A stretch of DNA of 64,000 nucleotides, taken from the NCBI GenBank assembly GCA_963744145.1, contig CAVUSO010000001.1, forward strand, positions 5,088,001 to 5,152,000, in the 5' to 3' direction. The number at the start of each line of letters is the position of its first letter. The first letter of the stretch is position 1. The stretch comes from an uncultured cyanobacterium (GTDB lineage: Bacteria > Cyanobacteriota > Cyanobacteriia > Cyanobacteriales > CAWUOF01). Below, piece by piece: positions 1 to 64,000 of this stretch. The notes beneath the pieces are model-generated. The model saw nothing but the letters and a program-made list of their open reading frames with translations, did no database searches and was not told the origin of the DNA. Position numbers and translations under genes: made by a program.

Positions 1-2
1 AC

Positions 3-1082
3 TACCGCAAAGGTCTAAACCTCTCTCAAGAGGAACTTGCATCCCTAGCGGGGGTAACTCGCCAGAGCATCCACAACTACGAGAATGGCAAAACCATACC
101 CGATAGCAAAACCCTTTCGGCTCTTGCCCGTGCTTTGGGTGTTAAGCTAGATGATCTGCTACGGAAAGAAAGCACCTTGGCGTTACCAAACTTCCGGTTT
201 CGCGCCCATACCACCTTCGACAAAAACCCCCAATTTGCAGCCCAAGTGCTGCGATTGTTAGAAGACTACATCGCACTAGAACAGGCAGTCGGCATTCCCA
301 CATACACCCCAGAAAGCACCCCTTGTCACCAACTAGAAGGTAACGAAAAGCGAATTGCCGAAATTGCCACCCAGTTTCGCCACCGTTTGGGATTGGGAGA
401 TGGCCCCATTCTGAATTTGTTTGAAGCTGTGGAAGAGACTGGTTTAAAAGCACTACGCCAGGATCTCCCAATTTCAGGGTTTTTTGGGCTGAGTGCCTGT
501 AGTCTGGCTCAGGGAGCTTTCGTTTTAGTCAACAGCCATAACATCACCATCGAACGGCAGTTATTTACCCTGGCTCATGAAATTGGACACTTAATATTCC
601 ATCGAGACGAGTATCAAGACAACTTGATAAAAGAAGGAACCAAAGAAGAAGAAAAAGCACGGGAAGCCGTTGCTAACCACTTTGCCAGTCATTTGCTAGT
701 GTCTCAAGAGGCTCTAGAGCGAGCCTTAAATGTGTTCAGTAACGTAATTGAATTAAAAGCTCACTTCCGCGTCAGCTACACCATAATATTGATGCGACTA
801 GAGCAAATGGGAAAGTTAAAGTATAGCGATGCCATTCAGAAAATACGTGGAGAATACAAGCGACAAACTGGAGAATCCCTTCCTAAAGAAAAAGAGATTG
901 AGCCAACCTTAAGTTCTGAAGATTTTCCAGCCAACCAACGCTTTACTAAATTAGTTTGGCAAGCGCTTTGGGAGGGAAAAGTTTCAGAATTAAAAGCCGC
1001 AGAGTTACTTAATTTATCTGTTGATTCCTTGCGGCAGTCTCGTAAAGAAGCCAGGGTGTATGCTATCGATGCCATCTTCTGA
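3..1082 (+). CDS. XRE-HTH + ImmA/IrrE (DUF955) zinc metallopeptidase, 5' end outside window
   Basis: Frame 3 is open from the window start (YRKGLNLSQEELASLAGVTRQSIHNYENGK, an XRE HTH) and continues into the tracked ORF with the HExxH motif FTLAHEIGH. Confidence 0.9.
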   Translation, partial: YRKGLNLSQEELASLAGVTRQSIHNYENGKTIPDSKTLSALARALGVKLDDLLRKESTLALPNFRFRAHTTFDKNPQFAAQVLRLLEDYIALEQAVGIPTYTPESTPCHQLEGNEKRIAEIATQFRHRLGLGDGPILNLFEAVEETGLKALRQDLPISGFFGLSACSLAQGAFVLVNSHNITIERQLFTLAHEIGHLIFHRDEYQDNLIKEGTKEEEKAREAVANHFASHLLVSQEALERALNVFSNVIELKAHFRVSYTIILMRLEQMGKLKYSDAIQKIRGEYKRQTGESLPKEKEIEPTLSSEDFPANQRFTKLVWQALWEGKVSELKAAELLNLSVDSLRQSRKEARVYAIDAIF

Positions 1083-1575
1083 AGGGCTGATTCTGGATGC
1101 TACAGCCCTGATTGACTTTTGCTGGTTGAATGAATGGGAATGGCTACAACAGCAGTACAGCCCTCTGTATATTGCCCAGGAAGTTTTGGACTCGGATCGG
1201 CTAGAAGTAGCAACAAAGGAAGCTGCTATGCACTACCTGGAACCCATTGCCCTCAATACTGAAGAGATGTTTTTGAGTTTCATGGAGTTTCGGATTAAAG
1301 CACCGCTACTCAGTGAAGCCGATCGCTCTACTTTAGCTTTAGCTCGTCACCGCTTCTTATTGTGCGTCAGTGATGACAGACGGATGATTGAGGTTTGTGA
1401 AGAGTACGGCATAGCTTATATTCGGATGCTGCGATTATTGAGCCAAATGGTACAGACCGGACATAGGACAGTTGAAGAGGTCATAGAGATGGCCGATACC
1501 TTAGTCAACGAGCGAGGGAAATGGATTGCACAAACAATTTTGTCAAGCTGGAAGCGCTCATTACTTAACTTCTAA
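1069..1575 (+). CDS. PIN-domain protein (DUF3368-like), probable toxin partner of the upstream ImmA-like gene
   Basis: PIN motifs ILDATALID, SEADRSTLALA and VSDDRR; ATG at 1060 or 1069 overlaps the upstream stop. Confidence 0.8.
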   Translation: MPSSEGLILDATALIDFCWLNEWEWLQQQYSPLYIAQEVLDSDRLEVATKEAAMHYLEPIALNTEEMFLSFMEFRIKAPLLSEADRSTLALARHRFLLCVSDDRRMIEVCEEYGIAYIRMLRLLSQMVQTGHRTVEEVIEMADTLVNERGKWIAQTILSSWKRSLLNF

Positions 1576-1812
1576 ATATGCAAATTTTTCTAAATGGATT
1601 CAAAGTGAGCAATTGAAGGACTCTTGGTTTTTGCATTGGCAGGATGGAAAAGTCTATGGTTTACCCAAGAAATCAGAACCTCCTCAACCATTTGGTGAAG
1701 CCGTAGAGTTGGACTTGGGTGATGACTAATGTCGGTGTGGATGAAAGAACTCATCCCAATTTTCCATAGAATTCAGAAAAACCTAACCCCCCAACCCCCT
1801 TCCCTAGGAGGG

Positions 1813-3302
1813 CTACGGTGTACACACAAGTTGAGATAGAGTAAGGAGAGAAGGGAAGTAAGGAGAAAAAAGTAGTGGAAAATCCAATTTTAATTCATGT
1901 GCAACAATGTGAGAGAACAGCATTCGGAGATCCAAGACTGGGAAAAAGAGGGGCTTCATTGTATGCAGCAATGGCACAACATCAATCAGTAAATATTCGG
2001 AAAATCAGTAAAAATCGAGCCGAGCAAGTTGGATATTACCGATTTTTAGGGAATGAGAATGTAAAAACTGGAGAATTAGTCGTAAGTTTAGGAGAGCATT
2101 GCGCCTTACAGGTAGATGGAAAACACCACGTCTTAGCGATAAGTGATAGTAGTGAAATTAACTTAGAGTCTCACAAAGGGAGATTGAAATCCGAGGGAAT
2201 TGGAGTAGTAGGAAACAATCAAGATATCGGATTTTATATTCATCCCACACTGGTATTAGATGCAGAAAATGGATTCCCACTTGGATTAAGTACAGTGCAA
2301 TTGTGGACAAGAGAACCTGACCATCAGGATCAGCATGAAAGAAAATATAAAAACTTACCGATTGAAGAAAAAGAATCCTATAAATGGCTCAAGTCAGCCG
2401 CTCAAACCCGCACCTGTTTCAGCTGGTCTAATATGAAAATGGTGACTCATATAGGCGATCGGGAAAGCGATATATTTGAAGAATTTGTCAGAGTACCTAA
2501 TCAACAGCATCATCTCTTAATTAGAGTCGGACAGAACCGTCGGCTCAAAGAGCAGTCTGAGTCTCTGTATACCTATTTAAGTCAGCAACATTGTGAAGGA
2601 ACTTATGCCATTGAAGTCCAGGCTGACTCACGGGTTGGACGAACAGCGAGAGAAGCATTCATGTTAGTACGTTGTGCCCTCGTTCAAATTCAGCGTCCTG
2701 AGCATTTATCTGCCGCAGATTATCCAGAAAGTGTCAATCTTTACGCAGTGGAAGCTGTAGAAGTCAATCCACCAAAAGGTCAACAACCGATTCACTGGCG
2801 ATTACTCACTACACATAGAGTAGTTTGTATTGAACAAGCATTACAAGTAATTGAATGGTACAAATGGCGCTGGCGGATTGAACAACTGTTTGCTACCCTC
2901 AAATCCGTTGGCTTAGATCTCGAAGCAACTCAATTAGAGTCAATTAAATCTATTCAAAAATTGTGTGTTTTAGCTTTATCGGTAGCTGTCAGAATTTTGC
3001 AGTTAATTGTCGGGCGTGACCAGCCTGAATTACCTGCAACCTACGCATTCAATGATGAACAACAGCAATGTTTATCCCAGATTGCTCCCACTGTTTCCGG
3101 ACCAACTTTAGCACAACAAAATCCTTATCCACCTCATTCTTTACCTTGGGCAACTTGGATTATTGCTCGACTGGGTGGTTGGTCTGGCTATCGGTCTCAA
3201 AAACCGCCAGGAATTACTACTTTAGTGCGCGGACTAAGCCAATTTCAATCCTTTTTTGATGGCTGGAAACTCGCTCTAGGTATGGTTGTGTGTACACCGT
3301 AG
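1813..3302 (+). mobile_element. IS4-family (IS50/Tn5-like) insertion sequence
   Basis: 17-bp terminal IRs CTACGGTGTACACACAA (1813-1829) and TTGTGTGTACACCGTAG (3286-3302); direct repeat CCCTAGGAGGG at 1802-1812 and 3303-3313. Confidence 0.92.
1875..3302 (+). CDS. IS4-family (Tn5-like) DDE transposase
   Basis: FGDPRL N-terminus, EKESYKW, GDRESDI, YKWRWRIEQLFATLK (YREK motif), IARLGGW. Confidence 0.95.
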   Translation: MENPILIHVQQCERTAFGDPRLGKRGASLYAAMAQHQSVNIRKISKNRAEQVGYYRFLGNENVKTGELVVSLGEHCALQVDGKHHVLAISDSSEINLESHKGRLKSEGIGVVGNNQDIGFYIHPTLVLDAENGFPLGLSTVQLWTREPDHQDQHERKYKNLPIEEKESYKWLKSAAQTRTCFSWSNMKMVTHIGDRESDIFEEFVRVPNQQHHLLIRVGQNRRLKEQSESLYTYLSQQHCEGTYAIEVQADSRVGRTAREAFMLVRCALVQIQRPEHLSAADYPESVNLYAVEAVEVNPPKGQQPIHWRLLTTHRVVCIEQALQVIEWYKWRWRIEQLFATLKSVGLDLEATQLESIKSIQKLCVLALSVAVRILQLIVGRDQPELPATYAFNDEQQQCLSQIAPTVSGPTLAQQNPYPPHSLPWATWIIARLGGWSGYRSQKPPGITTLVRGLSQFQSFFDGWKLALGMVVCTP

Positions 3303-3356
3303 CCCTAGGAGGGAAGGGGGAGAAATAGCTCACTAATTTTACTTGGGTTTCTGCTG

Positions 3357-3495
3357 ATAATTCTGACTCCCCTTTCCTCTTAGGAGAGGGGTTGGGGGAG
3401 AGGTCTATTGCTGCGATCGCTCCCATTTCTCCTCATAATTCTGACTCCCCTTTCCTCTTAGGAGAGGGGTTGGGGGAGAGGTCTATTGCTGCGAT
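3357..3495. repeat. Two direct copies of a ~61-bp REP-like G/C-rich element
   Basis: ATAATTCTGACTCCCCTTTCCTCTTAGGAGAGGGGTTGGGGGAGAGGTCTATTGCTGCGAT at 3357-3417 and 3435-3495. Confidence 0.85.
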
Positions 3496-3610
3496 TACTT
3501 CTATAATACTCTCATGCTTAAGCTTTACATAAAATTGAGATTAGGAAAACGCCCTTTCCTTAAATAAACCATAATTGCGTTCAATGTTTCTCTGAGCAGA
3601 CAGCGCAATT

Positions 3611-4606
3611 ATGTCAAAAAAATTTCCCACCAATAGCGATCGAGATGTTTTATCAACATCCCTGGTTGAAGAGTTTCTGAGTTTAGCCAATTTTCAGCGA
3701 GCCTGGGAAAAGGTAGCTTTCAATAAAGGTAGTGCTGGGATTGATGAAGAAACGATCGATAAATTTAAGCAGAATTTAAAAGCAAATCTTTCTCAATTGA
3801 GAGAATCTGTTGCTAATAGTACCTATCAAGCACTTCCCTGTAAACAAGTTTTAATCCCTAAAAATCAAGACAGTTGGCGAGAATTAAGAATTCCGGCTGT
3901 TAGAGATAGAATTGTTCAGCAAGCTTTATTAAATGTTCTTGCTCCAGTCTGGGAAAATAAGTTTTCTAAGTCTAGTTTTGCTTATCGTCCAGATTTATCT
4001 TACTTAGATGCTGTTGAAGAAGTCGCTCGCTGTCGAGATTTAGGTTATGTATGGGTACTGGATGCAGACATCACTCAATATTTTAATAATATTGACCACC
4101 AAAGGTTATTGAGAGAAGTTAGAAAGCACATCGATAATCCAGGGATTCTCTGTCTGATTAAATCTTGGATTTCTACTGAAATCGCCACAGAACAGGGAGT
4201 GATTAGAAATGAAAAAGGAATTCCTCAAGGTGCTGTGATTTCGCCTTTATTAGCTAATATTTACTTGGATGAGTTTGACCATTTTTTCTCTGATTCTGAG
4301 TTGCAGTTAATCCGTTATGCTGATGATTTTTTGGTATTAGCTTACTCCCGAGAGCAAATTGTTCAAGCTTATTCAGAAGTAAACCGATTACTCAAATCAA
4401 TGGGATTAGAGCTACATTCTGAGAAAACTCAGATTACCAGTTTTGAGCGGGGATTTCGATTTTTAGGTCATGGTTTTTTAGAAAATGCTATTTTTCCTTT
4501 GGAGTCTGCTAAAACTCAGCAGAAGTTAGTATCAGGAGAAAGTAATGGTAAAAAAAAAGTCTCCTGCTCGAAACAGAAAAGGAAACGGAAGCGGCATCTG
4601 CGTTAA
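3611..4606 (+). CDS. CRISPR-associated reverse transcriptase (N-terminal part of a split RT-Cas1)
   Basis: Group II intron-like RT motifs KGSAGID, IPAVRDRIVQQA, GIPQGAVISPLLANIYLD, RYADD and FLG; no maturase or HNH tail; lies directly upstream of cas1-cas2. Confidence 0.93.
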   Translation: MSKKFPTNSDRDVLSTSLVEEFLSLANFQRAWEKVAFNKGSAGIDEETIDKFKQNLKANLSQLRESVANSTYQALPCKQVLIPKNQDSWRELRIPAVRDRIVQQALLNVLAPVWENKFSKSSFAYRPDLSYLDAVEEVARCRDLGYVWVLDADITQYFNNIDHQRLLREVRKHIDNPGILCLIKSWISTEIATEQGVIRNEKGIPQGAVISPLLANIYLDEFDHFFSDSELQLIRYADDFLVLAYSREQIVQAYSEVNRLLKSMGLELHSEKTQITSFERGFRFLGHGFLENAIFPLESAKTQQKLVSGESNGKKKVSCSKQKRKRKRHLR

Positions 4607-4638
4607 GTCTTTCTCCGGTAGCTTCTACCCCTTTAGAG

Positions 4639-5697
4639 GTGGTTAAATCTGAGGGTTTTGAGGATGCTTCTAAAAATATTTGGAACAAGAACATGGCTAC
4701 TATTTATTTAATTGAACAAGGAACGGCGGTTTATAAAGAAAATTTGCGGTTTGTGATTTGGGTTTCTGATGAAGAAAGAAAAGAAATTCCCATTCGAGAA
4801 GTGGAAAGAATTCTGGTGTTTGGTAATATCCAAGTTTCAACTCAAGCGATAAATGCTTGTCTGGAAGAGAAAATCATCATTCTATTTTTAAACCGGTCCG
4901 GGCACTATAAAGGTCATCTTTGGAATTGGGAACATACCCATTTAGCTAATGAATTATTGCAAATTCAAAAATGGCAAAATATGCCGTTTCAATTACAAGT
5001 TTCTCAAGCAATTGTTCGCGGAAAGTTACTGAACTCGAAGCAATTATTGTTAAGGTTAAACCGGAAACGGAAAGTAGCAGAAGTTGCCCGGGCGATCGCG
5101 GGTATTAGTTCTGATATTAACACTCTGACGACAGTTGATAATCTTGATAGTTTACGGGGTTATGAAGGTATTGGTGCCGCCCGATATTTTCCAGCATTTG
5201 GTAAATTAATTACTAATTCTGGGTTTAAATTTTCTCTACGAAACCGTCAACCTCCCACCGATCCTGTTAATTCTTTATTAAGTTTTGGCTACACCCTTTT
5301 ATTTAATAATGTTTTGAGTTTAATCGTAGCTGAGGGTCTGTCTCCTTATTTTGGTAATTTCCACTATGGAGAAGATAAAAAACCCTATCTGGCTTTTGAC
5401 CTGATGGAAGAGTTTCGATCGCCGATTGTTGATGGTCTGGTGATCAAATTAATCAATAGCTCGGTTTTCAAGCCTACTGACTTTGAATTTGTTGCTAGCA
5501 CACAAGGAGTTTATTTAAGACATTCTGCTAGACGAGGGTTTCTCGAACAGTTTGAAAAACGTATGAATGAAGAAGTTTCTCATCCTGATTTACAATCGCA
5601 AGTTTCTTATCGAGAGGCTATTCAATTGCAGGTTCGACGCTACAAACGTAGTCTGTTACATGGGCTTGACTATGAACCTTTTTTGAGAACGATATAA
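4639..5697 (+). CDS. cas1: CRISPR-associated integrase Cas1 (conserved domain starts at ATG 4693; frame open from 4552)
   Basis: GYEGIGAARYF, DPVNSLLSFGY, GNFH and LAFDLMEEFR motifs. Confidence 0.96.
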   Translation: MVKSEGFEDASKNIWNKNMATIYLIEQGTAVYKENLRFVIWVSDEERKEIPIREVERILVFGNIQVSTQAINACLEEKIIILFLNRSGHYKGHLWNWEHTHLANELLQIQKWQNMPFQLQVSQAIVRGKLLNSKQLLLRLNRKRKVAEVARAIAGISSDINTLTTVDNLDSLRGYEGIGAARYFPAFGKLITNSGFKFSLRNRQPPTDPVNSLLSFGYTLLFNNVLSLIVAEGLSPYFGNFHYGEDKKPYLAFDLMEEFRSPIVDGLVIKLINSSVFKPTDFEFVASTQGVYLRHSARRGFLEQFEKRMNEEVSHPDLQSQVSYREAIQLQVRRYKRSLLHGLDYEPFLRTI

Positions 5698-5713
5698 AGC
5701 TGCGGTTTAACTC

Positions 5714-5986
5714 ATGGTGGTTGTAGTGTACGACATTCCCGATGATAAAAGACGCACCAAGTTGTCTAATTTTCTAGAGGGCTATGGGACAAGAGTTCAG
5801 TGGTCTGTGTTTGAGTGTTTTATCACCTTAGACGAGATGCGAGTGTTACATGAGAAGGTGAAAAAACTTGTCAAGTCAGCGGAAGATGATGTTCGTTTCT
5901 ACTGGCTCTCTCCTGAAGCTGGGTCAATGGTTTTAACTATTGGTAGCGAAAAGCCTCAACCTCCCCCAAAGTATTATGTAATCTAG
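5714..5986 (+). CDS. cas2: CRISPR-associated Cas2
   Basis: VVYDIPDDKRR, YGTRVQWSVFEC; directly follows cas1. Confidence 0.96.
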   Translation: MVVVVYDIPDDKRRTKLSNFLEGYGTRVQWSVFECFITLDEMRVLHEKVKKLVKSAEDDVRFYWLSPEAGSMVLTIGSEKPQPPPKYYVI

Positions 5987-6280
5987 ATTTTCACTGTAGT
6001 GCTAGTGTGTGGATGACACATGTACACACTAGCGAGGATTGCTGCGGACACTTAAGTCCCAGCAATCCAGAAATTCCTGTAATAGACCTCTTGCAAAAGT
6101 GCGATCGCACCTCAAAAACATCTAAACTGCACAATTGTTCACCCAAATTGAAACTGTGTAGCTTCGACGCGTGTAAACGCTATAATCACTACATAGTAAA
6201 GACTAAACGCGAAAATATTAATCTCAGTAAAAATTACCTTTACCAGTTTCTCTAGAAAATTAGATGTTTTGATATCGAAA

Positions 6281-6442
6281 ATGGGACAAATAGCCATAAG
6301 AGTTGCTGGTTGCTTAATAGTTGCTATTGGGCGATCGCCTATTCTGATATTTGGCCACTTACAACGGGACTTTAAGATTTTTCTGGGGCTGGCGATCGCC
6401 AGCACCGGGATTAGTTCTTTTTGGGACAAACCTATGGGATAA
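6281..6442 (+). CDS. Putative 53-aa small membrane protein (not in ORF track)
   Basis: MGQIAIRVAGCLIVAIGRSPILIFGHLQRDFKIFLGLAIASTGISSFWDKPMG, two hydrophobic stretches, co-oriented with cas2. Confidence 0.4.
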   Translation: MGQIAIRVAGCLIVAIGRSPILIFGHLQRDFKIFLGLAIASTGISSFWDKPMG

Positions 6443-6921
6443 TTAGAAGGTGGACACTAAGTTTTTCCATATCCTGACTCAAAGTTTTCTTAGTGGTTTT
6501 GGTGTGTAGATACGAGAACTTGTTGATCCATATTTTGCTGTCTACTATCTCAAAGTCTTGCTATATAAAGGTTTTCAAAGATTATGGGAGTTTTGCTATA
6601 CTTACCGACACACCTCTGAGCTTGCTTGGCTGCTTTGGTGTGTCGGTACGAGAATTTGTTAATGTCTGTTTTACATTCTACTAGGTCAAAGTCTTGCAGC
6701 ATAAAGCTTTTAAAGAATTACGGGAGTTTTGCTATGCTTGCCGACACACCTCCGCTGATGCTGAAAACGCCTATTTTCTCGTTGAAGTGTGTCGATGCCT
6801 TGTCAGATATAGGTTTCAGACTGCTTATTTTTGATGCTATATTCATCCTGGCTTGTGCTAAAATGAGGTGTGTCGATTTGACGGCTGAAACTCTCTCTGG
6901 GTATAGGCTGCCAGACGAACT
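6443..6921 (+). promoter_or_regulatory. CRISPR leader with internal ~120-bp tandem duplication
   Basis: Non-coding stretch between cas2 and the first repeat; repeated GTGTGTCG and inverted CGACACAC motifs; candidate extended -10 TGcTAAAAT at ~6856-6864. Confidence 0.75.
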
Positions 6922-9900
6922 CCCTACCGATGGGCTTAAATCGGACTAGTTGGAAACCATTCGGACTTCCCAGGACCTAGGTGCCTTGCAATCCATCCCT
7001 ACCGATGGGCTTAAATCGGACTAGTTGGAAACCCTGTGTCGTGACAATCCATACAGTGACCATTCTCCGTGCCCTACCGATGGGCTTAAATCGGACTAGT
7101 TGGAAACGAGAAATTGCTGCACAAATAATTCCCTAGGGAACCCTACCGATGGGCTTAAATCGGACTAGTTGGAAACTTTCCTAAGAAACGTCCGTCGATG
7201 TCAGTTTTTGACTTTCCCTACCGATGGGCTTAAATCGGACTAGTTGGAAACGACCAAATTGGATAAACCTCTCCAATTTGGTAGTACCCTACCGATGGGC
7301 TTAAATCGGACTAGTTGGAAACGCGCATTAAACACTGCCTTTTGGCAGTTTCCGTTTATGGTGCCCTACCGATGGGCTTAAATCGGACTAGTTGGAAACA
7401 ATGTCATATCGTTCCTGGATGGGCATGGGATTTTTGAGCTGCCCTACCGATGGGCTTAAATCGGACTAGTTGGAAACGTTGCCTTTTGGCAGTTCGAATT
7501 GACGGTGACGCCACCGGCCCTACCGATGGGCTTAAATCGGACTAGTTGGAAACAAAGCGACGCCAACACCAACACAAGAAGCAACATTTTTGACCCTACC
7601 GATGGGCTTAAATCGGACTAGTTGGAAACACAACGACAGGATGTCGCCCGGAAGGGCAGCTAACTTGCCCCTACCGATGGGCTTAAATCGGACTAGTTGG
7701 AAACCTGGCGTCAACGCTGTGCGCGCCTTGTTGTTGGTCGCCCTACCGATGGGCTTAAATCGGACTAGTTGGAAACCTAACTCGTCATACAGACCAGCAG
7801 CCCGGAAGGTTGCTAGCCCTACCGATGGGCTTAAATCGGACTAGTTGGAAACGGAATTATTCCGCTTGTCGTAGTTAAAAATTACACCACCCTACCGATG
7901 GGCTTAAATCGGACTAGTTGGAAACGCCCAGAACCAAAGAAAACATTAACAAAGCGGAAACCCTACCGATGGGCTTAAATCGGACTAGTTGGAAACCCGT
8001 GAACATCGGGGCAGACGTAGGTGTCCCCCCCTTTACCCTACCGATGGGCTTAAATCGGACTAGTTGGAAACACAAGCGGGGCGCCCCTGTGAGTCCTTAG
8101 GGCACTCTTCCCCTACCGATGGGCTTAAATCGGACTAGTTGGAAACTTTTTTGATTGAGCGGATAACACCCTGGCGGGTGCTTCCCTACCGATGGGCTTA
8201 AATCGGACTAGTTGGAAACTTTTTTGGGCAGGACCGGTTTACCGTCTGGCCCCAACCCACCCTACCGATGGGCTTAAATCGGACTAGTTGGAAACCGACC
8301 TCCCTTTCGGTCAACCACCACGGGGCCCTACCGATGGGCTTAAATCGGACTAGTTGGAAACTGCTGGTCTTGGGAACAACCGTAGACGGTGTTCCCCCTA
8401 CCGATGGGCTTAAATCGGACTAGTTGGAAACCTGTAGTCTTGAACATAAGCTGGGTGTTGTGCGACCCTACCGATGGGCTTAAATCGGACTAGTTGGAAA
8501 CTTGCAATCGTCGAGGACCTGCTGCTGTCTGACCCTACCGATGGGCTTAAATCGGACTAGTTGGAAACCCCCAAAACCTCGATAGAGGAGGTAAGGTAGG
8601 GTAGTTTTAACCCCCTACCGATGGGCTTAAATCGGACTAGTTGGAAACCGACCGTCACGCTCCTCAATGATTATGGAGCCCTCCCTACCGATGGGCTTAA
8701 ATCGGACTAGTTGGAAACCAGTCGAGGCTGTGGGGTGCGTTCTTTGCAGCCGTCGAGGCCCTACCGATGGGCTTAAATCGGACTAGTTGGAAACGTCCAA
8801 GTGCCCCCGAGGATATCGCATTGTGCTTTAGTTGCCCTACCGATGGGCTTAAATCGGACTAGTTGGAAACCTTTCGCTTAAGTTGGTGTAGGTAGGGGAA
8901 AACCCTACCGATGGGCTTAAATCGGACTAGTTGGAAACTATATACGATGAGGTGAGGACCATCTCCGCTATTGACCCTACCGATGGGCTTAAATCGGACT
9001 AGTTGGAAACTTTCCGTCAGACGAGCATTCCGTTTCCGCTACCTTCCCTACCGATGGGCTTAAATCGGACTAGTTGGAAACCTGTCGGCAGCGTTGAAAT
9101 TGAAGTATCCAACACACCCCTACCGATGGGCTTAAATCGGACTAGTTGGAAACGTATTGTTGCTAAGGAGCAACTTATAACGTACCCCGCCCTACCGATG
9201 GGCTTAAATCGGACTAGTTGGAAACTCTTCTGGTCAACCACAACAGGGTGTTGCCCTGTTGGACAACCCTACCGATGGGCTTAAATCGGACTAGTTGGAA
9301 ACTATATTAGCTACAAAAAGACTTGCAGCCGAAAAAGCAGAACCCTACCGATGGGCTTAAATCGGACTAGTTGGAAACGACATCGTGTGCGCCCGACTGT
9401 TGGTCGGGGTTACACCCCTACCGATGGGCTTAAATCGGACTAGTTGGAAACACCGTTATGGTGGTGTGGATGTGCTGGTCTGGCAACTGGCCCTACCGAT
9501 GGGCTTAAATCGGACTAGTTGGAAACTGGCAGGTTGGCCCGCCATCGATGCTGTGTACCGCCCTACCGATGGGCTTAAATCGGACTAGTTGGAAACGACA
9601 TCGAACCTTATGATGCCCAGCGGGGCGATGGCAGCCCTACCGATGGGCTTAAATCGGACTAGTTGGAAACTTACAGGCTAGATCAAGTGTCGCGGGTGCT
9701 TAGGACCCTACCGATGGGCTTAAATCGGACTAGTTGGAAACTTTTTAGCAGACATATTTTTTCGTCCTTAGATAAAAGCCCTACCGATGGGCTTAAATCG
9801 GACTAGTTGGAAACGCTCGGTGCACCATGCTTCTGTCACATCTTGGGCCGTGCCCTACCGATGGGCTTAAATCGGACTAGTTGGAAACTTTTACGTATCT

Positions 9901-11362
9901 CTCACTCATCATTGAGTGATATACGCCCTACCGATGGGCTTAAATCGGACTAGTTGGAAACGACTGACTGTTGGAAGTCAGGTACTGTCCCGCCCCTACC
10001 GATGGGCTTAAATCGGACTAGTTGGAAACTTTTTACAGGTTCCCAAGGCTTCCCCGTTGGAGTCCTTCCCTACCGATGGGCTTAAATCGGACTAGTTGGA
10101 AACAGTACAGAAGCAACAGCAACACCGATACCAACAATAACACCACCCTACCGATGGGCTTAAATCGGACTAGTTGGAAACTTTATCGAGACGCCACCGG
10201 TGGCGTCTATATCGTGCGACCCCTACCGATGGGCTTAAATCGGACTAGTTGGAAACTTTATCGGGGGTGGGATGGCAAACGATCACTTTGCCCCTACCGA
10301 TGGGCTTAAATCGGACTAGTTGGAAACGCGAGGTTGCAGTCAGTATCGTACCACTGCACTCCACCCCTACCGATGGGCTTAAATCGGACTAGTTGGAAAC
10401 GTCTGACAGCTCTTGCCGTCAGCGGAACACTCGGTTTCCGCCCTACCGATGGGCTTAAATCGGACTAGTTGGAAACTTTTCTCCTATCCCCGTTAGCCTA
10501 GATCATTAGCTTTACTTCCCTACCGATGGGCTTAAATCGGACTAGTTGGAAACTCTGTCTTTCCGTTAGCGGTCCAGGTACCGCCTACCCTACCGATGGG
10601 CTTAAATCGGACTAGTTGGAAACAGGTTATTGTTGCTACGAAGTTTAAGGAATTGAAAGATCCCTACCGATGGGCTTAAATCGGACTAGTTGGAAACCAA
10701 ACAAAGTCGCAGAAGAATCGAATACAAAGCCCTACCGATGGGCTTAAATCGGACTAGTTGGAAACCCTTGACTACAGCGGCAGCAGCAGCAACACCAAGC
10801 AAAGCCCTACCGATGGGCTTAAATCGGACTAGTTGGAAACGCAATAGCAGCAAGGGCTAGAAGGGCTAGTAGAGCAACACCCTACCGATGGGCTTAAATC
10901 GGACTAGTTGGAAACTTGAAAGCGCCGCTTCAGCTCTGGTGAGCTGTTTGGCCCTACCGATGGGCTTAAATCGGACTAGTTGGAAACGCTGTAAAAGGAC
11001 TCCACGGCCAGCGTTGTTATCCCTACCGATGGGCTTAAATCGGACTAGTTGGAAACCTACGGCAACAGCAACAACAAACAATTTGATAGAAGACCCCTAC
11101 CGATGGGCTTAAATCGGACTAGTTGGAAACTAGAGCATCCCGCTCTTCAATTAGGAGCGTTCCTTTCTTCCCCACGCCCTACCGATGGGCTTAAATCGGA
11201 CTAGTTGGAAACAAGGGACGGTTGGACCAAATGCTGGGAAATCTACCAACCCTACCGATGGGCTTAAATCGGACTAGTTGGAAACGTGTACAGTTCAGCC
11301 TTAATCGCTGCTATTGCAGCTTTAGGCCCTACCGATGGGCTTAAATCGGACTAGTTGGAAAC
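6922..11362 (+). CRISPR. CRISPR array, 61 identical 36-bp repeats and 60 spacers (30-46 bp)
   Basis: Repeat CCCTACCGATGGGCTTAAATCGGACTAGTTGGAAAC with CCGAT/ATCGG stem and GAAAC end; counted manually; orientation from leader position and 3' GAAAC. Confidence 0.98.
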
Positions 11363-11379
11363 GGTACTCCAATAATGGA

Positions 11380-11544
11380 GTTTACAGCCCCCGACGAAAA
11401 CGTATTAATCCCCGTGTTGTCAAAATTAAAATATCCAAATTCAAGCGCAAAAACTCTTCCCATAAATCTGAATTCAGAGACATGGAAAAAGAGTTGGAAA
11501 TCCTTCCCTCGCAAGCAGTATGATAATTTCATTCACGGGTATTG
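11380..11544 (+). pseudogene. 3' remnant of an IS4-family transposase with its right end
   Basis: PRRKRINPRVVKIKISKFKRK resembles IS4 transposase C-termini; followed by CACGGGTATTG, resembling an IS4 CAATAC-type terminal repeat. Confidence 0.6.
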
Positions 11545-11599
11545 ATTTTTAACCATCTATCCGAAGCCAAACGCGAAAAAGTGTTAAATTTTGCCCGTT

Positions 11600-12934
11600 T
11601 TATCTATCAAAAAGCTGAAGCGTTAAATTGACTAAAAGTTTAGCCAAAGCTTTTACTATTGGGCGATTAGAAACATCTTCTCCGCGTTCCAAATGATGAA
11701 CTTTACCTGTCAAGATCGGATCTTTACTGGTAATTTCGTCATTTTTACCGTTGTAATCACTATAAATAATTGCAATGACTTCTACAGGTTGAGCAAGATT
11801 TTTTTCACAAAGTTCTTTCCATGCAGCTACATCAGCTTCAGTTTTTGCTAAAATAACTGCATGAGTAGCTTGAGACATAATGTCTTTATCCTCATAGATG
11901 GGAATTTTACCACCCACATCAAACAGTAACAGAGAGTTTTTAATTACCTTAAGCTCTCGGGTTTTTGCTTTAGCGAATTCGGGGGTAAATTTTGCCTTAT
12001 ACTCATCTTTTAGTTTTCGAGCTAAATCAGGATAATTAGCAACTGTTTCTGAGTACCAAGATCCATCACCATCGGGACAGCCAGAGACGGTATAAAAATC
12101 ATCAGGAGCATTGTCTAAATTTAAAATTGCTGTCTTTAATCCGTCTCTCAGTACAGTTTTTCCCGTATTTGGCGGTCCACATAAGACGACTTTAACTGTA
12201 GGTTGTGGATCATAATTAATATCAAAAGTTTCGCCAACTTGATAGTCTTTACCATGACTCGTCACTACCACATATCGATCTGATCCTTTATCTCCCTGTT
12301 TAGGATCAAAAACTGCTACACTGCTATACAGATGCGCCACTTTATTAGCGATCGCAAAACTAGCTAAGACTGTTGAACGTCCATTAATTCTAAGCACTTG
12401 TTTACCCCCAGAGAGTTGTCCTGAACTTATTAATTGATCTAATTGTGCTTCTGCATCTAGGAGGATTTGGTCACCATCAACTTTAATCCCATTGTTAATT
12501 TTGGCAATTAGAACATCCTCTTCCCAATAGATTAAAAATGAGGGATGATCGCTAGGATGAGAAGAAACTTGTTTAACTTCACCAGTAATCATGTCAATGC
12601 GACTACCGACAGGATACTCAGAAGCGGTACTTATGACCACAATGTATGCACCTAAGCGGGTATCGGAAACAGCGATCGCACGATACAAATGAGCCAACTC
12701 ATGGGTCAAGGTATAACCACCTAGCACCGAAATTCTGCCATTAATTTTCAGTAAGTTTCCACCTTTAATTTCCTCAGCAGCAATCATGTCCCGCAGTTGC
12801 GTTGCTAGATCCCGCACAATTTGGTCCCCATCAGCGGGAATTGGTTCTCCCTTTGCATTTTTAGCAAAATCTACTTTTAAGGTATCCCCTTCTAACCGAA
12901 TTTGATAGCTAGTCTTGGTTATTCCGGTATTCAT
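11600..12934 (-). CDS. csx3: Tandem Csx3 (Crn3 ring nuclease) domains fused to a P-loop NTPase
   Basis: Two repeats of L(K/R)INGR...AHLY..(I/V)AV.D...Y(I/V)VV; C-terminal GPPNTGKT, CPDGDGSW and DVGGK; likely start ATG 12934. Confidence 0.8.
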   Translation of the reverse strand: MNTGITKTSYQIRLEGDTLKVDFAKNAKGEPIPADGDQIVRDLATQLRDMIAAEEIKGGNLLKINGRISVLGGYTLTHELAHLYRAIAVSDTRLGAYIVVISTASEYPVGSRIDMITGEVKQVSSHPSDHPSFLIYWEEDVLIAKINNGIKVDGDQILLDAEAQLDQLISSGQLSGGKQVLRINGRSTVLASFAIANKVAHLYSSVAVFDPKQGDKGSDRYVVVTSHGKDYQVGETFDINYDPQPTVKVVLCGPPNTGKTVLRDGLKTAILNLDNAPDDFYTVSGCPDGDGSWYSETVANYPDLARKLKDEYKAKFTPEFAKAKTRELKVIKNSLLLFDVGGKIPIYEDKDIMSQATHAVILAKTEADVAAWKELCEKNLAQPVEVIAIIYSDYNGKNDEITSKDPILTGKVHHLERGEDVSNRPIVKALAKLLVNLTLQLFDR

Positions 12935-13040
12935 AGCTCTGATGTCCTGTGCATAAGTGATGAGGTTTATTCTCTCATCCCTATGGAAAGGGAGGTTTCC
13001 AAAGCCTGTTAATTTGGAAAAGGAACTGAGCGGGATTAAC

Positions 13041-14507
13041 ATGATGTTTGGTAAAACCTTTGATTTGTGCCCCAGTGTAGACCTGTTACAAGTGCTAGCA
13101 AGAGGTTCTTTGAGACAAAATTTGCCAAAAGCAGTGCGGTTATGGGTCCTATTGCGATCGCTGTACGGGGATGAAGCTGATCCCATGCGGTTGGATCTGG
13201 GTGAAAATTTTACTTACAGTGAGTGGAACAAACTATTTTTTAATCTAACCAATCATGAACATAAAAATTACAAAATTCCGACTGATCACGATCCCCAGTG
13301 TCATTGTGCTAAAACAATTAGTGATTGGTTATTCGATTCTAATATGGGTTGTGATCCTACAACATGGCAACATTCATTCTTACAACTTTATTCTATGTCT
13401 CAACCCGAATTAGATAGCTTGCTGTTATCGGGAATTATCAATAAAGACGGAGAAAATTCCAACAAGCAAACACCTCTACCAGGTGGTCGTTTATTTGCGA
13501 TCACGAGTAAAAATATTCAATATGATTTTGGAGCATTGGTGGAAATGGGATGGCTAAAAATTCAGAAAATAACAAGTTGTAATAGTAAAAGATGTAAAAC
13601 TCTCTATTGTCGCGTAGAAGATTTTCCGAATCTTGGTATTTATCCCAATCCTCCTATTGCTCAATCGGAAATTAAAGTCAGTAATGTTATTCAAAATGAC
13701 CTGGCTGATTTTTTTAATGATTTCGGAGGTGAAATTAATGGTAAACAGCGCTTCTTTTTAGATATTGAGTATATTGTTCCTGCAAATTTTTCCCAGCAAA
13801 TTAACACCATCAGACAACAACTGAAAGAAGTTTGGCAGCAATCAATAGTACCACCGATAAAAATAACATATATCAGTGCTAGAAATTATCAAAGCTATCA
13901 AGATGAAGGAGAAGAATATATTGTTTATCCAGTTTGCATCTATTATTCCCATCGCGCACCTTATTTATTTAGCTTTGGTCAAGATCCTGTAAATAAAGGT
14001 AAAATTGGCTGGTATGATTATCGATTAGACCGAATACAGAAATTAGAACAACTAACCTGGGATCAAGTTAAAATTGCCGATTTCTCTGAACAGATTTGTC
14101 AGGGAAAAACACCAAGTCATATTGAAGACTTAAGAAATGAAGCGTGGGGATTTGATTTTTACAAACCAAAAAAGTTAATGCTGTTGCGATTCGATCGCTA
14201 TTTTCATAATCGCTATATTGAGGGAACTGAACGGGAAAAAAGATTTCAGAAAATTCCTTACAGATATGCTAAAAGTCTGGTGGAACAAGAACCAATTGAC
14301 AGTGAACTTAAACAGCAAACTTTAGCGATTTTCAAGTCTCGTTCGACCACAGATATTTATTGTCGAGTTAATTATCGTGTAGATGATAATAATGTGATTA
14401 TGAGATTGAGAGCGTGGGGTGCTATGGTAGAAGTATTTTTACCTTGGGAATTGCGATCGCTGATGGCTAAAGAAATTGAAGATAATTACCATCTTTATCA
14501 TAATTGA
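13041..14507 (+). CDS. CRISPR-associated WYL-domain protein (sll7078/TIGR03985-like)
   Basis: LARGSLRQNLPKAVRLWVLLRSLYG N-terminus, VYPVCIYY..RAPYL, WYDYRLDRI, RLRAWGAMVEVFLPWELR. Confidence 0.85.
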   Translation: MMFGKTFDLCPSVDLLQVLARGSLRQNLPKAVRLWVLLRSLYGDEADPMRLDLGENFTYSEWNKLFFNLTNHEHKNYKIPTDHDPQCHCAKTISDWLFDSNMGCDPTTWQHSFLQLYSMSQPELDSLLLSGIINKDGENSNKQTPLPGGRLFAITSKNIQYDFGALVEMGWLKIQKITSCNSKRCKTLYCRVEDFPNLGIYPNPPIAQSEIKVSNVIQNDLADFFNDFGGEINGKQRFFLDIEYIVPANFSQQINTIRQQLKEVWQQSIVPPIKITYISARNYQSYQDEGEEYIVYPVCIYYSHRAPYLFSFGQDPVNKGKIGWYDYRLDRIQKLEQLTWDQVKIADFSEQICQGKTPSHIEDLRNEAWGFDFYKPKKLMLLRFDRYFHNRYIEGTEREKRFQKIPYRYAKSLVEQEPIDSELKQQTLAIFKSRSTTDIYCRVNYRVDDNNVIMRLRAWGAMVEVFLPWELRSLMAKEIEDNYHLYHN

Positions 14508-14519
14508 AAAACAATTAAG

Positions 14520-14772
14520 AAAAACCTTATGGCTATTAGTATTAGAAAATGATGGGGATGAAGATGAAGCGATCGCAGCTCTTTTACATGATGCAGTGGA
14601 AGATCAAGGAGGAGCAGAAACACGAGCAGCAATTCTAAAGCAATTTGGTGAGCGAGTTGTGGAAATTGTCGATGGTTGTACAGAACCATTCACTGTACCT
14701 AGATTACCTTGGCGCGATCGCAAGTTACAATATATTAGCGATATTGATGTATTGCTAACTTTTGCCCCGTAG
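14520..14772 (+). pseudogene. Fragment of an HD-domain (SpoT/Mesh1-like) hydrolase
   Basis: DEDEAIAALLHDAVEDQGG...FGERVVEIVDGCTE...WRDRK; N- and C-terminal parts missing. Confidence 0.75.
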
Positions 14773-14821
14773 AGAGAATCCCCCAACTTCGTGGATAGCC
14801 AGGATTTTGTGCCTTTCCCGC

Positions 14822-15187
14822 TCAGTTAAGGGTGCGATCGCGTGCTTCAGTAGAGGGAGAAAGTATTTCTGCAATCAAGCAGGGGTATTGCAAAAACTCA
14901 CGAGCTTGACGATCGCGCTCTTCACAACTAACAACTACATCAGGATAATAATAGGCTCCTGTTTTTGTCATCAGTTTGGCATCACTACCGAGAATGCGAT
15001 AACTTCTTCCTCGCAGATGATTTTTAATTAATGTCAACAGATTGATGGTGATTTCGTTATGGTTCAGTGTTCCTCCTGTCATAGCAATAATTTTTCCATG
15101 TTCATCCTCATATTTGCCATCCTGTTGTGCCTCCCAATCGAGATACTCTTCCGGAGACATAACCGCAGACTTTACTACAGCAATCAT
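14822..15187 (-). pseudogene. Uma2/DUF820-family protein, C-terminally truncated
   Basis: MSPEEYLDWE, AMTGGTLNHN, YYPDVVVSC, PCLIAEILSPST, then a premature stop. Confidence 0.8.
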
Positions 15188-15231
15188 AGAAATATCCTAG
15201 ACTTTGATCCTAAATCGGTTGATTAGTTTTG

Positions 15232-15819
15232 TTATTTATTAGCCCACAAAATCGCATCAACACTGATCACCAGATCGCTAAAAGCTAAAGGTGAGATACT
15301 TTCACCGGGTCTAAATTGTTGGATGCTTTCATAACCATTAGCACTGGGATTGCGATAAACCTCAACTAATTGGGCTTCTATGTCTACGATCCAAAGTTCA
15401 ATAATTCCTGCTCTCCCATAGCGAACAGACTTAATATTACGGTCATCGTCAATCGTAGTAACGGATACTTCAATTAGTAAATATATGTCTTGGGGCTGGG
15501 GGAGCAGATACTCGTAACAATCATCACGACGTTTCAGGATTGATAAATCAGGTTCCGGTTGTAATTTTCCGTTTAGCCTTACTGGGGTCTGTGACAAGAT
15601 TGTGGCACGTTTACCTAACCCCAGGAAGAAAATCTCAAGCAAGCGACCAACACACCCTAAATGACGACTACCCATCGGTGCCATATAAATAATATCCCCA
15701 TCAATTAGTTCTGTCCTATTATCCCCAAGCATCCCCAACTCACCCAGTTGGTAATATTCCTCTACTGTGAATTGCTTTCTTGTTGGTTTTGTTGCTACTG
15801 CAATCATCTTTCTCACCAT
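15232..15819 (-). CDS. Uma2/DUF820-family endonuclease-like protein
   Basis: FTVEEYYQL, RTELIDG, PEPDL, LLIEVS, GIIELWIVD. Confidence 0.9.
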   Translation of the reverse strand: MVRKMIAVATKPTRKQFTVEEYYQLGELGMLGDNRTELIDGDIIYMAPMGSRHLGCVGRLLEIFFLGLGKRATILSQTPVRLNGKLQPEPDLSILKRRDDCYEYLLPQPQDIYLLIEVSVTTIDDDRNIKSVRYGRAGIIELWIVDIEAQLVEVYRNPSANGYESIQQFRPGESISPLAFSDLVISVDAILWANK

Positions 15820-16499
15820 CCTATTTACTGAATAGGCGCAATAATTCCCATTCTAATTGCATTCGCGTAGTGTACCGTAGGTAATCGCTTGCTCAATTTC
15901 AGCTTTGGAATTGCCTGTCCAATAGCAACATCCAAAGCCCCTAGCCCCTTAGCATTGGATTCCAAGCTCCCCATAACGGATTAATGGGTTTTTTATGGCA
16001 ATTTATGTGATTTGAGTGAGTAATTAATTCTCATTTCGGGTAAAATCTATTAAAAGAGCATTGTAAAATCAGCTTTTTGATAATTTGCCTGGGACAGTTT
16101 TTGAAAAGATGGAGAGCCGCATGAGAGTAGAATTACTTATGGTCAAGCTCAAAGCCAGAATATTCATCAAGTGCCAGTAGCTTTTTGATAGAAGACCCCC
16201 TTTCCATGAGGGTGTAAAAATATAAAGTAGCCAATCAATACTTCAGACAGTTTTTGATTGTCAACGGTAGAAAAAGGGTTTCGCACCCATATTGCTCTCG
16301 AACTACCAACAGTAGATCAAGGGTTTCAGCCTACGATCTAAAAATTGTCCGGACTATTGCCCATAGGAGCGTAAATATGCCTAAACTAATTCCTTGGAAA
16401 TTAAAGCATCCACGAGCCATCATCCAAAAAATAAAAAAAATTATCCAAAATGAATGAGGTTATTTACCGTGGTTAAACCAAGAAAAGAGGAATATTAAA

Positions 16500-18272
16500 G
16501 TGAGTCAAATATATACTGCGATCACCTTTGCCCCAGTGCAAAGTTTTATTGAAAAATCCCGTAAATTGCGAGATTTATATGGGAGTTCATTTATCTTATC
16601 CTACTTAGCCGTGGAAATTTGTAGAGCAGCTAGGCGCGATCGCAATGTTCCAGAAGATAATCCCCCTCCGGAAATTGACCCGATCATCTCACCAGCACTC
16701 ATCAACGTCACTCAAGGGACGCCTAATCAAATAATTATTCGAGGAGATTACAAAAAAGATAACGCTGAAACCGCCTTTGCTGAAGCTTGGGATGCAGTGA
16801 TAGAAGGTTGTCGTCAGTGGATCGAAGACAATGTTAAAACTTGTGGGCAGTATTACTGGAGGAGGAACTGGGATGGGTGGAAACATCATGCTTGGGAGTT
16901 TTTTTGGGGACAAGGACAAAATATCGGTGAAGCAAGGAATGCGGTTAATGAAGCCAAGCGATCGCGCAATTGGATAGCAATAAACTGGGTAGGAGAAAGT
17001 TCGACTTTATCTGGTGCCGATGGGGTCGCGTGGCCAGGTTTAGGCAAGAATAATCCGAAGTATTCTAATTACCAGCAGCAAAAATTGGAGATTGAAGGTT
17101 TTTATCAGCGACTAAGTTTGAAACTGGGAGAAGCTTTTGCAGAAGCCGCAAATCTCAATGTAGATGAAGAAAAGAAAAAAGAATATGGTGCGGCGTTTGT
17201 TGACCCTGATGAAGAATTAAGCATACCTGAATTAGTGAAGCGGTTAATTACGCATCTAGCGATCGCTGAGAGAATTGTCGCGCGATTGAAACAACCAATT
17301 ACTAAAAGAGAACTTAAAGAAAGGTTGAAGCAACTGAGTGAAGAACTAAATCCCGATAGTTTTAGAGATTTAAGTCGCTTAAAACACAAAAATAAAAAAG
17401 CCCAGACATCAGTCCCAGAATATTATACTGGTTGGTTTCAGGGAGACGGCGATCGCATGGGCGATTTAATGAAAAGACTCTCTAACGAGGACAATCCTGA
17501 AATTGAAGCCCAAGAACTTCATAAATTTAGTCGGGCGATGATGAAATGGGGAGAAAAAAACTTCAAGCCCAACCTGAATGCTTCTAACGGTCGTACAGTT
17601 TATGCTGGTGGTGATGACTTTCTTGGGATTTTTTACCCCTTACCAAAAAATCCGTCACAAAAGCAGCAATTTATCCCTCTGACCGGACAAGATTGCATCA
17701 ATTGGTTTTATGAATTTCCCGCTCTTTGGAAACAGCACAAACAACCCGTAAGTGTTAGTGTTGGATTTGTCTGGGCAGCACCCAATGTACCACAAAGAGA
17801 CGTTTTACAGCACTGCCATTCAGCTGAATCTTCAGCAAAAAAGAGTGGCAAAGACCGTATTGCATTGCGGGTGCTATTTAACGGTGGTACTCATATAGAA
17901 TGGGTATGTCCTTGGTGGTTTTTAGAAGTATTAAAACACTATCAAGATAGAGATGGCAACACTTTAAAATCTTTGTCAAAAGGGAATAAAACTAAACCAA
18001 ACTGGACTCACCTTTATAACGATGTTGCTACTTTAGAATCGCGCCACGCATTTTACGGTAATACTAAAATTGCCCAAGCACTCTTTCAAATTTATTTTCC
18101 TGAGTGCAAGGATTTTATTCACCATGATTATTGGTGGGTACATTGCTATAGAGATGAATTGAGAACGGGCATTTTAGGACATGAACAAAAAAATGCCAAA
18201 AAAGATGTTACTGAACTGTTTAACGAATGGGTTATTAACTTAGCAAAAGTAGGATTTCACTTATGCACATAA
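16500..18272 (+). CDS. cmr2: Type III-B Cas10/Cmr2 lacking HD domain, with intact GGDD palm
   Basis: ITFAPVQSFIEKSRKLRDLYGSS, WFQGDGDRMG, VYAGGDDFLG. Confidence 0.95.
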   Translation: MSQIYTAITFAPVQSFIEKSRKLRDLYGSSFILSYLAVEICRAARRDRNVPEDNPPPEIDPIISPALINVTQGTPNQIIIRGDYKKDNAETAFAEAWDAVIEGCRQWIEDNVKTCGQYYWRRNWDGWKHHAWEFFWGQGQNIGEARNAVNEAKRSRNWIAINWVGESSTLSGADGVAWPGLGKNNPKYSNYQQQKLEIEGFYQRLSLKLGEAFAEAANLNVDEEKKKEYGAAFVDPDEELSIPELVKRLITHLAIAERIVARLKQPITKRELKERLKQLSEELNPDSFRDLSRLKHKNKKAQTSVPEYYTGWFQGDGDRMGDLMKRLSNEDNPEIEAQELHKFSRAMMKWGEKNFKPNLNASNGRTVYAGGDDFLGIFYPLPKNPSQKQQFIPLTGQDCINWFYEFPALWKQHKQPVSVSVGFVWAAPNVPQRDVLQHCHSAESSAKKSGKDRIALRVLFNGGTHIEWVCPWWFLEVLKHYQDRDGNTLKSLSKGNKTKPNWTHLYNDVATLESRHAFYGNTKIAQALFQIYFPECKDFIHHDYWWVHCYRDELRTGILGHEQKNAKKDVTELFNEWVINLAKVGFHLCT

Positions 18273-19546
18273 CATCAACATCTATCGCAGAGGAAAAAAA
18301 ATCAGAAAATCCGCCATTTTCCCACATAATTGTGATTAAACCGTTAGGATTTCTCTATGGCAGTGCTGGAAAGTTTTTATCACCAGAAAACTTAGTCGGA
18401 CGTTCTGGAACTAGCTTTCCTCCTAGTGCTGCCACTTTATCAGGTATTTTTGCGGCTTCCTTACCGCCCGATAAAATCAAAAATTTGCAGTTGGCTGGGC
18501 CTTTTTGGGCATGGAGTCACAATCCGCAAAATTTTTATGTTCCTACTCCTTTTAATTGCTTAGTCAAGGATAAAAAAATTCATCAGCAAATCGCGTGGTT
18601 CCAACAATGTAAAGATCCATGTAAAGGACGATGGTTAGCACAATTTAGGGTGTGGCAAAAGATCAATGGAGAGTTAGTAGGGTTAGATTTATATAAAACA
18701 CCACCTAATGATAAGTTTGAAAGCAAAACTTGGTTACCAATCAGACATTGGAAACGAATAAGACATAAAATAAATAAAGATAAAAACTTATTCAAGGAAA
18801 CCATACCCCAAGAAGAAAATTGCTTTCCTCAACTTAAAGTTGAATCACCCCCTTGGGAATTTGTCCCTCACCTGCACCCGCGACTACAAGAGGATCAAAG
18901 ACGAGTTATAAAGCCTGAAGAAGAACGAGAAAGGGGCAGTTTATTTTTAGAAAACGGAGTGCAATTAAATCCCGATGCGTGCTTAGTTTATTTGTCAAAT
19001 ATTTCTATTCCCGATGGTTGGTATCGGTTTGGTGGTGAAGGTCATTTAGTAGATTTGCGTTGTGAGAATATATGCCAAACTGTTACTGATTTACTCAAAG
19101 AAAAGTTAGGGCACAGTTTTGCATTAATCACTCCAGCAGTATGGGGTTCTAATCGGCTGTCTTACCGCGAACCAATGGTACAGGAAAATCAGGATAAAAA
19201 TGGTGAGTGGGTTCCTGCTTGGAAACGGGAAGCTTTACTGACAGAACGTAGTATCCCTTTCCGTTATCGCTTAGGAAATCCTCAACAATCGGCAGAAGGT
19301 GAGAAACGAAAAAGTAATGAAAAATTGCTGTCTCGCGGACGGTATGCGATGCCAGCAGGCAGTGTTTATGTGTTAGAAAAACCTCTCCCATCTTGGCAAG
19401 AATGGGATAAAGATTGGTTTCCCAAAGAAGGTGTTTCATTTAAACGTTGGGGTTGTGGGCTATCGTTACCTTTGGAAAGCGCACTTGTTCAAGAGTCAGA
19501 TCCACAAACAGCTAATACTTCTGAAATTTCCCTAGGAGATAATTAA
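18263..19546 (+). CDS. cmr3: Type III-B Cmr3 (Cas5 group)
   Basis: LYGSAG..LSPENLVGRSG, WYRFGGEGH, LITPAVWGS, RYAMPAGSVYV, WGCG; position after cmr2. Confidence 0.9.
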   Translation: MHITSTSIAEEKKSENPPFSHIIVIKPLGFLYGSAGKFLSPENLVGRSGTSFPPSAATLSGIFAASLPPDKIKNLQLAGPFWAWSHNPQNFYVPTPFNCLVKDKKIHQQIAWFQQCKDPCKGRWLAQFRVWQKINGELVGLDLYKTPPNDKFESKTWLPIRHWKRIRHKINKDKNLFKETIPQEENCFPQLKVESPPWEFVPHLHPRLQEDQRRVIKPEEERERGSLFLENGVQLNPDACLVYLSNISIPDGWYRFGGEGHLVDLRCENICQTVTDLLKEKLGHSFALITPAVWGSNRLSYREPMVQENQDKNGEWVPAWKREALLTERSIPFRYRLGNPQQSAEGEKRKSNEKLLSRGRYAMPAGSVYVLEKPLPSWQEWDKDWFPKEGVSFKRWGCGLSLPLESALVQESDPQTANTSEISLGDN

Positions 19547-20431
19547 ATGTATCACAAAGCTTATGGAATTATTGAAACCTTAGCCCCTTTACATATTGGA
19601 GCGACAGCAGGAGAAGAAACAGGAAATTTAAACTTGATTTTCCGCGATCAGTTTACCAAAACTGGGATTATTCCCGGTAGTTCAATTCGAGGAAGATTTC
19701 GCGCTGATATGCGATCACAAAATGGGAAAGTTTCTGAATGGTACGGTCACGAAGCGGTTGCAGGACAACAAGATGGCGGCACTACGGAAGCATCAGTTAA
19801 ATTTGAATATGCGTCTTTAGTATGGTTACCTGTTTTTTGTCCAGGTCAACCGATCGTTTGGGTAAGTTGTCCTTCACTGCTAAAACGTTACCAGCAAATC
19901 ACTCAAATTGATCGCAAGATCGATATTCCCAAACCTTACACGGCTGATCATGGATTAGAAGCGCGGTTAGTACCAGGAACAACTGAAAAAGTTTTATTCT
20001 TTAACTTGGGTTTTTTAGGGATTGAACATCAGGAAAATTTAGCCGTTTGGATTCCGATCGGTGCTGACTTACCTAAAAAACAATTAGTTGTTGTTGATGA
20101 TAACGATATCTCTATGCTGCATGATATGGCTTTGTATCGTCAAAGTCGTATTAAGATGCTGGATAATATGAAGAAAGTAGATACAAGAACGGGTGCTTTT
20201 TTTAATGTAGAAGCCTTGCCCGTTGGTAGTATTTTAGTGTTTCCAATAGCATCAAAACAATTCGGCTGGCAACCCTTTGGCAACCTGCAAAAAGATAAAA
20301 ATTATTCTCAAGAACTGTATTTTGGGGGATTAGAATCAATTGGATTTGGTCGGTGTAATGTAACCCTGGTAGGAGAAGCACTTGATCAGCCAGAAAATAT
20401 TCAAGCAACTACACAGGAGGTTAATAGCTAA
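19547..20431 (+). CDS. cmr4: Type III-B Cmr4 (Cas7 group RAMP)
   Basis: PLHIGA, IIPGSSIRGRFR, FGGLESIGFG glycine-rich loop. Confidence 0.95.
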   Translation: MYHKAYGIIETLAPLHIGATAGEETGNLNLIFRDQFTKTGIIPGSSIRGRFRADMRSQNGKVSEWYGHEAVAGQQDGGTTEASVKFEYASLVWLPVFCPGQPIVWVSCPSLLKRYQQITQIDRKIDIPKPYTADHGLEARLVPGTTEKVLFFNLGFLGIEHQENLAVWIPIGADLPKKQLVVVDDNDISMLHDMALYRQSRIKMLDNMKKVDTRTGAFFNVEALPVGSILVFPIASKQFGWQPFGNLQKDKNYSQELYFGGLESIGFGRCNVTLVGEALDQPENIQATTQEVNS

Positions 20432-20955
20432 TGGCTTGGAAATATTACAATTTCGAGGAAAATGGTCAGCAGTTACACAGTTTAGATCAAGTAGCGCAAA
20501 ATCTGGTTTTGGCGGCTAAGGAACGATTGGTGAAGGATGACAGGGGACGGATTGTTTTAGATGACAATGGACAAGGTAAACATTCGCTCAATCAATCCTT
20601 TAAAATGCGGGAAGCAGTTGCTTACGGGTTAGAGCGTTTTTGGGGAGAGCATTTGCGTTTTCAAGGTAAATCGAAGTTTAATTGCGATGAATTTGATAAT
20701 AAATCTAAGTATTGGAAGGATACTTGGGATGCTTTAGTGATAATTATGCGGCAAGGTGGTGTCATTATTCCCAATGATTCAGTTCATATTGACAGACCGA
20801 ATTCTGTGAAGTCAATGGCACAGAAATTATGGGCTTTGGATATTAAAGACCAGCGAATTATCTTGGCTGTTTTGACACAGTTATGCGATTCCATTGTCTG
20901 GTGGACACAGCGGTATAAAGGACCTGGGGATTTAACAATTGATGAAGATAATTAG
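20431..20955 (+). CDS. cmr5: Small subunit Cmr5 (Cas11)
   Basis: KMREAVAYGLERFWGE and LTQLCDSIVWWTQRYK; operon position. Confidence 0.8.
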   Translation: MAWKYYNFEENGQQLHSLDQVAQNLVLAAKERLVKDDRGRIVLDDNGQGKHSLNQSFKMREAVAYGLERFWGEHLRFQGKSKFNCDEFDNKSKYWKDTWDALVIIMRQGGVIIPNDSVHIDRPNSVKSMAQKLWALDIKDQRIILAVLTQLCDSIVWWTQRYKGPGDLTIDEDN

Positions 20956-20966
20956 GAGATTAAATC

Positions 20967-22712
20967 ATGGTAAATATTCCCAATGCAGCTAATCTAATTC
21001 CCTTAATGTTTCAGGCACAAGCGAAAGGGCGATCGCAACTTCAGTACATTGATAGTACCAAAGAAGCCGAGGAACAAGATTCTTACAAATGGGCTGCTCA
21101 GTGGACTGATAAAGCTTATCCCAATCCGCCAGAATTTGGTGATAAGACATCTACAAAAATCTATCAAATCCAGTGGCGTTTTGTTACTAATGGCGGACAA
21201 TATGAAGGAATTATTTTTCCTGCCCTTGGTGCTTTTGGGTTACCTTTTTATCCAGGTAGCAGTATGAAAGGCGCATTTTGTCAAGCTTGCACTGATGACC
21301 AGAAAAAACGCTACCGTTTGACTAAAAATGGTGATGAACCAAGTTTATTACGCTTTCACGGTGGTTATCCGGTGAATGATTGGAAGGAGAATTTAGTAGA
21401 TATTGTTCATCCACAACAAGGATGGCAGATCAAAACATCTAATACCGCTCAAAAACCAGGAGGTGAAACAGGTTTTGCCCTAATTTCTTTATGGCAACCT
21501 ATTATTAAATTTGGAATTTCTAGTTTATTACCAGAAACTAATTGGGATGAAGTTTGGGCAATTTGGGAAAAAGCTTTAGGTTATGGAATTGGCTGTCGTA
21601 CCAGTAGTGGGTATGGGTTGCCAAAAGAGCGTTTAAATGAGAAAGGAGAAGTGGATTGTCCGATCCAAGTTCAGGGGGAAGTTCTCTATAAAGCTCATTT
21701 AAAAGGACAGGGACAAGCGCCAACTTTGATCGATAAAACTCCGGAATTTCGCCCAAATATTTTTAGGGGAAGTTTGCGGAGTCATGCTTTGCGGATTTTT
21801 GGAGGATTAACGAATTCAAAAACCGCAGAAAAGTTAGTAGAAAATTTATTTGGTGGAGTGAATGATGGTGGAACTCAGGGATTATTAACTTGCGTGTTTC
21901 AATCCTCATCTTTAAAACTAGGTGAGTTTACTGATGGATATAACGAGCCAACTTACAAAGTAGCTGGAGAATTACGTTGGTTATTGATGTCACCCCGTCA
22001 ATTGGATGAAAACAAAAAGGAGGTACTGAAAAGGTTATTAAGGGCTTTAATGCAGTTTGCAATGTTATTTGGTGGTTTTGGTAAGTCGTGGCGACGGGTC
22101 GATCATCGCCTATTTCCCTATGAATATAAAAATCATAGAGGTCAATTTGAAAACTACTACGATCGTCATCAACCACTGATTGGCTGTCACTGGGAGTGGA
22201 ATAGAAATTCCCTAATAAATGCGACTAATATTCCCTCTTTGAATCGCGTTGCGTCGTTTATTAATAAACTGAGAGAAATTGCTGGTGAATGGATGCACCT
22301 AAATAACTTAGAACCGAATGAAAATCAATATTCTCCTTGGCGAGAATCTTGGCATCCTGAGACTGTGCAAGTATGGGGACGATTGGCTGATGGAGCTGAT
22401 CATTGTGTTGCTATTAAATGGCTTCATGAAGCTTATCAAAGAGCTGATCGTCGTACCGGAATACCTGAGTTAAGGATTAAAAAAACTTCTGTTACTGGTT
22501 GCATAAATAAAATTAGTAGGCTTTGGCTTCGGATGTATCCAGTAGTTCGGCTGGTAGACGATCTAAACAATCCAGGGAAGAAAATCCCAAAGCTGACTCC
22601 TAATTATCTGGAACTATTGACTATTTTTCCTGATGATTCAGATGATTTCAATAATTTTGTCAATTTTCTCGATTCAGAGCCAGAAGGGTTTCGACAGCTT
22701 TGGTCTCTTTGA
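20967..22712 (+). CDS. cmr6: Cmr6-Cmr1 double-RAMP fusion (III-B variant)
   Basis: Two RAMP modules: YPGSSMKG...GIGCRTSSGYG and EFRPNIFRG...GGFGKSWRR. Confidence 0.85.
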   Translation: MVNIPNAANLIPLMFQAQAKGRSQLQYIDSTKEAEEQDSYKWAAQWTDKAYPNPPEFGDKTSTKIYQIQWRFVTNGGQYEGIIFPALGAFGLPFYPGSSMKGAFCQACTDDQKKRYRLTKNGDEPSLLRFHGGYPVNDWKENLVDIVHPQQGWQIKTSNTAQKPGGETGFALISLWQPIIKFGISSLLPETNWDEVWAIWEKALGYGIGCRTSSGYGLPKERLNEKGEVDCPIQVQGEVLYKAHLKGQGQAPTLIDKTPEFRPNIFRGSLRSHALRIFGGLTNSKTAEKLVENLFGGVNDGGTQGLLTCVFQSSSLKLGEFTDGYNEPTYKVAGELRWLLMSPRQLDENKKEVLKRLLRALMQFAMLFGGFGKSWRRVDHRLFPYEYKNHRGQFENYYDRHQPLIGCHWEWNRNSLINATNIPSLNRVASFINKLREIAGEWMHLNNLEPNENQYSPWRESWHPETVQVWGRLADGADHCVAIKWLHEAYQRADRRTGIPELRIKKTSVTGCINKISRLWLRMYPVVRLVDDLNNPGKKIPKLTPNYLELLTIFPDDSDDFNNFVNFLDSEPEGFRQLWSL

Positions 22713-22803
22713 TCAAATCTTGGTGTTGGATCAATACAGCAGAGGTTCTACCGGCAGAGGTTCCATCGGAACCTCTCTACCAGGTCGTTAATATTAGATC
22801 CGA

Positions 22804-23276
22804 GTTGTCTGGGATATGAGATAGAGTGAGTTCATTTAGGTGATCTGTGGGGTTGGGCGGGTTCATCAATACCTCGACTGCGCTCGGCACAAGGGTTATT
22901 TGTGTGTTGCAAATTCATCGGTGAACCCGCCCCTACAGGTGATCGAATTTCCGATGTTTAAACAGATTTTCTGCCTGTCGGATTCATCAAATTCGCTCGG
23001 TTTGGCGGTGGAGCGGTCGGACTAATGGTATAAGTTCCAGAACACTTGTGTCGAACACTTGCTCTGAGTTTACCCTGAGCGTAGTCGAAGGGTAGTCGAG
23101 ACATCAAGATTAAATGAGCTCATCAAAATGTCTTGTCGATGAATCAATGCCCACCATCAACCAGGATTTGTAGGGGCGGGTTACCGCTAAACTTGCCACA
23201 CACAAATAACTATAACGAACCCGCCCACCCCACAGATCACCTGAATGAACTCACCCCATCTGACATCACAGACAAC
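22804..23276. repeat. Large inverted repeat of REP-like units (REPIN/MITE-like)
   Basis: 22804-22937 is approximately the reverse complement of 23169-23276; contains GAACCCGCCCCTAC units and a central CCCTGAGCGTAGTCGAAGGG. Confidence 0.75.
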
Positions 23277-23381
23277 ACTGCTATACTTCATAAACAGGTC
23301 ATAGGCTTTATCATATTAACAGACTTAAGTGATTAATTATCGCCCGAATGCTTCGCCCCTACCAGGATGATTTACCAAGGA

Positions 23382-26108
23382 CTACCGATCATGCTCCCAT
23401 TGTAATTGGGGTAATTGATCCATTGTTAAGCGTGTATCCCATAATTGAATATAGGAATTACTTGAATTTCCTGGTTCAAATTCCGCATGGGTCGCTAAAT
23501 GGATGATGGGAAAAGGTATGTGATTTCGAGCTGATTTAAGATTAGTTAAAGTAAAATTTTCATTCAGAAAAGATTGACCTTTCCATAATTGTGGTGTAAT
23601 GGTAGAAATTTCGGTCTGCACCGCAGGTAAAGCATTTTGGGTTTTAAATTTATCCGCACCCATGGCTAAAACTTGTTGATTTTTGAGGGATTGATAGCGA
23701 TTATCAGTTAAGCTGATACTAGGAATCATTCCCAAGCTATATTGTTCAATTAAAAAATGTTTACCATCATGTAAAGCTGCTAAGGGAATCAGACGTAATC
23801 CCGCATCCATTGAAAAAATTAGGGTATCAACTTTGAGCGCATCAAGATCAGATTTGAGTGGGGAAATTAACCAGGAATAAAGTTGTTGTGCTGGAGCTAG
23901 GTAACTGTTTGTATGACGTTGACTAGGAGCAGCAATATTATCACGAAATTTCCCTAATGTCTCTAGTAAAAGCTGACGATTAGCGTTAGTAACAGTTTTG
24001 AGGATTGGTGGTCCTTCGGGAACAACTAATAATAATTGTAAATGCTCTTTATAAGCGATCGCATAAACAATAACTGGATTAGTTTTAGTTTGGACAGCAA
24101 TTTTTTTCAGAATATTTCTAATTCCTTGAGCAGTAACTTTGGTGTGAGGATGATTGGTAGATGAGTTATTTTCATATTCGTTAGTGCGGATTTCTTCGAT
24201 TTGAGCGATCGCTGTATCTAAGTTACCCGCATCGATAGTAGTCGCGATCGCTTGACGAGCAATTTCTAGGTTGGGTAGATTGGTAATTGAAGGAGTTGTG
24301 GTGGATGCGATCGTTTGGGTTGTTGGAGTTGGTGCGATCGTTTGTGGAGTTGTTGAATTTGTTGGAGTTGGTGCGATCGGGTCCGAATTAGTAGAAGGTT
24401 TGGTAATCGCATTTACTGCTAACGATGATTGAATGGGAATAGAATTAATTGGTAATGTAACTGAATCAACTGCTCCGGAAAAAACATAATTATTGACTGG
24501 TGAACTGTAAAAATTTGGCAGCACATCAGCATTGATTGTGAGAATTGGTTGATTAGAAATAAACCAAACAAAGTTATAATTTCCAGTTGTCGAGTTTTGA
24601 TTAATAGCAGTTTTAGCACCAAGGAGATCACCAATTAAATAAGCTAAAGACTCGAATTGATTTTGAGGTATATTGGTTGAAGGTGTTGAATTTGAACTGA
24701 CTGTTCCAGAATTAACTGGAGCAGGGTTTGAATTTACTGTTCCAGAATTAACTGGAGCAAGGTTTGAATTTACTGTTCCAGAATTAACTGGAGCAGGGTT
24801 AATCCCAGGATTTGGATTAACATTAGTTATTGATCCAGAAGTGGTACTTGTGGAAATAGTATTTGTCTGAGAAACTAACCCGGAGATATTATTTGTCACA
24901 CCAGTGATAGGATTGGTAGTAGTGACGACACTGTTGAGATTAGAATTAGTCGAAGTTTGAGAGTTAGCAATTGTACCAGAGTTGGAAATATTAGAAGTAG
25001 ATCCAGAGTTAGTATTAGCAGAAACTGGAGCTGGAGTTGGAGAACTTGATGGTGATGGAGAAACTGGTGCAGAAATCGAGATAATTTGGAGATTATTTGA
25101 GTCTTGAGTATAAGTATTCAAGTAAGATGAAGTCGGTGCAATAGTTTGTGCTAATATTGCCAGGATTATTGGTTACAGTTCCTGTAATCAATGCACCATA
25201 GCTGACATCTATTCCCTGTTGACTATTAAGAACAATATTACCACCAGATGTGTTTCCATCTGCTTGAAGATAACCACTAATAATATTGCCATTAGTAGTA
25301 GTCATTTTAATATCTCCACCATTACCCATGTTAGAATGAGTAGTAATCGCTGATGCTGAAGTAGTATTAATATCACCAACGCTCTGTAATGTAATATTAC
25401 CAGCATTACCAGAGTTAGAATTAGCATTGATTACGGGTATCGCACTATTACCACCTGTCGTAATATTACCATTAGTCGTGTAATTGATCCATCGGGTGCA
25501 TTTAATTTCCCTGTACTAATCACCGTACCTCCTAATAAGGTTAAGTTCTGTTTTGGTGCTAGAGTTAAATCCCCTGTATTGACAATATTTCCTGGTGATA
25601 AGGTAGTAAAAGCAAAACTCTGAGGATCTCCTCCTAATAAAGAGTAGTTATTATTACGGTTGATATCTAACCAATTAGTACCAATTCCAATTTGATTAGC
25701 TGTAGTAACTGTAAACGAACCTGGTAAATTTAAACTTGCATTTGGACCAAATATAATCCCGCTCGGATTGATTAAGAATAGATGGGAATTACCACCAGTA
25801 ACTTGAAGTAAACCATTAATTTGGGAAATACTTCCTCCTTTAATTATACTGAGAATATTCTGAATATTGGGCTGAGATTGAAAATTCGCTATTTGTCCAG
25901 AATTAAGATTAAATTTTGTAAAAGTATAAAAAAGATTAGTCCGATCGCTTGACAATTGTCCGCCATTAATAGTAAATTGGTTGCGATTGCGATTCACGAT
26001 CGTATTAGTCCCATCAACCGCAGGAATAATTGGTTCCGCAACTGCACTTAATCCCGCGATCGCACCATAAAACGATAGGGTAGCAAATAATCCTGTTATT
26101 CTTTTCAT
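23382..26108 (-). pseudogene. Haemagglutinin(TPS)-domain...CHAT-domain protein, frameshifted and C-terminally truncated
   Basis: Three collinear ORFs (signal peptide + LINPSGIIFG; GN/GD repeats; CHAT with LIPLAALHDG and HLATHAEF); stops before the catalytic-Cys LSAC motif. Confidence 0.8.
24690..24800. repeat. 36-bp coding tandem repeat (PAPVNSGTVNSN x3)
   Basis: ACTGTTCCAGAATTAACTGGAGCA repeated three times at a 36-bp period. Confidence 0.85.
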
Positions 26109-26287
26109 GTTGAGTATATTTACGGGAAAAACTAGATTAAGATCTGTTCAAGACACCCTGGATTTTTAGGAAAACACTACTATTTAGATATTTCCCTGTT
26201 TAGCATAATTTCTTGCACATTTAATAAAAAAAGCTGATCTTCTCAGTAGATAATTAAAAATGGTCAATTGACCAAGGAACCCGAAGT

Positions 26288-28708
26288 ATGTTTGAACTCC
26301 TAGAATTGATTGTGGAAAGTGATGAAAAAGTTGATTTAGGTCAATTTTTATTGTGGTTGCGCTCTCAACAAGAAAAAAAATATCTATTAAGAAACGATAT
26401 CTTGTCTGCATTTTTTAGTTATTACAAAAGTCAAAAGAAAACGGATGGAGATTACCAGTCTTCTGCTTTGGTAAAACTGATCTATTGTACTCAAGAAATT
26501 ATGATCGAGGGAGAAAGTTATTGTTTCGTAATCCGACCAAAAATTGCCCAACAAGAAATCTTTCGGATTGCAGCAGATTTGTCAATTACTCCGCTTAGTA
26601 CCCAGGAATTGCTAGATTTTCGCGATCGCTTAGTAAATCGTTCCCATCCCGAGGAAGGAGATGTACTAGAAATTGATTTCCAACCTTTCTACGACTACAC
26701 TCCCACAATTCGCGATCCGAAAAATATTGGTAAAGGGGCACAATTTCTCAACCGTTATTTATCGAGCAAATTGTTTCAAGAGCCAAAGGAATGGTTAGAT
26801 TCTTTATTTAAGTTCTTGAGTCTACATAAATACGATGGGATGCAATTATTGATCAACGAGCGGATTCAGACCCAAACGCAACTTTCTATCCAAGTTAAAC
26901 AAGCTCTAGAGCTAATTAGTAAACGTCCAAGTGATCAACCATTTGCTAGTTTCCGATTTGAGCTACAAAGCATGGGATTTGAACCAGGATGGGGAAATAT
27001 TGCTAGTCGAGTCAGAGAATCCTTAGAACTATTAGATAGTCTAATTGACTCCCCCGATCCCCAAACCCTAGAAGAATTTCTGTCTCGGATTCCGATGATC
27101 TTTCGGATTGTTTTAGTATCACCCCACGGTTGGTTTGGACAGGAAGGAGTATTAGGACGACCAGATACAGGAGGACAAGTAGTCTATGTTTTAGATCAAG
27201 CTAAAAGTCTGGAACAACAACTCCATGAAGATATTGCTCTTTCAGGACTTGATGTTCTGAATGTACAACCCAAAGTGATGGTATTAACTCGTCTCATTCC
27301 GAACAGTGATGGGACTCGATGTAATCAGCGTTTAGAGAAAATCTATGGTACTACAAATGCGTGGATTTTGCGAGTTCCCTTCCGAGAATTTAACCCCAAA
27401 ATAACCCAGAATTGGATCTCTCGGTTTGAAATTTGGCCCTATTTAGAAACCTATGCGATCGATGCTGAACGAGAATTATTAGCAGAATTCCAGGGTCACC
27501 CGGATCTGATTGTGGGGAACTATTCAGATGGAAATTTAGTAGCATTTTTACTAGCTAAACGTTTAAAGATTACTCACTGTATTATTGCCCATGCACTGGA
27601 AAAATCTAAATATTTATTTAGCAATCTCTACTGGCAAGATTTAGAAGACAAATATCATTTTTCCCTCCAGTTTACTGCGGATTTATTAGCGATGAATGCT
27701 GCCAATTTTATCATCAGCAGTACCTATCAAGAAATAGTCGGCACCCCTGATAGTGTGGGGCAATATGAATCTTATCAATGTTTCACCATGCCAGAATTAT
27801 ACCATGTCGTGAATGGGATTGAATTATTCAGTCCGAAGTTTAATGTTGTACCTCCGGGGGTAAATGAAGCTTATTTTTTCCCCTATACCAATACTACATT
27901 ACGGAGGGAACAAGCGCGTCTGGAAGATTTACTATTTACCTTAGTAGATTCTAGTCAAGTCTTTGGTGATTTGGATGATCCAAAAAAACGCCCAATATTT
28001 TCCATGGCTCGTTTAGATCGGATTAAAAACTTAACCGGATTAGTCGAATGTTTTGGTAAAAGTGAAGCTCTGCAAGAATCCTGTAATTTAATCTTAATTG
28101 CTGGTAAATTAAAGGTAGAAGAAAGTAGCGATCGCGAAGAAATAGATGAAATTGAAAAACTTTATCGCGTGATTGATCAATATCACCTGAAGGGCAAAAT
28201 CCGTTGGTTGGGAGTACGACTATCTAAAACCGAAACAGGAGAAGTGTATCGATTGATAGCTGATCATCGGGGAATATTCGTCCAACCTGCTTTATTTGAA
28301 GCATTTGGGTTAACTATTTTAGAAGCAATGATCACTGGATTACCTACTTTTGCGACTCGTTTTGGTGGACCATTAGAAATTATTCAAGATCGGGTAAATG
28401 GTTTTTATATTAACCCCACCGATCTCGAAGGAATGGCACAAATTATTCTCTCCTTTATCAAAAATTGTGAGCAAAATCCTCAATATTGGCAAGATATTTC
28501 CCAACAAGCGATTAATCGTGTTTACAGCTCTTATACTTGGCAAATTCATACTACCCGTTTACTTTCTCTTGCCCGAATTTATAGTTTTTGGAACTATACT
28601 TCCCAGGAAAAACGAGAGGATTTACTGCGTTATATTGAGGCTATTTTCTACCTTCTATTTAAGCCCAGAGCGCAGCAATTACTAGCAACGCATATCCAAC
28701 GGAATTAA
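26288..28708 (+). CDS. susA: Sucrose synthase
   Basis: 806 aa; PDTGGQVVY, GNYSDGNL, HALEK, MARLDRIKN, EAFGLT. Confidence 0.95.
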   Translation: MFELLELIVESDEKVDLGQFLLWLRSQQEKKYLLRNDILSAFFSYYKSQKKTDGDYQSSALVKLIYCTQEIMIEGESYCFVIRPKIAQQEIFRIAADLSITPLSTQELLDFRDRLVNRSHPEEGDVLEIDFQPFYDYTPTIRDPKNIGKGAQFLNRYLSSKLFQEPKEWLDSLFKFLSLHKYDGMQLLINERIQTQTQLSIQVKQALELISKRPSDQPFASFRFELQSMGFEPGWGNIASRVRESLELLDSLIDSPDPQTLEEFLSRIPMIFRIVLVSPHGWFGQEGVLGRPDTGGQVVYVLDQAKSLEQQLHEDIALSGLDVLNVQPKVMVLTRLIPNSDGTRCNQRLEKIYGTTNAWILRVPFREFNPKITQNWISRFEIWPYLETYAIDAERELLAEFQGHPDLIVGNYSDGNLVAFLLAKRLKITHCIIAHALEKSKYLFSNLYWQDLEDKYHFSLQFTADLLAMNAANFIISSTYQEIVGTPDSVGQYESYQCFTMPELYHVVNGIELFSPKFNVVPPGVNEAYFFPYTNTTLRREQARLEDLLFTLVDSSQVFGDLDDPKKRPIFSMARLDRIKNLTGLVECFGKSEALQESCNLILIAGKLKVEESSDREEIDEIEKLYRVIDQYHLKGKIRWLGVRLSKTETGEVYRLIADHRGIFVQPALFEAFGLTILEAMITGLPTFATRFGGPLEIIQDRVNGFYINPTDLEGMAQIILSFIKNCEQNPQYWQDISQQAINRVYSSYTWQIHTTRLLSLARIYSFWNYTSQEKREDLLRYIEAIFYLLFKPRAQQLLATHIQRN

Positions 28709-28781
28709 AATTGGGATTGGTCTAATCTAGAAATTAAATAATTAATTTGCTTGGTAGAGGGATCTCGGTCAAGAAGGGTTT

Positions 28782-28870
28782 ACCCTGAGCGTAGTCGAAG
28801 GGCGAAGCATTCGGATATAACATTAACGGGTTTAATCAATAAATTGTCGCCCGAATGCTTCGCCCCTACA
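28782..28870. repeat. REP-like inverted repeat between convergent genes
   Basis: GGGCGAAGCATTCGG...CCGAATGCTTCGCCC plus CCCTGAGCGTAGTCGAAGGG; the same units occur at 23072-23092 and 23340-23362. Confidence 0.75.
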
Positions 28871-28884
28871 AAATGTATTAACAT

Positions 28885-29886
28885 TTAACCGTGGCGTTTT
28901 TGGTGCCATTTCCAAGCATGACTAATAATTTCTTTCAGCTCTGAATATTGAGGACTCCAATGAAGTATTTGTCTAGCTTTGGTACTGGTTCCGACTAAAA
29001 ATGGTGGATCTCCAGGACGTTGATCGCACTCTAAACATTTAATCTCTTTTCCGGTTACTTCCCTAGCCACATTAATCACTTGCTTAACGGAAAAACCATT
29101 CCCATTGCCTAAATTAAAAACTTCCGTGTTTCCACCTTGCAATAAATATTCTAACCCCAAGATATGAGCAGTGGCTAGATCAGTAACATGGATATAATCA
29201 CGAATACAAGTCCCATCAGCAGTAGGATAATCAGTCCCAAAAATTGTGACTGATTCCTGTTTTCCTAAAGCTGTAAATAACACCAAGGGAATTAAATGGG
29301 TTTCTGGTTGATGATCTTCTCCTAACAATCCGGTAGGATCAGCACCTGCGGCATTAAAATAACGGAAGCGCACTGATTTAAAATCATAAGCAGAATCAAA
29401 ATCAGAGAGAATTCGCTCCACCATCAACTTACTAGCACCATAAGGATTAATCGGGTGTTGAGGATGATGTTCGGGAATGGGAATTTCTGTAGGTATCCCG
29501 TAGGTAGCACAAGTAGAAGAAAACACAAACTTTTTCACCGATGCAGCTAACATGGCTTCTAGGAGCGTTAAGGTGCCGATTACATTATTATGATAATATT
29601 TAGCCGGTGCCGTAACCGACTCTCCTACATAAGCATAAGCCGCAAAGTGGATCACAGCGGCAATATTATAGGTGCTAAATATCTGATCTAATAAGTGGCG
29701 ATCGCTAGTATCTCCTTCAATCAGTTTAACTTGCAATACTTGTTCGACCAGATCCCGATGTCCATATACTAGATTATCTAAAACAATTACTTCATAACCT
29801 GCTCTACTCAGAGCTAAAACAGCATGAGAGCCAATATATCCTGCACCACCTGTCACAAGTATGGTTAATTTGGCTGAAGACATCAA
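28885..29886 (-). CDS. galE: UDP-glucose 4-epimerase
   Basis: GGAGYIG, YVGESV, YGASK, RYFNAAGA, RDYIHV. Confidence 0.96.
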   Translation of the reverse strand: MMSSAKLTILVTGGAGYIGSHAVLALSRAGYEVIVLDNLVYGHRDLVEQVLQVKLIEGDTSDRHLLDQIFSTYNIAAVIHFAAYAYVGESVTAPAKYYHNNVIGTLTLLEAMLAASVKKFVFSSTCATYGIPTEIPIPEHHPQHPINPYGASKLMVERILSDFDSAYDFKSVRFRYFNAAGADPTGLLGEDHQPETHLIPLVLFTALGKQESVTIFGTDYPTADGTCIRDYIHVTDLATAHILGLEYLLQGGNTEVFNLGNGNGFSVKQVINVAREVTGKEIKCLECDQRPGDPPFLVGTSTKARQILHWSPQYSELKEIISHAWKWHQKRHG

Positions 29887-30051
29887 GGATACCTTTTTAT
29901 TTAGTGTTTTTTTAATCTAACATTGATATTTTGCCCAATCGCAACGGCACAATCTCAATGGGACTGGATGCTCAAATCGGTTTTTTAGTCTAAATTGACT
30001 AAAAGAAGGCTCAAATTATTGAGCTTCACCAATCACTATGGAGTTTAGCTC

Positions 30052-31551
30052 ATGCTTGATACCCTGGATTTAAGTGTTTCTCTAGATAAAGATACCTACC
30101 GCTCGAAAATTGAAGCACTCATGGAGCAATTGCGATCGCTTCAGCAAGCTTGTTGGGAGAAAAAATTACCGATGATTGTGGTATTGGAAGGATGGGCTGC
30201 TGCTGGTAAAGGTGCCTTAGTCAAAAAAGTTGTCAATTATATGGACCCACGCGGATTCACCGTGCATCCAATTTGGCCCGCATCACCCCACGAACAACAT
30301 TATCCCTTTTTATGGCGTTTTTGGCAACGTCTACCAGCCCGTGGCAACATTGGATTTTTTTACCATAGTTGGTATACTCATGTACTAGAAGACCGACTGT
30401 TTGACCGATTAGCAGATGCAAAAGTTCCCACAGTCATGCGTCAAATCAATGCTTTTGAACGGGCTTTAGTCGATGATGGGGTCGCGATCGCTAAATTTTG
30501 GATTCATTTAAGTCAAAAAGAATTAAAACGTCGCTTAAAGAAATATGGTGAAGATGAATTAGAAGCATGGAGAGTACGTCCCGAAGATTGGCAACAAGCG
30601 AAAAATTATGATAAATATGCTGCTTTTGCTGAAGATATGGTCATTCAAACTAGCACTGGTCCAGCTCCCTGGACTTTAGTAGAAGGTGACTGTCAACGTT
30701 GGGCTCGGGTCAAAGTCTTAACCAAAATGACCACAACCATTATCGAAGCACTGGATCGGTTGCACGCGATCGCACCTGTCCCACCGTTACCACCACAGAA
30801 AAATCTAGAACCGACGGAACCAAATTTTTTAGATCAAATTGATTTGAATCTCAGTTTGACCCAAGAAGAATATAAACAACAGTTACGCAAAGAACAAGTC
30901 CATCTGCGGAAGTTACAACTAGCTATTCACAAATATCATATCCCTGTCTTAGTTTTATTTGAAGGTTGGGATGCTGCGGGAAAAGGGGGTGCAATTAAAC
31001 GCTTAACCGATGTATTAGATCCTCGGAGTTATCGAGTTACTGGTTTTGCTGCTCCTGTCGGTGTAGCTAAAGAACATCATTATCTCTGGAGATTTTGGCA
31101 AGAATTACCTCATGCGAGTGTGATTGGGATTTTTGACCGGAGTTGGTATGGTCGAGTTTTAGTTGAAAGAGTGGAAGGATTTGCGACTGATTTAGAATGG
31201 CGTCGAGCTTATCAAGAAATTAATGAGTTTGAAGAACAATTAATTACCGCCGGCTATGTTTTGGTAAAATTCTGGTTACATATTAGTCAGGAAGAACAAT
31301 TAAACCGTTTTACGGAACGCCAAAATAATCAGTTTAAACAACAAAAACTGACTGATGAAGATTGGCGCAATCGGGAAAAATATCCATTTTATAATGTAGC
31401 GGTGAACCAAGCAATACAACGCACTAGTACACCGATCGCACCTTGGACAATCGTAGCTGGAAATAACAAATATTATGCTCGAGTCAAGATCATTCAAACT
31501 GTAACCCAAGCCATTGAAGCTGAACTTAAACGTCGCCATCACCAAGATTAA
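30052..31551 (+). CDS. pap: Polyphosphate:AMP phosphotransferase (two-domain PPK2)
   Basis: Two PPK2 domains: GWAAAGKG and GWDAAGKGG, DRSWY. Confidence 0.92.
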   Translation: MLDTLDLSVSLDKDTYRSKIEALMEQLRSLQQACWEKKLPMIVVLEGWAAAGKGALVKKVVNYMDPRGFTVHPIWPASPHEQHYPFLWRFWQRLPARGNIGFFYHSWYTHVLEDRLFDRLADAKVPTVMRQINAFERALVDDGVAIAKFWIHLSQKELKRRLKKYGEDELEAWRVRPEDWQQAKNYDKYAAFAEDMVIQTSTGPAPWTLVEGDCQRWARVKVLTKMTTTIIEALDRLHAIAPVPPLPPQKNLEPTEPNFLDQIDLNLSLTQEEYKQQLRKEQVHLRKLQLAIHKYHIPVLVLFEGWDAAGKGGAIKRLTDVLDPRSYRVTGFAAPVGVAKEHHYLWRFWQELPHASVIGIFDRSWYGRVLVERVEGFATDLEWRRAYQEINEFEEQLITAGYVLVKFWLHISQEEQLNRFTERQNNQFKQQKLTDEDWRNREKYPFYNVAVNQAIQRTSTPIAPWTIVAGNNKYYARVKIIQTVTQAIEAELKRRHHQD

Positions 31552-31692
31552 CTTAGGAATAAAAATTAAATAATAGATAGGTAGTAGCCCTAAGAGCGTC
31601 CTGACCGCGCTTACTACAAACGAGTCAATTATTTAATTTCTACCCCTGAGATACCTAACTGTTCACCTAACTATTAATTTTCAGTTATTTTT

Positions 31693-32436
31693 ATGTTTCC
31701 ATCTTTAACTGCTGTACTGATAATTATGCTCATCTGTGCGGGGATAGTATATGTGGTGAGGAATTTATTTGTCATCAATATTTATCCAACTTATCTCTCC
31801 GGGGTACTGATTTTAATTCTGATTGGGGGATTTATCGCTGGATTTCAACAAAATTGGCGCGATATGCTCGCAGCAATTTCGGCGATTCTGTTTTTTCCAT
31901 TACGACCTCTTGGATTAGGAATATTTATGCTAATTGGTGCATTTATTAGCATCGGGAAAGATAAAAAAATTTCGGATTTAGGACGAAATCAACTATTAGC
32001 AAGTTTGGTAATTTTTATCTTTTTAAGTATGCCTTTTGTGGCTGGAATTTTAGAAGACACTATTCATGCTCAAGCTGAACCAACCGGACAAATTTTAGTT
32101 AGCGATCGCCATCAACCTGTAACTATTGTCATTGTAATTCCTCCAGCAAATTCCTCATCTAGCCCAATTTCACCTCAATTTACCTCAAGATATTTATCTA
32201 ATGATAATGAGATGATTACCTTGATTGAATATCACCAGTACCAAGATTTAATAGTAACATCTCCCCTCATTCCGGCTGCCTATCGACCGAAAAATTCTTT
32301 CCAGGTAAGAAACGCCGCGTTTGGAATTCTTAATTTTCTACCTAGTGCCCAAGGATTAGCAGAAACTACAGCAGCTATTGATGGAATTTTTACGATGATT
32401 ATTAATGATCTGACTGGTTTTGTATCTGGCAAATAA
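31693..32436 (+). CDS. Membrane protein, YdcF-like with shortened soluble domain
   Basis: Several N-terminal TM segments; C-terminal FLPSAQGL recalls cyanobacterial YdcF-family tails. Confidence 0.5.
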   Translation: MFPSLTAVLIIMLICAGIVYVVRNLFVINIYPTYLSGVLILILIGGFIAGFQQNWRDMLAAISAILFFPLRPLGLGIFMLIGAFISIGKDKKISDLGRNQLLASLVIFIFLSMPFVAGILEDTIHAQAEPTGQILVSDRHQPVTIVIVIPPANSSSSPISPQFTSRYLSNDNEMITLIEYHQYQDLIVTSPLIPAAYRPKNSFQVRNAAFGILNFLPSAQGLAETTAAIDGIFTMIINDLTGFVSGK

Positions 32437-32438
32437 TT

Positions 32439-34097
32439 TTAACTGGAGCCTTCCAGATTCAAATTGATATGAATCCGATCGCGACCTTGAGCTTTAGCTT
32501 GATATAGAGCTTGGTCAGCTTGCTTAATTAGCAGAGCTGGAGATGTATTTGGACAAGGAATCAGACTAGTAATTCCCAAGCTGAGAGTCACATATTTACT
32601 AATAGGAGAACGGAGATGAATAATTTGCAAATTTCTAATTTCTTGTTGAATCTCTTGTGCTACTATAGCCGCACCTTTAGCATCAGTATGGGGTAAAATT
32701 ACAGCAAATTCTTCTCCTCCATAACGCGCTACTAAATCATCAATACGGTGCGTAGCTTTACCAATAGCTGTAGCGACCATCCGGAGACATTCATCTCCAG
32801 CTTGATGACCATAGGTATCATTATAGAGTTTAAAAAAATCGATATCACCTAAAATTAAAGATAATGATCCTTTTTCCCTGATTTGTCTTTGCCACTCTGA
32901 ATCTAAATATTCGTCAAAACGACGACGATTAGCTAATTGAGTCAGACTATCTAAACCAGCTAGACGTTGTAAAGCTTGATTAGTAGCTTGTAACTGTTCA
33001 TAAAGTTCTGCTTGTTGAATGGCGATCGCTAATTGAGTTGCTAATTGCTTTAATAAATCAATCTCAAAAGGTTGCCAAGAACGAGGTCCGCTACAGTGAT
33101 GAGCAATTAGTAATCCCCATAACAAATTTTGATTTTCTTCCCTCTCTAAACTAGAATCACTACATGATAAAGTTTCCGAGTCAACCATCTCGATTCCTTT
33201 CCGACTATTTGCCTCTCCACCACTTCCTTGTAAAATGGGAACAATCAAATTAGCTCTCACTTGAAATGTAAACATTTGTTCTAACAGACAGGGAGCTAAA
33301 TTAGCCAGATAAATATCATTAATAGCCCAAATTAAACCATGGTTATAAAAATCAGTATAATGGTGATCAAAACAGTAATCTCGAATGGTTTTTCCTAGTA
33401 AAGATTTCCAATTAGACTCGACCGATTCCACAATAATCTGACCGCTCCAATCTGTTTCAAACCGAAGTACAATTACCCGATCTGTTTGCAAAAACTGTCG
33501 CACTTCTGTAACTGTAGTATTGAGAATTTCACTCAGTTTTAGAGATTGACGAATATGCTGAGTAATTCTAGCAATTAATCTTTCTCGTTCGGTTTGCTGT
33601 CGGAGCAGTTCTTGGGTGTGTTTATGTTCTTCTTCAATCCGCTTACGTTCTTTGATTTCTTCTAAAGCTTGATCTCGCATTACCCGATACTCATGGATAC
33701 GTTGTGTTAAATCAGTCACATCTTGAATCACTAACAACGCATAGATTTCTCCAGCTACTGTTGGAACTGCGGTTACAGTTGTTTGCTGAATCCTTAATTT
33801 TCCATCTGGTAGAGGTGCAGGTAAAAAATATTTGTGGATTTGAGAAGAAAAAATTGTTGGTGGACCACCAGTGAAGATTTGCTGAAGACGAACTAAGTAT
33901 TTAGGATGATTGAGGTGGGGAAAATGGGTAGTAATTTTGGTTTTTAAAATTTGCTGACGTCGGATATTTGTCCATTCTTCCAAACAACTATTCCAAAACA
34001 GAATTATCAAATCCTTTCGCAGTACACACACCCCGACTGGGACTCGATCTAAAAGACTAAATTTTTCTTCAACCCTTTTAATTTCGTTGATAATCAT
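32439..34097 (-). CDS. PAS-GAF-GGDEF diguanylate cyclase
   Basis: N-terminal PAS, GAF (EVRQFLQTDRV, LWGLLIAHHC), RYGGEEF. Confidence 0.92.
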   Translation of the reverse strand: MIINEIKRVEEKFSLLDRVPVGVCVLRKDLIILFWNSCLEEWTNIRRQQILKTKITTHFPHLNHPKYLVRLQQIFTGGPPTIFSSQIHKYFLPAPLPDGKLRIQQTTVTAVPTVAGEIYALLVIQDVTDLTQRIHEYRVMRDQALEEIKERKRIEEEHKHTQELLRQQTERERLIARITQHIRQSLKLSEILNTTVTEVRQFLQTDRVIVLRFETDWSGQIIVESVESNWKSLLGKTIRDYCFDHHYTDFYNHGLIWAINDIYLANLAPCLLEQMFTFQVRANLIVPILQGSGGEANSRKGIEMVDSETLSCSDSSLEREENQNLLWGLLIAHHCSGPRSWQPFEIDLLKQLATQLAIAIQQAELYEQLQATNQALQRLAGLDSLTQLANRRRFDEYLDSEWQRQIREKGSLSLILGDIDFFKLYNDTYGHQAGDECLRMVATAIGKATHRIDDLVARYGGEEFAVILPHTDAKGAAIVAQEIQQEIRNLQIIHLRSPISKYVTLSLGITSLIPCPNTSPALLIKQADQALYQAKAQGRDRIHINLNLEGSS

Positions 34098-34176
34098 GCC
34101 TGTTTGCTTTACTTATACAAAATATAAATAGTGATTGTAGGTATTTTTCTATTCAGATGGGATGACGAATTGCGAT

Positions 34177-34779
34177 TTACTGATCAACTTGTTCGATTGC
34201 GGTCAATAAGACATCAAAAGAACCAACATTAAAAATCAGAATGATGTCTCCTTCAATCTGAAGTCGTTCAATTGTAAAACGGGTCTGGGCTAACAAAACA
34301 ATGGCAGCTTCTGCAAAACTACCATCGGTCAATAGTATATCGATCTTACCTTCGATATGTTTGGGAAATGTATATTCAAGGTTCTGCCCAAGGACGTTAC
34401 TAATCGAACCCATGACACCATTAATTACAATATTGCCAACTTCACTCAATGTACCAATTTTGACCGCATCAAGTTCAGAAGTTCCTGGTGTTTCTCCGGT
34501 CAGCATTGCTACTAGCATCTGGGCGCTATGAGTCGGGAAAACTAGCTGTGCTGTACCAGAAAATGCTCCTTCAAATCCGAGTTTGACCGAGGATATTCGT
34601 TCCCCGTTTAGATGTTGCTCTAGAGAATTTTTTAACTCTACAGGTGATACAATTTTGACAAAAGGGATTTGTAAGCAAATATGAGATTCGATCATTTCAT
34701 TTAAAACGCCAGCAGCTTGGCCAACCCCAATATTGACCAGTTCTTGTAAAGCATCGATTTGTTCAATCGTCAAATTCAT
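34177..34779 (-). CDS. cheC: CheC-family phosphatase
   Basis: Two E-x-x-N motifs: DALQELVNIG and TLSEVGNI. Confidence 0.88.
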   Translation of the reverse strand: MNLTIEQIDALQELVNIGVGQAAGVLNEMIESHICLQIPFVKIVSPVELKNSLEQHLNGERISSVKLGFEGAFSGTAQLVFPTHSAQMLVAMLTGETPGTSELDAVKIGTLSEVGNIVINGVMGSISNVLGQNLEYTFPKHIEGKIDILLTDGSFAEAAIVLLAQTRFTIERLQIEGDIILIFNVGSFDVLLTAIEQVDQ

Positions 34780-34782
34780 AAT

Positions 34783-35154
34783 TCAAGTCCCCCGATGCAA
34801 ATTAAAAGCAGTTTTAAGAGCTTGACGCAGTTCATCAGCTTTAGGAGGTTTATTAATCAGGGCGATCGCCCCTAGTTCTAAGCACTTTTGACGGGTACTG
34901 GCTTGAATATCGGCTGTAATGACAATTACTGGTACTTTAGCTTGCATCTCAGTCAAGGCTTTGAGAACCCCCCAACCATCGATTTCGGGCATAAGCAAAT
35001 CTAATAGCATACAGTCTGGGTGATGGAGTTGTAATAACTCTAATCCTTCCCGTCCATTCACTGCCTCTAGGGTCTTGTACCCTTCTTTTTGCAAAATTTT
35101 ACAAATTGCTCGTCTGGTAAACCACGCATCTTCAACAATGAGAATTAATGCCAT
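34783..35154 (-). CDS. CheY-like single-domain response regulator
   Basis: ILIVED, LLDLLMP, VITAD, KPP. Confidence 0.92.
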   Translation of the reverse strand: MALILIVEDAWFTRRAICKILQKEGYKTLEAVNGREGLELLQLHHPDCMLLDLLMPEIDGWGVLKALTEMQAKVPVIVITADIQASTRQKCLELGAIALINKPPKADELRQALKTAFNLHRGT

Positions 35155-35298
35155 TCTTACTGTACTCCTTAGTTGTACCCATCTGACTGTTCGATTGTCC
35201 GTATACCATCACTGGTCATTTTCTCCTGGGATCGACTATCCCTATTAATATTTAATATCATTATAATCAGGATATTTTTAGGAATAATTCTCTTCTAA

Positions 35299-36462
35299 TT
35301 GACAATTATGAAACTAAGTCCAACTACTGCTCTAGCGATTTCCTTCCTATCCCTCTGGACAGAATTATTTTCGGTACAACCAACTAGCGCTCAAAATGCT
35401 CAACTAAATCCGGTTGACCAAGAAATAATTCAACAAGTCACTCAGTGTCTTAATAGTACGATTAATCAAGTCCAGCAAGTTAATATCGAAACCTTAGAAG
35501 GAATTTCGATGCAATGTGTCTGGAAAGTAGCGTTTTTAGGACCTGATGGTAAAATTCGTACTGATGCAAGCGATCGCATTACTGCATTAATCAAACTAAC
35601 AGGTGTGACTCTACCAAAACCAATTAGTCAAGGACAAGCTACTGTACAAGTACAGCCCATTGCGGATCATCAGTTATTTAGTATTCCGATTGTCATCGGT
35701 GGACAAACCAAAAATTTTCTTTTCGATACTGGTGCATCTAATTCAATGGTAGATAATCAAATTGCTCAAAAATTAGGTCTTTCTGGTACTAAAATTCCCA
35801 ATGAGCTGATGAATTATATGGCGATCGGTAATCATTGTACGGGAATTAATGCCATGTTATATCAACTTCCTCCTGTTAATATTCAAACCGCTAAAGTGGA
35901 AGGTATCAATGGTTTAGGATTACCGAATACTGCTATTCCTGGTCAACAATCAGGGGTCATTGGCATTGATTTTTTAAGTGGTTTTGATGTGAATTTTAAT
36001 CCCAAGACTTGGCAATTAAAACTTCTCCCTCATGCTCAGTTTATGTCGGATGCTATTCCTTTAGTTGGGAAATTGGGAATCATGACAACTAAAGTCAAAA
36101 TCAATGGTGAAGGACCGTTTACTTTTATGCTAGATACTGGTGCTGAAGTCATGGTGATCTCTAATAATTTAGCCAAAAAACTTGCCCTGGACTCTCCGAA
36201 AAACGAAACTTTAGAAGTCCAGGGTTTTTGTGGCAACGAAATGGGTCAAAAAACTAAATTAGCTCAAGTAAATTTACAGAAATATCAAGCAACAAATCTT
36301 GATGCGGTAATTTTGAATACCGAGGTATTTAACTTAATCGGAATTGATGGAATTATTGGTCAAAACTTTTTAAATCACTATCAACAATATTGGCAATTTG
36401 GTGAGACTAATCAACTCGGATTTCCCGAACAAGGTAGTTTATCTTTGTCTCCAATAGAATAA
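35299..36462 (+). CDS. Secreted double retropepsin-like aspartyl protease
   Basis: Signal peptide; two DTGA motifs with GVIGIDFL and GIIGQNFL. Confidence 0.88.
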   Translation: MTIMKLSPTTALAISFLSLWTELFSVQPTSAQNAQLNPVDQEIIQQVTQCLNSTINQVQQVNIETLEGISMQCVWKVAFLGPDGKIRTDASDRITALIKLTGVTLPKPISQGQATVQVQPIADHQLFSIPIVIGGQTKNFLFDTGASNSMVDNQIAQKLGLSGTKIPNELMNYMAIGNHCTGINAMLYQLPPVNIQTAKVEGINGLGLPNTAIPGQQSGVIGIDFLSGFDVNFNPKTWQLKLLPHAQFMSDAIPLVGKLGIMTTKVKINGEGPFTFMLDTGAEVMVISNNLAKKLALDSPKNETLEVQGFCGNEMGQKTKLAQVNLQKYQATNLDAVILNTEVFNLIGIDGIIGQNFLNHYQQYWQFGETNQLGFPEQGSLSLSPIE

Positions 36463-36471
36463 ATAATTGAT

Positions 36472-39400
36472 TTATTTAGTATAAGCGATCGCCCGATTAC
36501 GTCCTTGATGTTTAGCCTTATAAAGAGCTTCATCAGCTCGACCAATTAAGTCCTGTGGATAGTTAGTCAGAGTGGGAATTAAAGTAGCAACACCTAAACT
36601 CAAGGTCACATAAGGACTGACTTCTGATTGAGCATGGAGAATCTTGAGATCCGCGATCGCTTGTCGAATAGCATTAGCCACAACTAAGCCACCATTTAAG
36701 TTAGTATTAGGCAAAATCGCAGCAAATTCCTCACCTCCATGACGAGCAACTAAATCAACCGCACGTTGGGGGATCTGAGCCAAAGTTTGAGCTACTTTAA
36801 TCAAGCATTCATCCCCACCCTGGTGTCCATAGTAGTCGTTATACAGTTTGAAATAATCAATATCCATCAGAATTAGTGTCAAGGGTTGCTTTTCTCGCAA
36901 ATGTCTTTGCCATTCTACTCCTAAATATTGATCAAACCGACGACGATTAGCAATTTTAGTTAACCCATCTAAAGTCGCGATCCGGGATAACTCTTGATTA
37001 GCAAGTTCAAGTTCATTAGTGCGTTCAGCCACCTTTTGTTCGAGAGTCCGATTGTAATCATTGCGAAGCTTTTCTGCTTGTTTCCGTTCAGTAATATCCT
37101 GAAACGCATTAAGAGCAAACTTAATTTCACCAGTTTCACTATAGATCGGAGTTCCCCAGATCTCTAAAGGAATCACCCGATCGCCGTGATGAATTTCCAG
37201 GTCATCTACACTAGCTGCTTCTCCCTTTAAAGCTCTCACAATCGGTAATTGTTCATTTGGATAAATTTCCTGAGTGCCCGCCACATATACTTGATAAACC
37301 TGAGCAAGTTCTGTTATAGTTGCCTCGGGAGCGATCCTTTTACCTAGTAGCTTTTTAGCTCTACGATTAGCATAATAGGGATGTGCTTTAGTATCTAATA
37401 TTCCAATCCCGATCGGCACTGCTTCTAGGAACTGTTCTAGCTGTTTTTTACTATCACGAACTTGAGCATAGAGTTGAGCGTTGGTAATCGCGATCGCTGC
37501 TTGTCCACTCAATAGTTGTAAGAATTCAATCCTTGCTCTAGTAAAAGCAGCCCCAGTCACTTGATTTTCTAGATAAACCATACCCACTAACTTACCTTGA
37601 TTAAGTAAGGGATAGCAGAGAATCGAAAGAGGTTTCATGGATTGAATGTAAGGATCATGGATGAAATTACCAACCTGAATTGCATCATCAAGCACTACAT
37701 TTTTGAGAGTGCGTGCTACATAATTTACAACCGATACTGGTAACAGTTGATCAATCGGTTGATCTGGGGAGAAGATGGTATGATTAGTATTACTATAAAT
37801 GGCGATCGAGAAATCGGCTAACTCCGAGGAATTATTTAGGGATGGGAGGAGCAAACAACCACTCTGGGCACCAGCATTTTCCAGCAGAATTTTCATCAGA
37901 GTCTGTAACAGCTTTTCTAATACCATCTCCCTCGCGATCGCCTGGGATGATTTCATAATAGTAGACAAATCTAATACTGCACTATTGCCACTGCTACTAC
38001 TGCTAAAAGAAGTATGATCAGTGGATAACCGCGACGAGAATTGTTCCCCCAACAAATGAGGATACTGACTTTCTAAATAGCCAACTTTTTTGATTGCTCC
38101 CCAACGCAGATAACAGTAATGTGCTTCTTGAATATAGAGTTGGACAAATCTTTTTTTCCCCCAATTTAGATAAAATTTAGCTGCTAGTTCATTAGCTAAA
38201 GCTTCTTCTTGCAAATATTCAGATTTTTTCGCACCAGCAATCGCCAGATCATAGAATTCGATGGCTTCTAATTTCTTTTCTAAAACCCGATATTTTTCGG
38301 CTTCTACTAATTGCCACTTATGCAAATAGTTCATCGGTGCAAATTCTGCCCAAAACTTTAGCTTGCTTTGATTATCATGGATTTGTTGTTCTTTTTTTTC
38401 CCAATCAATCGCGGTAGTTGACACATTATTAAGTAGAATCAGAGAATCATAGAAATACAAACTAGCTTCACCAATTGTACCTACACCTCCAGCCAGATAT
38501 TGTCTAGCGAGAATTATATCCATAGTAGCCCGTTCGATATTGCCTGTCAAAAATTTTACCATTGCCCTGTGCAAATAGAACGCAAATACGCGAAATAAAT
38601 CTTTAGCAATCAGTGACTGAGAAAGTAGTTTTTCCTCAGCGATCGCCTGCTCACAGGTAAGTTCAAATTGTTCTGGATTTCCAATTAAGGACAAGATTGT
38701 TTCCCAATAAACTGAACAATAGTTTGCTGTTGTAACTTGATTAAAATCGAGCAATTGCTGATGATAACCTTTAGTTTGAACTTCTAATTCTGCTAAATTT
38801 TGACCACACCAATAGGAATGGAAACAAAACAAATGGGCATGATGTCCAACATATTCCAGATTACCTGTTTCTAATCCAGCTTGATAACCTGCTTGGAGAA
38901 TGGGGAGAGTTTCCCGTAAATGAGACTGACGATGGTGTAATAAGGATGCGATCGGTACAAAAGTGGTAGAGCGAATATTTTTAGCTTCTGGTTGAGCTGC
39001 AATCCGATAAGCTAATCGACTAAATTGAGTAGCAGTAGTAATATCTTGGCGGAATTTGATCAGACAAGCACCATAAAATCCATAGCTCAAAGCGGAAAGT
39101 GGACTGTTACCAAATTGAAGCGATAAATTTACCTGTAAAGCAACTAGCAGAGGAAACAAAGGTGAACCTACTATATAACAAGCTGGTTGGATACTCGCGA
39201 TCACCTCCATGATGGCTAGTTGATGGGGATCTACCATTGGTGGTAGATCAAATAATCTCTCAATTGCTTGCTCGGGAGTAAGATTATAGTTCAAGTGATT
39301 AATTTCTAGAATTGCCTGTTGAATATCTTCTACCGTCGGAATATCATTCAACTCAACTCCTAACTGTTTGAGAATTGATTTACCAGTGGATATTGCTTCT

Positions 39401-41934
39401 GGGAGCTGATTTTGGGAGACTAATGCCTGAATTTTAATAATATAAACCTTTACTTGATCTACCGCAGTTTTTGCCTGACTAATTACTGCATTAAACCACC
39501 ACTCGATCTGGGCAAATTTCCCCAAGAGCGAAGCTGCTTCGATCACTAATTCATGTAAATTTAAGGTAATTTGATATTCTCTGCTCCATCCTTTATTTCC
39601 CAGTAAGCTGATTCCCATCTGAGCATATTCATCTGTAGCTTGATAAGCACTAGTAGCTCTAGCTTTACCGGCTGCAACTAGATTAAGTTGAGCCAAGCGA
39701 TCGCGCTCAGTTTGAGTTTCAATTAGTTCTAAACCATAATTCAATTGATTAACTACTGCAAAAATTAGCTCTTCTCTGGTAGGGTCGGAGATTTGAGTAA
39801 GTAGTAATTGACCGATTTGGTAGTGAGTTCTAGCTCGTTCCGGTTCTGGAATCAGTAAATAAGCAGCTTGTTTAATGCGATCGTGTCCAAACTGATAATG
39901 TTGAATCAACAGATATTCATCTAGAGAGGAACGAGCGATCAGCAAACCTTGTTCCAGTGCTATTTTCAGATCCCTATAGATAGCGACGGTCGGTTGGGAT
40001 TTAATTAAGGAGAGGGTTAGTAAATCAAACTCTCTTCCTAAATAAGCTGCAATTGCTAGCACATCTTGAACGGTTTGCGGCAATTTTTGCAACTGTAACA
40101 GCATTAATTCTACTACATTATCAGTAAAATCCTTGCGTTCAATTTCCTTTAGATTCCATTGCCATTGTCTGAATCTGTAATTGAACGATAGTAAATTTTC
40201 GCTGTAGAGAATGTGGAGAAACTGATTGGTAAAGAATGGATTACCTTGAGTCTTAGAGATCACTAACTGCGCCAAATTTTTAACCATTGCCGGGTCATAA
40301 TGTAACGTCTCCCCAATCAATTCTTCCACCTGCTCTAAAGATAAGGGGGCTAAGTTAATATAGTTGATTTTAGTCTCATAGTGTTGCAGTTTAGCAATCA
40401 TAAAAATGAGCGGATGACCAGCTAATATTTCATGATCTCGATAGGCAACTATGATTAATAAATGATTGATTGGGTGGTCTTTTAATAGTAGTTCCAACAG
40501 ATTGAAAGTAGCAAAATCCGCCCACTGAATATCATCTAAAAATATGACAAGTGGGTGTTCTGGGGCGCAAAATACCTGAATAAAGCGTTGAAAAACTAAA
40601 TTAAACCGATTTTGGGCTTCATTCGCCCCCAATTGGGGGACGGGGGGCTGAGTGCCAATCATTAATTCTAGATCGGGAATCACATCAATGATTACTTGCC
40701 CATTGCTGCCCAGACTATCTAATAATTGTTCTCGGAATTGGGAGAGAACTGTCTCCGGTTCCCCTAACAGTTGTTTGACTAAGCTACTCAACGCTTGTAA
40801 TAGTCCTGAGTAGGGAATATTCCGCTGAAATTGGTCATATTTGCCATCAATAAAATAGCCCCTTCTGGCTGTAATCGGTTGGTAGAGCGATCGCACCAGG
40901 GTAGATTTACCAATCCCAGAATAACCAGTTACCAGGATCAATTCGGCTCGAGCGCTATCATCTGGATTTGCTCCTACTACCCGTTCAAAAGCTGCAATTA
41001 AGATTTGGATCTCTTGTTCTCGACCATAGAGTTTTTGGGGAATGTGAAACCGATCAGGAATATCATTTCCAGCCAGGGGAAACCATTCAATTCTGCCAGT
41101 TACCTGCCACTGTCTTAAACATTCCTCTAAATCCGCCTTCAGTCCCCAAGCACTTTGATATCGATCTTCAGCATTTTTAGCCATTAATTTATGGACAATA
41201 TCCACCAAACTGAGTGGGAGCTGACCCTGCTTGACTTCGGTCAAGGATATAGGCTGTTTGGCTAAATGACAATGAACTAACTCCATTGGATCATTAGTAG
41301 TAAAGGGTAATTGATTCGTCAATAATTCGTAGAATGTCACCCCCAGAGAATAAAAATCTGTGCGATAGTCTACGATCCGATTCATCCGTCCGGTTTGTTC
41401 CGGAGCCAGATAAGCTAATGTTCCTTCTAAATAATTGGGAAGTTGTAGTGCTGGATTTTCTCGACTCAGTTGGGTCGAAATTCCTAGGTCAATGATCTTT
41501 AACACCATTGTGGTCGCGTTGAAAACAATATTACTAGGATTGAGATCTTTATGAATTACTCTGTGACTATGGAGTTGACCTAAAGCGCTGGCAATTTTGA
41601 TCGCGATCGGCCAAAATAAGTCGAGGGGCAAACCTTGGGGATATTGTTTTAACCATTTTTTCAGGGCATCTCCACCAAAATCTTCAAAAATAATTACTAA
41701 GGTTCGGTGCCATTCCATCAACTCATAAGCTTGAATCACCTGGAGTAGCTTGAGCTGTTGTGCCAGATAATACTCTTGACGATAGCGTCGGAGCTGGTCT
41801 GGACTCGGATATTCGGCTTTGAGAACCTTGAGAATTACGGGTTGATCATCTTTAATTCGTCGTCCACGATAGACTCGGGAATGTTCTCCATCATGTATTT
41901 GAATTAAATTTTTGTACTCCGTAAAAGTGGTCAT
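36472..41934 (-). CDS. Ser/Thr kinase-AAA-GAF-PAS-GGDEF multidomain signalling protein
   Basis: HKDLNPSN, APEQTG, GYSGIGKS, YLEN GAF motif, HGGEEF. Confidence 0.92.
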   Translation of the reverse strand: MTTFTEYKNLIQIHDGEHSRVYRGRRIKDDQPVILKVLKAEYPSPDQLRRYRQEYYLAQQLKLLQVIQAYELMEWHRTLVIIFEDFGGDALKKWLKQYPQGLPLDLFWPIAIKIASALGQLHSHRVIHKDLNPSNIVFNATTMVLKIIDLGISTQLSRENPALQLPNYLEGTLAYLAPEQTGRMNRIVDYRTDFYSLGVTFYELLTNQLPFTTNDPMELVHCHLAKQPISLTEVKQGQLPLSLVDIVHKLMAKNAEDRYQSAWGLKADLEECLRQWQVTGRIEWFPLAGNDIPDRFHIPQKLYGREQEIQILIAAFERVVGANPDDSARAELILVTGYSGIGKSTLVRSLYQPITARRGYFIDGKYDQFQRNIPYSGLLQALSSLVKQLLGEPETVLSQFREQLLDSLGSNGQVIIDVIPDLELMIGTQPPVPQLGANEAQNRFNLVFQRFIQVFCAPEHPLVIFLDDIQWADFATFNLLELLLKDHPINHLLIIVAYRDHEILAGHPLIFMIAKLQHYETKINYINLAPLSLEQVEELIGETLHYDPAMVKNLAQLVISKTQGNPFFTNQFLHILYSENLLSFNYRFRQWQWNLKEIERKDFTDNVVELMLLQLQKLPQTVQDVLAIAAYLGREFDLLTLSLIKSQPTVAIYRDLKIALEQGLLIARSSLDEYLLIQHYQFGHDRIKQAAYLLIPEPERARTHYQIGQLLLTQISDPTREELIFAVVNQLNYGLELIETQTERDRLAQLNLVAAGKARATSAYQATDEYAQMGISLLGNKGWSREYQITLNLHELVIEAASLLGKFAQIEWWFNAVISQAKTAVDQVKVYIIKIQALVSQNQLPEAISTGKSILKQLGVELNDIPTVEDIQQAILEINHLNYNLTPEQAIERLFDLPPMVDPHQLAIMEVIASIQPACYIVGSPLFPLLVALQVNLSLQFGNSPLSALSYGFYGACLIKFRQDITTATQFSRLAYRIAAQPEAKNIRSTTFVPIASLLHHRQSHLRETLPILQAGYQAGLETGNLEYVGHHAHLFCFHSYWCGQNLAELEVQTKGYHQQLLDFNQVTTANYCSVYWETILSLIGNPEQFELTCEQAIAEEKLLSQSLIAKDLFRVFAFYLHRAMVKFLTGNIERATMDIILARQYLAGGVGTIGEASLYFYDSLILLNNVSTTAIDWEKKEQQIHDNQSKLKFWAEFAPMNYLHKWQLVEAEKYRVLEKKLEAIEFYDLAIAGAKKSEYLQEEALANELAAKFYLNWGKKRFVQLYIQEAHYCYLRWGAIKKVGYLESQYPHLLGEQFSSRLSTDHTSFSSSSSGNSAVLDLSTIMKSSQAIAREMVLEKLLQTLMKILLENAGAQSGCLLLPSLNNSSELADFSIAIYSNTNHTIFSPDQPIDQLLPVSVVNYVARTLKNVVLDDAIQVGNFIHDPYIQSMKPLSILCYPLLNQGKLVGMVYLENQVTGAAFTRARIEFLQLLSGQAAIAITNAQLYAQVRDSKKQLEQFLEAVPIGIGILDTKAHPYYANRRAKKLLGKRIAPEATITELAQVYQVYVAGTQEIYPNEQLPIVRALKGEAASVDDLEIHHGDRVIPLEIWGTPIYSETGEIKFALNAFQDITERKQAEKLRNDYNRTLEQKVAERTNELELANQELSRIATLDGLTKIANRRRFDQYLGVEWQRHLREKQPLTLILMDIDYFKLYNDYYGHQGGDECLIKVAQTLAQIPQRAVDLVARHGGEEFAAILPNTNLNGGLVVANAIRQAIADLKILHAQSEVSPYVTLSLGVATLIPTLTNYPQDLIGRADEALYKAKHQGRNRAIAYTK

Positions 41935-42216
41935 AGTAATTCGTCTAGTTGTCTAAATTTGCTGACGTTTGAGATTAGACTAATCTATTGCTATCTATGT
42001 AGTGTAGGCAATCACTTAATTTGACCCCTGATGTTTAGCGTGGTTAAGTGTCTGGTCAGCTCTCACAATTAAATCCTGATGACTGGTATTTGTAACTAAG
42101 AATCAGAACTGCCACACTTAAACGTAAAGTAACATATCAAGTAATCAGTGACTGGACATGGGGAATTACTAGAGCAGCGATCGCTCGTCGGCTCTAGTTA
42201 TGGGCAAACTCAACCC

Positions 42217-42249
42217 AAAAAAAGCCCCTGCTTAAACAGCAGGAGCTTT
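42217..42249 (-). terminator. Rho-independent terminator after psbC
   Basis: GCTCCTGCT/AGCAGGGGC stem followed by T7 on the minus strand. Confidence 0.75.
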
Positions 42250-42294
42250 ATATTCATTGATCAGCCATGAAGAAAATCAAAACTCCAACCTAAA

Positions 42295-43680
42295 TTAATC
42301 TAGGGTAGGCATTGATAACACTGGCTCATTTTCCCGATCGATTCCCTTCTCAAAGCCAGCAGCTGCAGCACGAGCGCGACCAGCGTGCCACAAGTGACCA
42401 ACTAAGAAGAAGAAACCCATGACAAAGTGGAAAGAAGCCAACCAAGCACGGGGGGACACATAGTTGAATGAGTTAACATCAGTAATGACACCACCAACTG
42501 AGTTGAGAGAACCCAGAGGAGCATGAGTCATGTACTCAGCAGCCCGGCGAGCTTGCCAAGGTTGAATATCATTCTTAATTTTGTTTAGATCCAGACCATT
42601 AGGACCACGTAAAGGCTCCAACCAAGGACCACGGAAATCCCAGAAGCGCATAGTTTCACCACCGAAGATAATTTCTCCAGTCGGAGAGCGCATCAGATAT
42701 TTACCAAGACCGGTCGGACCTTGAGCAGAAGCGACGTTAGCACCTAAACGTTGGTCACGGATCAAAAAGGTGAGAGCTTGAGATTGAGAAGCTTCCGCAC
42801 CAGTAGGACCGTAAAATTCGCTGGGATAAACCGTATTGTTAAACCAGACAAAGCAAGAAGCGATCAAGCCCATCAAAGACAGAGCGCCTAGACTGTAGGA
42901 TAGATAGGCTTCTCCAGACCAGATGAAAGCACGACGTGCCCAACCAAAAGGCTTAGTCAGGATATGCCAAATTCCACCAGCAATGCAGATAATCCCAATC
43001 CAAATGTGACCACCGATCACATCTTCCAGGTTATTGACACTAACAATCCAGCCTTCACCACCAAAGGGAGATTTGACTAAATAGCCGAAAATAACCAAAG
43101 GATTAAGGGTGGGATTATTAATAATCCGTACATCACCACCACCAGGAGCCCAAGTGTCGTAGATCCCGCCAAAAAACATGGCTTTAAGTACCAACAACAA
43201 AGCTCCACAACCAAGGACGATCAGGTGAAACCCGATGATCGTGGTCATTTTGTTTTTATCTTTCCAGTCATAACCAAAGAAAGAAGAATATTCTTCTAAG
43301 GTTTCTGGACCACGCACAGCGTGATAAATACCACCTAAACCTAAAACTGCTGAGGAAATCAGGTGTAAAACACCAACGACGAAGTAAGGGAAAATATCAA
43401 TTACTTCACCCCCAGGTCCAACACCCCAACCCTGAGTAGCCAGGTGAGGTAATAAAATTAAACCCTGTTCATACATGGGTTTTTCTGGGACAAAATGAGC
43501 GACTTCAAATAAAGTCATCGCTCCAGCCCAAAAGACGATGAGACCAGCATGGGCAACGTGAGCGCCCAACAGTTTACCAGATAGGTTAATCAGGCGAGCG
43601 TTACCAGACCACCAGGCGAAACCAGATGATTCGAGGTCGCGATTACCTGACATGATCGAATTACTAGAGAGCGTTACCAC
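42295..43680 (-). CDS. psbC: Photosystem II CP43
   Basis: [20 protein letters not shown]; conserved GTG start at 43680 overlapping psbD. Confidence 0.98.
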
Positions 43681-44722
43681 GCGGTAATACCTCCTCAGGG
43701 AAGATGAAGTTTTCGTGGGGTTGATCTTGAGGAGCCATCCAAGCGCGGATTCCCTCATTTAGCAGAATATTTTTGGTGTAAAAAGTCTCAAATTCTGGGT
43801 CTTCAGCAGCCCGCAGTTCCTGAGAAACAAAATCATAAGCCCGTAGGTTTAAGGCTAAACCGACAATTCCGACCGAACTCATCCACAAACCGGTAACTGG
43901 CACAAATAACATAAAGAAATGGAGCCAGCGTTTGTTGGAAAAAGCAATCCCAAAGATTTGCGACCAGAAACGGTTCGCGGTCACCATGGAGTAGGTTTCT
44001 TCCGATTGGGTGGGATTAAATGCGCGGAAGGTGTTGGCTGCTTCCCCATCTTCAAATAGGGTGTTTTCTACAGTAGCACCGTGAATCGCACATAACAATG
44101 CTCCCCCTAAGATCCCTGCTACACCCATCATGTGGAAAGGGTTGAGAGTCCAGTTATGGAAACCTTGGAGGAATAAGAGGAAACGGAAGATAGCAGCGAC
44201 TCCGAAGCTGGGGGCAAAGAACCAGCCTGATTGACCCAAGGGGTACATCAGAAAGACGGAGACGAATACGGCGATCGGACCAGTGAAAGCGAGGGCGTTG
44301 TAAGGACGAATCCCAACTAAGCGAGCGATTTCAATTTGGCGCAAGCAAAAGCCGATTAAGCCAAAGGCACCGTGGAGGGCAACGAATGTCCACAAGCCAC
44401 CCAGTTGACACCAACGGACAAAATCCCATTGAGCTTCTGGTCCCCAGAGGAACAATAAGGAGTGTCCGAGACTGTTGGGAGGGGTGGATACAGCAACGGT
44501 GAGGAAGTTGCAGCCTTCTAAGTAGGAAGATGCTAACCCGTGGGTGTACCAAGATGTGACGAAGGTGGTACCGGTCAACCAGCCCCCGAGCGCCAAATAG
44601 GCACAAGGGAAGAGGAGGATACCAGACCAACCCACGAAGACGAAGCGATCGCGTTTTAACCAGTCGTCGAGGACATCAAACCATCCTCGTTCGACTTGGG
44701 CACGTCCAATTGCAATTGTCAT
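43664..44722 (-). CDS. psbD: Photosystem II D2
   Basis: 352 aa, MTIAIGR...[10 protein letters not shown]. Confidence 0.99.
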
Positions 44723-44863
44723 CGGTATTTTTTCAATCCGCTTGGGCAGTGATTTATTTTTGTTTCTGTCGCTCTAAAAATTAAGAGTGTCAGATTCGGT
44801 TTGTACTTGTACTATGATAAACAATACTAAAAAATTTACAATCCGCAAAAATATTTTAATTTG

Positions 44864-45430
44864 ATGAACCCCCAAAACACCTTGATTAGCGATCGCATTT
44901 TCCGGCAAGAAATCCTTGGCTCTCGTCGTTTGAGCAACTACTGTTGGGCTACTATTGTTTCCATCGGTGGGATTGGTTTTCTGTTATCAAGCATTTCTAG
45001 CTTCCTCAAAGTCAACTTGCTCCCCTTAAGTGACCCCACTCAACTCATTTTTTTCCCCCAAGGGTTGGTGATGGGTCTTTATGGATTAGCAGCTTTGTTA
45101 TTGGCACTTTATTTATGGCTCACGATCCTCTGGGATCTCGGTAGTGGTTTCAACGAGTTCAATAAAGAAACTGGACAGGTAAATATCTTTAGGTTTGGAT
45201 TTCCTGGGAAAAACCGTCGGATTGAACTCTCCTACCCCCTCCAAGATGTGCAATCAATTAAAGTAGATATTAAAGAGGGGTTAAATCCACGTCGAGCTGT
45301 TTATTTACTGGTTAAAGGTAGAAATGAAATTCCCCTCACCCGCGTTGGACAACCAATTCCCCTGGCTGATTTAGAAAATCAAGGTGCTCAATTAGCTCGT
45401 TTCTTAGGTGTACCGTTGGAAGGTTTGTAA
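44864..45430 (+). CDS. ycf4: Photosystem I assembly protein Ycf4
   Basis: GSRRLSNY, PQGLVM, FRFGFPGKNRRI, LARFLGVPLEG. Confidence 0.96.
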   Translation: MNPQNTLISDRIFRQEILGSRRLSNYCWATIVSIGGIGFLLSSISSFLKVNLLPLSDPTQLIFFPQGLVMGLYGLAALLLALYLWLTILWDLGSGFNEFNKETGQVNIFRFGFPGKNRRIELSYPLQDVQSIKVDIKEGLNPRRAVYLLVKGRNEIPLTRVGQPIPLADLENQGAQLARFLGVPLEGL

Positions 45431-45477
45431 CCAGTTTTTAGTTATGGTGAAATAACTGCTGAATTGGTGAATTAAGA

Positions 45478-46260
45478 ATGGCCTTAAAAATTAGACACTT
45501 AATTGTGTCCTTTTTTATCATCGGTGCGTTGGTATTGGGTGGCTGTAACCCGGTTCAATCGACTTCTCAAAATTCCAATGCGATCGCTGTTAAAACTTCA
45601 GAGGCAACTACATCAGGATTGGCAACTGCTGTCAAGTCAGCTCAGAAGTCTGAAAATAGCTTACCTCGTCTAGAAGGAAAGGCGACAGTAATACTAAAGG
45701 TGAAAGGTGCGCCAATTACGATTGAAGTAGATGGAGATGATGCTCCCATCACTGCTGGTAATTTTGTTGATTTAGTCCAACGCGGAGTATATAACGGATT
45801 AGTATTTCATCGGGTCATCCGTGAACCTGAACCCTTTGTAGTTCAAGGTGGTGATCCAAAAAGTAAAGACCCAAATGTGAAAATTACCCAGCTAGGTACT
45901 GGTAGTTTCATTGACCCTGCAACTGGTCAGCCCCGTCTGATCCCACTGGAAATTAAACCCAAAGGAGCCGATCGTCCAATTTATAGCAAGACTCTCAAAG
46001 ATGCTGGGATTACGGTTGGGCCAAAATTACTCCATACTCGTGGTGCCGTAGCAATGGCTCGCTCAGATTTTCCGGATTCAGCTTCTTCACAATTCTATAT
46101 AGCCTTGGCAGATTTGAATTTTTTGGATGGTGATTATGCTGTGTTTGGATATGTGAAGGAGGGAATGGATGTGGTTGATCAAATTCAGGCAAGCGATCGC
46201 ATTGACTCGGCTAAGGTAATGCAGGGTGCAGATAATCTGAAGGTAGCTGAAAAAAAATAG
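45478..46260 (+). CDS. Cyclophilin-type PPIase, lipoprotein
   Basis: Lipobox [32 protein letters not shown]. Confidence 0.93.
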
Positions 46261-46269
46261 CCCCTGAAT

Positions 46270-47385
46270 GTGCAAATAGTTGTGACTGGAATTGGTCTTG
46301 TCTCGGCTTTAGGTAATTTGGATGTCTCTTGGCAACGTTTATTGGCTGGTGAGTCAGCAATTCAGGTGCGTCAATTATTTGCAGAACTACCACCTCTACC
46401 TATAGCTTTAGTGACAGACATCCCTCAAAATTTAACTGCTTTGACTCACCAGGTGGTAGCATCGGCTCTGCAAGATGCTGGCTTAACTACCCCTCTGCCT
46501 GCTTTTGGAGTAGTAATTGGTTCTAGTCGCTCTGATCAAGCTACCTGGGAACAGTTATTTTTGGGGTCAGAGCAGCTCTCTAGTTGGTTAGATACTTTAC
46601 CTCACATGGCAGCGATCGCGGTAGCGAGACAAATTGGTTCTACTGGACCAGTTTTAGCCCCGATGGCTGCTTGTGCTACAGGTATCTGGGCGATCGCCCA
46701 AGCCGTGGAATTAATCTTAACTGGTCAGTGTCATCAGGTGATCGCTGGTGCAGTTGAAGCCCCAATTACTCCCCTCACTTTAGCTGGATTTCACCAGATG
46801 GGTGCTTTAGCTAAAACCGGTGCTTATCCCTTTGACCGAGATCGGGAAGGTTTAGTGCTGGGAGAAGGGGGTGCTGTTTTTGTTTTGGAATCTGCTGATG
46901 TAGCTCGGAGTCGATCCGCTCCGATTTACGGAGAAGTTTTGCATTTTGGCTTGACAAATGATGCACTTCATGCTATAAAACCCGATGAGTCGAGGAAAAG
47001 TGCTATAACTGCGATCAAACAGTGTTGCGATCGCAGTAAAATTACCTTAGGGGAAATTGACTATATTCATGCTCATGGTACTGGGACAAAACTCAACGAT
47101 CGCCATGAAGCAGATTTAATTCAACAGTTATTTTCCCGAAAAGTGTCGGTTAGCTCGACCAAAGGTGCTACTGGACATACGTTGGGAGCATCAGGAGCTT
47201 TGGGGATTGCTTTTTCTTTAATGACCTTAAGAGATCAGATTTTACCTCCCTGTGTGGGATTGAGGGAATCTGAGTTTAATATAGATTTAGTGACTTCAGC
47301 GAGTCACTGTCGGGTGCAAAAGGTAATTTGTTTAAGCTTTGGATTTGGGGGACAAAATGCGGCGATCGCATTTTCTCACCTCTAG
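46270..47385 (+). CDS. FabF-like beta-ketoacyl synthase
   Basis: AACATG, HAHGTGT, KGATGHTLG, SFGFGG. Confidence 0.9.
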   Translation: MQIVVTGIGLVSALGNLDVSWQRLLAGESAIQVRQLFAELPPLPIALVTDIPQNLTALTHQVVASALQDAGLTTPLPAFGVVIGSSRSDQATWEQLFLGSEQLSSWLDTLPHMAAIAVARQIGSTGPVLAPMAACATGIWAIAQAVELILTGQCHQVIAGAVEAPITPLTLAGFHQMGALAKTGAYPFDRDREGLVLGEGGAVFVLESADVARSRSAPIYGEVLHFGLTNDALHAIKPDESRKSAITAIKQCCDRSKITLGEIDYIHAHGTGTKLNDRHEADLIQQLFSRKVSVSSTKGATGHTLGASGALGIAFSLMTLRDQILPPCVGLRESEFNIDLVTSASHCRVQKVICLSFGFGGQNAAIAFSHL

Positions 47386-47600
47386 CAGAATAATCTTTTC
47401 TGAGTTAGCGATACTTCTCTGGAAAATAAATATTCTGAAGTGTTATTTAATTATAGAACAAAAAATCAGGGCTTGGGCTACCTAGATTAATCATTTGGAT
47501 CTTAATCAGAGTCTAATCGTAAATAGTTTCAGCGATGGTACTGCAATTGTGCTAATCGCTGAAGATAAAAGTTGCTGAGAAATGATGTAGGGAAACTGAT

Positions 47601-48701
47601 ATGGAGCTTAAATCCCATCGATTTATTAAGTATTTTGGTTCACCGCAAGCAGATTTAATTTGCCAATTGGCTATTATTGAAAACTTTGCTGAACAAAAGG
47701 TAATTTTTGAAGAAGGTGAAATTCCGGATTTTTTATACTTGGTCTTAGCTGGACAAGTAGAATTTAGTAAGCGAGTTGGATTGGAACAATATCAAACAGT
47801 TGCTTTAGCAGGACCAAATGACTTTTTTGGTGAATTTGGTGTTTTAGATGGACAACCACGTAGTACCAGAGCATCTGCTAGTCAAGAAACTATTTTAGCA
47901 AAAATTCCCCGTGATAAGTTGATGGAAATTTTGCAACTTACCAATGGTAGTGTAGTTGTACAATTATTTCGCCATATTATTCAGCATCTGCGCTTAACTA
48001 CAGATCAATATGTTAATCAGATTGTGTACAAAGAAAAAATGGTATCTGTAGGAGAAATGGTTAATACAATTATTCACGATTTTAAAAGTCCTTTTACCAG
48101 TATTACATTAGCTAGTTCAATGCTGAAGGAAATCCATGCTGATGAAGAAACCGCTGAATGGTGCGATTTAATTCAAGCTCAGGTCAATCGAATGTTAGGA
48201 ATGGCTGAAGACTTATTAGCATTTACTAAAGGTAACTCCCATTTATATAAACAACCAGTCAATCTAGCTCTGTTGTTAGAGCAATTTAAAAAATTGAATG
48301 CTATTTATTTTAAAGATACTAAAATCGAATTTGCTTTGCAAGTGGATGATCAGCTCTGGGTGAATGGAGATGAAAGTAAGCTAATGCGGGTTTTGCAAAA
48401 TTTAGTGGGAAATGCGGTAGAATGTTTTGGGAATAGGGGTGGCAGAATTGACATTAAAATTTGGAAAGAGCAGGAATGGGTAGAAATTACGATTGCTGAT
48501 AATGGTCCGGGAATTCCTGAAGCAATTCGAGACCATTTATTTGAATCATTTGTTACCTATGGAAAACGTGGAGGAACAGGTTTAGGAACAGCGATCGCCA
48601 AATCGATTATTGATGCTCATTCTGGACAAATCTCCTTTCAATCACAGTTGGGAGAAGGTACAACATTTCACATTCGTTTACCAATATTAACCATTAACTA
48701 A
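47601..48701 (+). CDS. cNMP-binding-domain histidine kinase
   Basis: FFGEFG...PRST cNMP fold; IIHDFKSP H-box, NLVGNA, DNGPG, GTGLG. Confidence 0.92.
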   Translation: MELKSHRFIKYFGSPQADLICQLAIIENFAEQKVIFEEGEIPDFLYLVLAGQVEFSKRVGLEQYQTVALAGPNDFFGEFGVLDGQPRSTRASASQETILAKIPRDKLMEILQLTNGSVVVQLFRHIIQHLRLTTDQYVNQIVYKEKMVSVGEMVNTIIHDFKSPFTSITLASSMLKEIHADEETAEWCDLIQAQVNRMLGMAEDLLAFTKGNSHLYKQPVNLALLLEQFKKLNAIYFKDTKIEFALQVDDQLWVNGDESKLMRVLQNLVGNAVECFGNRGGRIDIKIWKEQEWVEITIADNGPGIPEAIRDHLFESFVTYGKRGGTGLGTAIAKSIIDAHSGQISFQSQLGEGTTFHIRLPILTIN

Positions 48702-49499
48702 CATTAACACCAGTTACGATATTCCTGATCAGAGTAATCAGCCGTTGATCACCCTGGTGGCAATGTGTATGCAACATTCGGAATACAGCTGCTTTTAAAA
48801 ACGCGCGATCGCTCATACCTATTGACTCATAGTAAATTGCATAATCATTAAGCGCATCTACTAATTCTTGCTCAGAACTAGGCATATTACTACGACGACA
48901 AAATACCTTGAAATGATCTCAGCCAGCTCTTGAATTCCTCGTTCAGCACATTTTTTTCATATCGTTCTCGGATGTGGAATACCTCGTCCCAAGTTATTAT
49001 TTCTTCAGTGTTCGGACTGAACTCAATTTGCCATCGTGGTAGTTGACCATTTTTTCCAGCAAATGGCTGACTGTTATTGAGAGAAAGGCTGATCTCTCCG
49101 TGATTATATGGGTCAAACGACTTGCGACGAGTACCATCTTTCTTAGTCAGAATATCCTGAGCGAGCTTGTAGCGTGAGTTGCATTTATTTCCCATTGGAA
49201 CGAGATTACGCAAATTTGAAGCTGCAAATGGGTATTTGCTTTCTGCAAGGTAATGATCTAGAGCCTCGCGGGGTGTTCCTGGTGCATCAAAATACTCACA
49301 TCCGCAAAATGGACAGGTATGATCGGAAACCGCATCATAAATCGCTTTGTAGTGCTGATCGCGAATTTCCAGCTCTGTGAGAAGTTTAAACGCAAATTCA
49401 AAAAGTTCTTTTACTGGTTGATGAATAGGTTGTGGTAGGTCACTGATAGCGTCACAGTCAAGCTGACAAGATAAGAGAAGAGATATCTCATTTTGATTA

Positions 49500-51079
49500 A
49501 GTAGTCGGACAAAAGTAATAGGTACTGTATTAACTTTTGTAAAACGTATGGGTCAAGCAATAAGCTGGACAAAGTCATCGAAAAATTAGTCCAATCTGGA
49601 GAAGATTGGCCAAAGAAGTGGCTGGACAATGGGAGCAAAAAATTAGACTTATTTTGGTAATTAAGGGGATAAGTGAGGTCGATTTTAGCTTCAAAAAAAA
49701 CACCCTGATTGTGAAATAATTATAGAGCTAACTTAAAAGTTTGAAGAAAATGTCATCTCCTCCTTTGAGAATATTTTTAACATCTGCGGAAAATCAAACC
49801 TTATGGGAATTAAATAGAGCCGAGGGAGTTCCACTAAGAACAAGAGATCGGGCTGCGACCTTGAGATTATCATCAATGGGATGGAAAGTGGAACAGATCG
49901 GCAAGTATCTGAACTGGTCAATTAAGACAGTGAGAGCCACAATACATCGTTGGGAAAAACAGGGATTAGCAGGATTATGGGATGCGCCTCGTCCGGGCAG
50001 GAAAAGAAAATGGAGTCAGGCAGATTTGGCAGAAATTGAAAAAAAACTAGAGACAGAGGAACGAGCTTATAATAGTCGTCAGTTAGTGAAATATCTAGCC
50101 CAGGAAAGGCAAGTAAAACTGAGCCAAAGACAGTTGCGTCGAATCCTCAAAAAAAACTATCGGTGGAAAAGAACGAGAACATCTCTAAAAGGAAAGCAAG
50201 ACCAGGAAAAAAGAGCAACTAAAAGAAATGATTTAGAGATGTTGGAATTCGCGGCAGCCGCGGGTGAAATATGTTTAAAATATTTGGATGAATCAGGATT
50301 TAGCCTGTGGGCTGAACCTGTATATACCTGGGGGAAAATCGGCCAACAGAAACAGATCAAACAGCCTAAAAAGAAAGGGAAAAGATTAAATATATGTGGA
50401 TTTTTGGCCGTGGGAGAAAGCTTTGAATATGGATTAAGTTTTAAGAGTTTTGACAGTAAGAATTATATCAAATTAATGGATTGGCAAGCCGCGCAAGCGG
50501 AAACTAGATTGAAAGAAACGGGCAAAATAACTGTAATTGTCCAAGACCAATATTCCGTTCACGTAAGTAAATTGACGAAGAGCAACTATGATCAATGGGA
50601 AAAACAAGGATTATATATATTCCTATTATCCAGTTACTCTCCCGAATTAAATCTGATTGAAACGGAGTGGGAAAGAATCAAAGAAGATGAATTAGCTGGT
50701 CAAATGTTTGAGAATGAATATGAATTAACCATCGCGGTAAGAGCAGCAATCGAAGCTCGTCAAACTAGTAAGGGCTTAGAAGTAAAAAGATTTAGATTTG
50801 GTGGTCAGCCTAGCCAGGATGAACAAAAATCCTAATCGGGTTTATTCTAGTTCTAGTCAACCGGAAAAATTCCATTAATTGTTTAATGAGAGGCTGAGGC
50901 AAAACTGACCATATTTATAGTTAATAGAAAATCTGGAAATGCAGTTTTCTTACTCTCTAGTGAAACCTATTCAGTTGGACGGAGGGAATACTTTTATATG
51001 CTTTTCTCTGGTAAACTTGTGGGTCAAATTTACTCTTAAATAAAGTTAACATAGTTAACTTTATTTATGTCCGACTACT
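49500..51079 (+). mobile_element. IS630-family insertion sequence
   Basis: IRs AGTAGTCGGACA and TGTCCGACTACT with TA duplication at 49498-49499 and 51080-51081. Confidence 0.92.
49741..50835 (+). CDS. IS630-family transposase
   Basis: HTH N-terminus; YLDESGF, VQDQYSVH, YSPELNLIE. Confidence 0.94.
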   Translation: MKKMSSPPLRIFLTSAENQTLWELNRAEGVPLRTRDRAATLRLSSMGWKVEQIGKYLNWSIKTVRATIHRWEKQGLAGLWDAPRPGRKRKWSQADLAEIEKKLETEERAYNSRQLVKYLAQERQVKLSQRQLRRILKKNYRWKRTRTSLKGKQDQEKRATKRNDLEMLEFAAAAGEICLKYLDESGFSLWAEPVYTWGKIGQQKQIKQPKKKGKRLNICGFLAVGESFEYGLSFKSFDSKNYIKLMDWQAAQAETRLKETGKITVIVQDQYSVHVSKLTKSNYDQWEKQGLYIFLLSSYSPELNLIETEWERIKEDELAGQMFENEYELTIAVRAAIEARQTSKGLEVKRFRFGGQPSQDEQKS

Positions 51080-51333
51080 TACGAAGTGCTTGTTGGATTT
51101 GTTCCTGTTGTGCAGGGGACAGTTTTTCTAAAGTTGTCTGGTAAGTAGTCAATCTGTCCCTTAGTCCTGTACGTCTGTGCAGTCTTTTACGGTACTTTTC
51201 TGGAATTATTTCCGGCCATGTTGGCGTTTTTTTTGCTATCTTTAGACTGTTATGGATTGAATGCAAAATCTCGCACAAACATTCGTGGAGCCAGTTTTCT
51301 TCTGTTGCCGAAATGGGATACCCAAAAAGCATC

Positions 51334-52974
51334 CTATACCCTATCTCCCCTATTCGTTAGTTGTCGTAGTCGATCAGCAAGAAATGCTTTCTCGACAGAA
51401 TCACCAAGACGCTTTATCCCTGCCTTGATCTCTTCGGGATTATTACTCTGCATCAATTTGTTAATCTCATCAAGAGGGACTTGTGACATAGGTGGACGAA
51501 CGTTAAAGCATTCCTCAATAATCGTATCGAATGTAGCGCCAAATGTTTGAATATCAGGATTTTTGACTTGAATTTTTCCGGCTTCGTTTTTGCTAAAAAT
51601 AAAAACTTTGTCTCTCTGCATATCTGAGGGGACAAAAGGCGAGTGTGTTGTCAGCAAGCACTCTTGTTCAGGAGCTTTTGAAGATGCTCGGCGATCGCCA
51701 TTTTCTGTAGGCAGATCGAGTATTCGGGAAATAAACTTCACTGACCATTGGGGATTGAAATGGGACTCAGGCTCATCCAGTAAAAAAAGCACATTAGTAG
51801 ATGACAACATACAGAACGTTCCCAGAATCTGCACAAGCTGATGTTCGCCATCAGAAAGCCATTCATAGCCTACCTCTTTACCAGTCCCTTTAGCTTTAAA
51901 TATAACCCGTTTAAATCCGAAGACCTTATCCTCATCTTGAGGTTCTGGAAGACGTGAATCAAATTTTCTTTCTCTAGTCTCTTTCCAAAAGCGCTTGCGT
52001 GTTTCCCTTGGAAGGGCTAAGTCATTTAACATTGCGAGCTTGTGGAATGACGAATATAAATCGAGGGTGTTGTTCCAAAAGGCTCGAAACGCTTCCCTGG
52101 TCTGGTCATTGATCCAATAGTCAAAGGTGTAAGTTTCTGTCTTGTCGTCATAGGTGTAGCAAGTGGCACAGCGTTTGAGATGGTCGAGATATTTTTCCAG
52201 TTCTTTAGTGAGTTGTATTCCTTTTCGGCTGCTTTGTGAACCTCCCCTGCTGAGAAGTTTGGGAACGGCACTATGTGCCAGTTGGACTATACAACGAAAT
52301 GAATGCAGGTCTTGTAGTTGTGCGTCTCGTAGCAAAGCCTCCCACTGGACAACATCACCCAACAAAAGGTTTGCCAAGAGAACCTCAAGACGCGTTCCAT
52401 AATCAATCAGCATTAATCTAGTATCAAAAATAAGTTGATCGCGCATCGCTGCCTTCAATGCTCTTGTGCCCACGTCGTCTGCATATCCACTACGGCTAAC
52501 TAGGAATGGTAGACTGAGCGTTTCGTTATCGCCTGATGTATAGCCAATCACCATTTCAGGCAATAATGTACGAGTCTTAGGATCATTTATGTCGCAGTCT
52601 ATCCAGTCGTATTCCTCTTCATCTCTCCGCTCGATCACAAGAGTTGGACGCTTTCTACCACTAGCTTTTTGTAAAATGCGGATGCGGACAGGTAGCTGCT
52701 CATCCTCTGGGTAAATGAGGTACTCAAGCTCGAATTCCAGGTCAGGATTTCCTTCAAGACGTTCTTCTTTAGGAATACATTTGTGAAACACACATTGAAA
52801 AATCTCTACTAGTACCTGTAAAAACTGAGATTTACCTGCACCATTCAGCCCAATTAGACATAAAGGATCGAACGCGGAATAGTCACTCAATGGACTTCGT
52901 AGCCGTAAGTCAAGTCCATCAAATAATCCACGACGGGTTTTATCTGAAATGATGTGAACTCTTAAAAGTTTCAT
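51334..52974 (-). CDS. Restriction-system-associated ABC/AAA ATPase
   Basis: GLNGAGKS, GYTSGDNE, LSDGEHQ, LLDEPESHFNPQW, TTHSPF. Confidence 0.88.
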   Translation of the reverse strand: MKLLRVHIISDKTRRGLFDGLDLRLRSPLSDYSAFDPLCLIGLNGAGKSQFLQVLVEIFQCVFHKCIPKEERLEGNPDLEFELEYLIYPEDEQLPVRIRILQKASGRKRPTLVIERRDEEEYDWIDCDINDPKTRTLLPEMVIGYTSGDNETLSLPFLVSRSGYADDVGTRALKAAMRDQLIFDTRLMLIDYGTRLEVLLANLLLGDVVQWEALLRDAQLQDLHSFRCIVQLAHSAVPKLLSRGGSQSSRKGIQLTKELEKYLDHLKRCATCYTYDDKTETYTFDYWINDQTREAFRAFWNNTLDLYSSFHKLAMLNDLALPRETRKRFWKETRERKFDSRLPEPQDEDKVFGFKRVIFKAKGTGKEVGYEWLSDGEHQLVQILGTFCMLSSTNVLFLLDEPESHFNPQWSVKFISRILDLPTENGDRRASSKAPEQECLLTTHSPFVPSDMQRDKVFIFSKNEAGKIQVKNPDIQTFGATFDTIIEECFNVRPPMSQVPLDEINKLMQSNNPEEIKAGIKRLGDSVEKAFLADRLRQLTNRGDRV

Positions 52975-53300
52975 TTCTTAGTCCGAACGAAACACATCGT
53001 CCGCTCCTCTCGATCAAATATCTGCGTAAGACTTGGCTCGGCTTCACTCAGAAGTGCAAACAGAATGTTCTTCAGTGAATCGTAATCATCAGGAAGGTTT
53101 TTGCGGAGTTCATCAAATGAAAACCTGTCCTTGGGTAATTGGTGAATTGCTTCCTTAACAGATTCTTCGGTCATCTTGGTCATAGTTGTTTTTTTAGGAG
53201 TTAGGGATCTATTTGGTTGCGCTGGTTGTGCTGATCGTTCAACGCGAATCCGTTCTAACAGCACCGATGCTGGTTCATCGTTGGGGTCTTGGGATACCAA
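52971..53300 (-). pseudogene. C-terminal remnant of a type I restriction specificity subunit (HsdS-like)
   Basis: LVSQDPNDEPASVLLERIR is typical of HsdS tails; no upstream TRDs; overlaps the ATPase start. Confidence 0.75.
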
Positions 53301-53776
53301 TTCGCACGGTCTGATTCAAGAATCCCTAATGCCTCTGGCACGCTCTCGCGTTCGCCTTTAGAGCATAGGAGTGTCAAAGAGATTCCAGAGTTTGGCGACA
53401 ATATCGTGGGTGATATTAATCATAGATAAATTTATTATACCCCTTGCTCGACTTACCCTGCGGGCTGTTGTTGGATAGATAACGCCAATCTTTTTTGTCA
53501 CAAATCAATAGAGTCAGATTCCATTATTTAATGGTAAAATATCAATGATATTATACCGCGCTCTCTTGATAAAGACTATAATGGTTTTATTTGTTTAAGC
53601 AAATCTATGACGTTAACTAAATATGTTCTTTCTCAGCTACTGCTGAGATATTTTAGGAAGCTTACGGGATACTGATAGAATTTTAACAATGCAAGTGGAT
53701 GATCAGCTCTGGGTTAATGGAGATGAAAATAAGTTAATGTCGGTTTGGCAAAATTTAGTGGGAAATGCAGTAGAAT

Positions 53777-53891
53777 AGATAAGAAAGCAAAAGTCAAAAA
53801 TATTTGTTTGTAGTAAGGGCTATCTTCCCTCAAATATTGAGCATTAGGGGACTAAAGTCCTTACTACGAACGATACTTTTGTAAGAAGTCT
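53777..53891. mobile_element. MITE-like insertion carrying a REP unit
   Basis: Interrupts a duplicated kinase fragment; AAT duplicated on both sides; end ACTTTTGTAAGAAGTCT; a related end AGACCTCTTGCAAAAGT occurs at ~6084. Confidence 0.6.
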
Positions 53892-54004
53892 AATGTTTTG
53901 GGAATAGGGGTGGCAGAATGGGTTAGATTTATTATTCCAGAAAATGCGGCTGATGTGGTAACATAACCTATAGTTGTGTAATTAAATATTAACCATATTG
54001 AGAA

Positions 54005-56692
54005 TTGCAGATCCAGGGTAATCAAGCATTCCTGCTTTCCGATCCCGCAAAACTTTGGTTAGTTCAGTCGGGTAGCATTGCTTTGTTTGCGGTTAGAGTT
54101 AAGGATGGAGTAGTGATCTCAGCCCGTCGTTATTTATTTAGTAGCGAACCGGGAGAGTTAGTTTGTGGGATGGGTATTGGTGGAGAACAGAGCGATCGCG
54201 CTATTTTAGCTGTAGGAATTCCTGGAGATAGTGCTACTAATGGAACTACGGAAATTGTTGAGATTGAGCGGGAACAATGGCAAGATTTACAATCAGCAAA
54301 TCATGCTTATACAGTTACTTTAATTGCCACTTGGTGTCGAAAAATTCAGGGAGTATTTGCTGGAATTAGCGATTTAGAATTATCTAATATATCTGATGCA
54401 ATTATTCCAGATTGGGAATTGTTAATGGGAGAATTGTCTCAACTTCATCGGATTTTTTGGCAAGGGATTGATTTAATTGTAGCACAAGAAAAAGCAGTAG
54501 GATTGGTCAATTTACAAGCCAGAGAAAAATTTAATCAACAGCAATTAACCCAAGCTTTATCAGAATTAGAATCCTTACTACCTGATCAACAAAAATTTGT
54601 CGAAACTGAAACTGATGCTCAGGGTAGTAATCAAAATGAATATTTACCTTTATATCTGGCTGCTGTTGCTGTTGGTAAAGCTTTGGGAATTAAGATTTAT
54701 CTTCCAATTAACTTGAATCAAGATCCTTTAAATGCGATCGCTACAGCTTCTAGAATCAGGATTCGTCGCGTCTTATTAACAGATAATTGGTGGTCAAAAG
54801 ATTGTGGACCTTTATTAGCTTATACCCGTGATGGAAATCACCCGATCGCACTGTTACCTAGGACAGCAGGACGTTACCAAGCTTTTGATCCTGTGCAACA
54901 TATTCATCGACGAGTAGATGAAGAAATTGCCCTAACTTTGCTACCAATAGCTTATATGTTTTATTTGCCATTACCAGAGCGAAAATTAACAGCTTTTGAT
55001 TTAATTTTATTTGCATTGAAAAACCGTCGTAAAGATTTGTTGATGCTATTATGGTCTGGGATAGGAATTACCTTGCTGGGGATGTTTTTACCTCAAGCTA
55101 CCGCAATTTTGATTGATTTAGTAATTCCTGATGGTAAACGGAGATTGTTGATTGAAATTGGGTTAGGATTATTAGCTGGAGCGGTGGGGAGTTTGATTTT
55201 TCAATTAACTAGAGGACTCGCAATGATGCGATTAGAAATATTAGGAGATGCTGCTACTCAATCCGCAGCATGGGATCGGTTATTAAATCTTCCTGTACCT
55301 TTTTTCCGTCAATATTCAACGGGTGATTTACAATTGCGAGTATCAGCAATTAGTGCGATTCGTCATGAATTAGGTGGGGTGGCTTTGCAAACTTTATTTA
55401 TCGCTATTGTCACCTTACCAAATTTAGGATTATTATTTTATTATAACTGGGAATTAGGTCTAATTGCCGCAGCGATCGCACTAATAATTTTGGGAGTAAC
55501 TGGATTTTTAGGAATCGGGAATTTACGGATTACCAAACAATTGCAGAATTTGGAAGGAAAAATTTTAGGCTTAATGGTACAATTAATTAATGGAGTGGCA
55601 AAATTGCGGGTAGCAGGAGCAGAAGAACGGGCTTTTGCTAGGTGGAGTAAAGAATATAGTAAACAGCAAAGATTAAAGCTAAAAATCCAGCAATTAATCG
55701 ATATTTCCGTGGTTTTTAATCAGATATTAATCCCCATAGCGCAGGTATTTTTATTTGCCACAGCAGCAATATTAATCCGGGGAGGGGGTGGGTTATCACC
55801 GGGAATATTTTTAGCATTTAATACGGCTTTTGGGATCTTAATTGCTGGGATAACAGGGTTGGGAGATGTGAGTGTAAATTTTTTAGCAGCGATCGCCTTA
55901 TGGGAAAGAATTAAACCAATTATGCAAACAGAACCAGAGGTTGATCTAAATAAAACTGATCCTGGTCAGTTGTCGGGGAGATTGACCTTAAACCGCGTGA
56001 CATTTCGATATCGAAAACAGGGAGTAGCAGTATTAAATAATGTTAGTCTCAAGGTGGAACCAGGGGAATTTGTGGCATTAGTCGGTCCTTCTGGTAGTGG
56101 TAAATCGAGTCTATTTCGATTACTTTTAGGTTTTGAAACACCCCAATCAGGGGAAATTTATTATGATGGTCAGGATTTGCGAGGATTAAACATCCAAGCG
56201 GTACGGAGACAATTGGGTGTGGTGATTCAAAATAGTCGATTGAATACAGCTTCAATCTTTGATAATATCGCTGGAGGTGCATTAATTACCATGGATGACG
56301 CATGGGAAGCTGCTCATCAAGTTGGTTTAGCAGAAGAAATCGCAGCGATGCCCATGGAAATGCACACAGTGGTAAATGAGGGAGGAAATAATTTGTCAGG
56401 AGGACAGCGACAGAGATTATTAATTGCCAGAGCATTAGTATTAAAACCGAAAATTTTGTTATTAGATGAATCAACCAGTGCTTTGGATAATAAAACTCAA
56501 GCGATCGTCACCGAGAGTTTAGATAAATTAAAAGTCACCCGTGTGGTAATAGCTCATCGTCTGAGTACAATTCGCCAAGCCGATCGGATCTATGTGTTAC
56601 AATCTGGACAAATAGTAGAAGAAGGTAAATTTACAGATTTAATTGCTCAAAATGGTTTATTTGCACGTTTAATGAAACGGCAAATTGCTTAA
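54005..56692 (+). CDS. NHLP-bacteriocin-system ABC transporter (peptidase-less subunit)
   Basis: WWSKDCGPLL, KLRVAGAEERAFARW, GPSGSGKS, LSGGQRQR, LLDES. Confidence 0.88.
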   Translation: MQIQGNQAFLLSDPAKLWLVQSGSIALFAVRVKDGVVISARRYLFSSEPGELVCGMGIGGEQSDRAILAVGIPGDSATNGTTEIVEIEREQWQDLQSANHAYTVTLIATWCRKIQGVFAGISDLELSNISDAIIPDWELLMGELSQLHRIFWQGIDLIVAQEKAVGLVNLQAREKFNQQQLTQALSELESLLPDQQKFVETETDAQGSNQNEYLPLYLAAVAVGKALGIKIYLPINLNQDPLNAIATASRIRIRRVLLTDNWWSKDCGPLLAYTRDGNHPIALLPRTAGRYQAFDPVQHIHRRVDEEIALTLLPIAYMFYLPLPERKLTAFDLILFALKNRRKDLLMLLWSGIGITLLGMFLPQATAILIDLVIPDGKRRLLIEIGLGLLAGAVGSLIFQLTRGLAMMRLEILGDAATQSAAWDRLLNLPVPFFRQYSTGDLQLRVSAISAIRHELGGVALQTLFIAIVTLPNLGLLFYYNWELGLIAAAIALIILGVTGFLGIGNLRITKQLQNLEGKILGLMVQLINGVAKLRVAGAEERAFARWSKEYSKQQRLKLKIQQLIDISVVFNQILIPIAQVFLFATAAILIRGGGGLSPGIFLAFNTAFGILIAGITGLGDVSVNFLAAIALWERIKPIMQTEPEVDLNKTDPGQLSGRLTLNRVTFRYRKQGVAVLNNVSLKVEPGEFVALVGPSGSGKSSLFRLLLGFETPQSGEIYYDGQDLRGLNIQAVRRQLGVVIQNSRLNTASIFDNIAGGALITMDDAWEAAHQVGLAEEIAAMPMEMHTVVNEGGNNLSGGQRQRLLIARALVLKPKILLLDESTSALDNKTQAIVTESLDKLKVTRVVIAHRLSTIRQADRIYVLQSGQIVEEGKFTDLIAQNGLFARLMKRQIA

Positions 56693-56696
56693 AACA

Positions 56697-59258
56697 CTAT
56701 TTAACTAAACATCCAGACGGGAACCAAGGTTGATAAGTTATAGTAACAGGAAGAGCCGTTAAAATCACTTGTCCTTTTTCGTTAACCATCCAGTTTTTAG
56801 CTTCAACAATTCGATCAGGTCTCGTTATTTGCGAAGGCATAAATTTTTTATTTTGGGGGATAGCGTGAGAAATTTGTTCTTCTGTTAATGGATTTGTGGG
56901 TGGGCTGAGAACTTCCCAATTAGACAATGTTGATTCAGCCGTAATCACATCGTGAGGATTGGTAGGTAAACCACCACTACCAGTAAATGTAAATTGATTT
57001 TTATATCCATCTACATGAGAACAACTTTTATAAATTTGATTGTTGATATTGAGAACTTTCTGGGAGATATTTAAAATTCCTTTACTAGGGTCCAGATCAG
57101 GAGTTTTAATCTGCACCACCCCATTGAATTTCAAACCTGCTGCCGAACTAGCCGTGATTTGTTCACTCGGTGTAGGCGCAAAAACAGATTTAGCATTAAT
57201 TAAAATATTACCACCATAACCTTGGAAAGCATTAGCAGTAATTGTACTATTTTCCAAAAGGGTAATACTGCCAGTAGGTAAATCAAGAGTTATATTACCA
57301 CCAACCCCAGTGCCACCAGCTTCAGCAGATAATTTACTGTGGTGACGTAAAAGTAATTGTTGTGCCGCTAAATCAATATTACCACCACCAGCACTAGCAG
57401 CACTAGCTGTAACTGTGGCACCCTGATCAATAATTAATTTGTTAGTGCTAATTCGTAAATCACCAGCCATACCACTCCCTTGACTTTCAACGAACAATCT
57501 ACTGGGAACGGAAAGACCATTGTTATCAATACCTGTACCAGTTACTTCGATCGAATTCGAGGCTTTTATAGTTAAATCTCCACCCATCCCACTAGTACCA
57601 GTAATTGTCCCCGCTGAAACTTTAGCCCCACCCTGGATACTTAAGCTCCCAGTAGTAATTGTCACACTGCCACTATTACCAGTAGCACCTTGGTCAACTT
57701 GAGAAAATAAACCAGAAGGATATAGACCATCGGCTGATCTACCAACTACTTCAATAGAACCAGTAGCATTAACAGCTAAGTTTCCACCTTGACCAATTCC
57801 AAAAGTGCCAACTTCGACCTGAGAACCATTTTGCAGCAGTAAATTTCCTGTATTGATAGCCACGTTTCCTCCATTTCCTTGGCTACCAGGATTACTTACA
57901 GCAGATATATAGCTCCCCCCCATTAGTTGAATATCTGAGGCATTTATGGTCAATTTAGCAGCATTACCGTTAGCAAAAGTAGAAGTAGTAATCTCAGGCT
58001 GTCCTTGCATGATTAACTGTTTGGTATTGACAGTAAGATTACCAGCATCTCCATTATCCGTCGTGGTCGCAAATAAACCAGTTGAGCCATCGCCCATTAT
58101 TTGCACCGAATCACTAGCATTAACAATCAGGTCACCAGCAGTTCCCGAACTGTAAGTGCTAGTTGATGCAACTCCAGAGTTTTGAATCACCAATTTGCTG
58201 GTATTAATGGTTAAATTGCCACCATGTCCGCTCCCTTCTTTCCCGATCCTGGGGTTAATACCAGCAGATGATCCAACTACCTCAGTTAACAAAGCGCTGG
58301 GAAAAGTTCCATCGGCAGATTGTCCGATTATTTCTACTAAATCGGTGGTGTTGACTGTTAAATTGCCTCCCGGTTTAGTTCCTAATGTAAGAGATATAAT
58401 TTCAGAACCATCAGTGAGACTCAATCGTTGTCCTTGGACATTGATATTACCCCCACCATCTCCACTCGTATCGACGATCGCTCCCTGAGATAGTTGGATG
58501 TCACCGAAATTTTTTATCCCGGCATAATTGAAAAGATAGCCATTTCCATTTACCCCCAGAGTAACAGTACCTGCGACCGCTACACTGCCCAGTTCAATTT
58601 GTCCAGATTCTGCGGTCAGATTACCACCTGTTAAAGTTAAGTTACCACCGAGCAGAGCTAAGGTTTTTCCTAGAGGGACTTGGAGTCCTACTACTTGGTT
58701 ATTGCTATTGGTAGTTTGGGATTGATTGATGATTGAGCCAGGATTAGCCCCAAATTGTAGCCCAATCGGCATATTTATGCTTAATAGTGGGGCTTGAGGC
58801 TTGATCGCACTAAACTCAGTCCCATTGGCAAATTTTAAACTGTTGGCAGTTGTGGCAAAAAATGATCCACCTATATTTAAGCTAGCATGAGGACCAAAAA
58901 TGATGCCATTAGGATTAATCAAAAATAAGTTAGCTGGGACATTCGCTTTGAGTAAACCATCAAGGTTGGAAGGAGAGCTACCTGTAACCCTAGTAATTAT
59001 ATTCTGAACGTCAGTAGAATTATTGAAAAAAACTGTATTACCAGTAGGAACGGAAAATTGACTAAAGCTGTGGAATAGGTTTCCTCCAACTGTAGTACCA
59101 CCAGTAATATGACTGATATTTCCTTGGGGGGTAACGATAGAATTGACTGGAAGGCTGGTATCGGGAATAATTGTTTGGGGAAATGAGGGGGTGCCTATCG
59201 CTAACCAGACCCATGTTAGGCTATTGGCAATCCACACAAATTTAATGCCTGGTTTCAT
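56697..59258 (-). CDS. Filamentous haemagglutinin-like (TPS domain) beta-helical exoprotein
   Basis: NLFHSFSQF, NIITRVTG, LINPNGIIFG, GGNL repeats, cyanobacterial tail TGSGGLP...IVEA..W; likely start ATG 59258. Confidence 0.88.
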   Translation of the reverse strand: MKPGIKFVWIANSLTWVWLAIGTPSFPQTIIPDTSLPVNSIVTPQGNISHITGGTTVGGNLFHSFSQFSVPTGNTVFFNNSTDVQNIITRVTGSSPSNLDGLLKANVPANLFLINPNGIIFGPHASLNIGGSFFATTANSLKFANGTEFSAIKPQAPLLSINMPIGLQFGANPGSIINQSQTTNSNNQVVGLQVPLGKTLALLGGNLTLTGGNLTAESGQIELGSVAVAGTVTLGVNGNGYLFNYAGIKNFGDIQLSQGAIVDTSGDGGGNINVQGQRLSLTDGSEIISLTLGTKPGGNLTVNTTDLVEIIGQSADGTFPSALLTEVVGSSAGINPRIGKEGSGHGGNLTINTSKLVIQNSGVASTSTYSSGTAGDLIVNASDSVQIMGDGSTGLFATTTDNGDAGNLTVNTKQLIMQGQPEITTSTFANGNAAKLTINASDIQLMGGSYISAVSNPGSQGNGGNVAINTGNLLLQNGSQVEVGTFGIGQGGNLAVNATGSIEVVGRSADGLYPSGLFSQVDQGATGNSGSVTITTGSLSIQGGAKVSAGTITGTSGMGGDLTIKASNSIEVTGTGIDNNGLSVPSRLFVESQGSGMAGDLRISTNKLIIDQGATVTASAASAGGGNIDLAAQQLLLRHHSKLSAEAGGTGVGGNITLDLPTGSITLLENSTITANAFQGYGGNILINAKSVFAPTPSEQITASSAAGLKFNGVVQIKTPDLDPSKGILNISQKVLNINNQIYKSCSHVDGYKNQFTFTGSGGLPTNPHDVITAESTLSNWEVLSPPTNPLTEEQISHAIPQNKKFMPSQITRPDRIVEAKNWMVNEKGQVILTALPVTITYQPWFPSGCLVK

Positions 59259-59577
59259 TGGCAATTCAACCTCTGACAAGTTTAAAAATTTTTCTATTGC
59301 GTAAAAATACTGATAGATCAAAGAGCCTACTAATTTTTATAGTAGCCCTTGGATCAATAAACTAATTAGGTTTTTTAAAAAAATAAATTAAAGACTTGAT
59401 GAAGATTGCTCTAAGTGTATTGACAAGGGTAAAATGACTTAGGTATGGTAATGACAAGGGTTAGTTGTAAGAACAACTTCTAGCCGACAACCACTTATCC
59501 GCAATTTTTCTTAAGGGTAAAGGTTAGAATGTTGTCAGTGATTATTATTTGATTAAATCTAATGGGAGACTAAAACA

Positions 59578-59715
59578 ATGTCAGCACAAAAAGAGTCAAA
59601 AAAATCAAAAAGTACCAAGCCAGAAACTGCTAAACCAGATTCCTCAGAGCTATCAATGGTAGAGCTAGATACTATTGCTGGTGGTAGAGCAGCACAAAGC
59701 GCCAAAAGCCTTTGA
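59578..59715 (+). CDS. Double-glycine-leader RiPP precursor peptide (45 aa, not in ORF track)
   Basis: GGGAG RBS; MSAQKESKKSKSTKPETAKPDSSELSMVELDTIAGG|RAAQSAKSL; ELSxxELxxIAGG motif; directly upstream of lanM. Confidence 0.8.
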   Translation: MSAQKESKKSKSTKPETAKPDSSELSMVELDTIAGGRAAQSAKSL

Positions 59716-59944
59716 TGGCGATCGCAATTCGCCAAAAATAGTTTAGAACAGCTCTTAAATCAGAATAATTATAAACTGAGAGAGAAGCAGATAAAGATTG
59801 TTTTTGACCTTTTTCAGGGGGGACAAGCAAAAAGTTTGCTGTCCCCTCTCGGTTTTTCATTTTCAGCAGTTGAGAGGGTAACAGCGAAGGTGAAAATGAG
59901 GTAATATCTTCTTTTGGCTAGCAATTGCAGTTTTGGGTGGTGCC

Positions 59945-62900
59945 ATGAGTGATCGTCCCATACACTCTCAAGCAGAATTAATCAAAATCCTTGAACGTGC
60001 CAGCACCCTCAAGGAACGTTTGGGTGGAGAATTTATTAGCGATCGCGAACAAATTAAAGAAGATCAAATTAATTGCTATTTGGAAGAGTGGTGCCAAGTT
60101 GTTGGGGCAGGAGATTTAGAAAGATTTGAAAAACGCTTATCCTGGGATGGGTTAAATTTAGAGAGGGTATTACCCATTCTGACGGCTGTCCGTTTAAAAG
60201 ATGACCAAAATCTGCCCCACTGGTTAGAAACTTTAACCAATGGTCTGAAAGCTGCAACTTTGTTCGATCTCAATCAGCCATCTGACTATCCTCAACTTCC
60301 ATTTGTCGAGGTCTTTTTACCCTTAATTAATTTAGCTCGAACTAAAGTAATTGCTAAAACTGGTTCAAGTTATGAATTAATGACAAAAACTGCTCATCAA
60401 AACCTAGAATTCAGTCTCCTCGAATTTTTAGTACATTTAGGCTCGCGATCGCTGCAATTAGAATTTGCGGTTTTTTGTGGGGGTATTCAAACTAATAACA
60501 GTCTCTCGGATTTAGCGAGTGAAAGTAATAAAGCACAATATCTAAAATTTGTCAAGGGGTTATTAGAGGGAGGATTACTACTTTTTTTCCAAGAATATAG
60601 TGTCTTAGGGAGGTTGATTGCTACCACTGTAGATTTATGGGTAGATACCACCGCAGAATTTATGGTCAGATTAGCAACAGATTGGACAGAAATTCAGCAA
60701 ACTTTTCAACCGAAAAAGGAACTAGGAAAAGTCATCGCGATCGCACCTAATCTATCTGAGCGACATCACCAAGGACGGACAGCACTCGAACTGACCTTTG
60801 CTGCGGGTTTAAAACTAATTTATAAACCGAAAAACTTAGGGTTAGACATCGCTTATATTAACTTACTCAACTGGTTTAATCAAGAAAAGTTACCATTAAA
60901 GTTCAAATTAATCAAAATTCTCAACCGGGATGATTATGGTTGGGTAGAATTTATCGAAAATCTTCCCTGTCTTAATCAAGAAGCAGCACAACGCTATTAT
61001 CAACGGGCAGGAATGTTATTAAGTTTAATGTATCTTTTAGATGCAAGGGAATGTAACTGCGAAAATATTATCGCTAACGGAGAATATCCAGTTTTACGCG
61101 AACCAGAAACCTTAATGCACCCTCGATTTCAAGAAGATGAGTTACCAAATGAAGATCGAGGAGTTCAGGTTCTTGCTAATTATCAGCTTGGTAATTCTGT
61201 GATCCGAACTGGTTTCTTACCCCGTTGGAAAATAAATTCTAGAGAACAATATTATGACGATAGTGGATTATGGGGAATGGGTGAGGGAAGAACAGCAAAA
61301 GCGAATTTACCTAAATTAGGCAATACCTATTTATCACCAACTGATTACCTGGAAGAAATCGTAAATGGTTTTCAGGTAATGTATCTATTTTTAATCAAAA
61401 AGAGAGACAAATTAATTACCTCCAATAGTCCATTAGCAGAAATAGCACAACAATCAGTACGCTTTCTTTTTCGGACTACTAAAGTCTATAATTTTATCTT
61501 AAATAAAATCCTCCAACCCAAATTTATCCGGACTGGGATTGATTGGAGTATTCAGCTTGATATTTTGGACAAAGCTCTCCTTGATTCGCAAACAGTCCAT
61601 CCCTGTTGGAGTCTCGCTAAAGCAGAAAAGAAATCTCTGGAATTAATGGATATTCCTATATTTACAGTCAAGGGAAATAGTCGTGATTTAATCATTGCTC
61701 CTGGTGAAAAGATTGAGAATTTTTTTAATCAATCGAGCGAGCAGAATGTGATTGATAAATTCCACCAATTACATGAGCGAGATTTAAACAAGCAAATCGA
61801 AATTATTCGTAATTCTATTTATATCCTAATTGCTCATCAAACTCAACCAAAAATAAATAATAGTTCCCATCACCATTCTGGGAAAAAGTCAGGAATTTTA
61901 ACAGCAAAACAACTAATCGCAGAAGCAGTAATAATTGGTGAAGATTTAAAAAAACGGGCGATTATTTCTACCCAAAAGGGTATGATTTGGATGGGATTAA
62001 ATCAGCTAGCTAAAGCTGAATATTTCCAATTAAATCCCCTTGGATATGACCTTGACAATGGGATTGCAGGAATAGCATTATTTTTCGCAGCTTTAGCAAA
62101 AGTTAGTGATCAAAAATGGGGAGAATTTGCTTTAGCAACATTGCAACCTTTACGTCAAAATTTACAGAGTCATAACCTAGATGGAAATATCTTCCAGAAC
62201 ATGGGTATTGGTGGTGCGAAAGGATTGGGTGCGATTATTTATGTATTGGTAAGAGTGAGTGAATTTCTCTCAGCACCAGACATGATCAAAGATGCTAAAA
62301 AAGTAGCTGCTCTGATTACCAAAGATAAAATTACTAGCGATCGCTATTTAGATATTTTTTCTGGGTCAGCTGGAGCAATTTTAGGATTATTAGCTTTATA
62401 TGAGATTGAGCGAGATCAAAAAGTTTTAGAAACTGCCATAGCTTGTGCCCATAATATATTATTCCATCTATTTAAAAGCAATTCTAGTTTCAGTAGAGGG
62501 AAATTTTTAAATTCCAAATTGCCCATCAGTTTTTATCAGGGTTATACCGGAATCGCTTATGCTTTACTACGATTATATAAAATTACTAATCATGTCAATT
62601 TTTTAGAAGCAGCAAGTGAAATTATCATAGACTGCAATAATTCCAGGCAAAATTTACACCATATTTGTGATTATTATCTTGGTGATTTAGCCCAGATATT
62701 AACTGATAATAAGAAGGAAATCAAGCAAAAATTTAAAACCGGATTAAAACCCAATGGAGAATTAAAATTACAGGGTGTGGATAATCTCTATGAGGGGAAT
62801 TTTGGGATGATCGAGATTGCGTTACTTACGAGTCAAAAGCTGAATCTTCATGAGGGTTTAGAAATTGCTAACAAACAAGCAAGTTGGGTAATAAATAGAG

Positions 62901-63049
62901 CAAAACATACAGGTGGGTTTAAATTGTTTACTAACCTTCCCACCGATGCGTATACCCCCAGTTTTTTTTCAGGAAGTGCGGGAATTGGTTATGAACTTTT
63001 GCGATTAGCTGCTCCAGAATTATTTCCTTCCGTGATCCTCTGGGAATAA
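59945..63049 (+). CDS. lanM: Class II lanthipeptide synthetase LanM-like protein with degenerate motifs
   Basis: YKPK, YGWVEFI, RYYQRAG, RFLFRTT dehydratase region and LanC-like GxxG repeats. Confidence 0.88.
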   Translation: MSDRPIHSQAELIKILERASTLKERLGGEFISDREQIKEDQINCYLEEWCQVVGAGDLERFEKRLSWDGLNLERVLPILTAVRLKDDQNLPHWLETLTNGLKAATLFDLNQPSDYPQLPFVEVFLPLINLARTKVIAKTGSSYELMTKTAHQNLEFSLLEFLVHLGSRSLQLEFAVFCGGIQTNNSLSDLASESNKAQYLKFVKGLLEGGLLLFFQEYSVLGRLIATTVDLWVDTTAEFMVRLATDWTEIQQTFQPKKELGKVIAIAPNLSERHHQGRTALELTFAAGLKLIYKPKNLGLDIAYINLLNWFNQEKLPLKFKLIKILNRDDYGWVEFIENLPCLNQEAAQRYYQRAGMLLSLMYLLDARECNCENIIANGEYPVLREPETLMHPRFQEDELPNEDRGVQVLANYQLGNSVIRTGFLPRWKINSREQYYDDSGLWGMGEGRTAKANLPKLGNTYLSPTDYLEEIVNGFQVMYLFLIKKRDKLITSNSPLAEIAQQSVRFLFRTTKVYNFILNKILQPKFIRTGIDWSIQLDILDKALLDSQTVHPCWSLAKAEKKSLELMDIPIFTVKGNSRDLIIAPGEKIENFFNQSSEQNVIDKFHQLHERDLNKQIEIIRNSIYILIAHQTQPKINNSSHHHSGKKSGILTAKQLIAEAVIIGEDLKKRAIISTQKGMIWMGLNQLAKAEYFQLNPLGYDLDNGIAGIALFFAALAKVSDQKWGEFALATLQPLRQNLQSHNLDGNIFQNMGIGGAKGLGAIIYVLVRVSEFLSAPDMIKDAKKVAALITKDKITSDRYLDIFSGSAGAILGLLALYEIERDQKVLETAIACAHNILFHLFKSNSSFSRGKFLNSKLPISFYQGYTGIAYALLRLYKITNHVNFLEAASEIIIDCNNSRQNLHHICDYYLGDLAQILTDNKKEIKQKFKTGLKPNGELKLQGVDNLYEGNFGMIEIALLTSQKLNLHEGLEIANKQASWVINRAKHTGGFKLFTNLPTDAYTPSFFSGSAGIGYELLRLAAPELFPSVILWE

Positions 63050-63093
63050 AAGAGGTTATAATTAGAAATATTCAGGTTGCGAAATTATTCTTT

Positions 63094-64000
63094 ATGAAAA
63101 TTATGACAGTACCTCTGTTCCAATTCCAGGGAATGAATAATACTGACATTAATTGGTTAGTCAGTATTGGTAAAAGAGAAAAATTTGCCCCAAACACCAT
63201 CTTGATTCAGGAAGGACAAATAGTAAATAGTATTTATTTTATCCTAGTCGGTGGATTAAGTATTTCTCTAGCAGGATTAAATGGAGAAAATCAGGAAATC
63301 GCTAGATTAGGAAATGGTGAAATTGTCGGAGAAATGTCTTGGATGGATCATCACCAGTCCCCCATCACAGCATTAGTGGTCGATTCCGCAGAAATTCTGG
63401 AGATTACCCATGAAAAATTACAGATAAAAATCAAACAGGACCACGGATTTGCAGCTCGGTTTTATCAAGCAATGTCAATCGTTTTTTCTGATCGACTCCG
63501 AGGGATTTCTGATTTGTTAGCACATAGTAAGATTGTCCCTGGACAACCGTTGCGAAAAGTGCTGTTAGTTTTTAATGAATTAATCGATCGCGATATTGAT
63601 TGGATAATTGAATTTGGTCACAAAGAGAGATTTTCTCCTGGTCAAGTTTTAATTGAACAAGGTAAATCTTTAGATGCTATATATATTTTGTTGAAAGGAA
63701 ATATCGGCATCTATATTAATATTATAAATGATCATGAAAAAATTAGTAAAGAAGTTGCTCGCTCTGCTAGTGGTGAAATTTTAGGAGAAATGTCCTTTAT
63801 TACTGGTGCGAATGCTTCAGCAACAGTAAAAATAATTGAAACTTCGGAAGTTTTAGTGTTACCGTGCAAGTTTTTATCAGCAAAATTGCAAAAAGATTTA
63901 GGATTTTCTTCCCGATTTTATCGAGCGATCGCGATAGTTCTATTAGATCGACTTAAAGATCGACTCAAACAAAGTGGTTATGCTCGAATTGCTTACGATC
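63094..64000 (+). CDS. Tandem cNMP-binding-domain protein (bacteriocin-transport-associated type), 3' end outside window
   Basis: Open frame MKIMTVPLF...DINWL...ILIQEG...GEIVGEMS, second repeat DIDWI...GEILGEMSF. Confidence 0.85.
   Translation, partial: MKIMTVPLFQFQGMNNTDINWLVSIGKREKFAPNTILIQEGQIVNSIYFILVGGLSISLAGLNGENQEIARLGNGEIVGEMSWMDHHQSPITALVVDSAEILEITHEKLQIKIKQDHGFAARFYQAMSIVFSDRLRGISDLLAHSKIVPGQPLRKVLLVFNELIDRDIDWIIEFGHKERFSPGQVLIEQGKSLDAIYILLKGNIGIYINIINDHEKISKEVARSASGEILGEMSFITGANASATVKIIETSEVLVLPCKFLSAKLQKDLGFSSRFYRAIAIVLLDRLKDRLKQSGYARIAYD

Follow-up and report, generated by a model that had tools for sequence, protein, structure and literature searches.

How are an RT and a Cas1 to be read that adjoin each other on the same strand in different frames, with a run of nine A's at the point where one frame gives way to the other? 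Fusions of RT with Cas1 enable CRISPR systems to record RNA, and the RT-Cas1 domain architecture has been used to reconstruct RT recruitment. In-frame RT-Cas1 and Cas6-RT-Cas1 fusions of type III CRISPR-Cas systems are known from Marinomonas mediterranea, Vibrio vulnificus and Thiomicrospira; unlike these, the locus considered here does not encode RT and Cas1 in one frame. It lies in a stretch of 64,000 nucleotides from an uncultured cyanobacterium, the whole of which was analysed and is called the window below, and it has the following features.

3611..4606, + strand: RT gene in the zero frame, 331 aa (ORF translation; Pfam RVT_1, E 1.7e-41, residues 82-288)
4534..4538, + strand: AGGAG, an SD-like motif in the sequence, 11 nt 5' of the A9 run
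4549..4558, + strand: T-A9, the putative slip site, comprising three AAA Lys codons of the RT and the final T of the preceding codon
4549..4551, + strand: TAA stop in the Cas1 (-1) frame, made of the conserved T and the first two A's of the run
4552..4692, + strand: linker in the Cas1 frame, 47 codons with 0 stops (translation)
4559..4606, + strand: zero-frame tail of the RT-only product, VSCSKQKRKRKRHLR and then the stop, overlapping the start of the linker
4693..5697, + strand: Cas1, 334 aa from the ATG at 4693 (Pfam Cas_Cas1, E 3.3e-87)
5714..5986, + strand: Cas2 (Pfam CRISPR_Cas2, E 6.3e-22)
6922..11362, + strand: CRISPR array of 61 identical 36-nt repeats and 60 spacers (repeat count)
16500..22712, + strand: type III-B effector genes for Cmr2/Cas10, Cmr3 and RAMP proteins (Pfam Cas10-Cmr2_palm2, Cmr2_N, Cas_Cmr3, RAMPs)

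With an RT of the group II intron-like kind directly 5' of Cas1, and with Cas2, an array and type III effectors alongside, the locus has the makeup of an RT-associated type III adaptation module, and since the array holds 61 identical repeats this module looks to be in use. The A9 run itself occupies 4550-4558, where the RT frame reads GGT AAA AAA AAA GTC. Standard decoding would give a free RT of 331 aa, whose stop falls 15 codons past the run, and a further 86 nt separate this stop from the ATG of Cas1. Behind its TAA (4549-4551) the Cas1 frame stays open, from 4552 up to the ATG at 4693; in these particulars of run and frames the first-pass annotation, made from the letters of the window, agrees with the sequence. 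The linker reads KKSLLLETEKETEAASALSLSPVASTPLEVVKSEGFEDASKNIWNKN, followed by the M of Cas1 at 4693, with a conserved SKNIWNKN motif closing it directly 5' of this Met, and the earliest possible start codon inside it is a GTG at 4639. Given that Cas1 is in the -1 frame and that the RT frame stops at 4606, standard decoding does not yield RT and Cas1 as one polypeptide; as read from the sequence, such a polypeptide would be possible only via a -1 transition at the A9 run.

An A9 run alone is unremarkable in this genome (7.7 Mb, 39% GC), because the genome has 263 A or T runs of at least nine, about two per 64 kb. What distinguishes the present run is its setting: in a scan of all 263 it was the sole one flanked by two long ORFs in differing frames, and the only one with a long ORF ending just past the run and a second long ORF opening at it.

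To place this setting in context we compared 60 non-identical cyanobacterial loci from a homologue survey consisting of the best 80 of about 260 genome matches. Among the matches listed, 58 of the 60 loci have a run of at least nine A's, and in 58 a T immediately precedes the run, a T that is supplied by seven different codons; the run begins at codon position 1 (phase 0) in 56. Because the A's and the T are kept in 58 of 60 loci, as against nucleotide baselines of 64% AAA among Lys codons and of T at 41% of third positions, selection acts on the nucleotides of the run. By class, the loci divide into 40 with A9 and Cas1 at -1, two with A10 and Cas1 at -1, nine in-frame with A9, four in-frame with A10, and five others. 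The exceptions include L021 (A8, Cas1 at +1), L071 (A9, Cas1 at +1) and L074, which has no run and is missing the 3' part of its RT. The A-run had been suggested to link RT to Cas1 through the -1 frame, and a look at split cyanobacterial homologues had been proposed as a check. This came out in favour of the suggestion: in all 42 split loci (40 with A9, two with A10) Cas1 is in the -1 frame, and a TAA stands at the same place, at the run start, in every one of them, so that the run marks a conserved frame-transition site. Without exception, the nearest relatives among the matches listed, which belong to other genera and families, combine T-A9 and the TAA at that run with an open linker and a Cas1 at -1, and the A9 state with Cas1 at -1 is found down to RT identities of about 58%.

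The linkers of the split loci, which range from 44 to 126 codons, are constrained in the Cas1 frame. Across the 42 loci this frame contains 0 stops in 3058 codons, as against 227 in 3056 and 165 in 3016 codons of the other two; the linker is fully open in the Cas1 frame in 42/42 loci and in the other two frames in 0/42. The junction peptide predicted in the first-pass annotation (...GKKKSLLLETEK) thus belongs to a frame that evolution has kept open. Since no ATG, GTG or TTG occurs anywhere in 17 of the 42 linkers, independent initiation would be unable to explain the open Cas1-frame linker. The first ATG is that of the Cas1 Met in 37 of the 42, this Met is invariant in 60/60 loci of the clade, and the Cas1 length of 334 aa is identical in relatives. 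At the peptide level the -1-frame linker has conserved motifs, IATLHQPFLAEVETE and sPFQKNIWNqE, with the W present in 59/60 loci, and the in-frame fused members translate the same motifs normally. Substitutions at the three codon positions of the linker number 32/20/40 (p = 0.037), a weak third-position excess drawn from only five independent ungapped pairs. The split homologues have basic zero-frame tails of low conservation, whose ends fall 14-77 nt past the start of the run.

The run-bearing clade comes out as one group in the tree (57 rows, SH-aLRT 100); both its sister (L079) and the outgroups lack the run and encode the fusion in one frame. Pseudanabaena, which falls in the sister group, has a plain RT-Cas1 fusion, to which the window RT is 48.6% identical, and 17 metagenomic loci with 45-51% identity are all in-frame and all without the run. 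The in-frame members of the run-bearing clade occupy tips of the tree, on which the state changes at least 13 times. Nine lineages are in-frame yet still have A9, and hence the run is kept also where Cas1 can be reached without it.

We propose that T-A9 is a conserved recoding site that would yield an RT-Cas1 fusion, with transcriptional slippage as the likeliest route, a reading that we put at about even. RNA polymerase would realign over the nine A:T pairs and add one untemplated A, turning A9 into A10 in the mRNA, and the share of expression events that enters the -1 frame at the run would give a 695-aa RT-linker-Cas1 product (...NGKKK followed by SLLLETEK...) with Cas1 as its C-terminal part. 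This predicted form equals what the sister clade and the distant relatives encode in one frame. Besides the free RT, Cas1 alone may be translated from the ATG at 4693, and the invariance of its Met makes this plausible. Ribosomes slipping by -1 on A AAA AAA without a stimulator would yield the same 695-aa protein, and this may contribute. We favour RNA-polymerase slippage over stimulated ribosomal frameshifting because nine A's are kept though a heptamer suffices, because SD-like motifs are rare and because a downstream fold is not conserved. SD-like GGAG, GAGG or AGGA within 22 nt 5' of the run was found in only two of the 42 split loci, and AGGAG or GGAGG in one. In the 60 nt past the run no conserved structure was detected, the MFE having a mean z of -0.33 with three of the 42 loci below -2 (100 mononucleotide shuffles per locus, for folds other than pseudoknots). 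The AGGAG in the window had been offered as a stimulator of frameshifting; it is present, 11 nt 5' of the run, but as a conserved stimulator it fails. What the locus does have is an A9 within a coding region, a run kept as nucleotides and an open downstream frame, as would be expected of a transcriptional slippage site. According to the available portion of PMC1088944, runs of nine nucleotides are prone to slippage in many bacteria; Thermus dnaX makes use of an A9 site, as do IS elements, among them those of the cyanobacterium Nostoc PCC 7120, in which A9 runs are reported.

Among known systems Thermus thermophilus dnaX offers the closer parallel, and of the analogies drawn in the first-pass annotation it is the one that fits better. 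As described in the accessible part of PMC1088944, dnaX has a sense-strand run of exactly nine A's in its coding region, its two products (tau and gamma) share an N-terminus, no SD or hairpin is needed, and one frame has a stop close behind the run. The two differ in direction: for dnaX the long product comes from the templated frame and the short one from slippage (PMC1088944), whereas the templated frame at RT/Cas1 gives the short RT in 42/60 loci, and a slip would be needed for the long product. For the in-frame A9 RT-Cas1 members (9/60) the direction would be that of dnaX. Both Shigella flexneri mxiE and the orfA-orfB pairs of IS elements resemble RT/Cas1 in that overlapping ORFs are joined only by an untemplated base at a homopolymer, giving a longer product (PMC1088944, in the part available). 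They differ in encoding a regulator or a transposase rather than a CRISPR adaptation enzyme, and, unlike theirs, the downstream ORF at RT/Cas1 has its own conserved ATG, so that three products would be possible. The analogy with E. coli dnaX and IS911, also drawn earlier, is weak, because neither the upstream SD motif nor the downstream structure by which those sites are defined is conserved at RT/Cas1; the likeness lies in a zero-frame slippery heptamer of Lys codons, a -1 shift and, in the window, the AGGAG 11 nt upstream. The run is moreover A9, not A AAA AAG.

Several other explanations have to be set against transcriptional slippage. Homopolymers are error-prone on some sequencing platforms, and the A9 length in the window's own genome is that of the assembly sequence; a search of sequencing runs for the locus gave one DNA run, two runs of the same study and no RNA run, and the contigs of the DNA run, at a depth of about 4, reach up to 4392 and start again at 4682. 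A sequencing error concealing a true A10, which had been raised as an alternative, or a frameshift that recently made a pseudogene in this genome might account for the split. We find this scarcely credible. The split with Cas1 at -1 recurs in 42 independent assemblies that agree with one another, while sister and distant homologues are in-frame without the run, and error and pseudogene are thereby excluded as a general explanation; 40 of these non-identical assemblies, from many projects and with complete plasmid records included, have A9 at -1, the state persists down to the RT identities of about 58% noted above, and the array has 61 perfect repeats. Another reading is that of a true gene fission, with RT and Cas1 acting independently, no fusion being made, and the open upstream frame serving as an N-terminal extension of Cas1 or as a regulatory region. 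This is how such loci appear in the databases, with a separate ltrA or RT-domain protein and cas1 annotated in Nostoc N6, Gloeothece PCC 7424 and Microcystis NIES-2481, and the invariant Cas1 Met is in keeping with it. The literature too gives these cyanobacterial RTs as separate from Cas1 (PMC5541045, Table 1 and supplement) or as secondary fissions (PMC5513706), as far as the available portions of these papers go; Gloeothece citriformis (Cyanothece) PCC 7424, with whose RT the window RT shares 65.7% identity over 85% of the RT, is entered by Toro et al. as an 'RT' of their cyanobacterial clade RT-CRISPR-5 (PMC5541045 supplement). We nevertheless judge a true fission very improbable: in 42/42 loci the upstream limit of the Cas1-frame ORF coincides with the run, the 17 linkers without any start codon speak against it, the loci that are not in-frame are unevenly divided between Cas1 at -1 (43) and at +1 (two), and the linker motifs are common to the in-frame fusions.

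Two further alternatives accept the transition to Cas1 and differ from transcriptional slippage in where it would take place. Were ribosomal -1 programmed frameshifting the main route, P- and A-site tRNA-Lys would re-pair on A AAA AAA in an unaltered A9 mRNA to give the 695-aa fusion. The heptamer is correctly phased in the RT frame, in line with the start of the run at codon position 1 in 56/60 loci, the genome has two tRNA-Lys(UUU) genes, the window has its AGGAG, and the comparative evidence for a -1 transition fits equally well. We nonetheless regard it as unlikely to be the main route, for the known bacterial stimulators, whether SD-like motif or fold, are not conserved, and seven A's would be enough for the heptamer, yet at least nine are kept in 58/60 loci within a poorly conserved segment; a tRNA-Lys(CUU) is also present, but it is relevant only to AAG, a codon unused at the run. 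Alternatively, as the first-pass annotation had also allowed, the run could vary at the DNA level, replication slippage between A9 and A10 leaving most cells split (OFF) and rare A10 cells fused (ON), with selection on the ON cells keeping the linker open and any RNA-level recoding incidental. The in-frame A10 locus L054 indeed has flanks identical to those of the split A9 loci L053, L055 and L059, three of the four in-frame A10 loci adjoin A9 relatives on the tree (L054/L055, L028/L080, L046/L032), the metagenome contig L102 has A10 at the place of the A9 in L057, and the three intact in-frame A10 cases are all MAGs, that is, population consensuses. The available part of PMC1088944 also considers replicational slippage as another use to which such runs may be put. 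However, the tract is strikingly uniform, with A9 in 50/60 of the loci among the matches listed, A8 in two and A11 in none. Going by record titles, at least 16 isolate genomes are split with A9, and among the matches listed no isolate with intact genes is in-frame with A10, the sole in-frame A10 isolate, L077 (Calothrix PCC 7103), having a disrupted RT. Near-identical metagenomic copies across samples (L107, L108 and L111; L110, L114 and L115) are all A9, and A9 is still kept in lineages that were made in-frame by a change beside the run. RNA-polymerase slippage at A9 would be expected anyway on published grounds (PMC1088944, in the part available). On balance we consider phase variation improbable as the explanation of the site.

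No published report of an RT/Cas1 slip site was found in the literature searched: frameshift or slippage at RT-Cas1 goes unmentioned in the available portions of PMC5541045, PMC5513706, PMC8632793, PMC6013744, PMC3711429 and PMC1088944, with the supplement covered being that of PMC5541045, and the only frameshifts mentioned in the accessible part of PMC6753606 are inactivating RT mutations in some gut strains. If the two genes are joined by a conserved slip site, the published fission calls for the cyanobacterial clade would need revision, and expressing these 'stand-alone' RTs or Cas1s, for example in RNA-recording tools, would miss the active form. A CRISPR adaptation enzyme would likewise join the few cellular genes known to exploit homopolymer slippage.

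As to purpose, we infer that the fusion might be held sub-stoichiometric to free RT and free Cas1 within the Cas1-Cas2 integrase; the first-pass annotation had suggested that free RT, free Cas1 and the fusion could all be made and might tune RNA versus DNA spacer acquisition. A bolder and more tentative reading, which we think could well be wrong, is that this would be the first recoding in CRISPR adaptation, that an in-frame ancestor became slippage-dependent at the base of a widespread cyanobacterial clade, and that T-A9 fixes a low ratio of the fusion to free Cas1 and free RT. Cas1-Cas2 integrases would then carry only one or a few RT arms, which would limit the uptake of spacers from self RNA, and hence autoimmunity, while the sampling of RNA is kept; lineages would adjust this ratio by switching between in-frame and -1 arrangements, as in the changes counted on the tree, with the run never lost, and many of the 'stand-alone' CRISPR-associated RTs in databases would be hidden fusions. 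The locus would offer a case from nature in which the proportion of fused to free integrase subunits is fixed genetically and a single base can change it, making the long-open question of the fusion's role directly testable. In the genome at large, A or T runs of exactly nine are in slight excess (231 observed against about 162 expected) and runs of ten or more are depleted; it may be that A9 tracts cause slippage only inefficiently in this organism.

The RT frame of the window reads GGT AAA AAA AAA GTC across a run of nine As (A9, 4550-4558) and continues for 15 further codons (VSCSKQKRKRKRHLR) before its stop, while Cas1 lies in the -1 frame, which has a TAA at 4549-4551 and is stop-free from 4552 through the end of Cas1. 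On re-reading, these elements, together with an AGGAG at 4534-4538, are all as the first-pass annotation had described them. A -1 shift within the run, or a single A added to the mRNA, would yield a computed protein of 695 aa, comprised of 316 RT-frame and 379 Cas1-frame codons, with ...SNGKKK joined to SLLLETEK... at the junction. The surrounding features are:

Features of the locus and its flanks (window coordinates)
3-1082: ORF with HTH and M78-peptidase domains, between the two RT 5' copies
1875-3302: DDE transposase, between the two RT 5' copies
3611-4606, + strand: RT gene, 331 aa (Pfam RVT_1, E 1.7e-41)
4693 (ATG) to 5697, + strand: Cas1, 334 aa (Cas_Cas1, E 3.3e-87)
5714-5986, + strand: Cas2
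6922-11362, + strand: CRISPR array with 61 identical 36-nt repeats
11600-13186, - strand: Csx3-like ORF near the array, overlapping the start of the WYL-domain ORF
12957-14507, + strand: WYL-domain ORF next to the array
16500-22712, + strand: Cmr2, Cmr3 and RAMP genes
23382-25121, - strand: CHAT-domain protein, 579 aa, directly beyond the Cmr genes

The locus is of type III-B, its adaptation module includes an RT, and the 61 perfect repeats suggest that this module is in use in this genome. A partial copy of the RT 5' end lies about 3.9 kb upstream of the RT gene: the first 39 nt of the gene recur, 90% identical, at 5087697-5087735 of the contig, about 300 nt before the window, which looks like the result of an insertion beside the adaptation module that left a second copy of the start of the RT gene. 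A 136-nt unit occurs in two tandem copies (6478-6749, 77% identical) after Cas2 and ahead of the first repeat, in what is presumably the CRISPR leader.

A DNA search over 41 genomes, namely that of the window and 40 relatives of the same order, recovered both genes in several of them, with one match at 80% and two at about 69% nucleotide identity. The window and three related loci are alike in having an RT ending in T-A9, a 334-aa Cas1 with an ATG start at -1, and a -1 frame with a TAA where the run begins that is then open into Cas1; their linkers, from the run to the Cas1 Met, vary in length and are too diverged to be aligned as DNA. A wider set, analyzed by tblastn and scripts, took one genome per species (the best 80 of 260 relatives), to which the window and two earlier loci were added, giving 83 rows. 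Loci whose fetched stretch lacked Cas1 (L065, L076, L078 and eight distant ones) were excluded before counting. An RT of at least 55% identity with a downstream Cas1 was present in 63 rows, from which we set aside L074, which has no run and seemingly lacks the RT 3' part, and removed two exact duplicates (L049 of L048, L015 of L040), leaving 60 loci. The L048/L049 pair is an identical locus at both ends of one MAG contig in inverted orientation, probably an assembly palindrome.

Run and frame of Cas1 in the 60 loci (from the best 80 of 260 relatives)
A9, Cas1 at -1, run at codon position 1, preceded by T: 40
A10, Cas1 at -1: 2
A9, Cas1 in-frame: 9
A10, Cas1 in-frame: 4
Other: 5 (A8 at +1; A8 in-frame; A10 at -1 in another phase; A9 at +1; A10 in-frame in another phase)

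The A-run and -1 overlap that the first-pass annotation proposed to look for in split cyanobacterial homologs recur as A9 at -1 after a T in two-thirds of this set. Of the out-of-frame loci, again from the best 80 of 260, 43 have Cas1 at -1 and two at +1, a bias that two independent genes with a variable spacer would not give; hence, a true fission with no fusion made appears very improbable. In metagenome contigs (best 80 of 386 relatives, some duplicating genome records) 22 loci with at least 58% RT identity have the run and Cas1, 14 of them in the canonical A9, -1 form, and all 17 loci at 45-51% identity with Cas1 are in-frame without a run, placing the run/no-run boundary where the genome set has it. 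Three complete named plasmids share the split architecture, each annotated as two genes: Nostoc sp. N6 pNPM1 (T-A9, with 402 open codons in the -1 frame), Gloeothece citriformis PCC 7424 pP742401 (A10, -1) and Microcystis aeruginosa NIES-2481 p1 (A10, -1, the run preceded by G). In Pseudanabaena galeata, RT and Cas1 are a plain fusion.

Across the 42 split loci (from the best 80 of 260) the linker spans 44-126 codons (median 67). Its Cas1 frame is open in every one of them, with no stop in 3058 codons; the remaining two frames have 227 stops in 3056 codons and 165 in 3016, and are open in none. The Cas1-frame ORF starts precisely at the TAA of the run in all 42 of these loci. An independent upstream start cannot account for the open frame, because in 17 of the 42 no ATG, GTG or TTG follows the TAA before the Cas1 Met is reached, and in 37 that Met is the first ATG. 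The residues just before it, s-P-F-Q-K-N-I-W-N-q-E, are preserved with synonymous codon variation (W in 59, N in 53 and K in 51 of the 60 loci from the best 80 of 260), IATLHQPFLAEVETE is also common to many Nostocales and Coleofasciculaceae linkers, and in-frame members of the clade encode identical motifs through ordinary decoding. Beyond the RT tail, substitutions by codon position number 32/20/40 (p = 0.037; five independent ungapped pairs), a weak third-position excess that fits a loosely constrained linker. These comparative signatures mark the linker as protein-coding in the frame of Cas1. Most Nostocales/Coleofasciculaceae loci (L023-L068) have a second run, A7, about 23 nt before the Cas1 ATG within the conserved Q-K-N-I-W motif (CAA AAA AAT), where the window has only A5; this is probably merely QKN coding.

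The run itself is also under selection. Its three Lys codons are all AAA in 58 of the 60 loci (from the best 80 of 260), against 64% AAA for Lys elsewhere in these genes (1318 vs 727 AAG). Likewise, T ends the preceding codon in 58 of these 60 loci, by means of seven different codons (AGT 25, GGT 13, CGT 13, TCT 3, ACT 2, GCT 1, TGT 1), against 41% third-position T in equal codon families elsewhere. We speculate that this T might form a weak rU:dA pair where the RNA:DNA hybrid ends upstream, and so ease realignment, or that the resulting -1-frame TAA might halt ribosomes shifted in the A-rich stretch upstream. In the 7.70 Mb genome of the window (39% GC), there are 263 A or T runs of at least nine: those of exactly nine are more frequent than expected from base composition (231 vs about 162), and those of 10 and 11 are depleted (29 vs 49 and 2 vs 15). 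The run by itself is no more than chance; the arrangement is the unusual part. A scan that required, upstream, an ORF of 100 codons or more with a stop within 40 codons of the run, and a different frame opening at the run and remaining open for at least 100 codons, recovered one of the 263 runs, the RT/Cas1 site. Several A9/T9 runs lie inside ORFs of 292 and 359 codons that recur and may be IS elements, and a single A20 occurs at contig position 2441219.

In a quick maximum-likelihood tree of RT and Cas1 (LG+G4, SH-aLRT; 62 rows, with L025, L053 and L071 omitted for a short Cas1) the run-bearing loci form one clade of 57 rows with support of 100. L079, a cyanobacterial in-frame fusion that lacks the run, is sister to it, and the outgroups from Chlorobiota and Acidobacteriota are likewise in-frame fusions without it, from which we judge the ancestral state to have been a plain fusion. 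Inside the clade the split/fused state shifts at least 13 times, with fused forms at tips beside split relatives. One route to the in-frame state is an extra A, as in locus L054 (A10, vs A9 in L053, L055 and L059 with identical flanks), and another is a small change right after the run, as in L027 and L062, without the GT of L044. Some genomes have two copies of the module, e.g. Scytonema sp. NUACC26 (L056, L080) and Aetokthonos hydrillicola CCALA 1050 (L023, L060), the latter with one copy split (A9, -1) and the other in-frame (A9).

Taken as sequence evidence, the observation is real and the site conserved, and the data show a -1 transition at the run long under selection, leaving aside the level at which it occurs. 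The core of the first-pass proposal, a -1 recoding site joining RT and Cas1, is thereby strongly supported, and we consider it very probable that some such transition yields the fusion. As its main route we give transcriptional slippage an even chance, because the run retains nine As although seven would do for a ribosomal heptamer, and because nine is the length both of known slippage sites and of the runs at which selection against slippage shows in many bacterial genomes, according to PMC1088944; the same source gives this length for Thermus dnaX, for Shigella mxiE and for IS elements, among them those of Nostoc PCC 7120. Further, among the split loci from the best 80 of 260, an SD-like motif upstream of the run was found in only 2 of 42, so that the SD-stimulated mechanism originally suggested is not supported, and the 60 nt after the run have no conserved structure (mean z -0.33; 3 of 42 below -2). 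These absences, like the surplus As, weigh against ribosomal -1 frameshifting on A AAA AAA, which we regard as unlikely, even though that heptamer is in phase and its protein product would be identical. The genome has two tRNA-Lys UUU genes and one CUU gene.

Somewhat less likely still is phase variation at the DNA level, to which the sporadic A10 in-frame loci might point, the three intact ones all being MAGs (set from the best 80 of 260). However, in that set the sole isolate of this kind (L077, Calothrix PCC 7103) has a disrupted RT, and the run is uniformly A9 in 50 of 60 loci with no A11; moreover, the A9 split form occurs in at least 16 isolate genomes and the run is retained in lineages turned in-frame by another change. 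Artefact or decay is hardly credible. With slippage as the favored route, the clade would have swapped the ancestral fusion for a gene making RT alone by default, the fusion arising only after a slip at the run; in-frame A9 lineages would yield mostly fusion plus some truncated RT. Cas1 is probably also made from its own ATG, since its Met is invariant in all 60 loci (from the best 80 of 260) and in the sister clade; distant fusions have Leu or Val there. Plausibly, such a system might hold RT-bearing Cas1 at sub-stoichiometric levels within the Cas1-Cas2 integrase, or limit uptake of RNA-derived (self) spacers.

RT-Cas1 fusions and "adjacent" RTs are already well described. Full-text literature searches, largely of main texts, returned no published report of an RT/Cas1 frameshift or slippage: neither is mentioned in PMC5513706, PMC8632793 or PMC6013744, the words "frame" and "slippage" are absent from PMC5541045, and the frameshift survey PMC3711429 and PMC1088944 are silent on reverse transcriptase in their main texts, as is PMC3711429 on Cas1 and CRISPR. 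What would be new here is the application of homopolymer slippage, itself of a known kind, to RT-Cas1 adaptation enzymes. Toro et al. 2017 define a cyanobacterial clade, RT-CRISPR-5, with three "RT" and five "RT-Cas1" records (PMC5541045, Table 1), the former from Rivularia PCC 7116, Crinalium PCC 9333 and Cyanothece PCC 7424 and the fused ones from Leptolyngbya, Nodosilinea, Synechococcus and Pseudanabaena (its supplement). As the RT of the window shares 65.7% identity with that of PCC 7424 and 48.6% with a Pseudanabaena fusion, the run-bearing clade is probably the "separate RT" part of the group as tabulated there. Passages of Silas et al. 2017 (PMC5513706) treat such separate RTs as secondary fissions. 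Locus L021, with A8 and Cas1 at +1, has a 52-nt gap from RT stop to Cas1 start, and the coordinates for Crinalium epipsammum PCC 9333 in the supplement of PMC5541045 give an equal gap and an equal +1 relation, suggesting that the two may represent a small sub-lineage one base off the usual state.

Follow-up and report, generated by a model that had tools for sequence, protein, structure and literature searches.

Overlapping spacers in a cyanobacterial type III-B CRISPR array with a reverse transcriptase: probable repeated sampling of one short foreign coding segment

Several spacers of the cyanobacterial CRISPR array analysed here overlap one another when they are read as peptides, and a tile made of five of them (sp34, sp11, sp45, sp8 and sp6) is not given by chance. 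We consider it probable that the tiled spacers were copied at different times from one short stretch of a foreign gene, each from a diverged version of it. The reading that we favour, with moderate confidence, is that they record the repeated capture, dependent on a reverse transcriptase (RT), of sense RNA from a diverged and unsampled foreign gene family.

The type III-B locus and its array

The following features were located in the window, by which we mean the whole 64-kb stretch of DNA that was analysed.

3611..4606, + strand: separate gene for a reverse transcriptase of 331 aa, 33 nt ahead of cas1 (Pfam RVT_1, 1.7e-41)
4639..5697, + strand: cas1 (Pfam Cas_Cas1, 2.6e-87; TIGR00287, 2.1e-85)
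5714..5986, + strand: cas2 (Pfam CRISPR_Cas2, 6.3e-22)
6772..6921, + strand: conserved leader, directly 5' of repeat 1, which sets the reading direction of the array
6922..11362, + strand: CRISPR array in which 61 identical repeats of 36 nt enclose 60 different spacers (30-46 nt), sp1 being leader-proximal
11600..13186, - strand: Csx3-AAA accessory protein (PADLOC Csx3-AAA, 1.6e-108)
12957..14507, + strand: HTH-WYL / TIGR03985 CRISPR-associated protein (NCBIfam and PADLOC matches)
16500..22712, + strand: type III-B effector genes cas10/cmr2, cmr3, cmr4, cmr5 and cmr6 (PADLOC and NCBIfam matches)

Judged by its gene content, the array is part of a type III-B (Cmr) system with an RT in the adaptation module. 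The PADLOC scores were 5.8e-192 for Cas10b, 2.6e-52 for Cmr5 and 2e-191 for Cmr6, with Cmr3 and Cmr4 also matched, and cas10/cmr2 carries the cyclase GGDD motif at residue 370. The RT reached 299.8 bits against the NCBIfam group II intron RT/maturase model (cut-off 300) and 347.9 bits against the PADLOC CRISPR-linked RT; it also matches the RT half (4-307 of 617) of the PADLOC RT-Cas1 model, and the gene order is the same in two related plasmid loci. A first reading made from the letters of this DNA (hereafter the sequence-only reading) had invoked an RT-Cas1. The part played by an RT in adaptation is upheld, on the strength of a catalytic YADD motif that is intact at residue 236 beside cas1 and of the TTT/dA-tail signature described below; a fusion protein is absent here, RT (3611-4606) and cas1 (4639-5697) being two ORFs, and this separation counts against our favoured reading. 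So does the lack of a cas6 match among the scanned ORFs of the 64-kb window; this gene may be encoded outside the window, or a host RNase may process the crRNA, as reportedly happens in a III-B variant of Synechocystis.

The direction of the array is taken from the leader, which is conserved (mean column identity of 76% in an alignment with the stretches upstream of the first repeat in five related cyanobacterial arrays), and from the last repeat, which is degenerate in a related array and gives a second support. The leader contains a promoter-like site at 6815-6843 on the + strand, the number of such sites not being above that of shuffles, and no Rfam family was matched in array or leader.

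A tile of overlapping spacers

The six spacers claimed at first each give, as reverse complements, a peptide in one open frame, and pairs of spacer peptides were scored by BLOSUM against shuffles. The spacers concerned, whose peptides are all read on the - strand, are listed here.

7323..7363, + strand: sp6, tile member, peptide TINGNCQKAVFNA
7478..7517, + strand: sp8, tile member, peptide GGVTVNSNCQKA
7705..7740, + strand: sp11, tile member, peptide DQQQGAHSVDA
8220..8259, + strand: sp18, tile member absent from the earlier list, peptide GWGQTVNRSCPK, first letters TTTTTT
8362..8395, + strand: sp20, claimed tile member whose membership is within the null, peptide NTVYGCSQDQ
9379..9415, + strand: sp34, tile member, peptide CNPDQQSGAHDV
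10182..10220, + strand: sp45, bridging tile member, peptide SHDIDATGGVSI

The sequence-only reading had assembled sp6, sp8, sp11, sp20, sp34 and sp45 into one tile, and its coordinates (with a repeat of 36 nt) and peptides proved exact for all six. It had also proposed an all-against-all comparison with shuffled spacers, in which comparable overlaps would have refuted it; the strong pairs exceeded the shuffles. The pair sp6-sp8 scored 43 with 15 identical nucleotides in common, and sp11-sp34 scored 44 in the best frame (38, by hand count, in the frame originally claimed), both above every one of 40 whole-array shuffles, for which the maximum was 26-35. The spacer sp45 joins both strong pairs in one frame with a score of at least 20 to each, a double link in the same frame that any of 56 shuffled spacers achieved in 0.9% of 1000 trials (family-wise p of about 0.009). 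Thus five members of the claimed tile lie beyond shuffles. The sixth, sp20, is linked to sp34 through five residues with a score of 20, which a mean of 2.4 of the 56 shuffled spacers also reach, and its link is therefore at chance level. Overlooked in the original tile was sp18, which scores 32 with sp8 where the null gives 0.01 per array at 30 or above; by manual reading, four of the six identical residues in their aligned codons differ in codon. Borderline candidates are sp2 (24) and sp36 (21).

The overlapping parts of the tile share 62-79% nucleotide identity and their ends are unlike, and they are therefore independent acquisitions and not duplicates, which bears out the proposal of separate samples of one coding segment. 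The accompanying statement that this similarity is largely invisible at the nucleotide level was too strong: sp6/sp8 emerge from repeat finding and sp8/sp45 share 11 identical nucleotides. We also noticed in sp45 a GC-rich palindrome with an 8-bp stem and a 4-nt loop, which is predicted to form a hairpin of -13.6 kcal/mol.

Relatedness across the array, coding phase and strand

Tiling is not special to this segment: at least four other spacer groups in the array show the same kind of tiling; each of these groups holds only 15-19 informative residues. Over the whole array, same-strand nucleotide comparison gave 15 of 1770 pairs with a score of at least 10, where 30 shuffles gave 1.6 on average and a reversed partner gave 3, and 14 peptide pairs scored at least 30, against 0.55 in shuffles and 1 with the partner reversed. 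The pattern is not generic, since three related arrays contain 0, 0 and 1 related pairs. No spacer family was shared between the array and the 93 spacers of six related arrays (maximum score of 32, null maxima of 28-35).

The mismatches between related spacers fall preferentially on codon position 3, which holds 28 of 42 in the five strongest pairs (P=1e-5) and 54 of 104 over all 13 pairs counted (P=7e-5). Inside the tile alone this excess is weak (16/34, P=0.067), a point against the favoured reading. The reverse-complement frames contain 0 stops in 208 codons, and the phase-matched frame of the opposite strand has stops in sp20 and sp48. For the tile, the coding strand is assigned provisionally from one stop in the weak sp20 and from the more conservative replacements in the chosen frame. 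The coding frames run opposite to the array direction given by the leader and by the degenerate repeat of the relative; because the coding sense is thus the reverse complement of the presumed transcribed array strand, crRNAs would be antisense to the message, in agreement with the orientation first proposed for these spacers.

A possible signature of RNA capture

TTT opens 10 of the 60 spacers (P=7e-8), with run lengths of 3-6, and any other homotrimer occurs 0-2 times at either spacer end, so that the excess is confined to one end and one strand. Mohr et al. (10.1101/2023.09.01.555893) describe, in the part of their report considered here, RNA protospacers that receive 3' dA tails of 1-6 nt, seen as non-coded A at the spacer-repeat junction. 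The agreement of the TTT run with this published tail suggests that spacers here may be RNA-derived. Against this, the homologous spacers sp8 and sp48 have AA where sp45 and sp29 carry the supposed tail. The A's of sp45 and sp29 may therefore come from the template, and the excess of TTT could reflect a preference for such spacer ends instead of a tail.

Composition and search for a source

The spacers have a GC content of 50% and the tile codons of 57%, as compared with 40% for the host; GC3 is 65% in tile codons and 30% in the host. At the nucleotide level, blastn of the whole array (word 11, E up to 1) found no match in 50,697 phage records, and among 72,556 plasmids six records matched, all of them related CRISPR arrays, with no protospacer. 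A degenerate DNA pattern of the DQQ..H..DA part was found in 0 of 185,579 species genomes; the pattern of V..N.NCQKA matched 11 loci in the same collection, which were rejected as chance by their flanking translation. Since both pattern scans missed the array itself, the host genome is either absent from this collection or masked in it. Within the window, a tile HMM run against the six-frame translation of the 64 kb matched only the array itself, and when all spacers were compared with the remainder by blastn-short, none of the matches listed exceeded 17 nt.

For protein searches, the peptides sp6 and sp18 were left out of the profiles because MAFFT mis-tiled the peptides whenever sp6 was included. 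A set of 5.8 billion protein clusters was searched with, as first row, the natural stop-to-stop window ORF that holds sp8 in frame: the near search found no candidate sharing three 5-mers, and the search for longer sequences gave 164 candidates, none at E up to 10. A profile search of 1.84 billion representatives returned six matches at E up to 0.001, none credible: five are tandem-repeat proteins that align with the profile in 5-16 stretches, and the sixth is a spurious ORF read from the repeat of a related CRISPR. The search profile is chimeric, with about 25 informative columns diluted by repeat-derived residues, and a single-copy relative at about 60% identity could miss the E-value cut of such searches. 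As no protospacer was found, the word foreign rests on composition and on absence from the libraries.

Origin of the diverged variants

In the scenario that we favour, sense RNA of one foreign protein-coding gene family would have been captured repeatedly over the span of spacers 45 to 6, and one segment some 110 nt long, which spans about 36 codons and encodes two Cys, would have been sampled five to seven times from variants differing by 20-40% in nucleotides. The RNA fragments would gain a short 3' dA tail and be integrated at the leader end of the array, and selection for orientation may then explain why only spacers giving message-complementary crRNA persist. Cmr would cut the target RNA, and the Csx3/WYL accessory proteins would receive a signal from Cas10. 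The repeated sampling would reflect a small effective target space with a hot spot for acquisition, for which an abundant, hairpin-rich RNA could be the cause, and reinfection by diverged relatives no longer matched by the old spacers would add to it. The source element itself would not be present in searchable libraries. The small genome, RNA virus or inovirus-like phage that the sequence-only reading had suggested as the source is a conceivable origin; acquisition focused on one part of a larger element, or on repeats inside a single gene, would look identical.

The last of these possibilities, namely that a single element supplied all the variants as internal repeats or as paralogues of one gene for a repetitive Cys-containing surface or secreted protein, is one that we regard as quite unlikely. 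It has the merit that one encounter could yield many overlapping but different spacers, and that a repeat-rich gene, as a larger target for one module, would account for the hot spot. Cys-containing peptides rich in G/N/D/T are also encoded by several other spacer groups, and the best library matches to the profile, though judged chance, are tandem-repeat proteins. However, the tile members occupy positions 6, 8, 11, 18, (20), 34 and 45 with unrelated spacers between them, and acquisition was therefore spread over the history of the array; no spacer links the end of the tile back to its start, and the other groups show no significant similarity to the tile. As to the nature of the element, an RNA replicon (whether an RNA phage or some other small RNA element of the cyanobacterium, whose genome or plus strand would be captured directly) is a possibility that we hold to be unlikely. 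It agrees with RT-linked adaptation and the signature resembling a dA tail, with a GC3 far from the host value, with strong divergence among variants and with a small Simpson-type target space of about 4-7 kb; the spacers also fold better than dinucleotide shuffles (mean z of -0.59, 10 of 60 below -2), and RT-encoding III-B arrays of Roseiflexus sp. RS-1 offer a precedent, since they hold spacers directed at partiti-like RNA phages and at viroid-like circular RNAs in the parts of the two reports compared (Neri et al., 10.1101/2022.02.15.480533; Lee et al., 10.1101/2022.07.19.500677). Nevertheless, the mRNA of a DNA element fits the data equally, none of the spacer peptides was recognised as RdRP-like or capsid-like, and the lack of a DNA match in phage, plasmid and genome collections, which speaks for an RNA replicon, comes from two strict patterns and from blastn on phage and plasmid records only. 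In the fullest version of this idea, a small RNA replicon of a filamentous cyanobacterium, unsampled, fast-diverging and GC-richer, would have left its fossil record in the array: its structured sense RNA, coding for a secreted Cys-containing protein, would have been captured time after time by a split RT/Cas1-Cas2 module through dA tailing. We hold this version to be rather unlikely.

Two further explanations carry little weight. That the spacers are self-derived, copied from a multicopy gene family of the host whose transcripts are abundant, could be imagined since the Marinomonas RT-Cas1 in its native host draws on highly expressed host genes, according to the part of that report considered (Mohr et al., 10.1101/2023.09.01.555893). 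It is largely refuted and very improbable: GC3 is 65% against 30% in the host, the other 59.5 kb of the window and the species-genome scan gave no match, the protein libraries, sequenced cyanobacteria included, gave no credible one, and a uniform targeting orientation would be self-toxic. The host family that the sequence-only reading had named as its own possible refutation is thus unlikely, on the GC3 difference and on the lack of a match in window and protein libraries. Variation of a single region by a diversity-generating retroelement has the lowest probability of all, close to negligible. The variable regions of such elements are about 100 nt long with typical codon habits, and the tile has this typical length (~100 nt), frequent Asn codons and replacements clustered in few codons; but variation by such a retroelement is confined to sites that are adenine in a template repeat, mostly at codon positions 1 and 2, and here many differences are synonymous third-position ones (54/104 at position 3), A-rich runs are identical between variants (the 15-nt block common to sp6 and sp8), and four unrelated spacer groups diverge likewise.

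Comparison with known systems

The hot spots of type I systems and their primed adaptation, as generally described, resemble the present array in that a single small region of an invader contributes many spacers. Priming requires a pre-existing, partly matching spacer and a DNA-targeting Cascade/Cas3, and we know of no priming in type III.

Among RT-linked systems, and as far as the published sections compared here go, the type III-B system of Marinomonas mediterranea (10.1101/2023.09.01.555893) is alike in having a group-II-intron-like RT with Cas1/Cas2 beside a III-B effector, and its dA tails may have a counterpart in the A/T run of 3-6 nt that 10 of the 60 spacers here carry at one end. 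It differs in that the RT here is a separate gene and that no Cas6 domain or gene is found in the window; moreover, the Marinomonas spacers, in those sections, were acquired in the laboratory from host RNA, in both orientations and with no preferred region, whereas the array described here is a natural one, uniform in orientation and with strong hot spots. Roseiflexus sp. RS-1 is, like our host, a phototroph with an RT-linked III-B system, in its case filamentous and with many spacers directed over years against small RNA replicons; in the parts of those reports compared, its targets were found in metatranscriptomes at 0-1 mismatch, whereas the spacers here are linked mutually at 62-79% nucleotide identity. 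In setting the array also resembles those of Arthrospira platensis, likewise a cyanobacterium, where an RT is fused to cas1 or lies next to it and a III-B array holds near-matchless spacers: the part considered here of Silas et al. (2017, PMC5513706) calls the spacers of these RT-associated arrays 'enigmatic', with almost no match anywhere, the only III-B matches having fallen on a single site of one gene. That study, in the same part, clustered near-identical spacers; peptide tiling of diverged variants, end composition and codon-phase analysis do not appear in it.

Implications for RT-linked immunity in cyanobacteria

For RT-linked type III arrays of cyanobacteria, essentially no sources of spacers had been found, according to the part of the literature considered (Silas et al. 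2017, PMC5513706). In the present array the spacers identify each other, and their overlaps rebuild about 36 codons of coding sequence, a segment that appears to be under purifying selection across several diverged lineages and is not host-like. The T run suggests that the dA-tail signature known from the laboratory can be read in a natural array, where it would also reveal the captured strand. The tile can serve as a protein-level probe for metatranscriptomes and viromes, in which nucleotide matching at 0-1 mismatch would miss the source, and thus as a handle for finding a still unidentified parasite of the cyanobacterium. If the source were indeed an RNA element, it would be an RNA replicon tied to a cyanobacterial host, a link absent from the portions of the literature compared here, and the tile, as a partial coding 'contig', would be the first one for the dark-matter targets against which RT-linked type III arrays of cyanobacteria are directed.

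Spacers that overlap over diverged coding sequence

The sequence-only reading held that six spacers of the CRISPR array (sp6, sp8, sp11, sp20, sp34 and sp45, numbered from the leader) encode, on their reverse complements, overlapping variants of one Cys-containing stretch of about 35 aa, here called the tile. The spacer limits and peptides that it gave were exact in all six cases, and the observation is largely confirmed. BLOSUM scores between the translations reached 43 for sp6-sp8 and 44 for sp11-sp34 in its best frame (38 in the claimed frame, by hand count), against maxima of 26-35 in 40 shuffles of all spacers. The bridging spacer sp45 aligns in a single frame with both pairs, its first half with sp11/sp34 and its second half with sp8; among 1000 trials of 56 shuffled spacers each, 0.9% gave an equally strong double link. 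The link of sp20, with a score of 20, lies within the null, since on average some 2.4 of 56 shuffled spacers do as well, and its membership is unproven. A further member is sp18 (score of 32 to sp8), and sp2 and sp36 are borderline, so that the tile occupies positions 6, 8, 11, 18, (20), 34 and 45 of 60. The overlapping spacers have differing ends and 62-79% nucleotide identity and are therefore separate acquisitions.

Tiling characterises the array as a whole. Of 1770 nucleotide pairs on the same strand, 15 scored at least 10, versus 1.6 in shuffles and 3 with the partner reversed, and 14 peptide pairs scored 30 or more, versus 0.55 and 1, respectively. At least four more sets of spacers overlap as diverged variants; their divergence falls strongly at the third codon position, and several of the sets again encode Cys-containing peptides.

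Further spacer groups in the array
sp10 7630-7668, sp19 8296-8325, sp32 9226-9266
sp29 9011-9045, sp48 10401-10440; sp50 and sp26 are less sure members
sp24 8649-8682, sp58 11131-11176
sp22 8502-8532, sp25 8719-8758
Low-complexity hydrophobic group: sp9 7554-7593, sp44 10104-10145, sp53 10766-10804, sp54 10841-10879, sp57 11057-11094

The hydrophobic group carries V/A/G/L-rich stretches on the target-sense strand which resemble signal peptides or membrane segments, and its likeness is partly one of low complexity (GCAACA-type repeats). Three related arrays of 28, 29 and 16 spacers held 0, 0 and 1 related pairs, and the resemblance of 93 spacers of related arrays to those of this one did not exceed chance. 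The pair counts translate into a Simpson-type effective target space of some 4-7 kb, a figure that expresses the concentration of sampling and not genome size.

Codon position 3 holds 28 of the 42 mismatches in the five strongest pairs (P=1e-5) and 54 of 104 over 13 pairs (P=7e-5). Phase alone cannot give the strand, since in one opposite-strand frame the third positions coincide. Stops interrupt that frame in sp20 and sp48, versus none in 208 codons of the chosen frames, which were picked partly for openness; replacements, read by eye, are conservative in the chosen frame (V/I, S/T, A/S) and not in the opposite one. The spacer targets are thus predicted to be coding, with the reverse complement as sense strand. 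For the tile alone the position-3 excess is weak (16/34, P=0.067); its changes cluster in few codons, a pattern compatible with residues that are locally relaxed or diversifying.

Locus and array direction

The DNA is cyanobacterial chromosome (psbC, psbD, ycf4 and sucrose synthase are present).

Features of the locus
Upstream of the array, same strand as RT/cas1/cas2: IS4 transposase
3611-4606 (+): reverse transcriptase, 331 aa, YADD motif, upstream of the array
4639-5697 (+): cas1, upstream of the array
5714-5986 (+): cas2, upstream of the array
6922-11362 (+): CRISPR array, 61 identical 36-nt repeats, 60 different spacers of 30-46 nt
Downstream of the array: Csx3-AAA gene, HTH-WYL gene, cas10/cmr2 (GGDD motif), cmr3, cmr4, cmr5, cmr6
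16500-22712: Cmr module

RT and cas1 are two distinct genes without fusion, and the order RT-cas1-cas2-array recurs in two related plasmid loci (Nostoc, Gloeothece). No N-terminal HD motif was found in Cas10 on reading of the sequence. One cyanobacterial III-B variant is reported to mature its crRNA by a host RNase, and the Cmr module here, with no cas6 found within the 64-kb window, may resemble that variant. The cas2-to-array interval is unusually long (about 935 nt) and houses, 5' of the conserved leader, a 136-nt unit in two tandem copies of 77% identity (6478-6749). Just past cmr6 lie a protein of 579 aa that has a CHAT protease domain at its C terminus and no PADLOC match (23382-25121, -) and, next to it, a filamentous-haemagglutinin-type TPS domain fragment (25431-26108, -). 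Farther on, a PtuA-like AAA ATPase of Septu type (51334-52974, -; 1.6e-46) and a 109-aa piece of a type I restriction specificity subunit (52971-53300, -) overlap each other.

The 150 nt 5' of repeat 1 align with the pre-first-repeat stretches of five related arrays at a mean column identity of 76%, and the Nostoc relative shows 3' degeneracy in the repeat most distant from cas2. On these grounds the reading direction is that of the + strand, which makes sp1 the youngest spacer. The last bases of the repeat, GGAAAC, resemble the ends from which the tag derives in other type III repeats.

T runs and hairpins

Directly after the repeat, TTT opens 10 of the 60 spacers, in runs of 3-6 nt (P=7e-8); all other homotrimers, at either spacer end, occur 0-2 times each, without enrichment. 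The related arrays have a weaker excess (9/93, P=0.0014).

Spacers opening with a T run, first bases
sp4 7177, sp17 8147, sp18 8220, sp29 9011, sp39 9742
sp41 9889, sp43 10030, sp45 10182, sp46 10257, sp49 10477

Read on the target-sense strand, such a start becomes a 3'-terminal run of A. Mohr et al. (bioRxiv 10.1101/2023.09.01.555893) describe that RT-Cas1/Cas2 puts 3' dA tails on RNA protospacers, that A-rich junctions tell RNA-derived from DNA-derived spacers, and that fold-back priming occurs in vitro. The T runs fit such tails, a candidate signature of RNA capture, and their polarity agrees with coding sense in sp18, sp45 and sp29. Homologous spacers of sp45 and sp29 have AA at that place, so the A's there may be templated.

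The spacers, spread over 6958-11326, are also more strongly folded than their dinucleotide shuffles, at a mean z of -0.59 (P=0.003), with z below -2 in 10/60 versus about 1.4 expected, and in 0/29 of one control array. Tile members are among the structured spacers: sp45 contains a GC-rich palindrome whose two arms coincide with its stretches of identity to sp11 and sp8, and the 15-nt block common to sp6 and sp8 is a small hairpin. Almost wholly inverted repeats make up sp5 (7252-7286) and sp41 (9889-9925); sp33 (9303-9342) and sp17 (8147-8183) are also hairpin-rich. These hairpins may stem from a source RNA that is itself structured or from cDNA made by fold-back, and stable hairpin fragments or fold-back priming may be what causes the hot spot.

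Source of the spacers and known systems

The composition of the tile is not host-like: its codons have a GC of 57% and a GC3 of 65%, all spacers a GC of 50%, and the host 40% and 30%. No source was found in the rest of the window (tile HMM; spacer matches listed), in phage or plasmid records, in 185,579 species genomes searched with two degenerate patterns, or in very large protein libraries (word-indexed and full HMM searches), where distant relatives could escape a profile that was both short and in part diluted. One library protein, P0002 (82 aa), is a spurious ORF through a related CRISPR repeat (FQLIRFNPIGR three times), which means that such arrays get mis-annotated as genes. The window also encodes an ABC transporter and a LanM-type class II lanthipeptide synthetase (54005-56692, +, and 59933-63049, +; DUF4135 plus LANC_like), and a search of it with the tile HMM gave nothing that resembles a precursor.

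The interpretation in the sequence-only reading, repeated sampling of a short region of a hypervariable gene family from a small genome or an abundant transcript, is partly supported. A non-exhaustive search of the literature, in the portions accessible, found no account of a single array whose spacers tile diverged variants at the peptide level. As an RT-linked type III-B system the locus is of a known kind, and its closest natural parallels are the Roseiflexus arrays against RNA phages and viroid-like RNAs (10.1101/2022.02.15.480533; 10.1101/2022.07.19.500677) and the unmatched spacers of Arthrospira (PMC5513706).

Follow-up and report, generated by a model that had tools for sequence, protein, structure and literature searches.

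The RS-1 system, whose spacers match small partiti-like RNA phages (10.1101/2022.02.15.480533; reviewed in PMC12014289), has in common with the array described here a type III-B affiliation, a reverse transcriptase (RT) in the adaptation module, acquisition from RNA that has been inferred, and a concentration of many spacers on a small, diverse group of elements. As far as the accessible portions of these sources go, its RT is fused to Cas1, whereas here the two are separate genes in a cyanobacterial host, and its targets came from metatranscriptomes by near-exact nucleotide matches, whereas here the relatedness is among the spacers only and at protein level. In the available text of the review, spacer matches to RNA phages are reported as rare and no cyanobacterial case is named, the word 'cyanobacteria' being absent (PMC12014289). 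Spacers of the RT-linked III-B arrays of Arthrospira platensis were called 'hyperdiverse, enigmatic' (Silas et al. 2017, PMC5513706), and these arrays are, like the present one, cyanobacterial, RT-associated and III-B, with spacers that lack an identifiable source. That study used nucleotide-level searches and reports extreme diversity, whereas the array here shows marked protein-level redundancy; in the text available, 'synonymous' and 'translated' do not occur, and 'amino acid' and 'coding' are not used of spacer content. The RT-Cas1/Cas2 of Marinomonas mediterranea has been reported to acquire spacers from RNA and to add 3'-dA tails (Mohr et al. 2024, PMC11014452), according to the accessible text from native-host acquisition and biochemical assays of a Cas6-RT-Cas1 fusion. 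Its A-rich runs of 1–6 nt lie at one spacer–repeat junction on the RNA-sense strand, as do those found here; the latter, unlike the Marinomonas runs, occur in a natural genomic array, are all leader-proximal, and are candidates only for an untemplated origin.

The same order of RT, cas1, cas2 and array is present on the cyanobacterial plasmids pNPM1 of Nostoc sp. N6 and pP742401 of Gloeothece citriformis PCC 7424, whose RTs are 66% identical to the RT here and whose repeats belong to the same family (30–32 of 36 nt identical). A previous reading of the DNA, made from its letters without database searches (the sequence-only reading), had suggested assembling the target from arrays with this repeat in related cyanobacteria, but the spacers of these two (33 from locus L007 and 4 from locus L012, of 98 control spacers) matched none of the groups described below. 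They also formed no within-array homology group, a control of limited power, since the absence of overlaps within the arrays shows no more than that the pool exceeds about 12 kb.

The CRISPR locus and its adaptation module

The window is the whole 64,000-nt stretch of DNA that was analysed. Its CRISPR array belongs to a type III-B (Cmr) system, having regularly alternating repeats and spacers and cmr2-6 nearby, and is flanked by RT, cas1 and cas2 on one side and by the cmr2-6 operon on the other:

3611..4606 (+), reverse transcriptase, 331 aa, group-II-intron-like, without Cas1 fusion (Pfam RVT_1, E = 1.7e-41)
4639..5697 (+), Cas1 (Pfam Cas_Cas1, E = 2.6e-87; TIGR00287, E = 2.1e-85)
5714..5986 (+), Cas2, an ORF of 90 aa (PADLOC Cas2 models up to E = 5.6e-26)
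5987..6921 (+), presumed leader region, with a 136-nt tandem duplication at 6498-6752
6922..11362 (+), CRISPR array of 61 identical 36-nt repeats and 60 spacers of 30–46 nt
11600..13186 (−), Csx3-AAA (ring-nuclease family) accessory protein (PADLOC Csx3-AAA, E = 1.6e-108; Pfam Cas_csx3)
12957..14507 (+), HTH-WYL / TIGR03985 CRISPR-associated protein (profile matches in Pfam, NCBIfam and PADLOC)
16500..22712 (+), type III-B effector operon cmr2/cas10, cmr3, cmr4, cmr5, cmr6 (PADLOC, Pfam, NCBIfam)

RT, cas1 and cas2 are adjacent on one strand and constitute an RT-associated adaptation module. The RT is also matched by NCBIfam TIGR04416 (299.8 bits), by the PADLOC CRISPR-associated RT model (E = 8.9e-105) and by the N-terminal (RT) part of the PADLOC Cas1_IIIb model (profile positions 4–307 of 617, E = 2e-62), and its catalytic motif YADD (YxDD) is intact, reading RYADDFLV in translation. 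RT and Cas1 are two ORFs separated by a stop codon and 32 nt, and are not an RT-Cas1 fusion. In the effector operon PADLOC identified Cas10b (E = 5.8e-192), Cmr5 (E = 2.6e-52) and Cmr6 (E = 2e-191), with Cmr3 and Cmr4 also matched; the 590-aa cmr2/cas10 product carries GGDD (YAGGDDFLG), and no separate N-terminal HD region was seen in it, Pfam Cmr2_N beginning at residue 6. The side of the leader is taken from the position of cas2, and the direction of array transcription from this leader together with the homologous Nostoc N6 array, where the sole degenerate repeat is the one most distant from cas2.

Homology among the spacers

Each of the 1770 spacer pairs was scored by its best ungapped BLOSUM62 segment over 3 × 3 same-strand frames. 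Eleven pairs reached at least 31, eight at least 36 and five at least 41. The corresponding means were 0.33, 0 and 0 in 18 mononucleotide-shuffled arrays (top single score 34) and 0.39, 0.06 and 0 in 18 sets of 60 non-overlapping host-CDS fragments (top single score 36), 36 null arrays in total, while 3 of 17,395 pairs in a control with 98 real spacers of six related plasmid-borne arrays scored 31 or above and one 36 or above. Failure to exceed a permutation null had been named beforehand as grounds for giving up the homologies; the strong pairs clear it, with 11 of 1770 against about 0.35 expected, and even when only non-repetitive pairs are counted seven remain at this level, against the same expectation over all pairs. 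Frames agree within the homology groups. The spacers concerned, with their peptides or sequences in brackets, are:

7323..7363 (−), sp6 (TINGNCQKAVFNA), grouped with sp8, sp18 and sp45; score 43 against sp8
7478..7517 (−), sp8 (GGVTVNSNCQKA), 43 against sp6 and 32 against sp18; 11-nt exact match with sp45
8220..8259 (−), sp18 (GWGQTVNRSCPK), a third, more diverged variant; 32 against sp8, 26 against sp6
10182..10220 (−), sp45 (SHDIDATGGVSI), tiles onto sp8; holds a 20-nt perfect palindrome
7630..7668 (−), sp10 (QVSCPSGRHPVV), 47 against sp32; 21/30 nt identical
9226..9266 (−), sp32 (CPTGQHPVVVDQK), 47 against sp10 and 31 against sp19
8296..8325 (−), sp19 (PVVVDRKGG), tiles with sp32 and sp10; 31 against sp32, 18/23 nt identical
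7705..7740 (−), sp11 (DQQQGAHSVDA), homologue of sp34; score 38
9379..9415 (−), sp34 (CNPDQQSGAHDV), homologue of sp11
9011..9045 (−), sp29 (KVAETECSSDG), homologue of sp48; score 41, 22/28 nt identical
10401..10440 (−), sp48 (ETECSADGKSCQ), homologue of sp29
8649..8682 (−), sp24 (GSIIIEERDG), homologue of sp58; score 36, 21/34 nt identical
11131..11176 (−), sp58 (VGKKGTLLIEERDAL), homologue of sp24
8795..8834 (−), sp26 (TKAQCDILGGTW), borderline link to sp50; score 28
10554..10587 (−), sp50 (GGTWTANGKT), borderline link to sp26
8072..8110 (−), sp16 (EECPKDSQGRPAC), claimed partner sp43 at 10030-10067; link unsupported, score 21
8502..8532 (−), sp22, claimed partner sp25 at 8719-8758; link unsupported

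The sequence-only reading had placed its further homologous pairs in the span 8072..11176; this span and its spacer numbers are correct (sp16 begins at 8072 and sp58 ends at 11176), and each reverse-complement peptide quoted there was reproduced exactly. Its pairs sp24/sp58 (36) and sp19/sp32 (31) stood above every null. So did sp29/sp48 (41), for which the homology holds and only the wording that nearly every shared codon differs silently goes slightly too far: among eight shared codons seven residues are identical, five codons being silently different and two identical. The pair sp26/sp50 is plausible and not established, since about 1.4 pairs at 28 or above are expected by chance; its overlap is GGTW only, with 12/16 nt identical and all four mismatches in one phase. 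Two weaker pairs fell to chance level: sp16/sp43 at 21, where the null yields 6–7 pairs at 25 or above per array, and sp22/sp25 (QVLDDC/LDGCK) at 18 in the claimed frame, with a nucleotide local score of 9 for which the null gives 6.2 pairs per array. Firm links beyond those listed before are sp10/sp32, sp6/sp8/sp18/sp45 and sp11/sp34; sp10 lies outside the span above, yet belongs to the same group as sp32 and sp19.

An estimate of about 18 of the 60 spacers in homology groups proves a fair count. Twelve are joined by firm non-repetitive links (6, 8, 10, 11, 18, 19, 24, 29, 32, 34, 48 and 58), sp45 is an additional member by its 11-nt exact match and conservative changes, four or five are low-complexity hydrophobic spacers (9, 44, 53, 57 and perhaps 54), and two are borderline (26 and 50). 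The low-complexity group may consist of unrelated hydrophobic segments instead of homologues. The highest-scoring pair of all, sp53/sp57 (CCCCCR), is a GCA/ACA-type repeat in an implausible frame.

Silent divergence and orientation

Overlapping parts of related spacers are only 62–79% identical in nucleotide sequence, and are neither identical nor nearly so, as repeated sampling of one hot spot or molecule would have them. With the frame not preselected, the most frequent phase held 35 of the 54 mismatches, where the null gives 26.1±1.84, a periodicity reached by none of 20,000 permutations (P<1/20,000). Over seven pairs and 56 shared codons, 44 residues are identical and 23 of those codons are silently different; mismatches at codon positions 1, 2 and 3 number 9, 6 and 32, a third-position divergence of 57% (32/56). 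The individual pairs repeat this pattern (1, 0 and 5 in sp29/sp48; 1, 1 and 7 in sp10/sp32; 8 of 13 mismatches in one phase in sp24/sp58), and Cys is retained despite TGC/TGT switches in sp10/sp32 and sp29/sp48. Because the mismatches are codon-periodic and preserve residues, the spacer sources are, on this comparison, old variants under purifying selection. A sizeable share of the array is made up of spacers with protein-level homology and deep divergence at silent sites. Divergence has no trend over array distance (sp6 and sp8, two spacers apart, share 22/30 nt; sp29 and sp48, 19 apart, 22/28), so several variants coexisted or alternated.

Related spacers have one common orientation: 3540 opposite-orientation comparisons gave two scores of at least 31 and none of at least 36, and the probability that every firm group member would have one orientation by chance is 0.004. 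In 11 of 12 pairs, and in 6 of 7 groups, the reverse-complement frame scored above any forward frame, sp11/sp34 being the sole group in which the forward frame scored higher (44 versus 38). From this we infer that the coding strand of the source is the reverse complement of the array spacers, a call that is not decisive, as a forward frame sharing third positions is close behind in several pairs (43 versus 47 in sp10/sp32) and as sp38 and sp49 have no open reverse-complement frame. Read from the cas2-side leader, crRNAs would be antisense to the favoured frame, and with this direction of transcription their complementarity to the coding strand agrees with type III polarity. Recognition of a transcript or of a plus-strand RNA by a type III effector requires a guide in this antisense orientation.

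Source pool and acquisition from RNA

The grouped spacers differ in composition from the host, with 56.6% GC and 57% GC3 against 39.7% and 30%. They had been described as encoding Cys/Gly/Pro/Thr-rich peptides, and in 15 grouped spacers Cys (5.7% versus 0.9% in the host) and Gly (13.6% versus 7.0%) are enriched, in frames picked with a matrix that rewards Cys, while Thr is only slightly so (7.4% versus 5.6%) and Pro is not (4.0% versus 4.5%). The sampled pool is predicted to encode peptides that are rich in Cys and Gly, poor in Leu and conserved in their cysteines and, judging from five spacers (9, 44, 53, 54 and 57), probably also Gly/Ala/Val-rich hydrophobic segments. Spacer overlap frequency points to a small pool, at most about 4–17 kb in effective size. 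This bears out the smallness in the claim that the array targets one small, diverse family, and not its oneness, no link from group to group having been found.

Nucleotide searches are bound to miss such a pool, given that variants within one array already differ at over half of their silent sites. Nucleotide search of 50,697 phage records (five hits, the best with E = 1) found no protospacer, and the window and 12 fetched loci held no self-target; given the deep silent divergence, the miss in the phage records says little.

Several other explanations of the related spacers can be weighed on this evidence. Paralogues or internal repeats of one element, such as a multi-copy gene or repeated Cys-containing modules, are unlikely, though worth keeping in mind: deep silent divergence with conserved residues is shown by old internal repeats too, and the lack of a trend with array distance also counts for them, but every recovered segment (six groups) would need to be duplicated two- to three-fold, and the tiles sp10-sp32-sp19 and sp45-sp8-sp6 each read continuously, with no repeat junctions. 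Changes arising after acquisition, whether RT errors, in-array duplication and drift, or mutants by which one phage recently escaped, scarcely come into consideration. An RT does belong to the adaptation module, but its errors, like drift within the array, would be neither codon-periodic nor residue-preserving; the related spacers end at different points, as tiles and not copies do, all 61 repeats are identical, leaving an array without drift, and a third-position divergence of 57% is far past recent escape. As far as the sequence can tell, periodicity and residue conservation reject this candidate.

A further candidate, that translation of 60 short sequences in three frames produced these similarities as artefacts of chance or low complexity, is very improbable overall; it is the best reading of sp16/sp43 and sp22/sp25, and it also draws on the dependence of sp26/sp50 on four residues and on the repetitive nature of sp53/sp57, but for the strong pairs it is refuted by the seven non-repetitive pairs, the codon periodicity and the consistent frames. 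The proposal, taken up from the sequence-only reading, that the target is a Cys-rich adsorption protein (with coat protein) of filamentous, inovirus-like cyanobacterial phages is improbable, if less so. Inovirus genomes are small and would suit the size of the pool, the grouped peptides are Cys/Gly-rich, and the hydrophobic spacers presumably resemble the membrane segment of small coat proteins. These features are generic, however, and the phage records gave no match. In the available text of a large inovirus survey (PMC6813254), 'cyanobacteria' has no occurrences.

We consider it fairly probable that a small pool of foreign coding RNAs, diverged from one another, was sampled repeatedly and sense-specifically, probably with RNA as the template. 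Of the 60 spacers, no fewer than 13 and perhaps as many as about 20 appear to have been taken at different times from the same few short foreign coding stretches, each related spacer apparently from a different, anciently diverged variant and one segment in at least three variants; we take the variants to be separate elements. The RT-Cas1-Cas2 module would capture pieces of a foreign RNA that is abundant, be it a replicon made of RNA or the main mRNA of a small DNA element, and these would receive a few dA residues, after which the RNA-sense strand would be ligated into the bottom strand beside the leader-proximal repeat; antisense-guide orientations alone would be retained, or alone made. With over half of its silent sites changed, a newly met variant would presumably escape pairing with older crRNAs, and that conserved stretch of protein would therefore be recorded once more.

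TTT opens ten of the 60 spacers on the leader-proximal side, in T-runs of up to 6 (binomial p = 2e-6); on the reverse-complement strand this is a 3'-terminal A-run. No comparable run occurs at the opposite spacer end, nor as A; in related arrays 19 of 167 spacers begin with TTT (p = 2e-4). These runs would match the 3'-dA tails reported for RT-Cas1 RNA acquisition, or could reflect a preference for A-rich 3' ends and not untemplated tails. Their origin can be judged in three spacers: the last three bases of sp18 (reverse-complement strand) are AAA opposite GGC in both homologues, suggesting an untemplated origin, while the AAA of sp29 and that of sp45 stand opposite CAA in the homologue, which is ambiguous. 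In the available accounts, RNA acquisition is demonstrated for RT-Cas1 fusion proteins only, and RT and Cas1 are separate here; for this clade we know of no experiment. If untemplated, the one-sided runs would to our knowledge be the first sign of dA tailing in natural arrays and with split RT and Cas1.

A more specific reading, which we put forward tentatively as having some real chance of being right, is that the array records an undescribed family of small RNA replicons of filamentous cyanobacteria, of a few kb at most, with a disulfide-rich secreted or structural protein. Such a replicon might be a phage with an RNA genome or else a viroid-like or plasmid-like RNA that codes for protein, and the host would have encountered three or more anciently diverged lineages. 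If so, the untemplated A-runs would be natural scars of RNA-templated acquisition by split RT and Cas1. Spacers of RT-associated cyanobacterial arrays can, it appears, code for protein, have sense orientation and come from a very small pool whose sequences have diverged. Repeated storage of the same stretches of a foreign Cys-rich protein gene would give a rare handle on what such arrays defend against, and the tiled peptides, about 100 residues in six segments, offer protein-level probes for metatranscriptomes and viromes. The pattern of related spacers recurs in arrays of this repeat family in a Stigonema MAG, which hold a spacer trio scoring 45, 41 and 39.

The array and its genes

The span from 8072 to 11176 lies within one single CRISPR array, from sp16 through sp58 (the 60 spacers being numbered from the leader-proximal, cas2 side to the distal end), and on recomputation the spacer numbering and every quoted reverse-complement peptide of the sequence-only reading were matched exactly. 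The main features of the locus are as follows.

1875–3495, + strand: IS4-family transposase with a trailing tandem repeat (78 nt x 1.9, 3348–3495), directly upstream of the reverse transcriptase gene
3611–4606, + strand: reverse transcriptase (RT) of 331 aa, group-II-intron-like, with intact YADD motif
4639–5697, + strand: cas1
5714–5986, + strand: cas2
6922–11362, + strand: CRISPR array of 61 identical 36-nt repeats and 60 spacers of 30–46 nt
16500–22712, downstream of the array: complete type III-B operon, cmr2/cas10 to cmr6

About 930 nt separate cas2 from the first repeat, and this presumed leader contains a 136-nt tandem duplication (6498–6752; 1.9 copies, 81% identical). On the 3' side of the array are a Csx3-AAA gene and an HTH-WYL gene, followed by the type III-B operon. 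Its Cas10/Cmr2 protein (16500–18272) is short, at 590 aa, and keeps the GGDD cyclase motif but, since it begins directly with the Cmr2 N-terminal domain, appears to be without a separate HD nuclease region.

Spacers related at protein level

All 1770 spacer pairs were scored by their best ungapped BLOSUM62 segment in 3x3 reverse-complement frames. The array contains 11 pairs scoring at least 31, eight of at least 36 and five of at least 41, with a top score of 50. The corresponding means were 0.33, 0 and 0 (top 34) for mononucleotide-shuffled arrays, and 0.39, 0.06 and 0 (top 36) for sets of 60 non-overlapping fragments of host CDSs, each null consisting of 18 replicates, so the counts for the array lie above both nulls. 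A control with real spacers, covering 17,395 pairs that involve 98 spacers of six related plasmid arrays, gave three pairs of at least 31 and one of at least 36, which agrees with both nulls. Four of the 11 high-scoring pairs are low-complexity matches among sp9, sp44, sp53 and sp57, in a poly-Cys reading. Seven remain, namely sp10/32 (47), sp6/8 (43), sp29/48 (41), sp11/34 (38), sp24/58 (36), sp8/18 (32) and sp19/32 (31), so that three of the pairs previously claimed, sp29/48, sp24/58 and sp19/32, are real. Another, sp26/50, is plausible only (score 28 with an overlap of four residues, a level at which about 1.4 pairs would arise by chance in each array), and sp16/43 (21) and sp22/25 (18 in the frame proposed for it) are not separable from chance. 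Most of these relationships are invisible in nucleotide-level comparison, where only sp6/8, sp19/32, sp8/45 and sp29/48 stand out. In a test for hairpin enrichment, 17 of the 60 spacers lay below the 5% tail of shuffles, as did 10 of 60 random host fragments, so any enrichment would be uncertain.

The mismatches between related spacers are codon-periodic. With no preset frame, 35 of the 54 mismatches in the seven pairs fall in one phase of three (null 26.1±1.84), a count reached in none of 20,000 permutations. The pairs share 56 complete codons, with 9, 6 and 32 mismatches at codon positions 1, 2 and 3, respectively; the residue is identical at 44 of these codons, 23 of which differ silently, and in two groups Cys codons are kept through TGC/TGT swaps. 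This pattern is indicative of deep divergence under purifying selection, and because of that divergence, codon-periodic and residue-preserving as it is, RT errors can be excluded as the origin of the variants, as can in-array drift, against which the 61 perfect repeats also speak, and recent escape mutants. Divergence showed no trend with distance between spacers in the array. Related spacers end at different points and tile longer segments, sp10-sp32-sp19 spanning 18 residues (alignment A1) and sp45-sp8-sp6 together with sp18 spanning 23 (alignment A2), and one segment is stored in three mutually distinct versions (sp6, sp8 and sp18).

Members of the same repeat family were found in records of Stigonema, Caldora, Nostoc, Gloeothece, Fischerella and Synechocystis, and a repeat scan of the genome collection gave six loci from three MAGs, with 69 spacers. 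The sequence-only reading had proposed to assemble the target from the spacers of arrays with this repeat, but none of the 167 foreign spacers (69 from the MAGs and 98 from the six plasmid arrays) belongs to the groups of this array, and the best cross-array matches are of low complexity or score 32 or less, except for one Stigonema–Gloeothece pair at 37. The Stigonema MAG, which carries three arrays of this repeat family, has its own trio of protein-level homologues (spacer 11 of locus L002 and spacers 6 and 15 of L004; scores 45, 41 and 39), with variants of the peptide DRC-A/E-N-L/F-S/T-G-Q/Y-AFN. Most of the differences among the three lie at third codon positions, and the forward frame of one of them is interrupted by a stop codon. 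The pattern of protein-level homologues is therefore not unique to the present genome. With the trio included, the phase count is 54 of 83 (null 39.6±2.3).

Polarity of the array

No homologous pairs in opposite orientation were detected, as 3540 ordered comparisons gave two scores of at least 31 and none of at least 36, which is the null level; the probability of a single orientation throughout the five firm groups is 0.004. In 11 of 12 pairs and six of seven groups, a higher score is reached in the reverse-complement frame than in any forward frame. A forward frame with the same third positions often comes near, and for sp11/34 it is ahead, so the reverse complement is favoured as the coding strand but not proven. 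Transcription of the array probably proceeds from the cas2 side; in the homologous array of Nostoc N6, the repeat most distant from cas2 is the sole degenerate one. The repeat ends at its 3' side with ...TTGGAAAC, which we take to resemble the typical crRNA handle of 8 nt. With transcription in this direction, the crRNAs would be antisense to the favoured coding strand, and type III interference requires a crRNA of that sense. The repeat stem covaries, being CCGAT...ATCGG in the window and in the related loci L007 and L009–L011, and CCTAT...ATAGG in the Gloeothece plasmid loci L008 and L012; such compensatory changes support a predicted hairpin in the repeat transcript.

A second, independent mark of polarity is a bias at the leader-proximal ends of spacers. 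Ten of the 60 spacers (sp4, 17, 18, 29, 39, 41, 43, 45, 46 and 49; window 6958–11326) start with TTT, in T-runs of 3–6 nt, against about 1.5 expected from the interior rate (binomial p=2e-6), and 19 of 167 spacers in related arrays also start with a T-run (p=2e-4), the cases being in L002, L004, L005, L007, L008 and L011. No comparable run was found at the other spacer end or with A. Read on the reverse-complement strand, the T-run becomes a 3'-terminal A-run next to the leader-proximal repeat, and in this it resembles the 3'-dA tails of RNA acquisition by RT-Cas1, for which Mohr et al. 2024 (PMC11014452) describe a 3' tail as needed for ligation, and noncoded A residues as persisting at spacer–repeat junctions in vivo. 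Under the standard integration scheme the RNA-sense strand would be ligated as the bottom strand, which fits the geometry of the A-runs. Templating of the A-runs can be judged in three spacers only: the terminal AAA of sp18 aligns with GGC in both homologues, and those of sp29 and sp45 each align with CAA in the homologue. The adjacent spacers sp45 and sp46 share their first 7 nt (TTTATCG), and sp45 contains a 20-nt perfect palindrome (window 10182–10291).

Source of the spacers and comparison with known systems

The spacers differ from the host in composition, GC being 39.7% in the host, 50.2% in all spacers and 56.6% in the 15 grouped spacers, and GC3 being 30% in host ORFs and 57% in the grouped spacers; those of Stigonema have around 40–43% GC (spacer base frequencies alone). 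Earlier, many of the encoded peptides had been described as rich in Cys, Gly, Pro and Thr. Relative to host ORFs, the grouped spacers are enriched in Cys (5.7% vs 0.9%), Gly (13.6% vs 7.0%) and Val (10.2% vs 5.4%) and depleted in Leu (2.3% vs 11.6%), in frames picked with a Cys-rewarding matrix, while Pro shows no enrichment. In sp9, 44, 53, 54 and 57 the open reverse-complement frame specifies Gly/Ala/Val-rich hydrophobic segments, but this group is weaker because the forward direction gives Thr/Ala/Pro-rich peptides. The overlaps that could be detected, eight in number and each 21 nt or longer, correspond to an effective sampled length of about 7.5 kb (95% range 3.8–17 kb) if all 60 spacers are assumed to come from the pool, and to a smaller length if only some do. 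The control arrays, with no within-array overlaps among 98 spacers, place their pool only above about 12 kb, and the contrast in pool size is real but of limited power.

Searches for the target returned no protospacer. Profiles of A1 and A2 had no matches (E<=10) among 177,635 PDB sequences; the whole array gave five blastn matches (word 11) in 50,697 phage records, all with E>=1; and in 72,556 plasmid records it matched six (blastn, word 11), all of them CRISPR arrays recognized through the repeat. No self-targets were present in the masked window and 12 loci, where exact nucleotide matches reached 14 nt at most. A filamentous-phage source, offered as one candidate in the sequence-only reading, is without positive support.

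In the best-supported account, spacers were captured repeatedly, with sense specificity and probably on an RNA template, from a small pool of foreign coding RNAs that had diverged from one another. Capture would be driven by the RT, Cas1 and Cas2 module serving the type III-B effector, and with differences at more than half of the silent sites, each diverged variant would need a spacer to itself. The source could be either an RNA replicon or a small DNA element through its dominant transcript, the variants may represent either separate elements or paralogues, and the spacer groups may or may not be parts of one gene.

The closest analogue is the RT-carrying III-B array of Roseiflexus RS-1, with spacers described as matching small partiti-like RNA phages (10.1101/2022.02.15.480533), and the closest cyanobacterial case is that of the RT-linked arrays of Arthrospira, whose spacers are reported without an identified source (PMC5513706). 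Our literature search found no report of spacers within the same array whose relationship shows at protein level only. As a system, the locus is of a known kind, and what is new is the pattern of spacer content together with the natural A-runs, as putative scars.

Cyanobacterial plasmids carry a conserved RT-cas1-cas2-array module whose RTs are 66% identical. Adjoining the CRISPR locus in the window are a CHAT-domain gene and a gene with a TPS/filamentous-haemagglutinin N-terminal domain (23382–26108, - strand), and the same pair lies beside the homologous RT-cas1-cas2 locus of Nostoc N6 plasmid pNPM1 (L007, 2088–7089). The CHAT gene of the window carries an internal tandem repeat (36 nt x 3.1, 24691–24800). 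The window of this cyanobacterial host also encodes a sucrose synthase, and its sole Rfam match is a full-length IsrR antisense RNA (172 bits, 43080–43266), opposite an ORF (42295–43758) that is presumably isiA.
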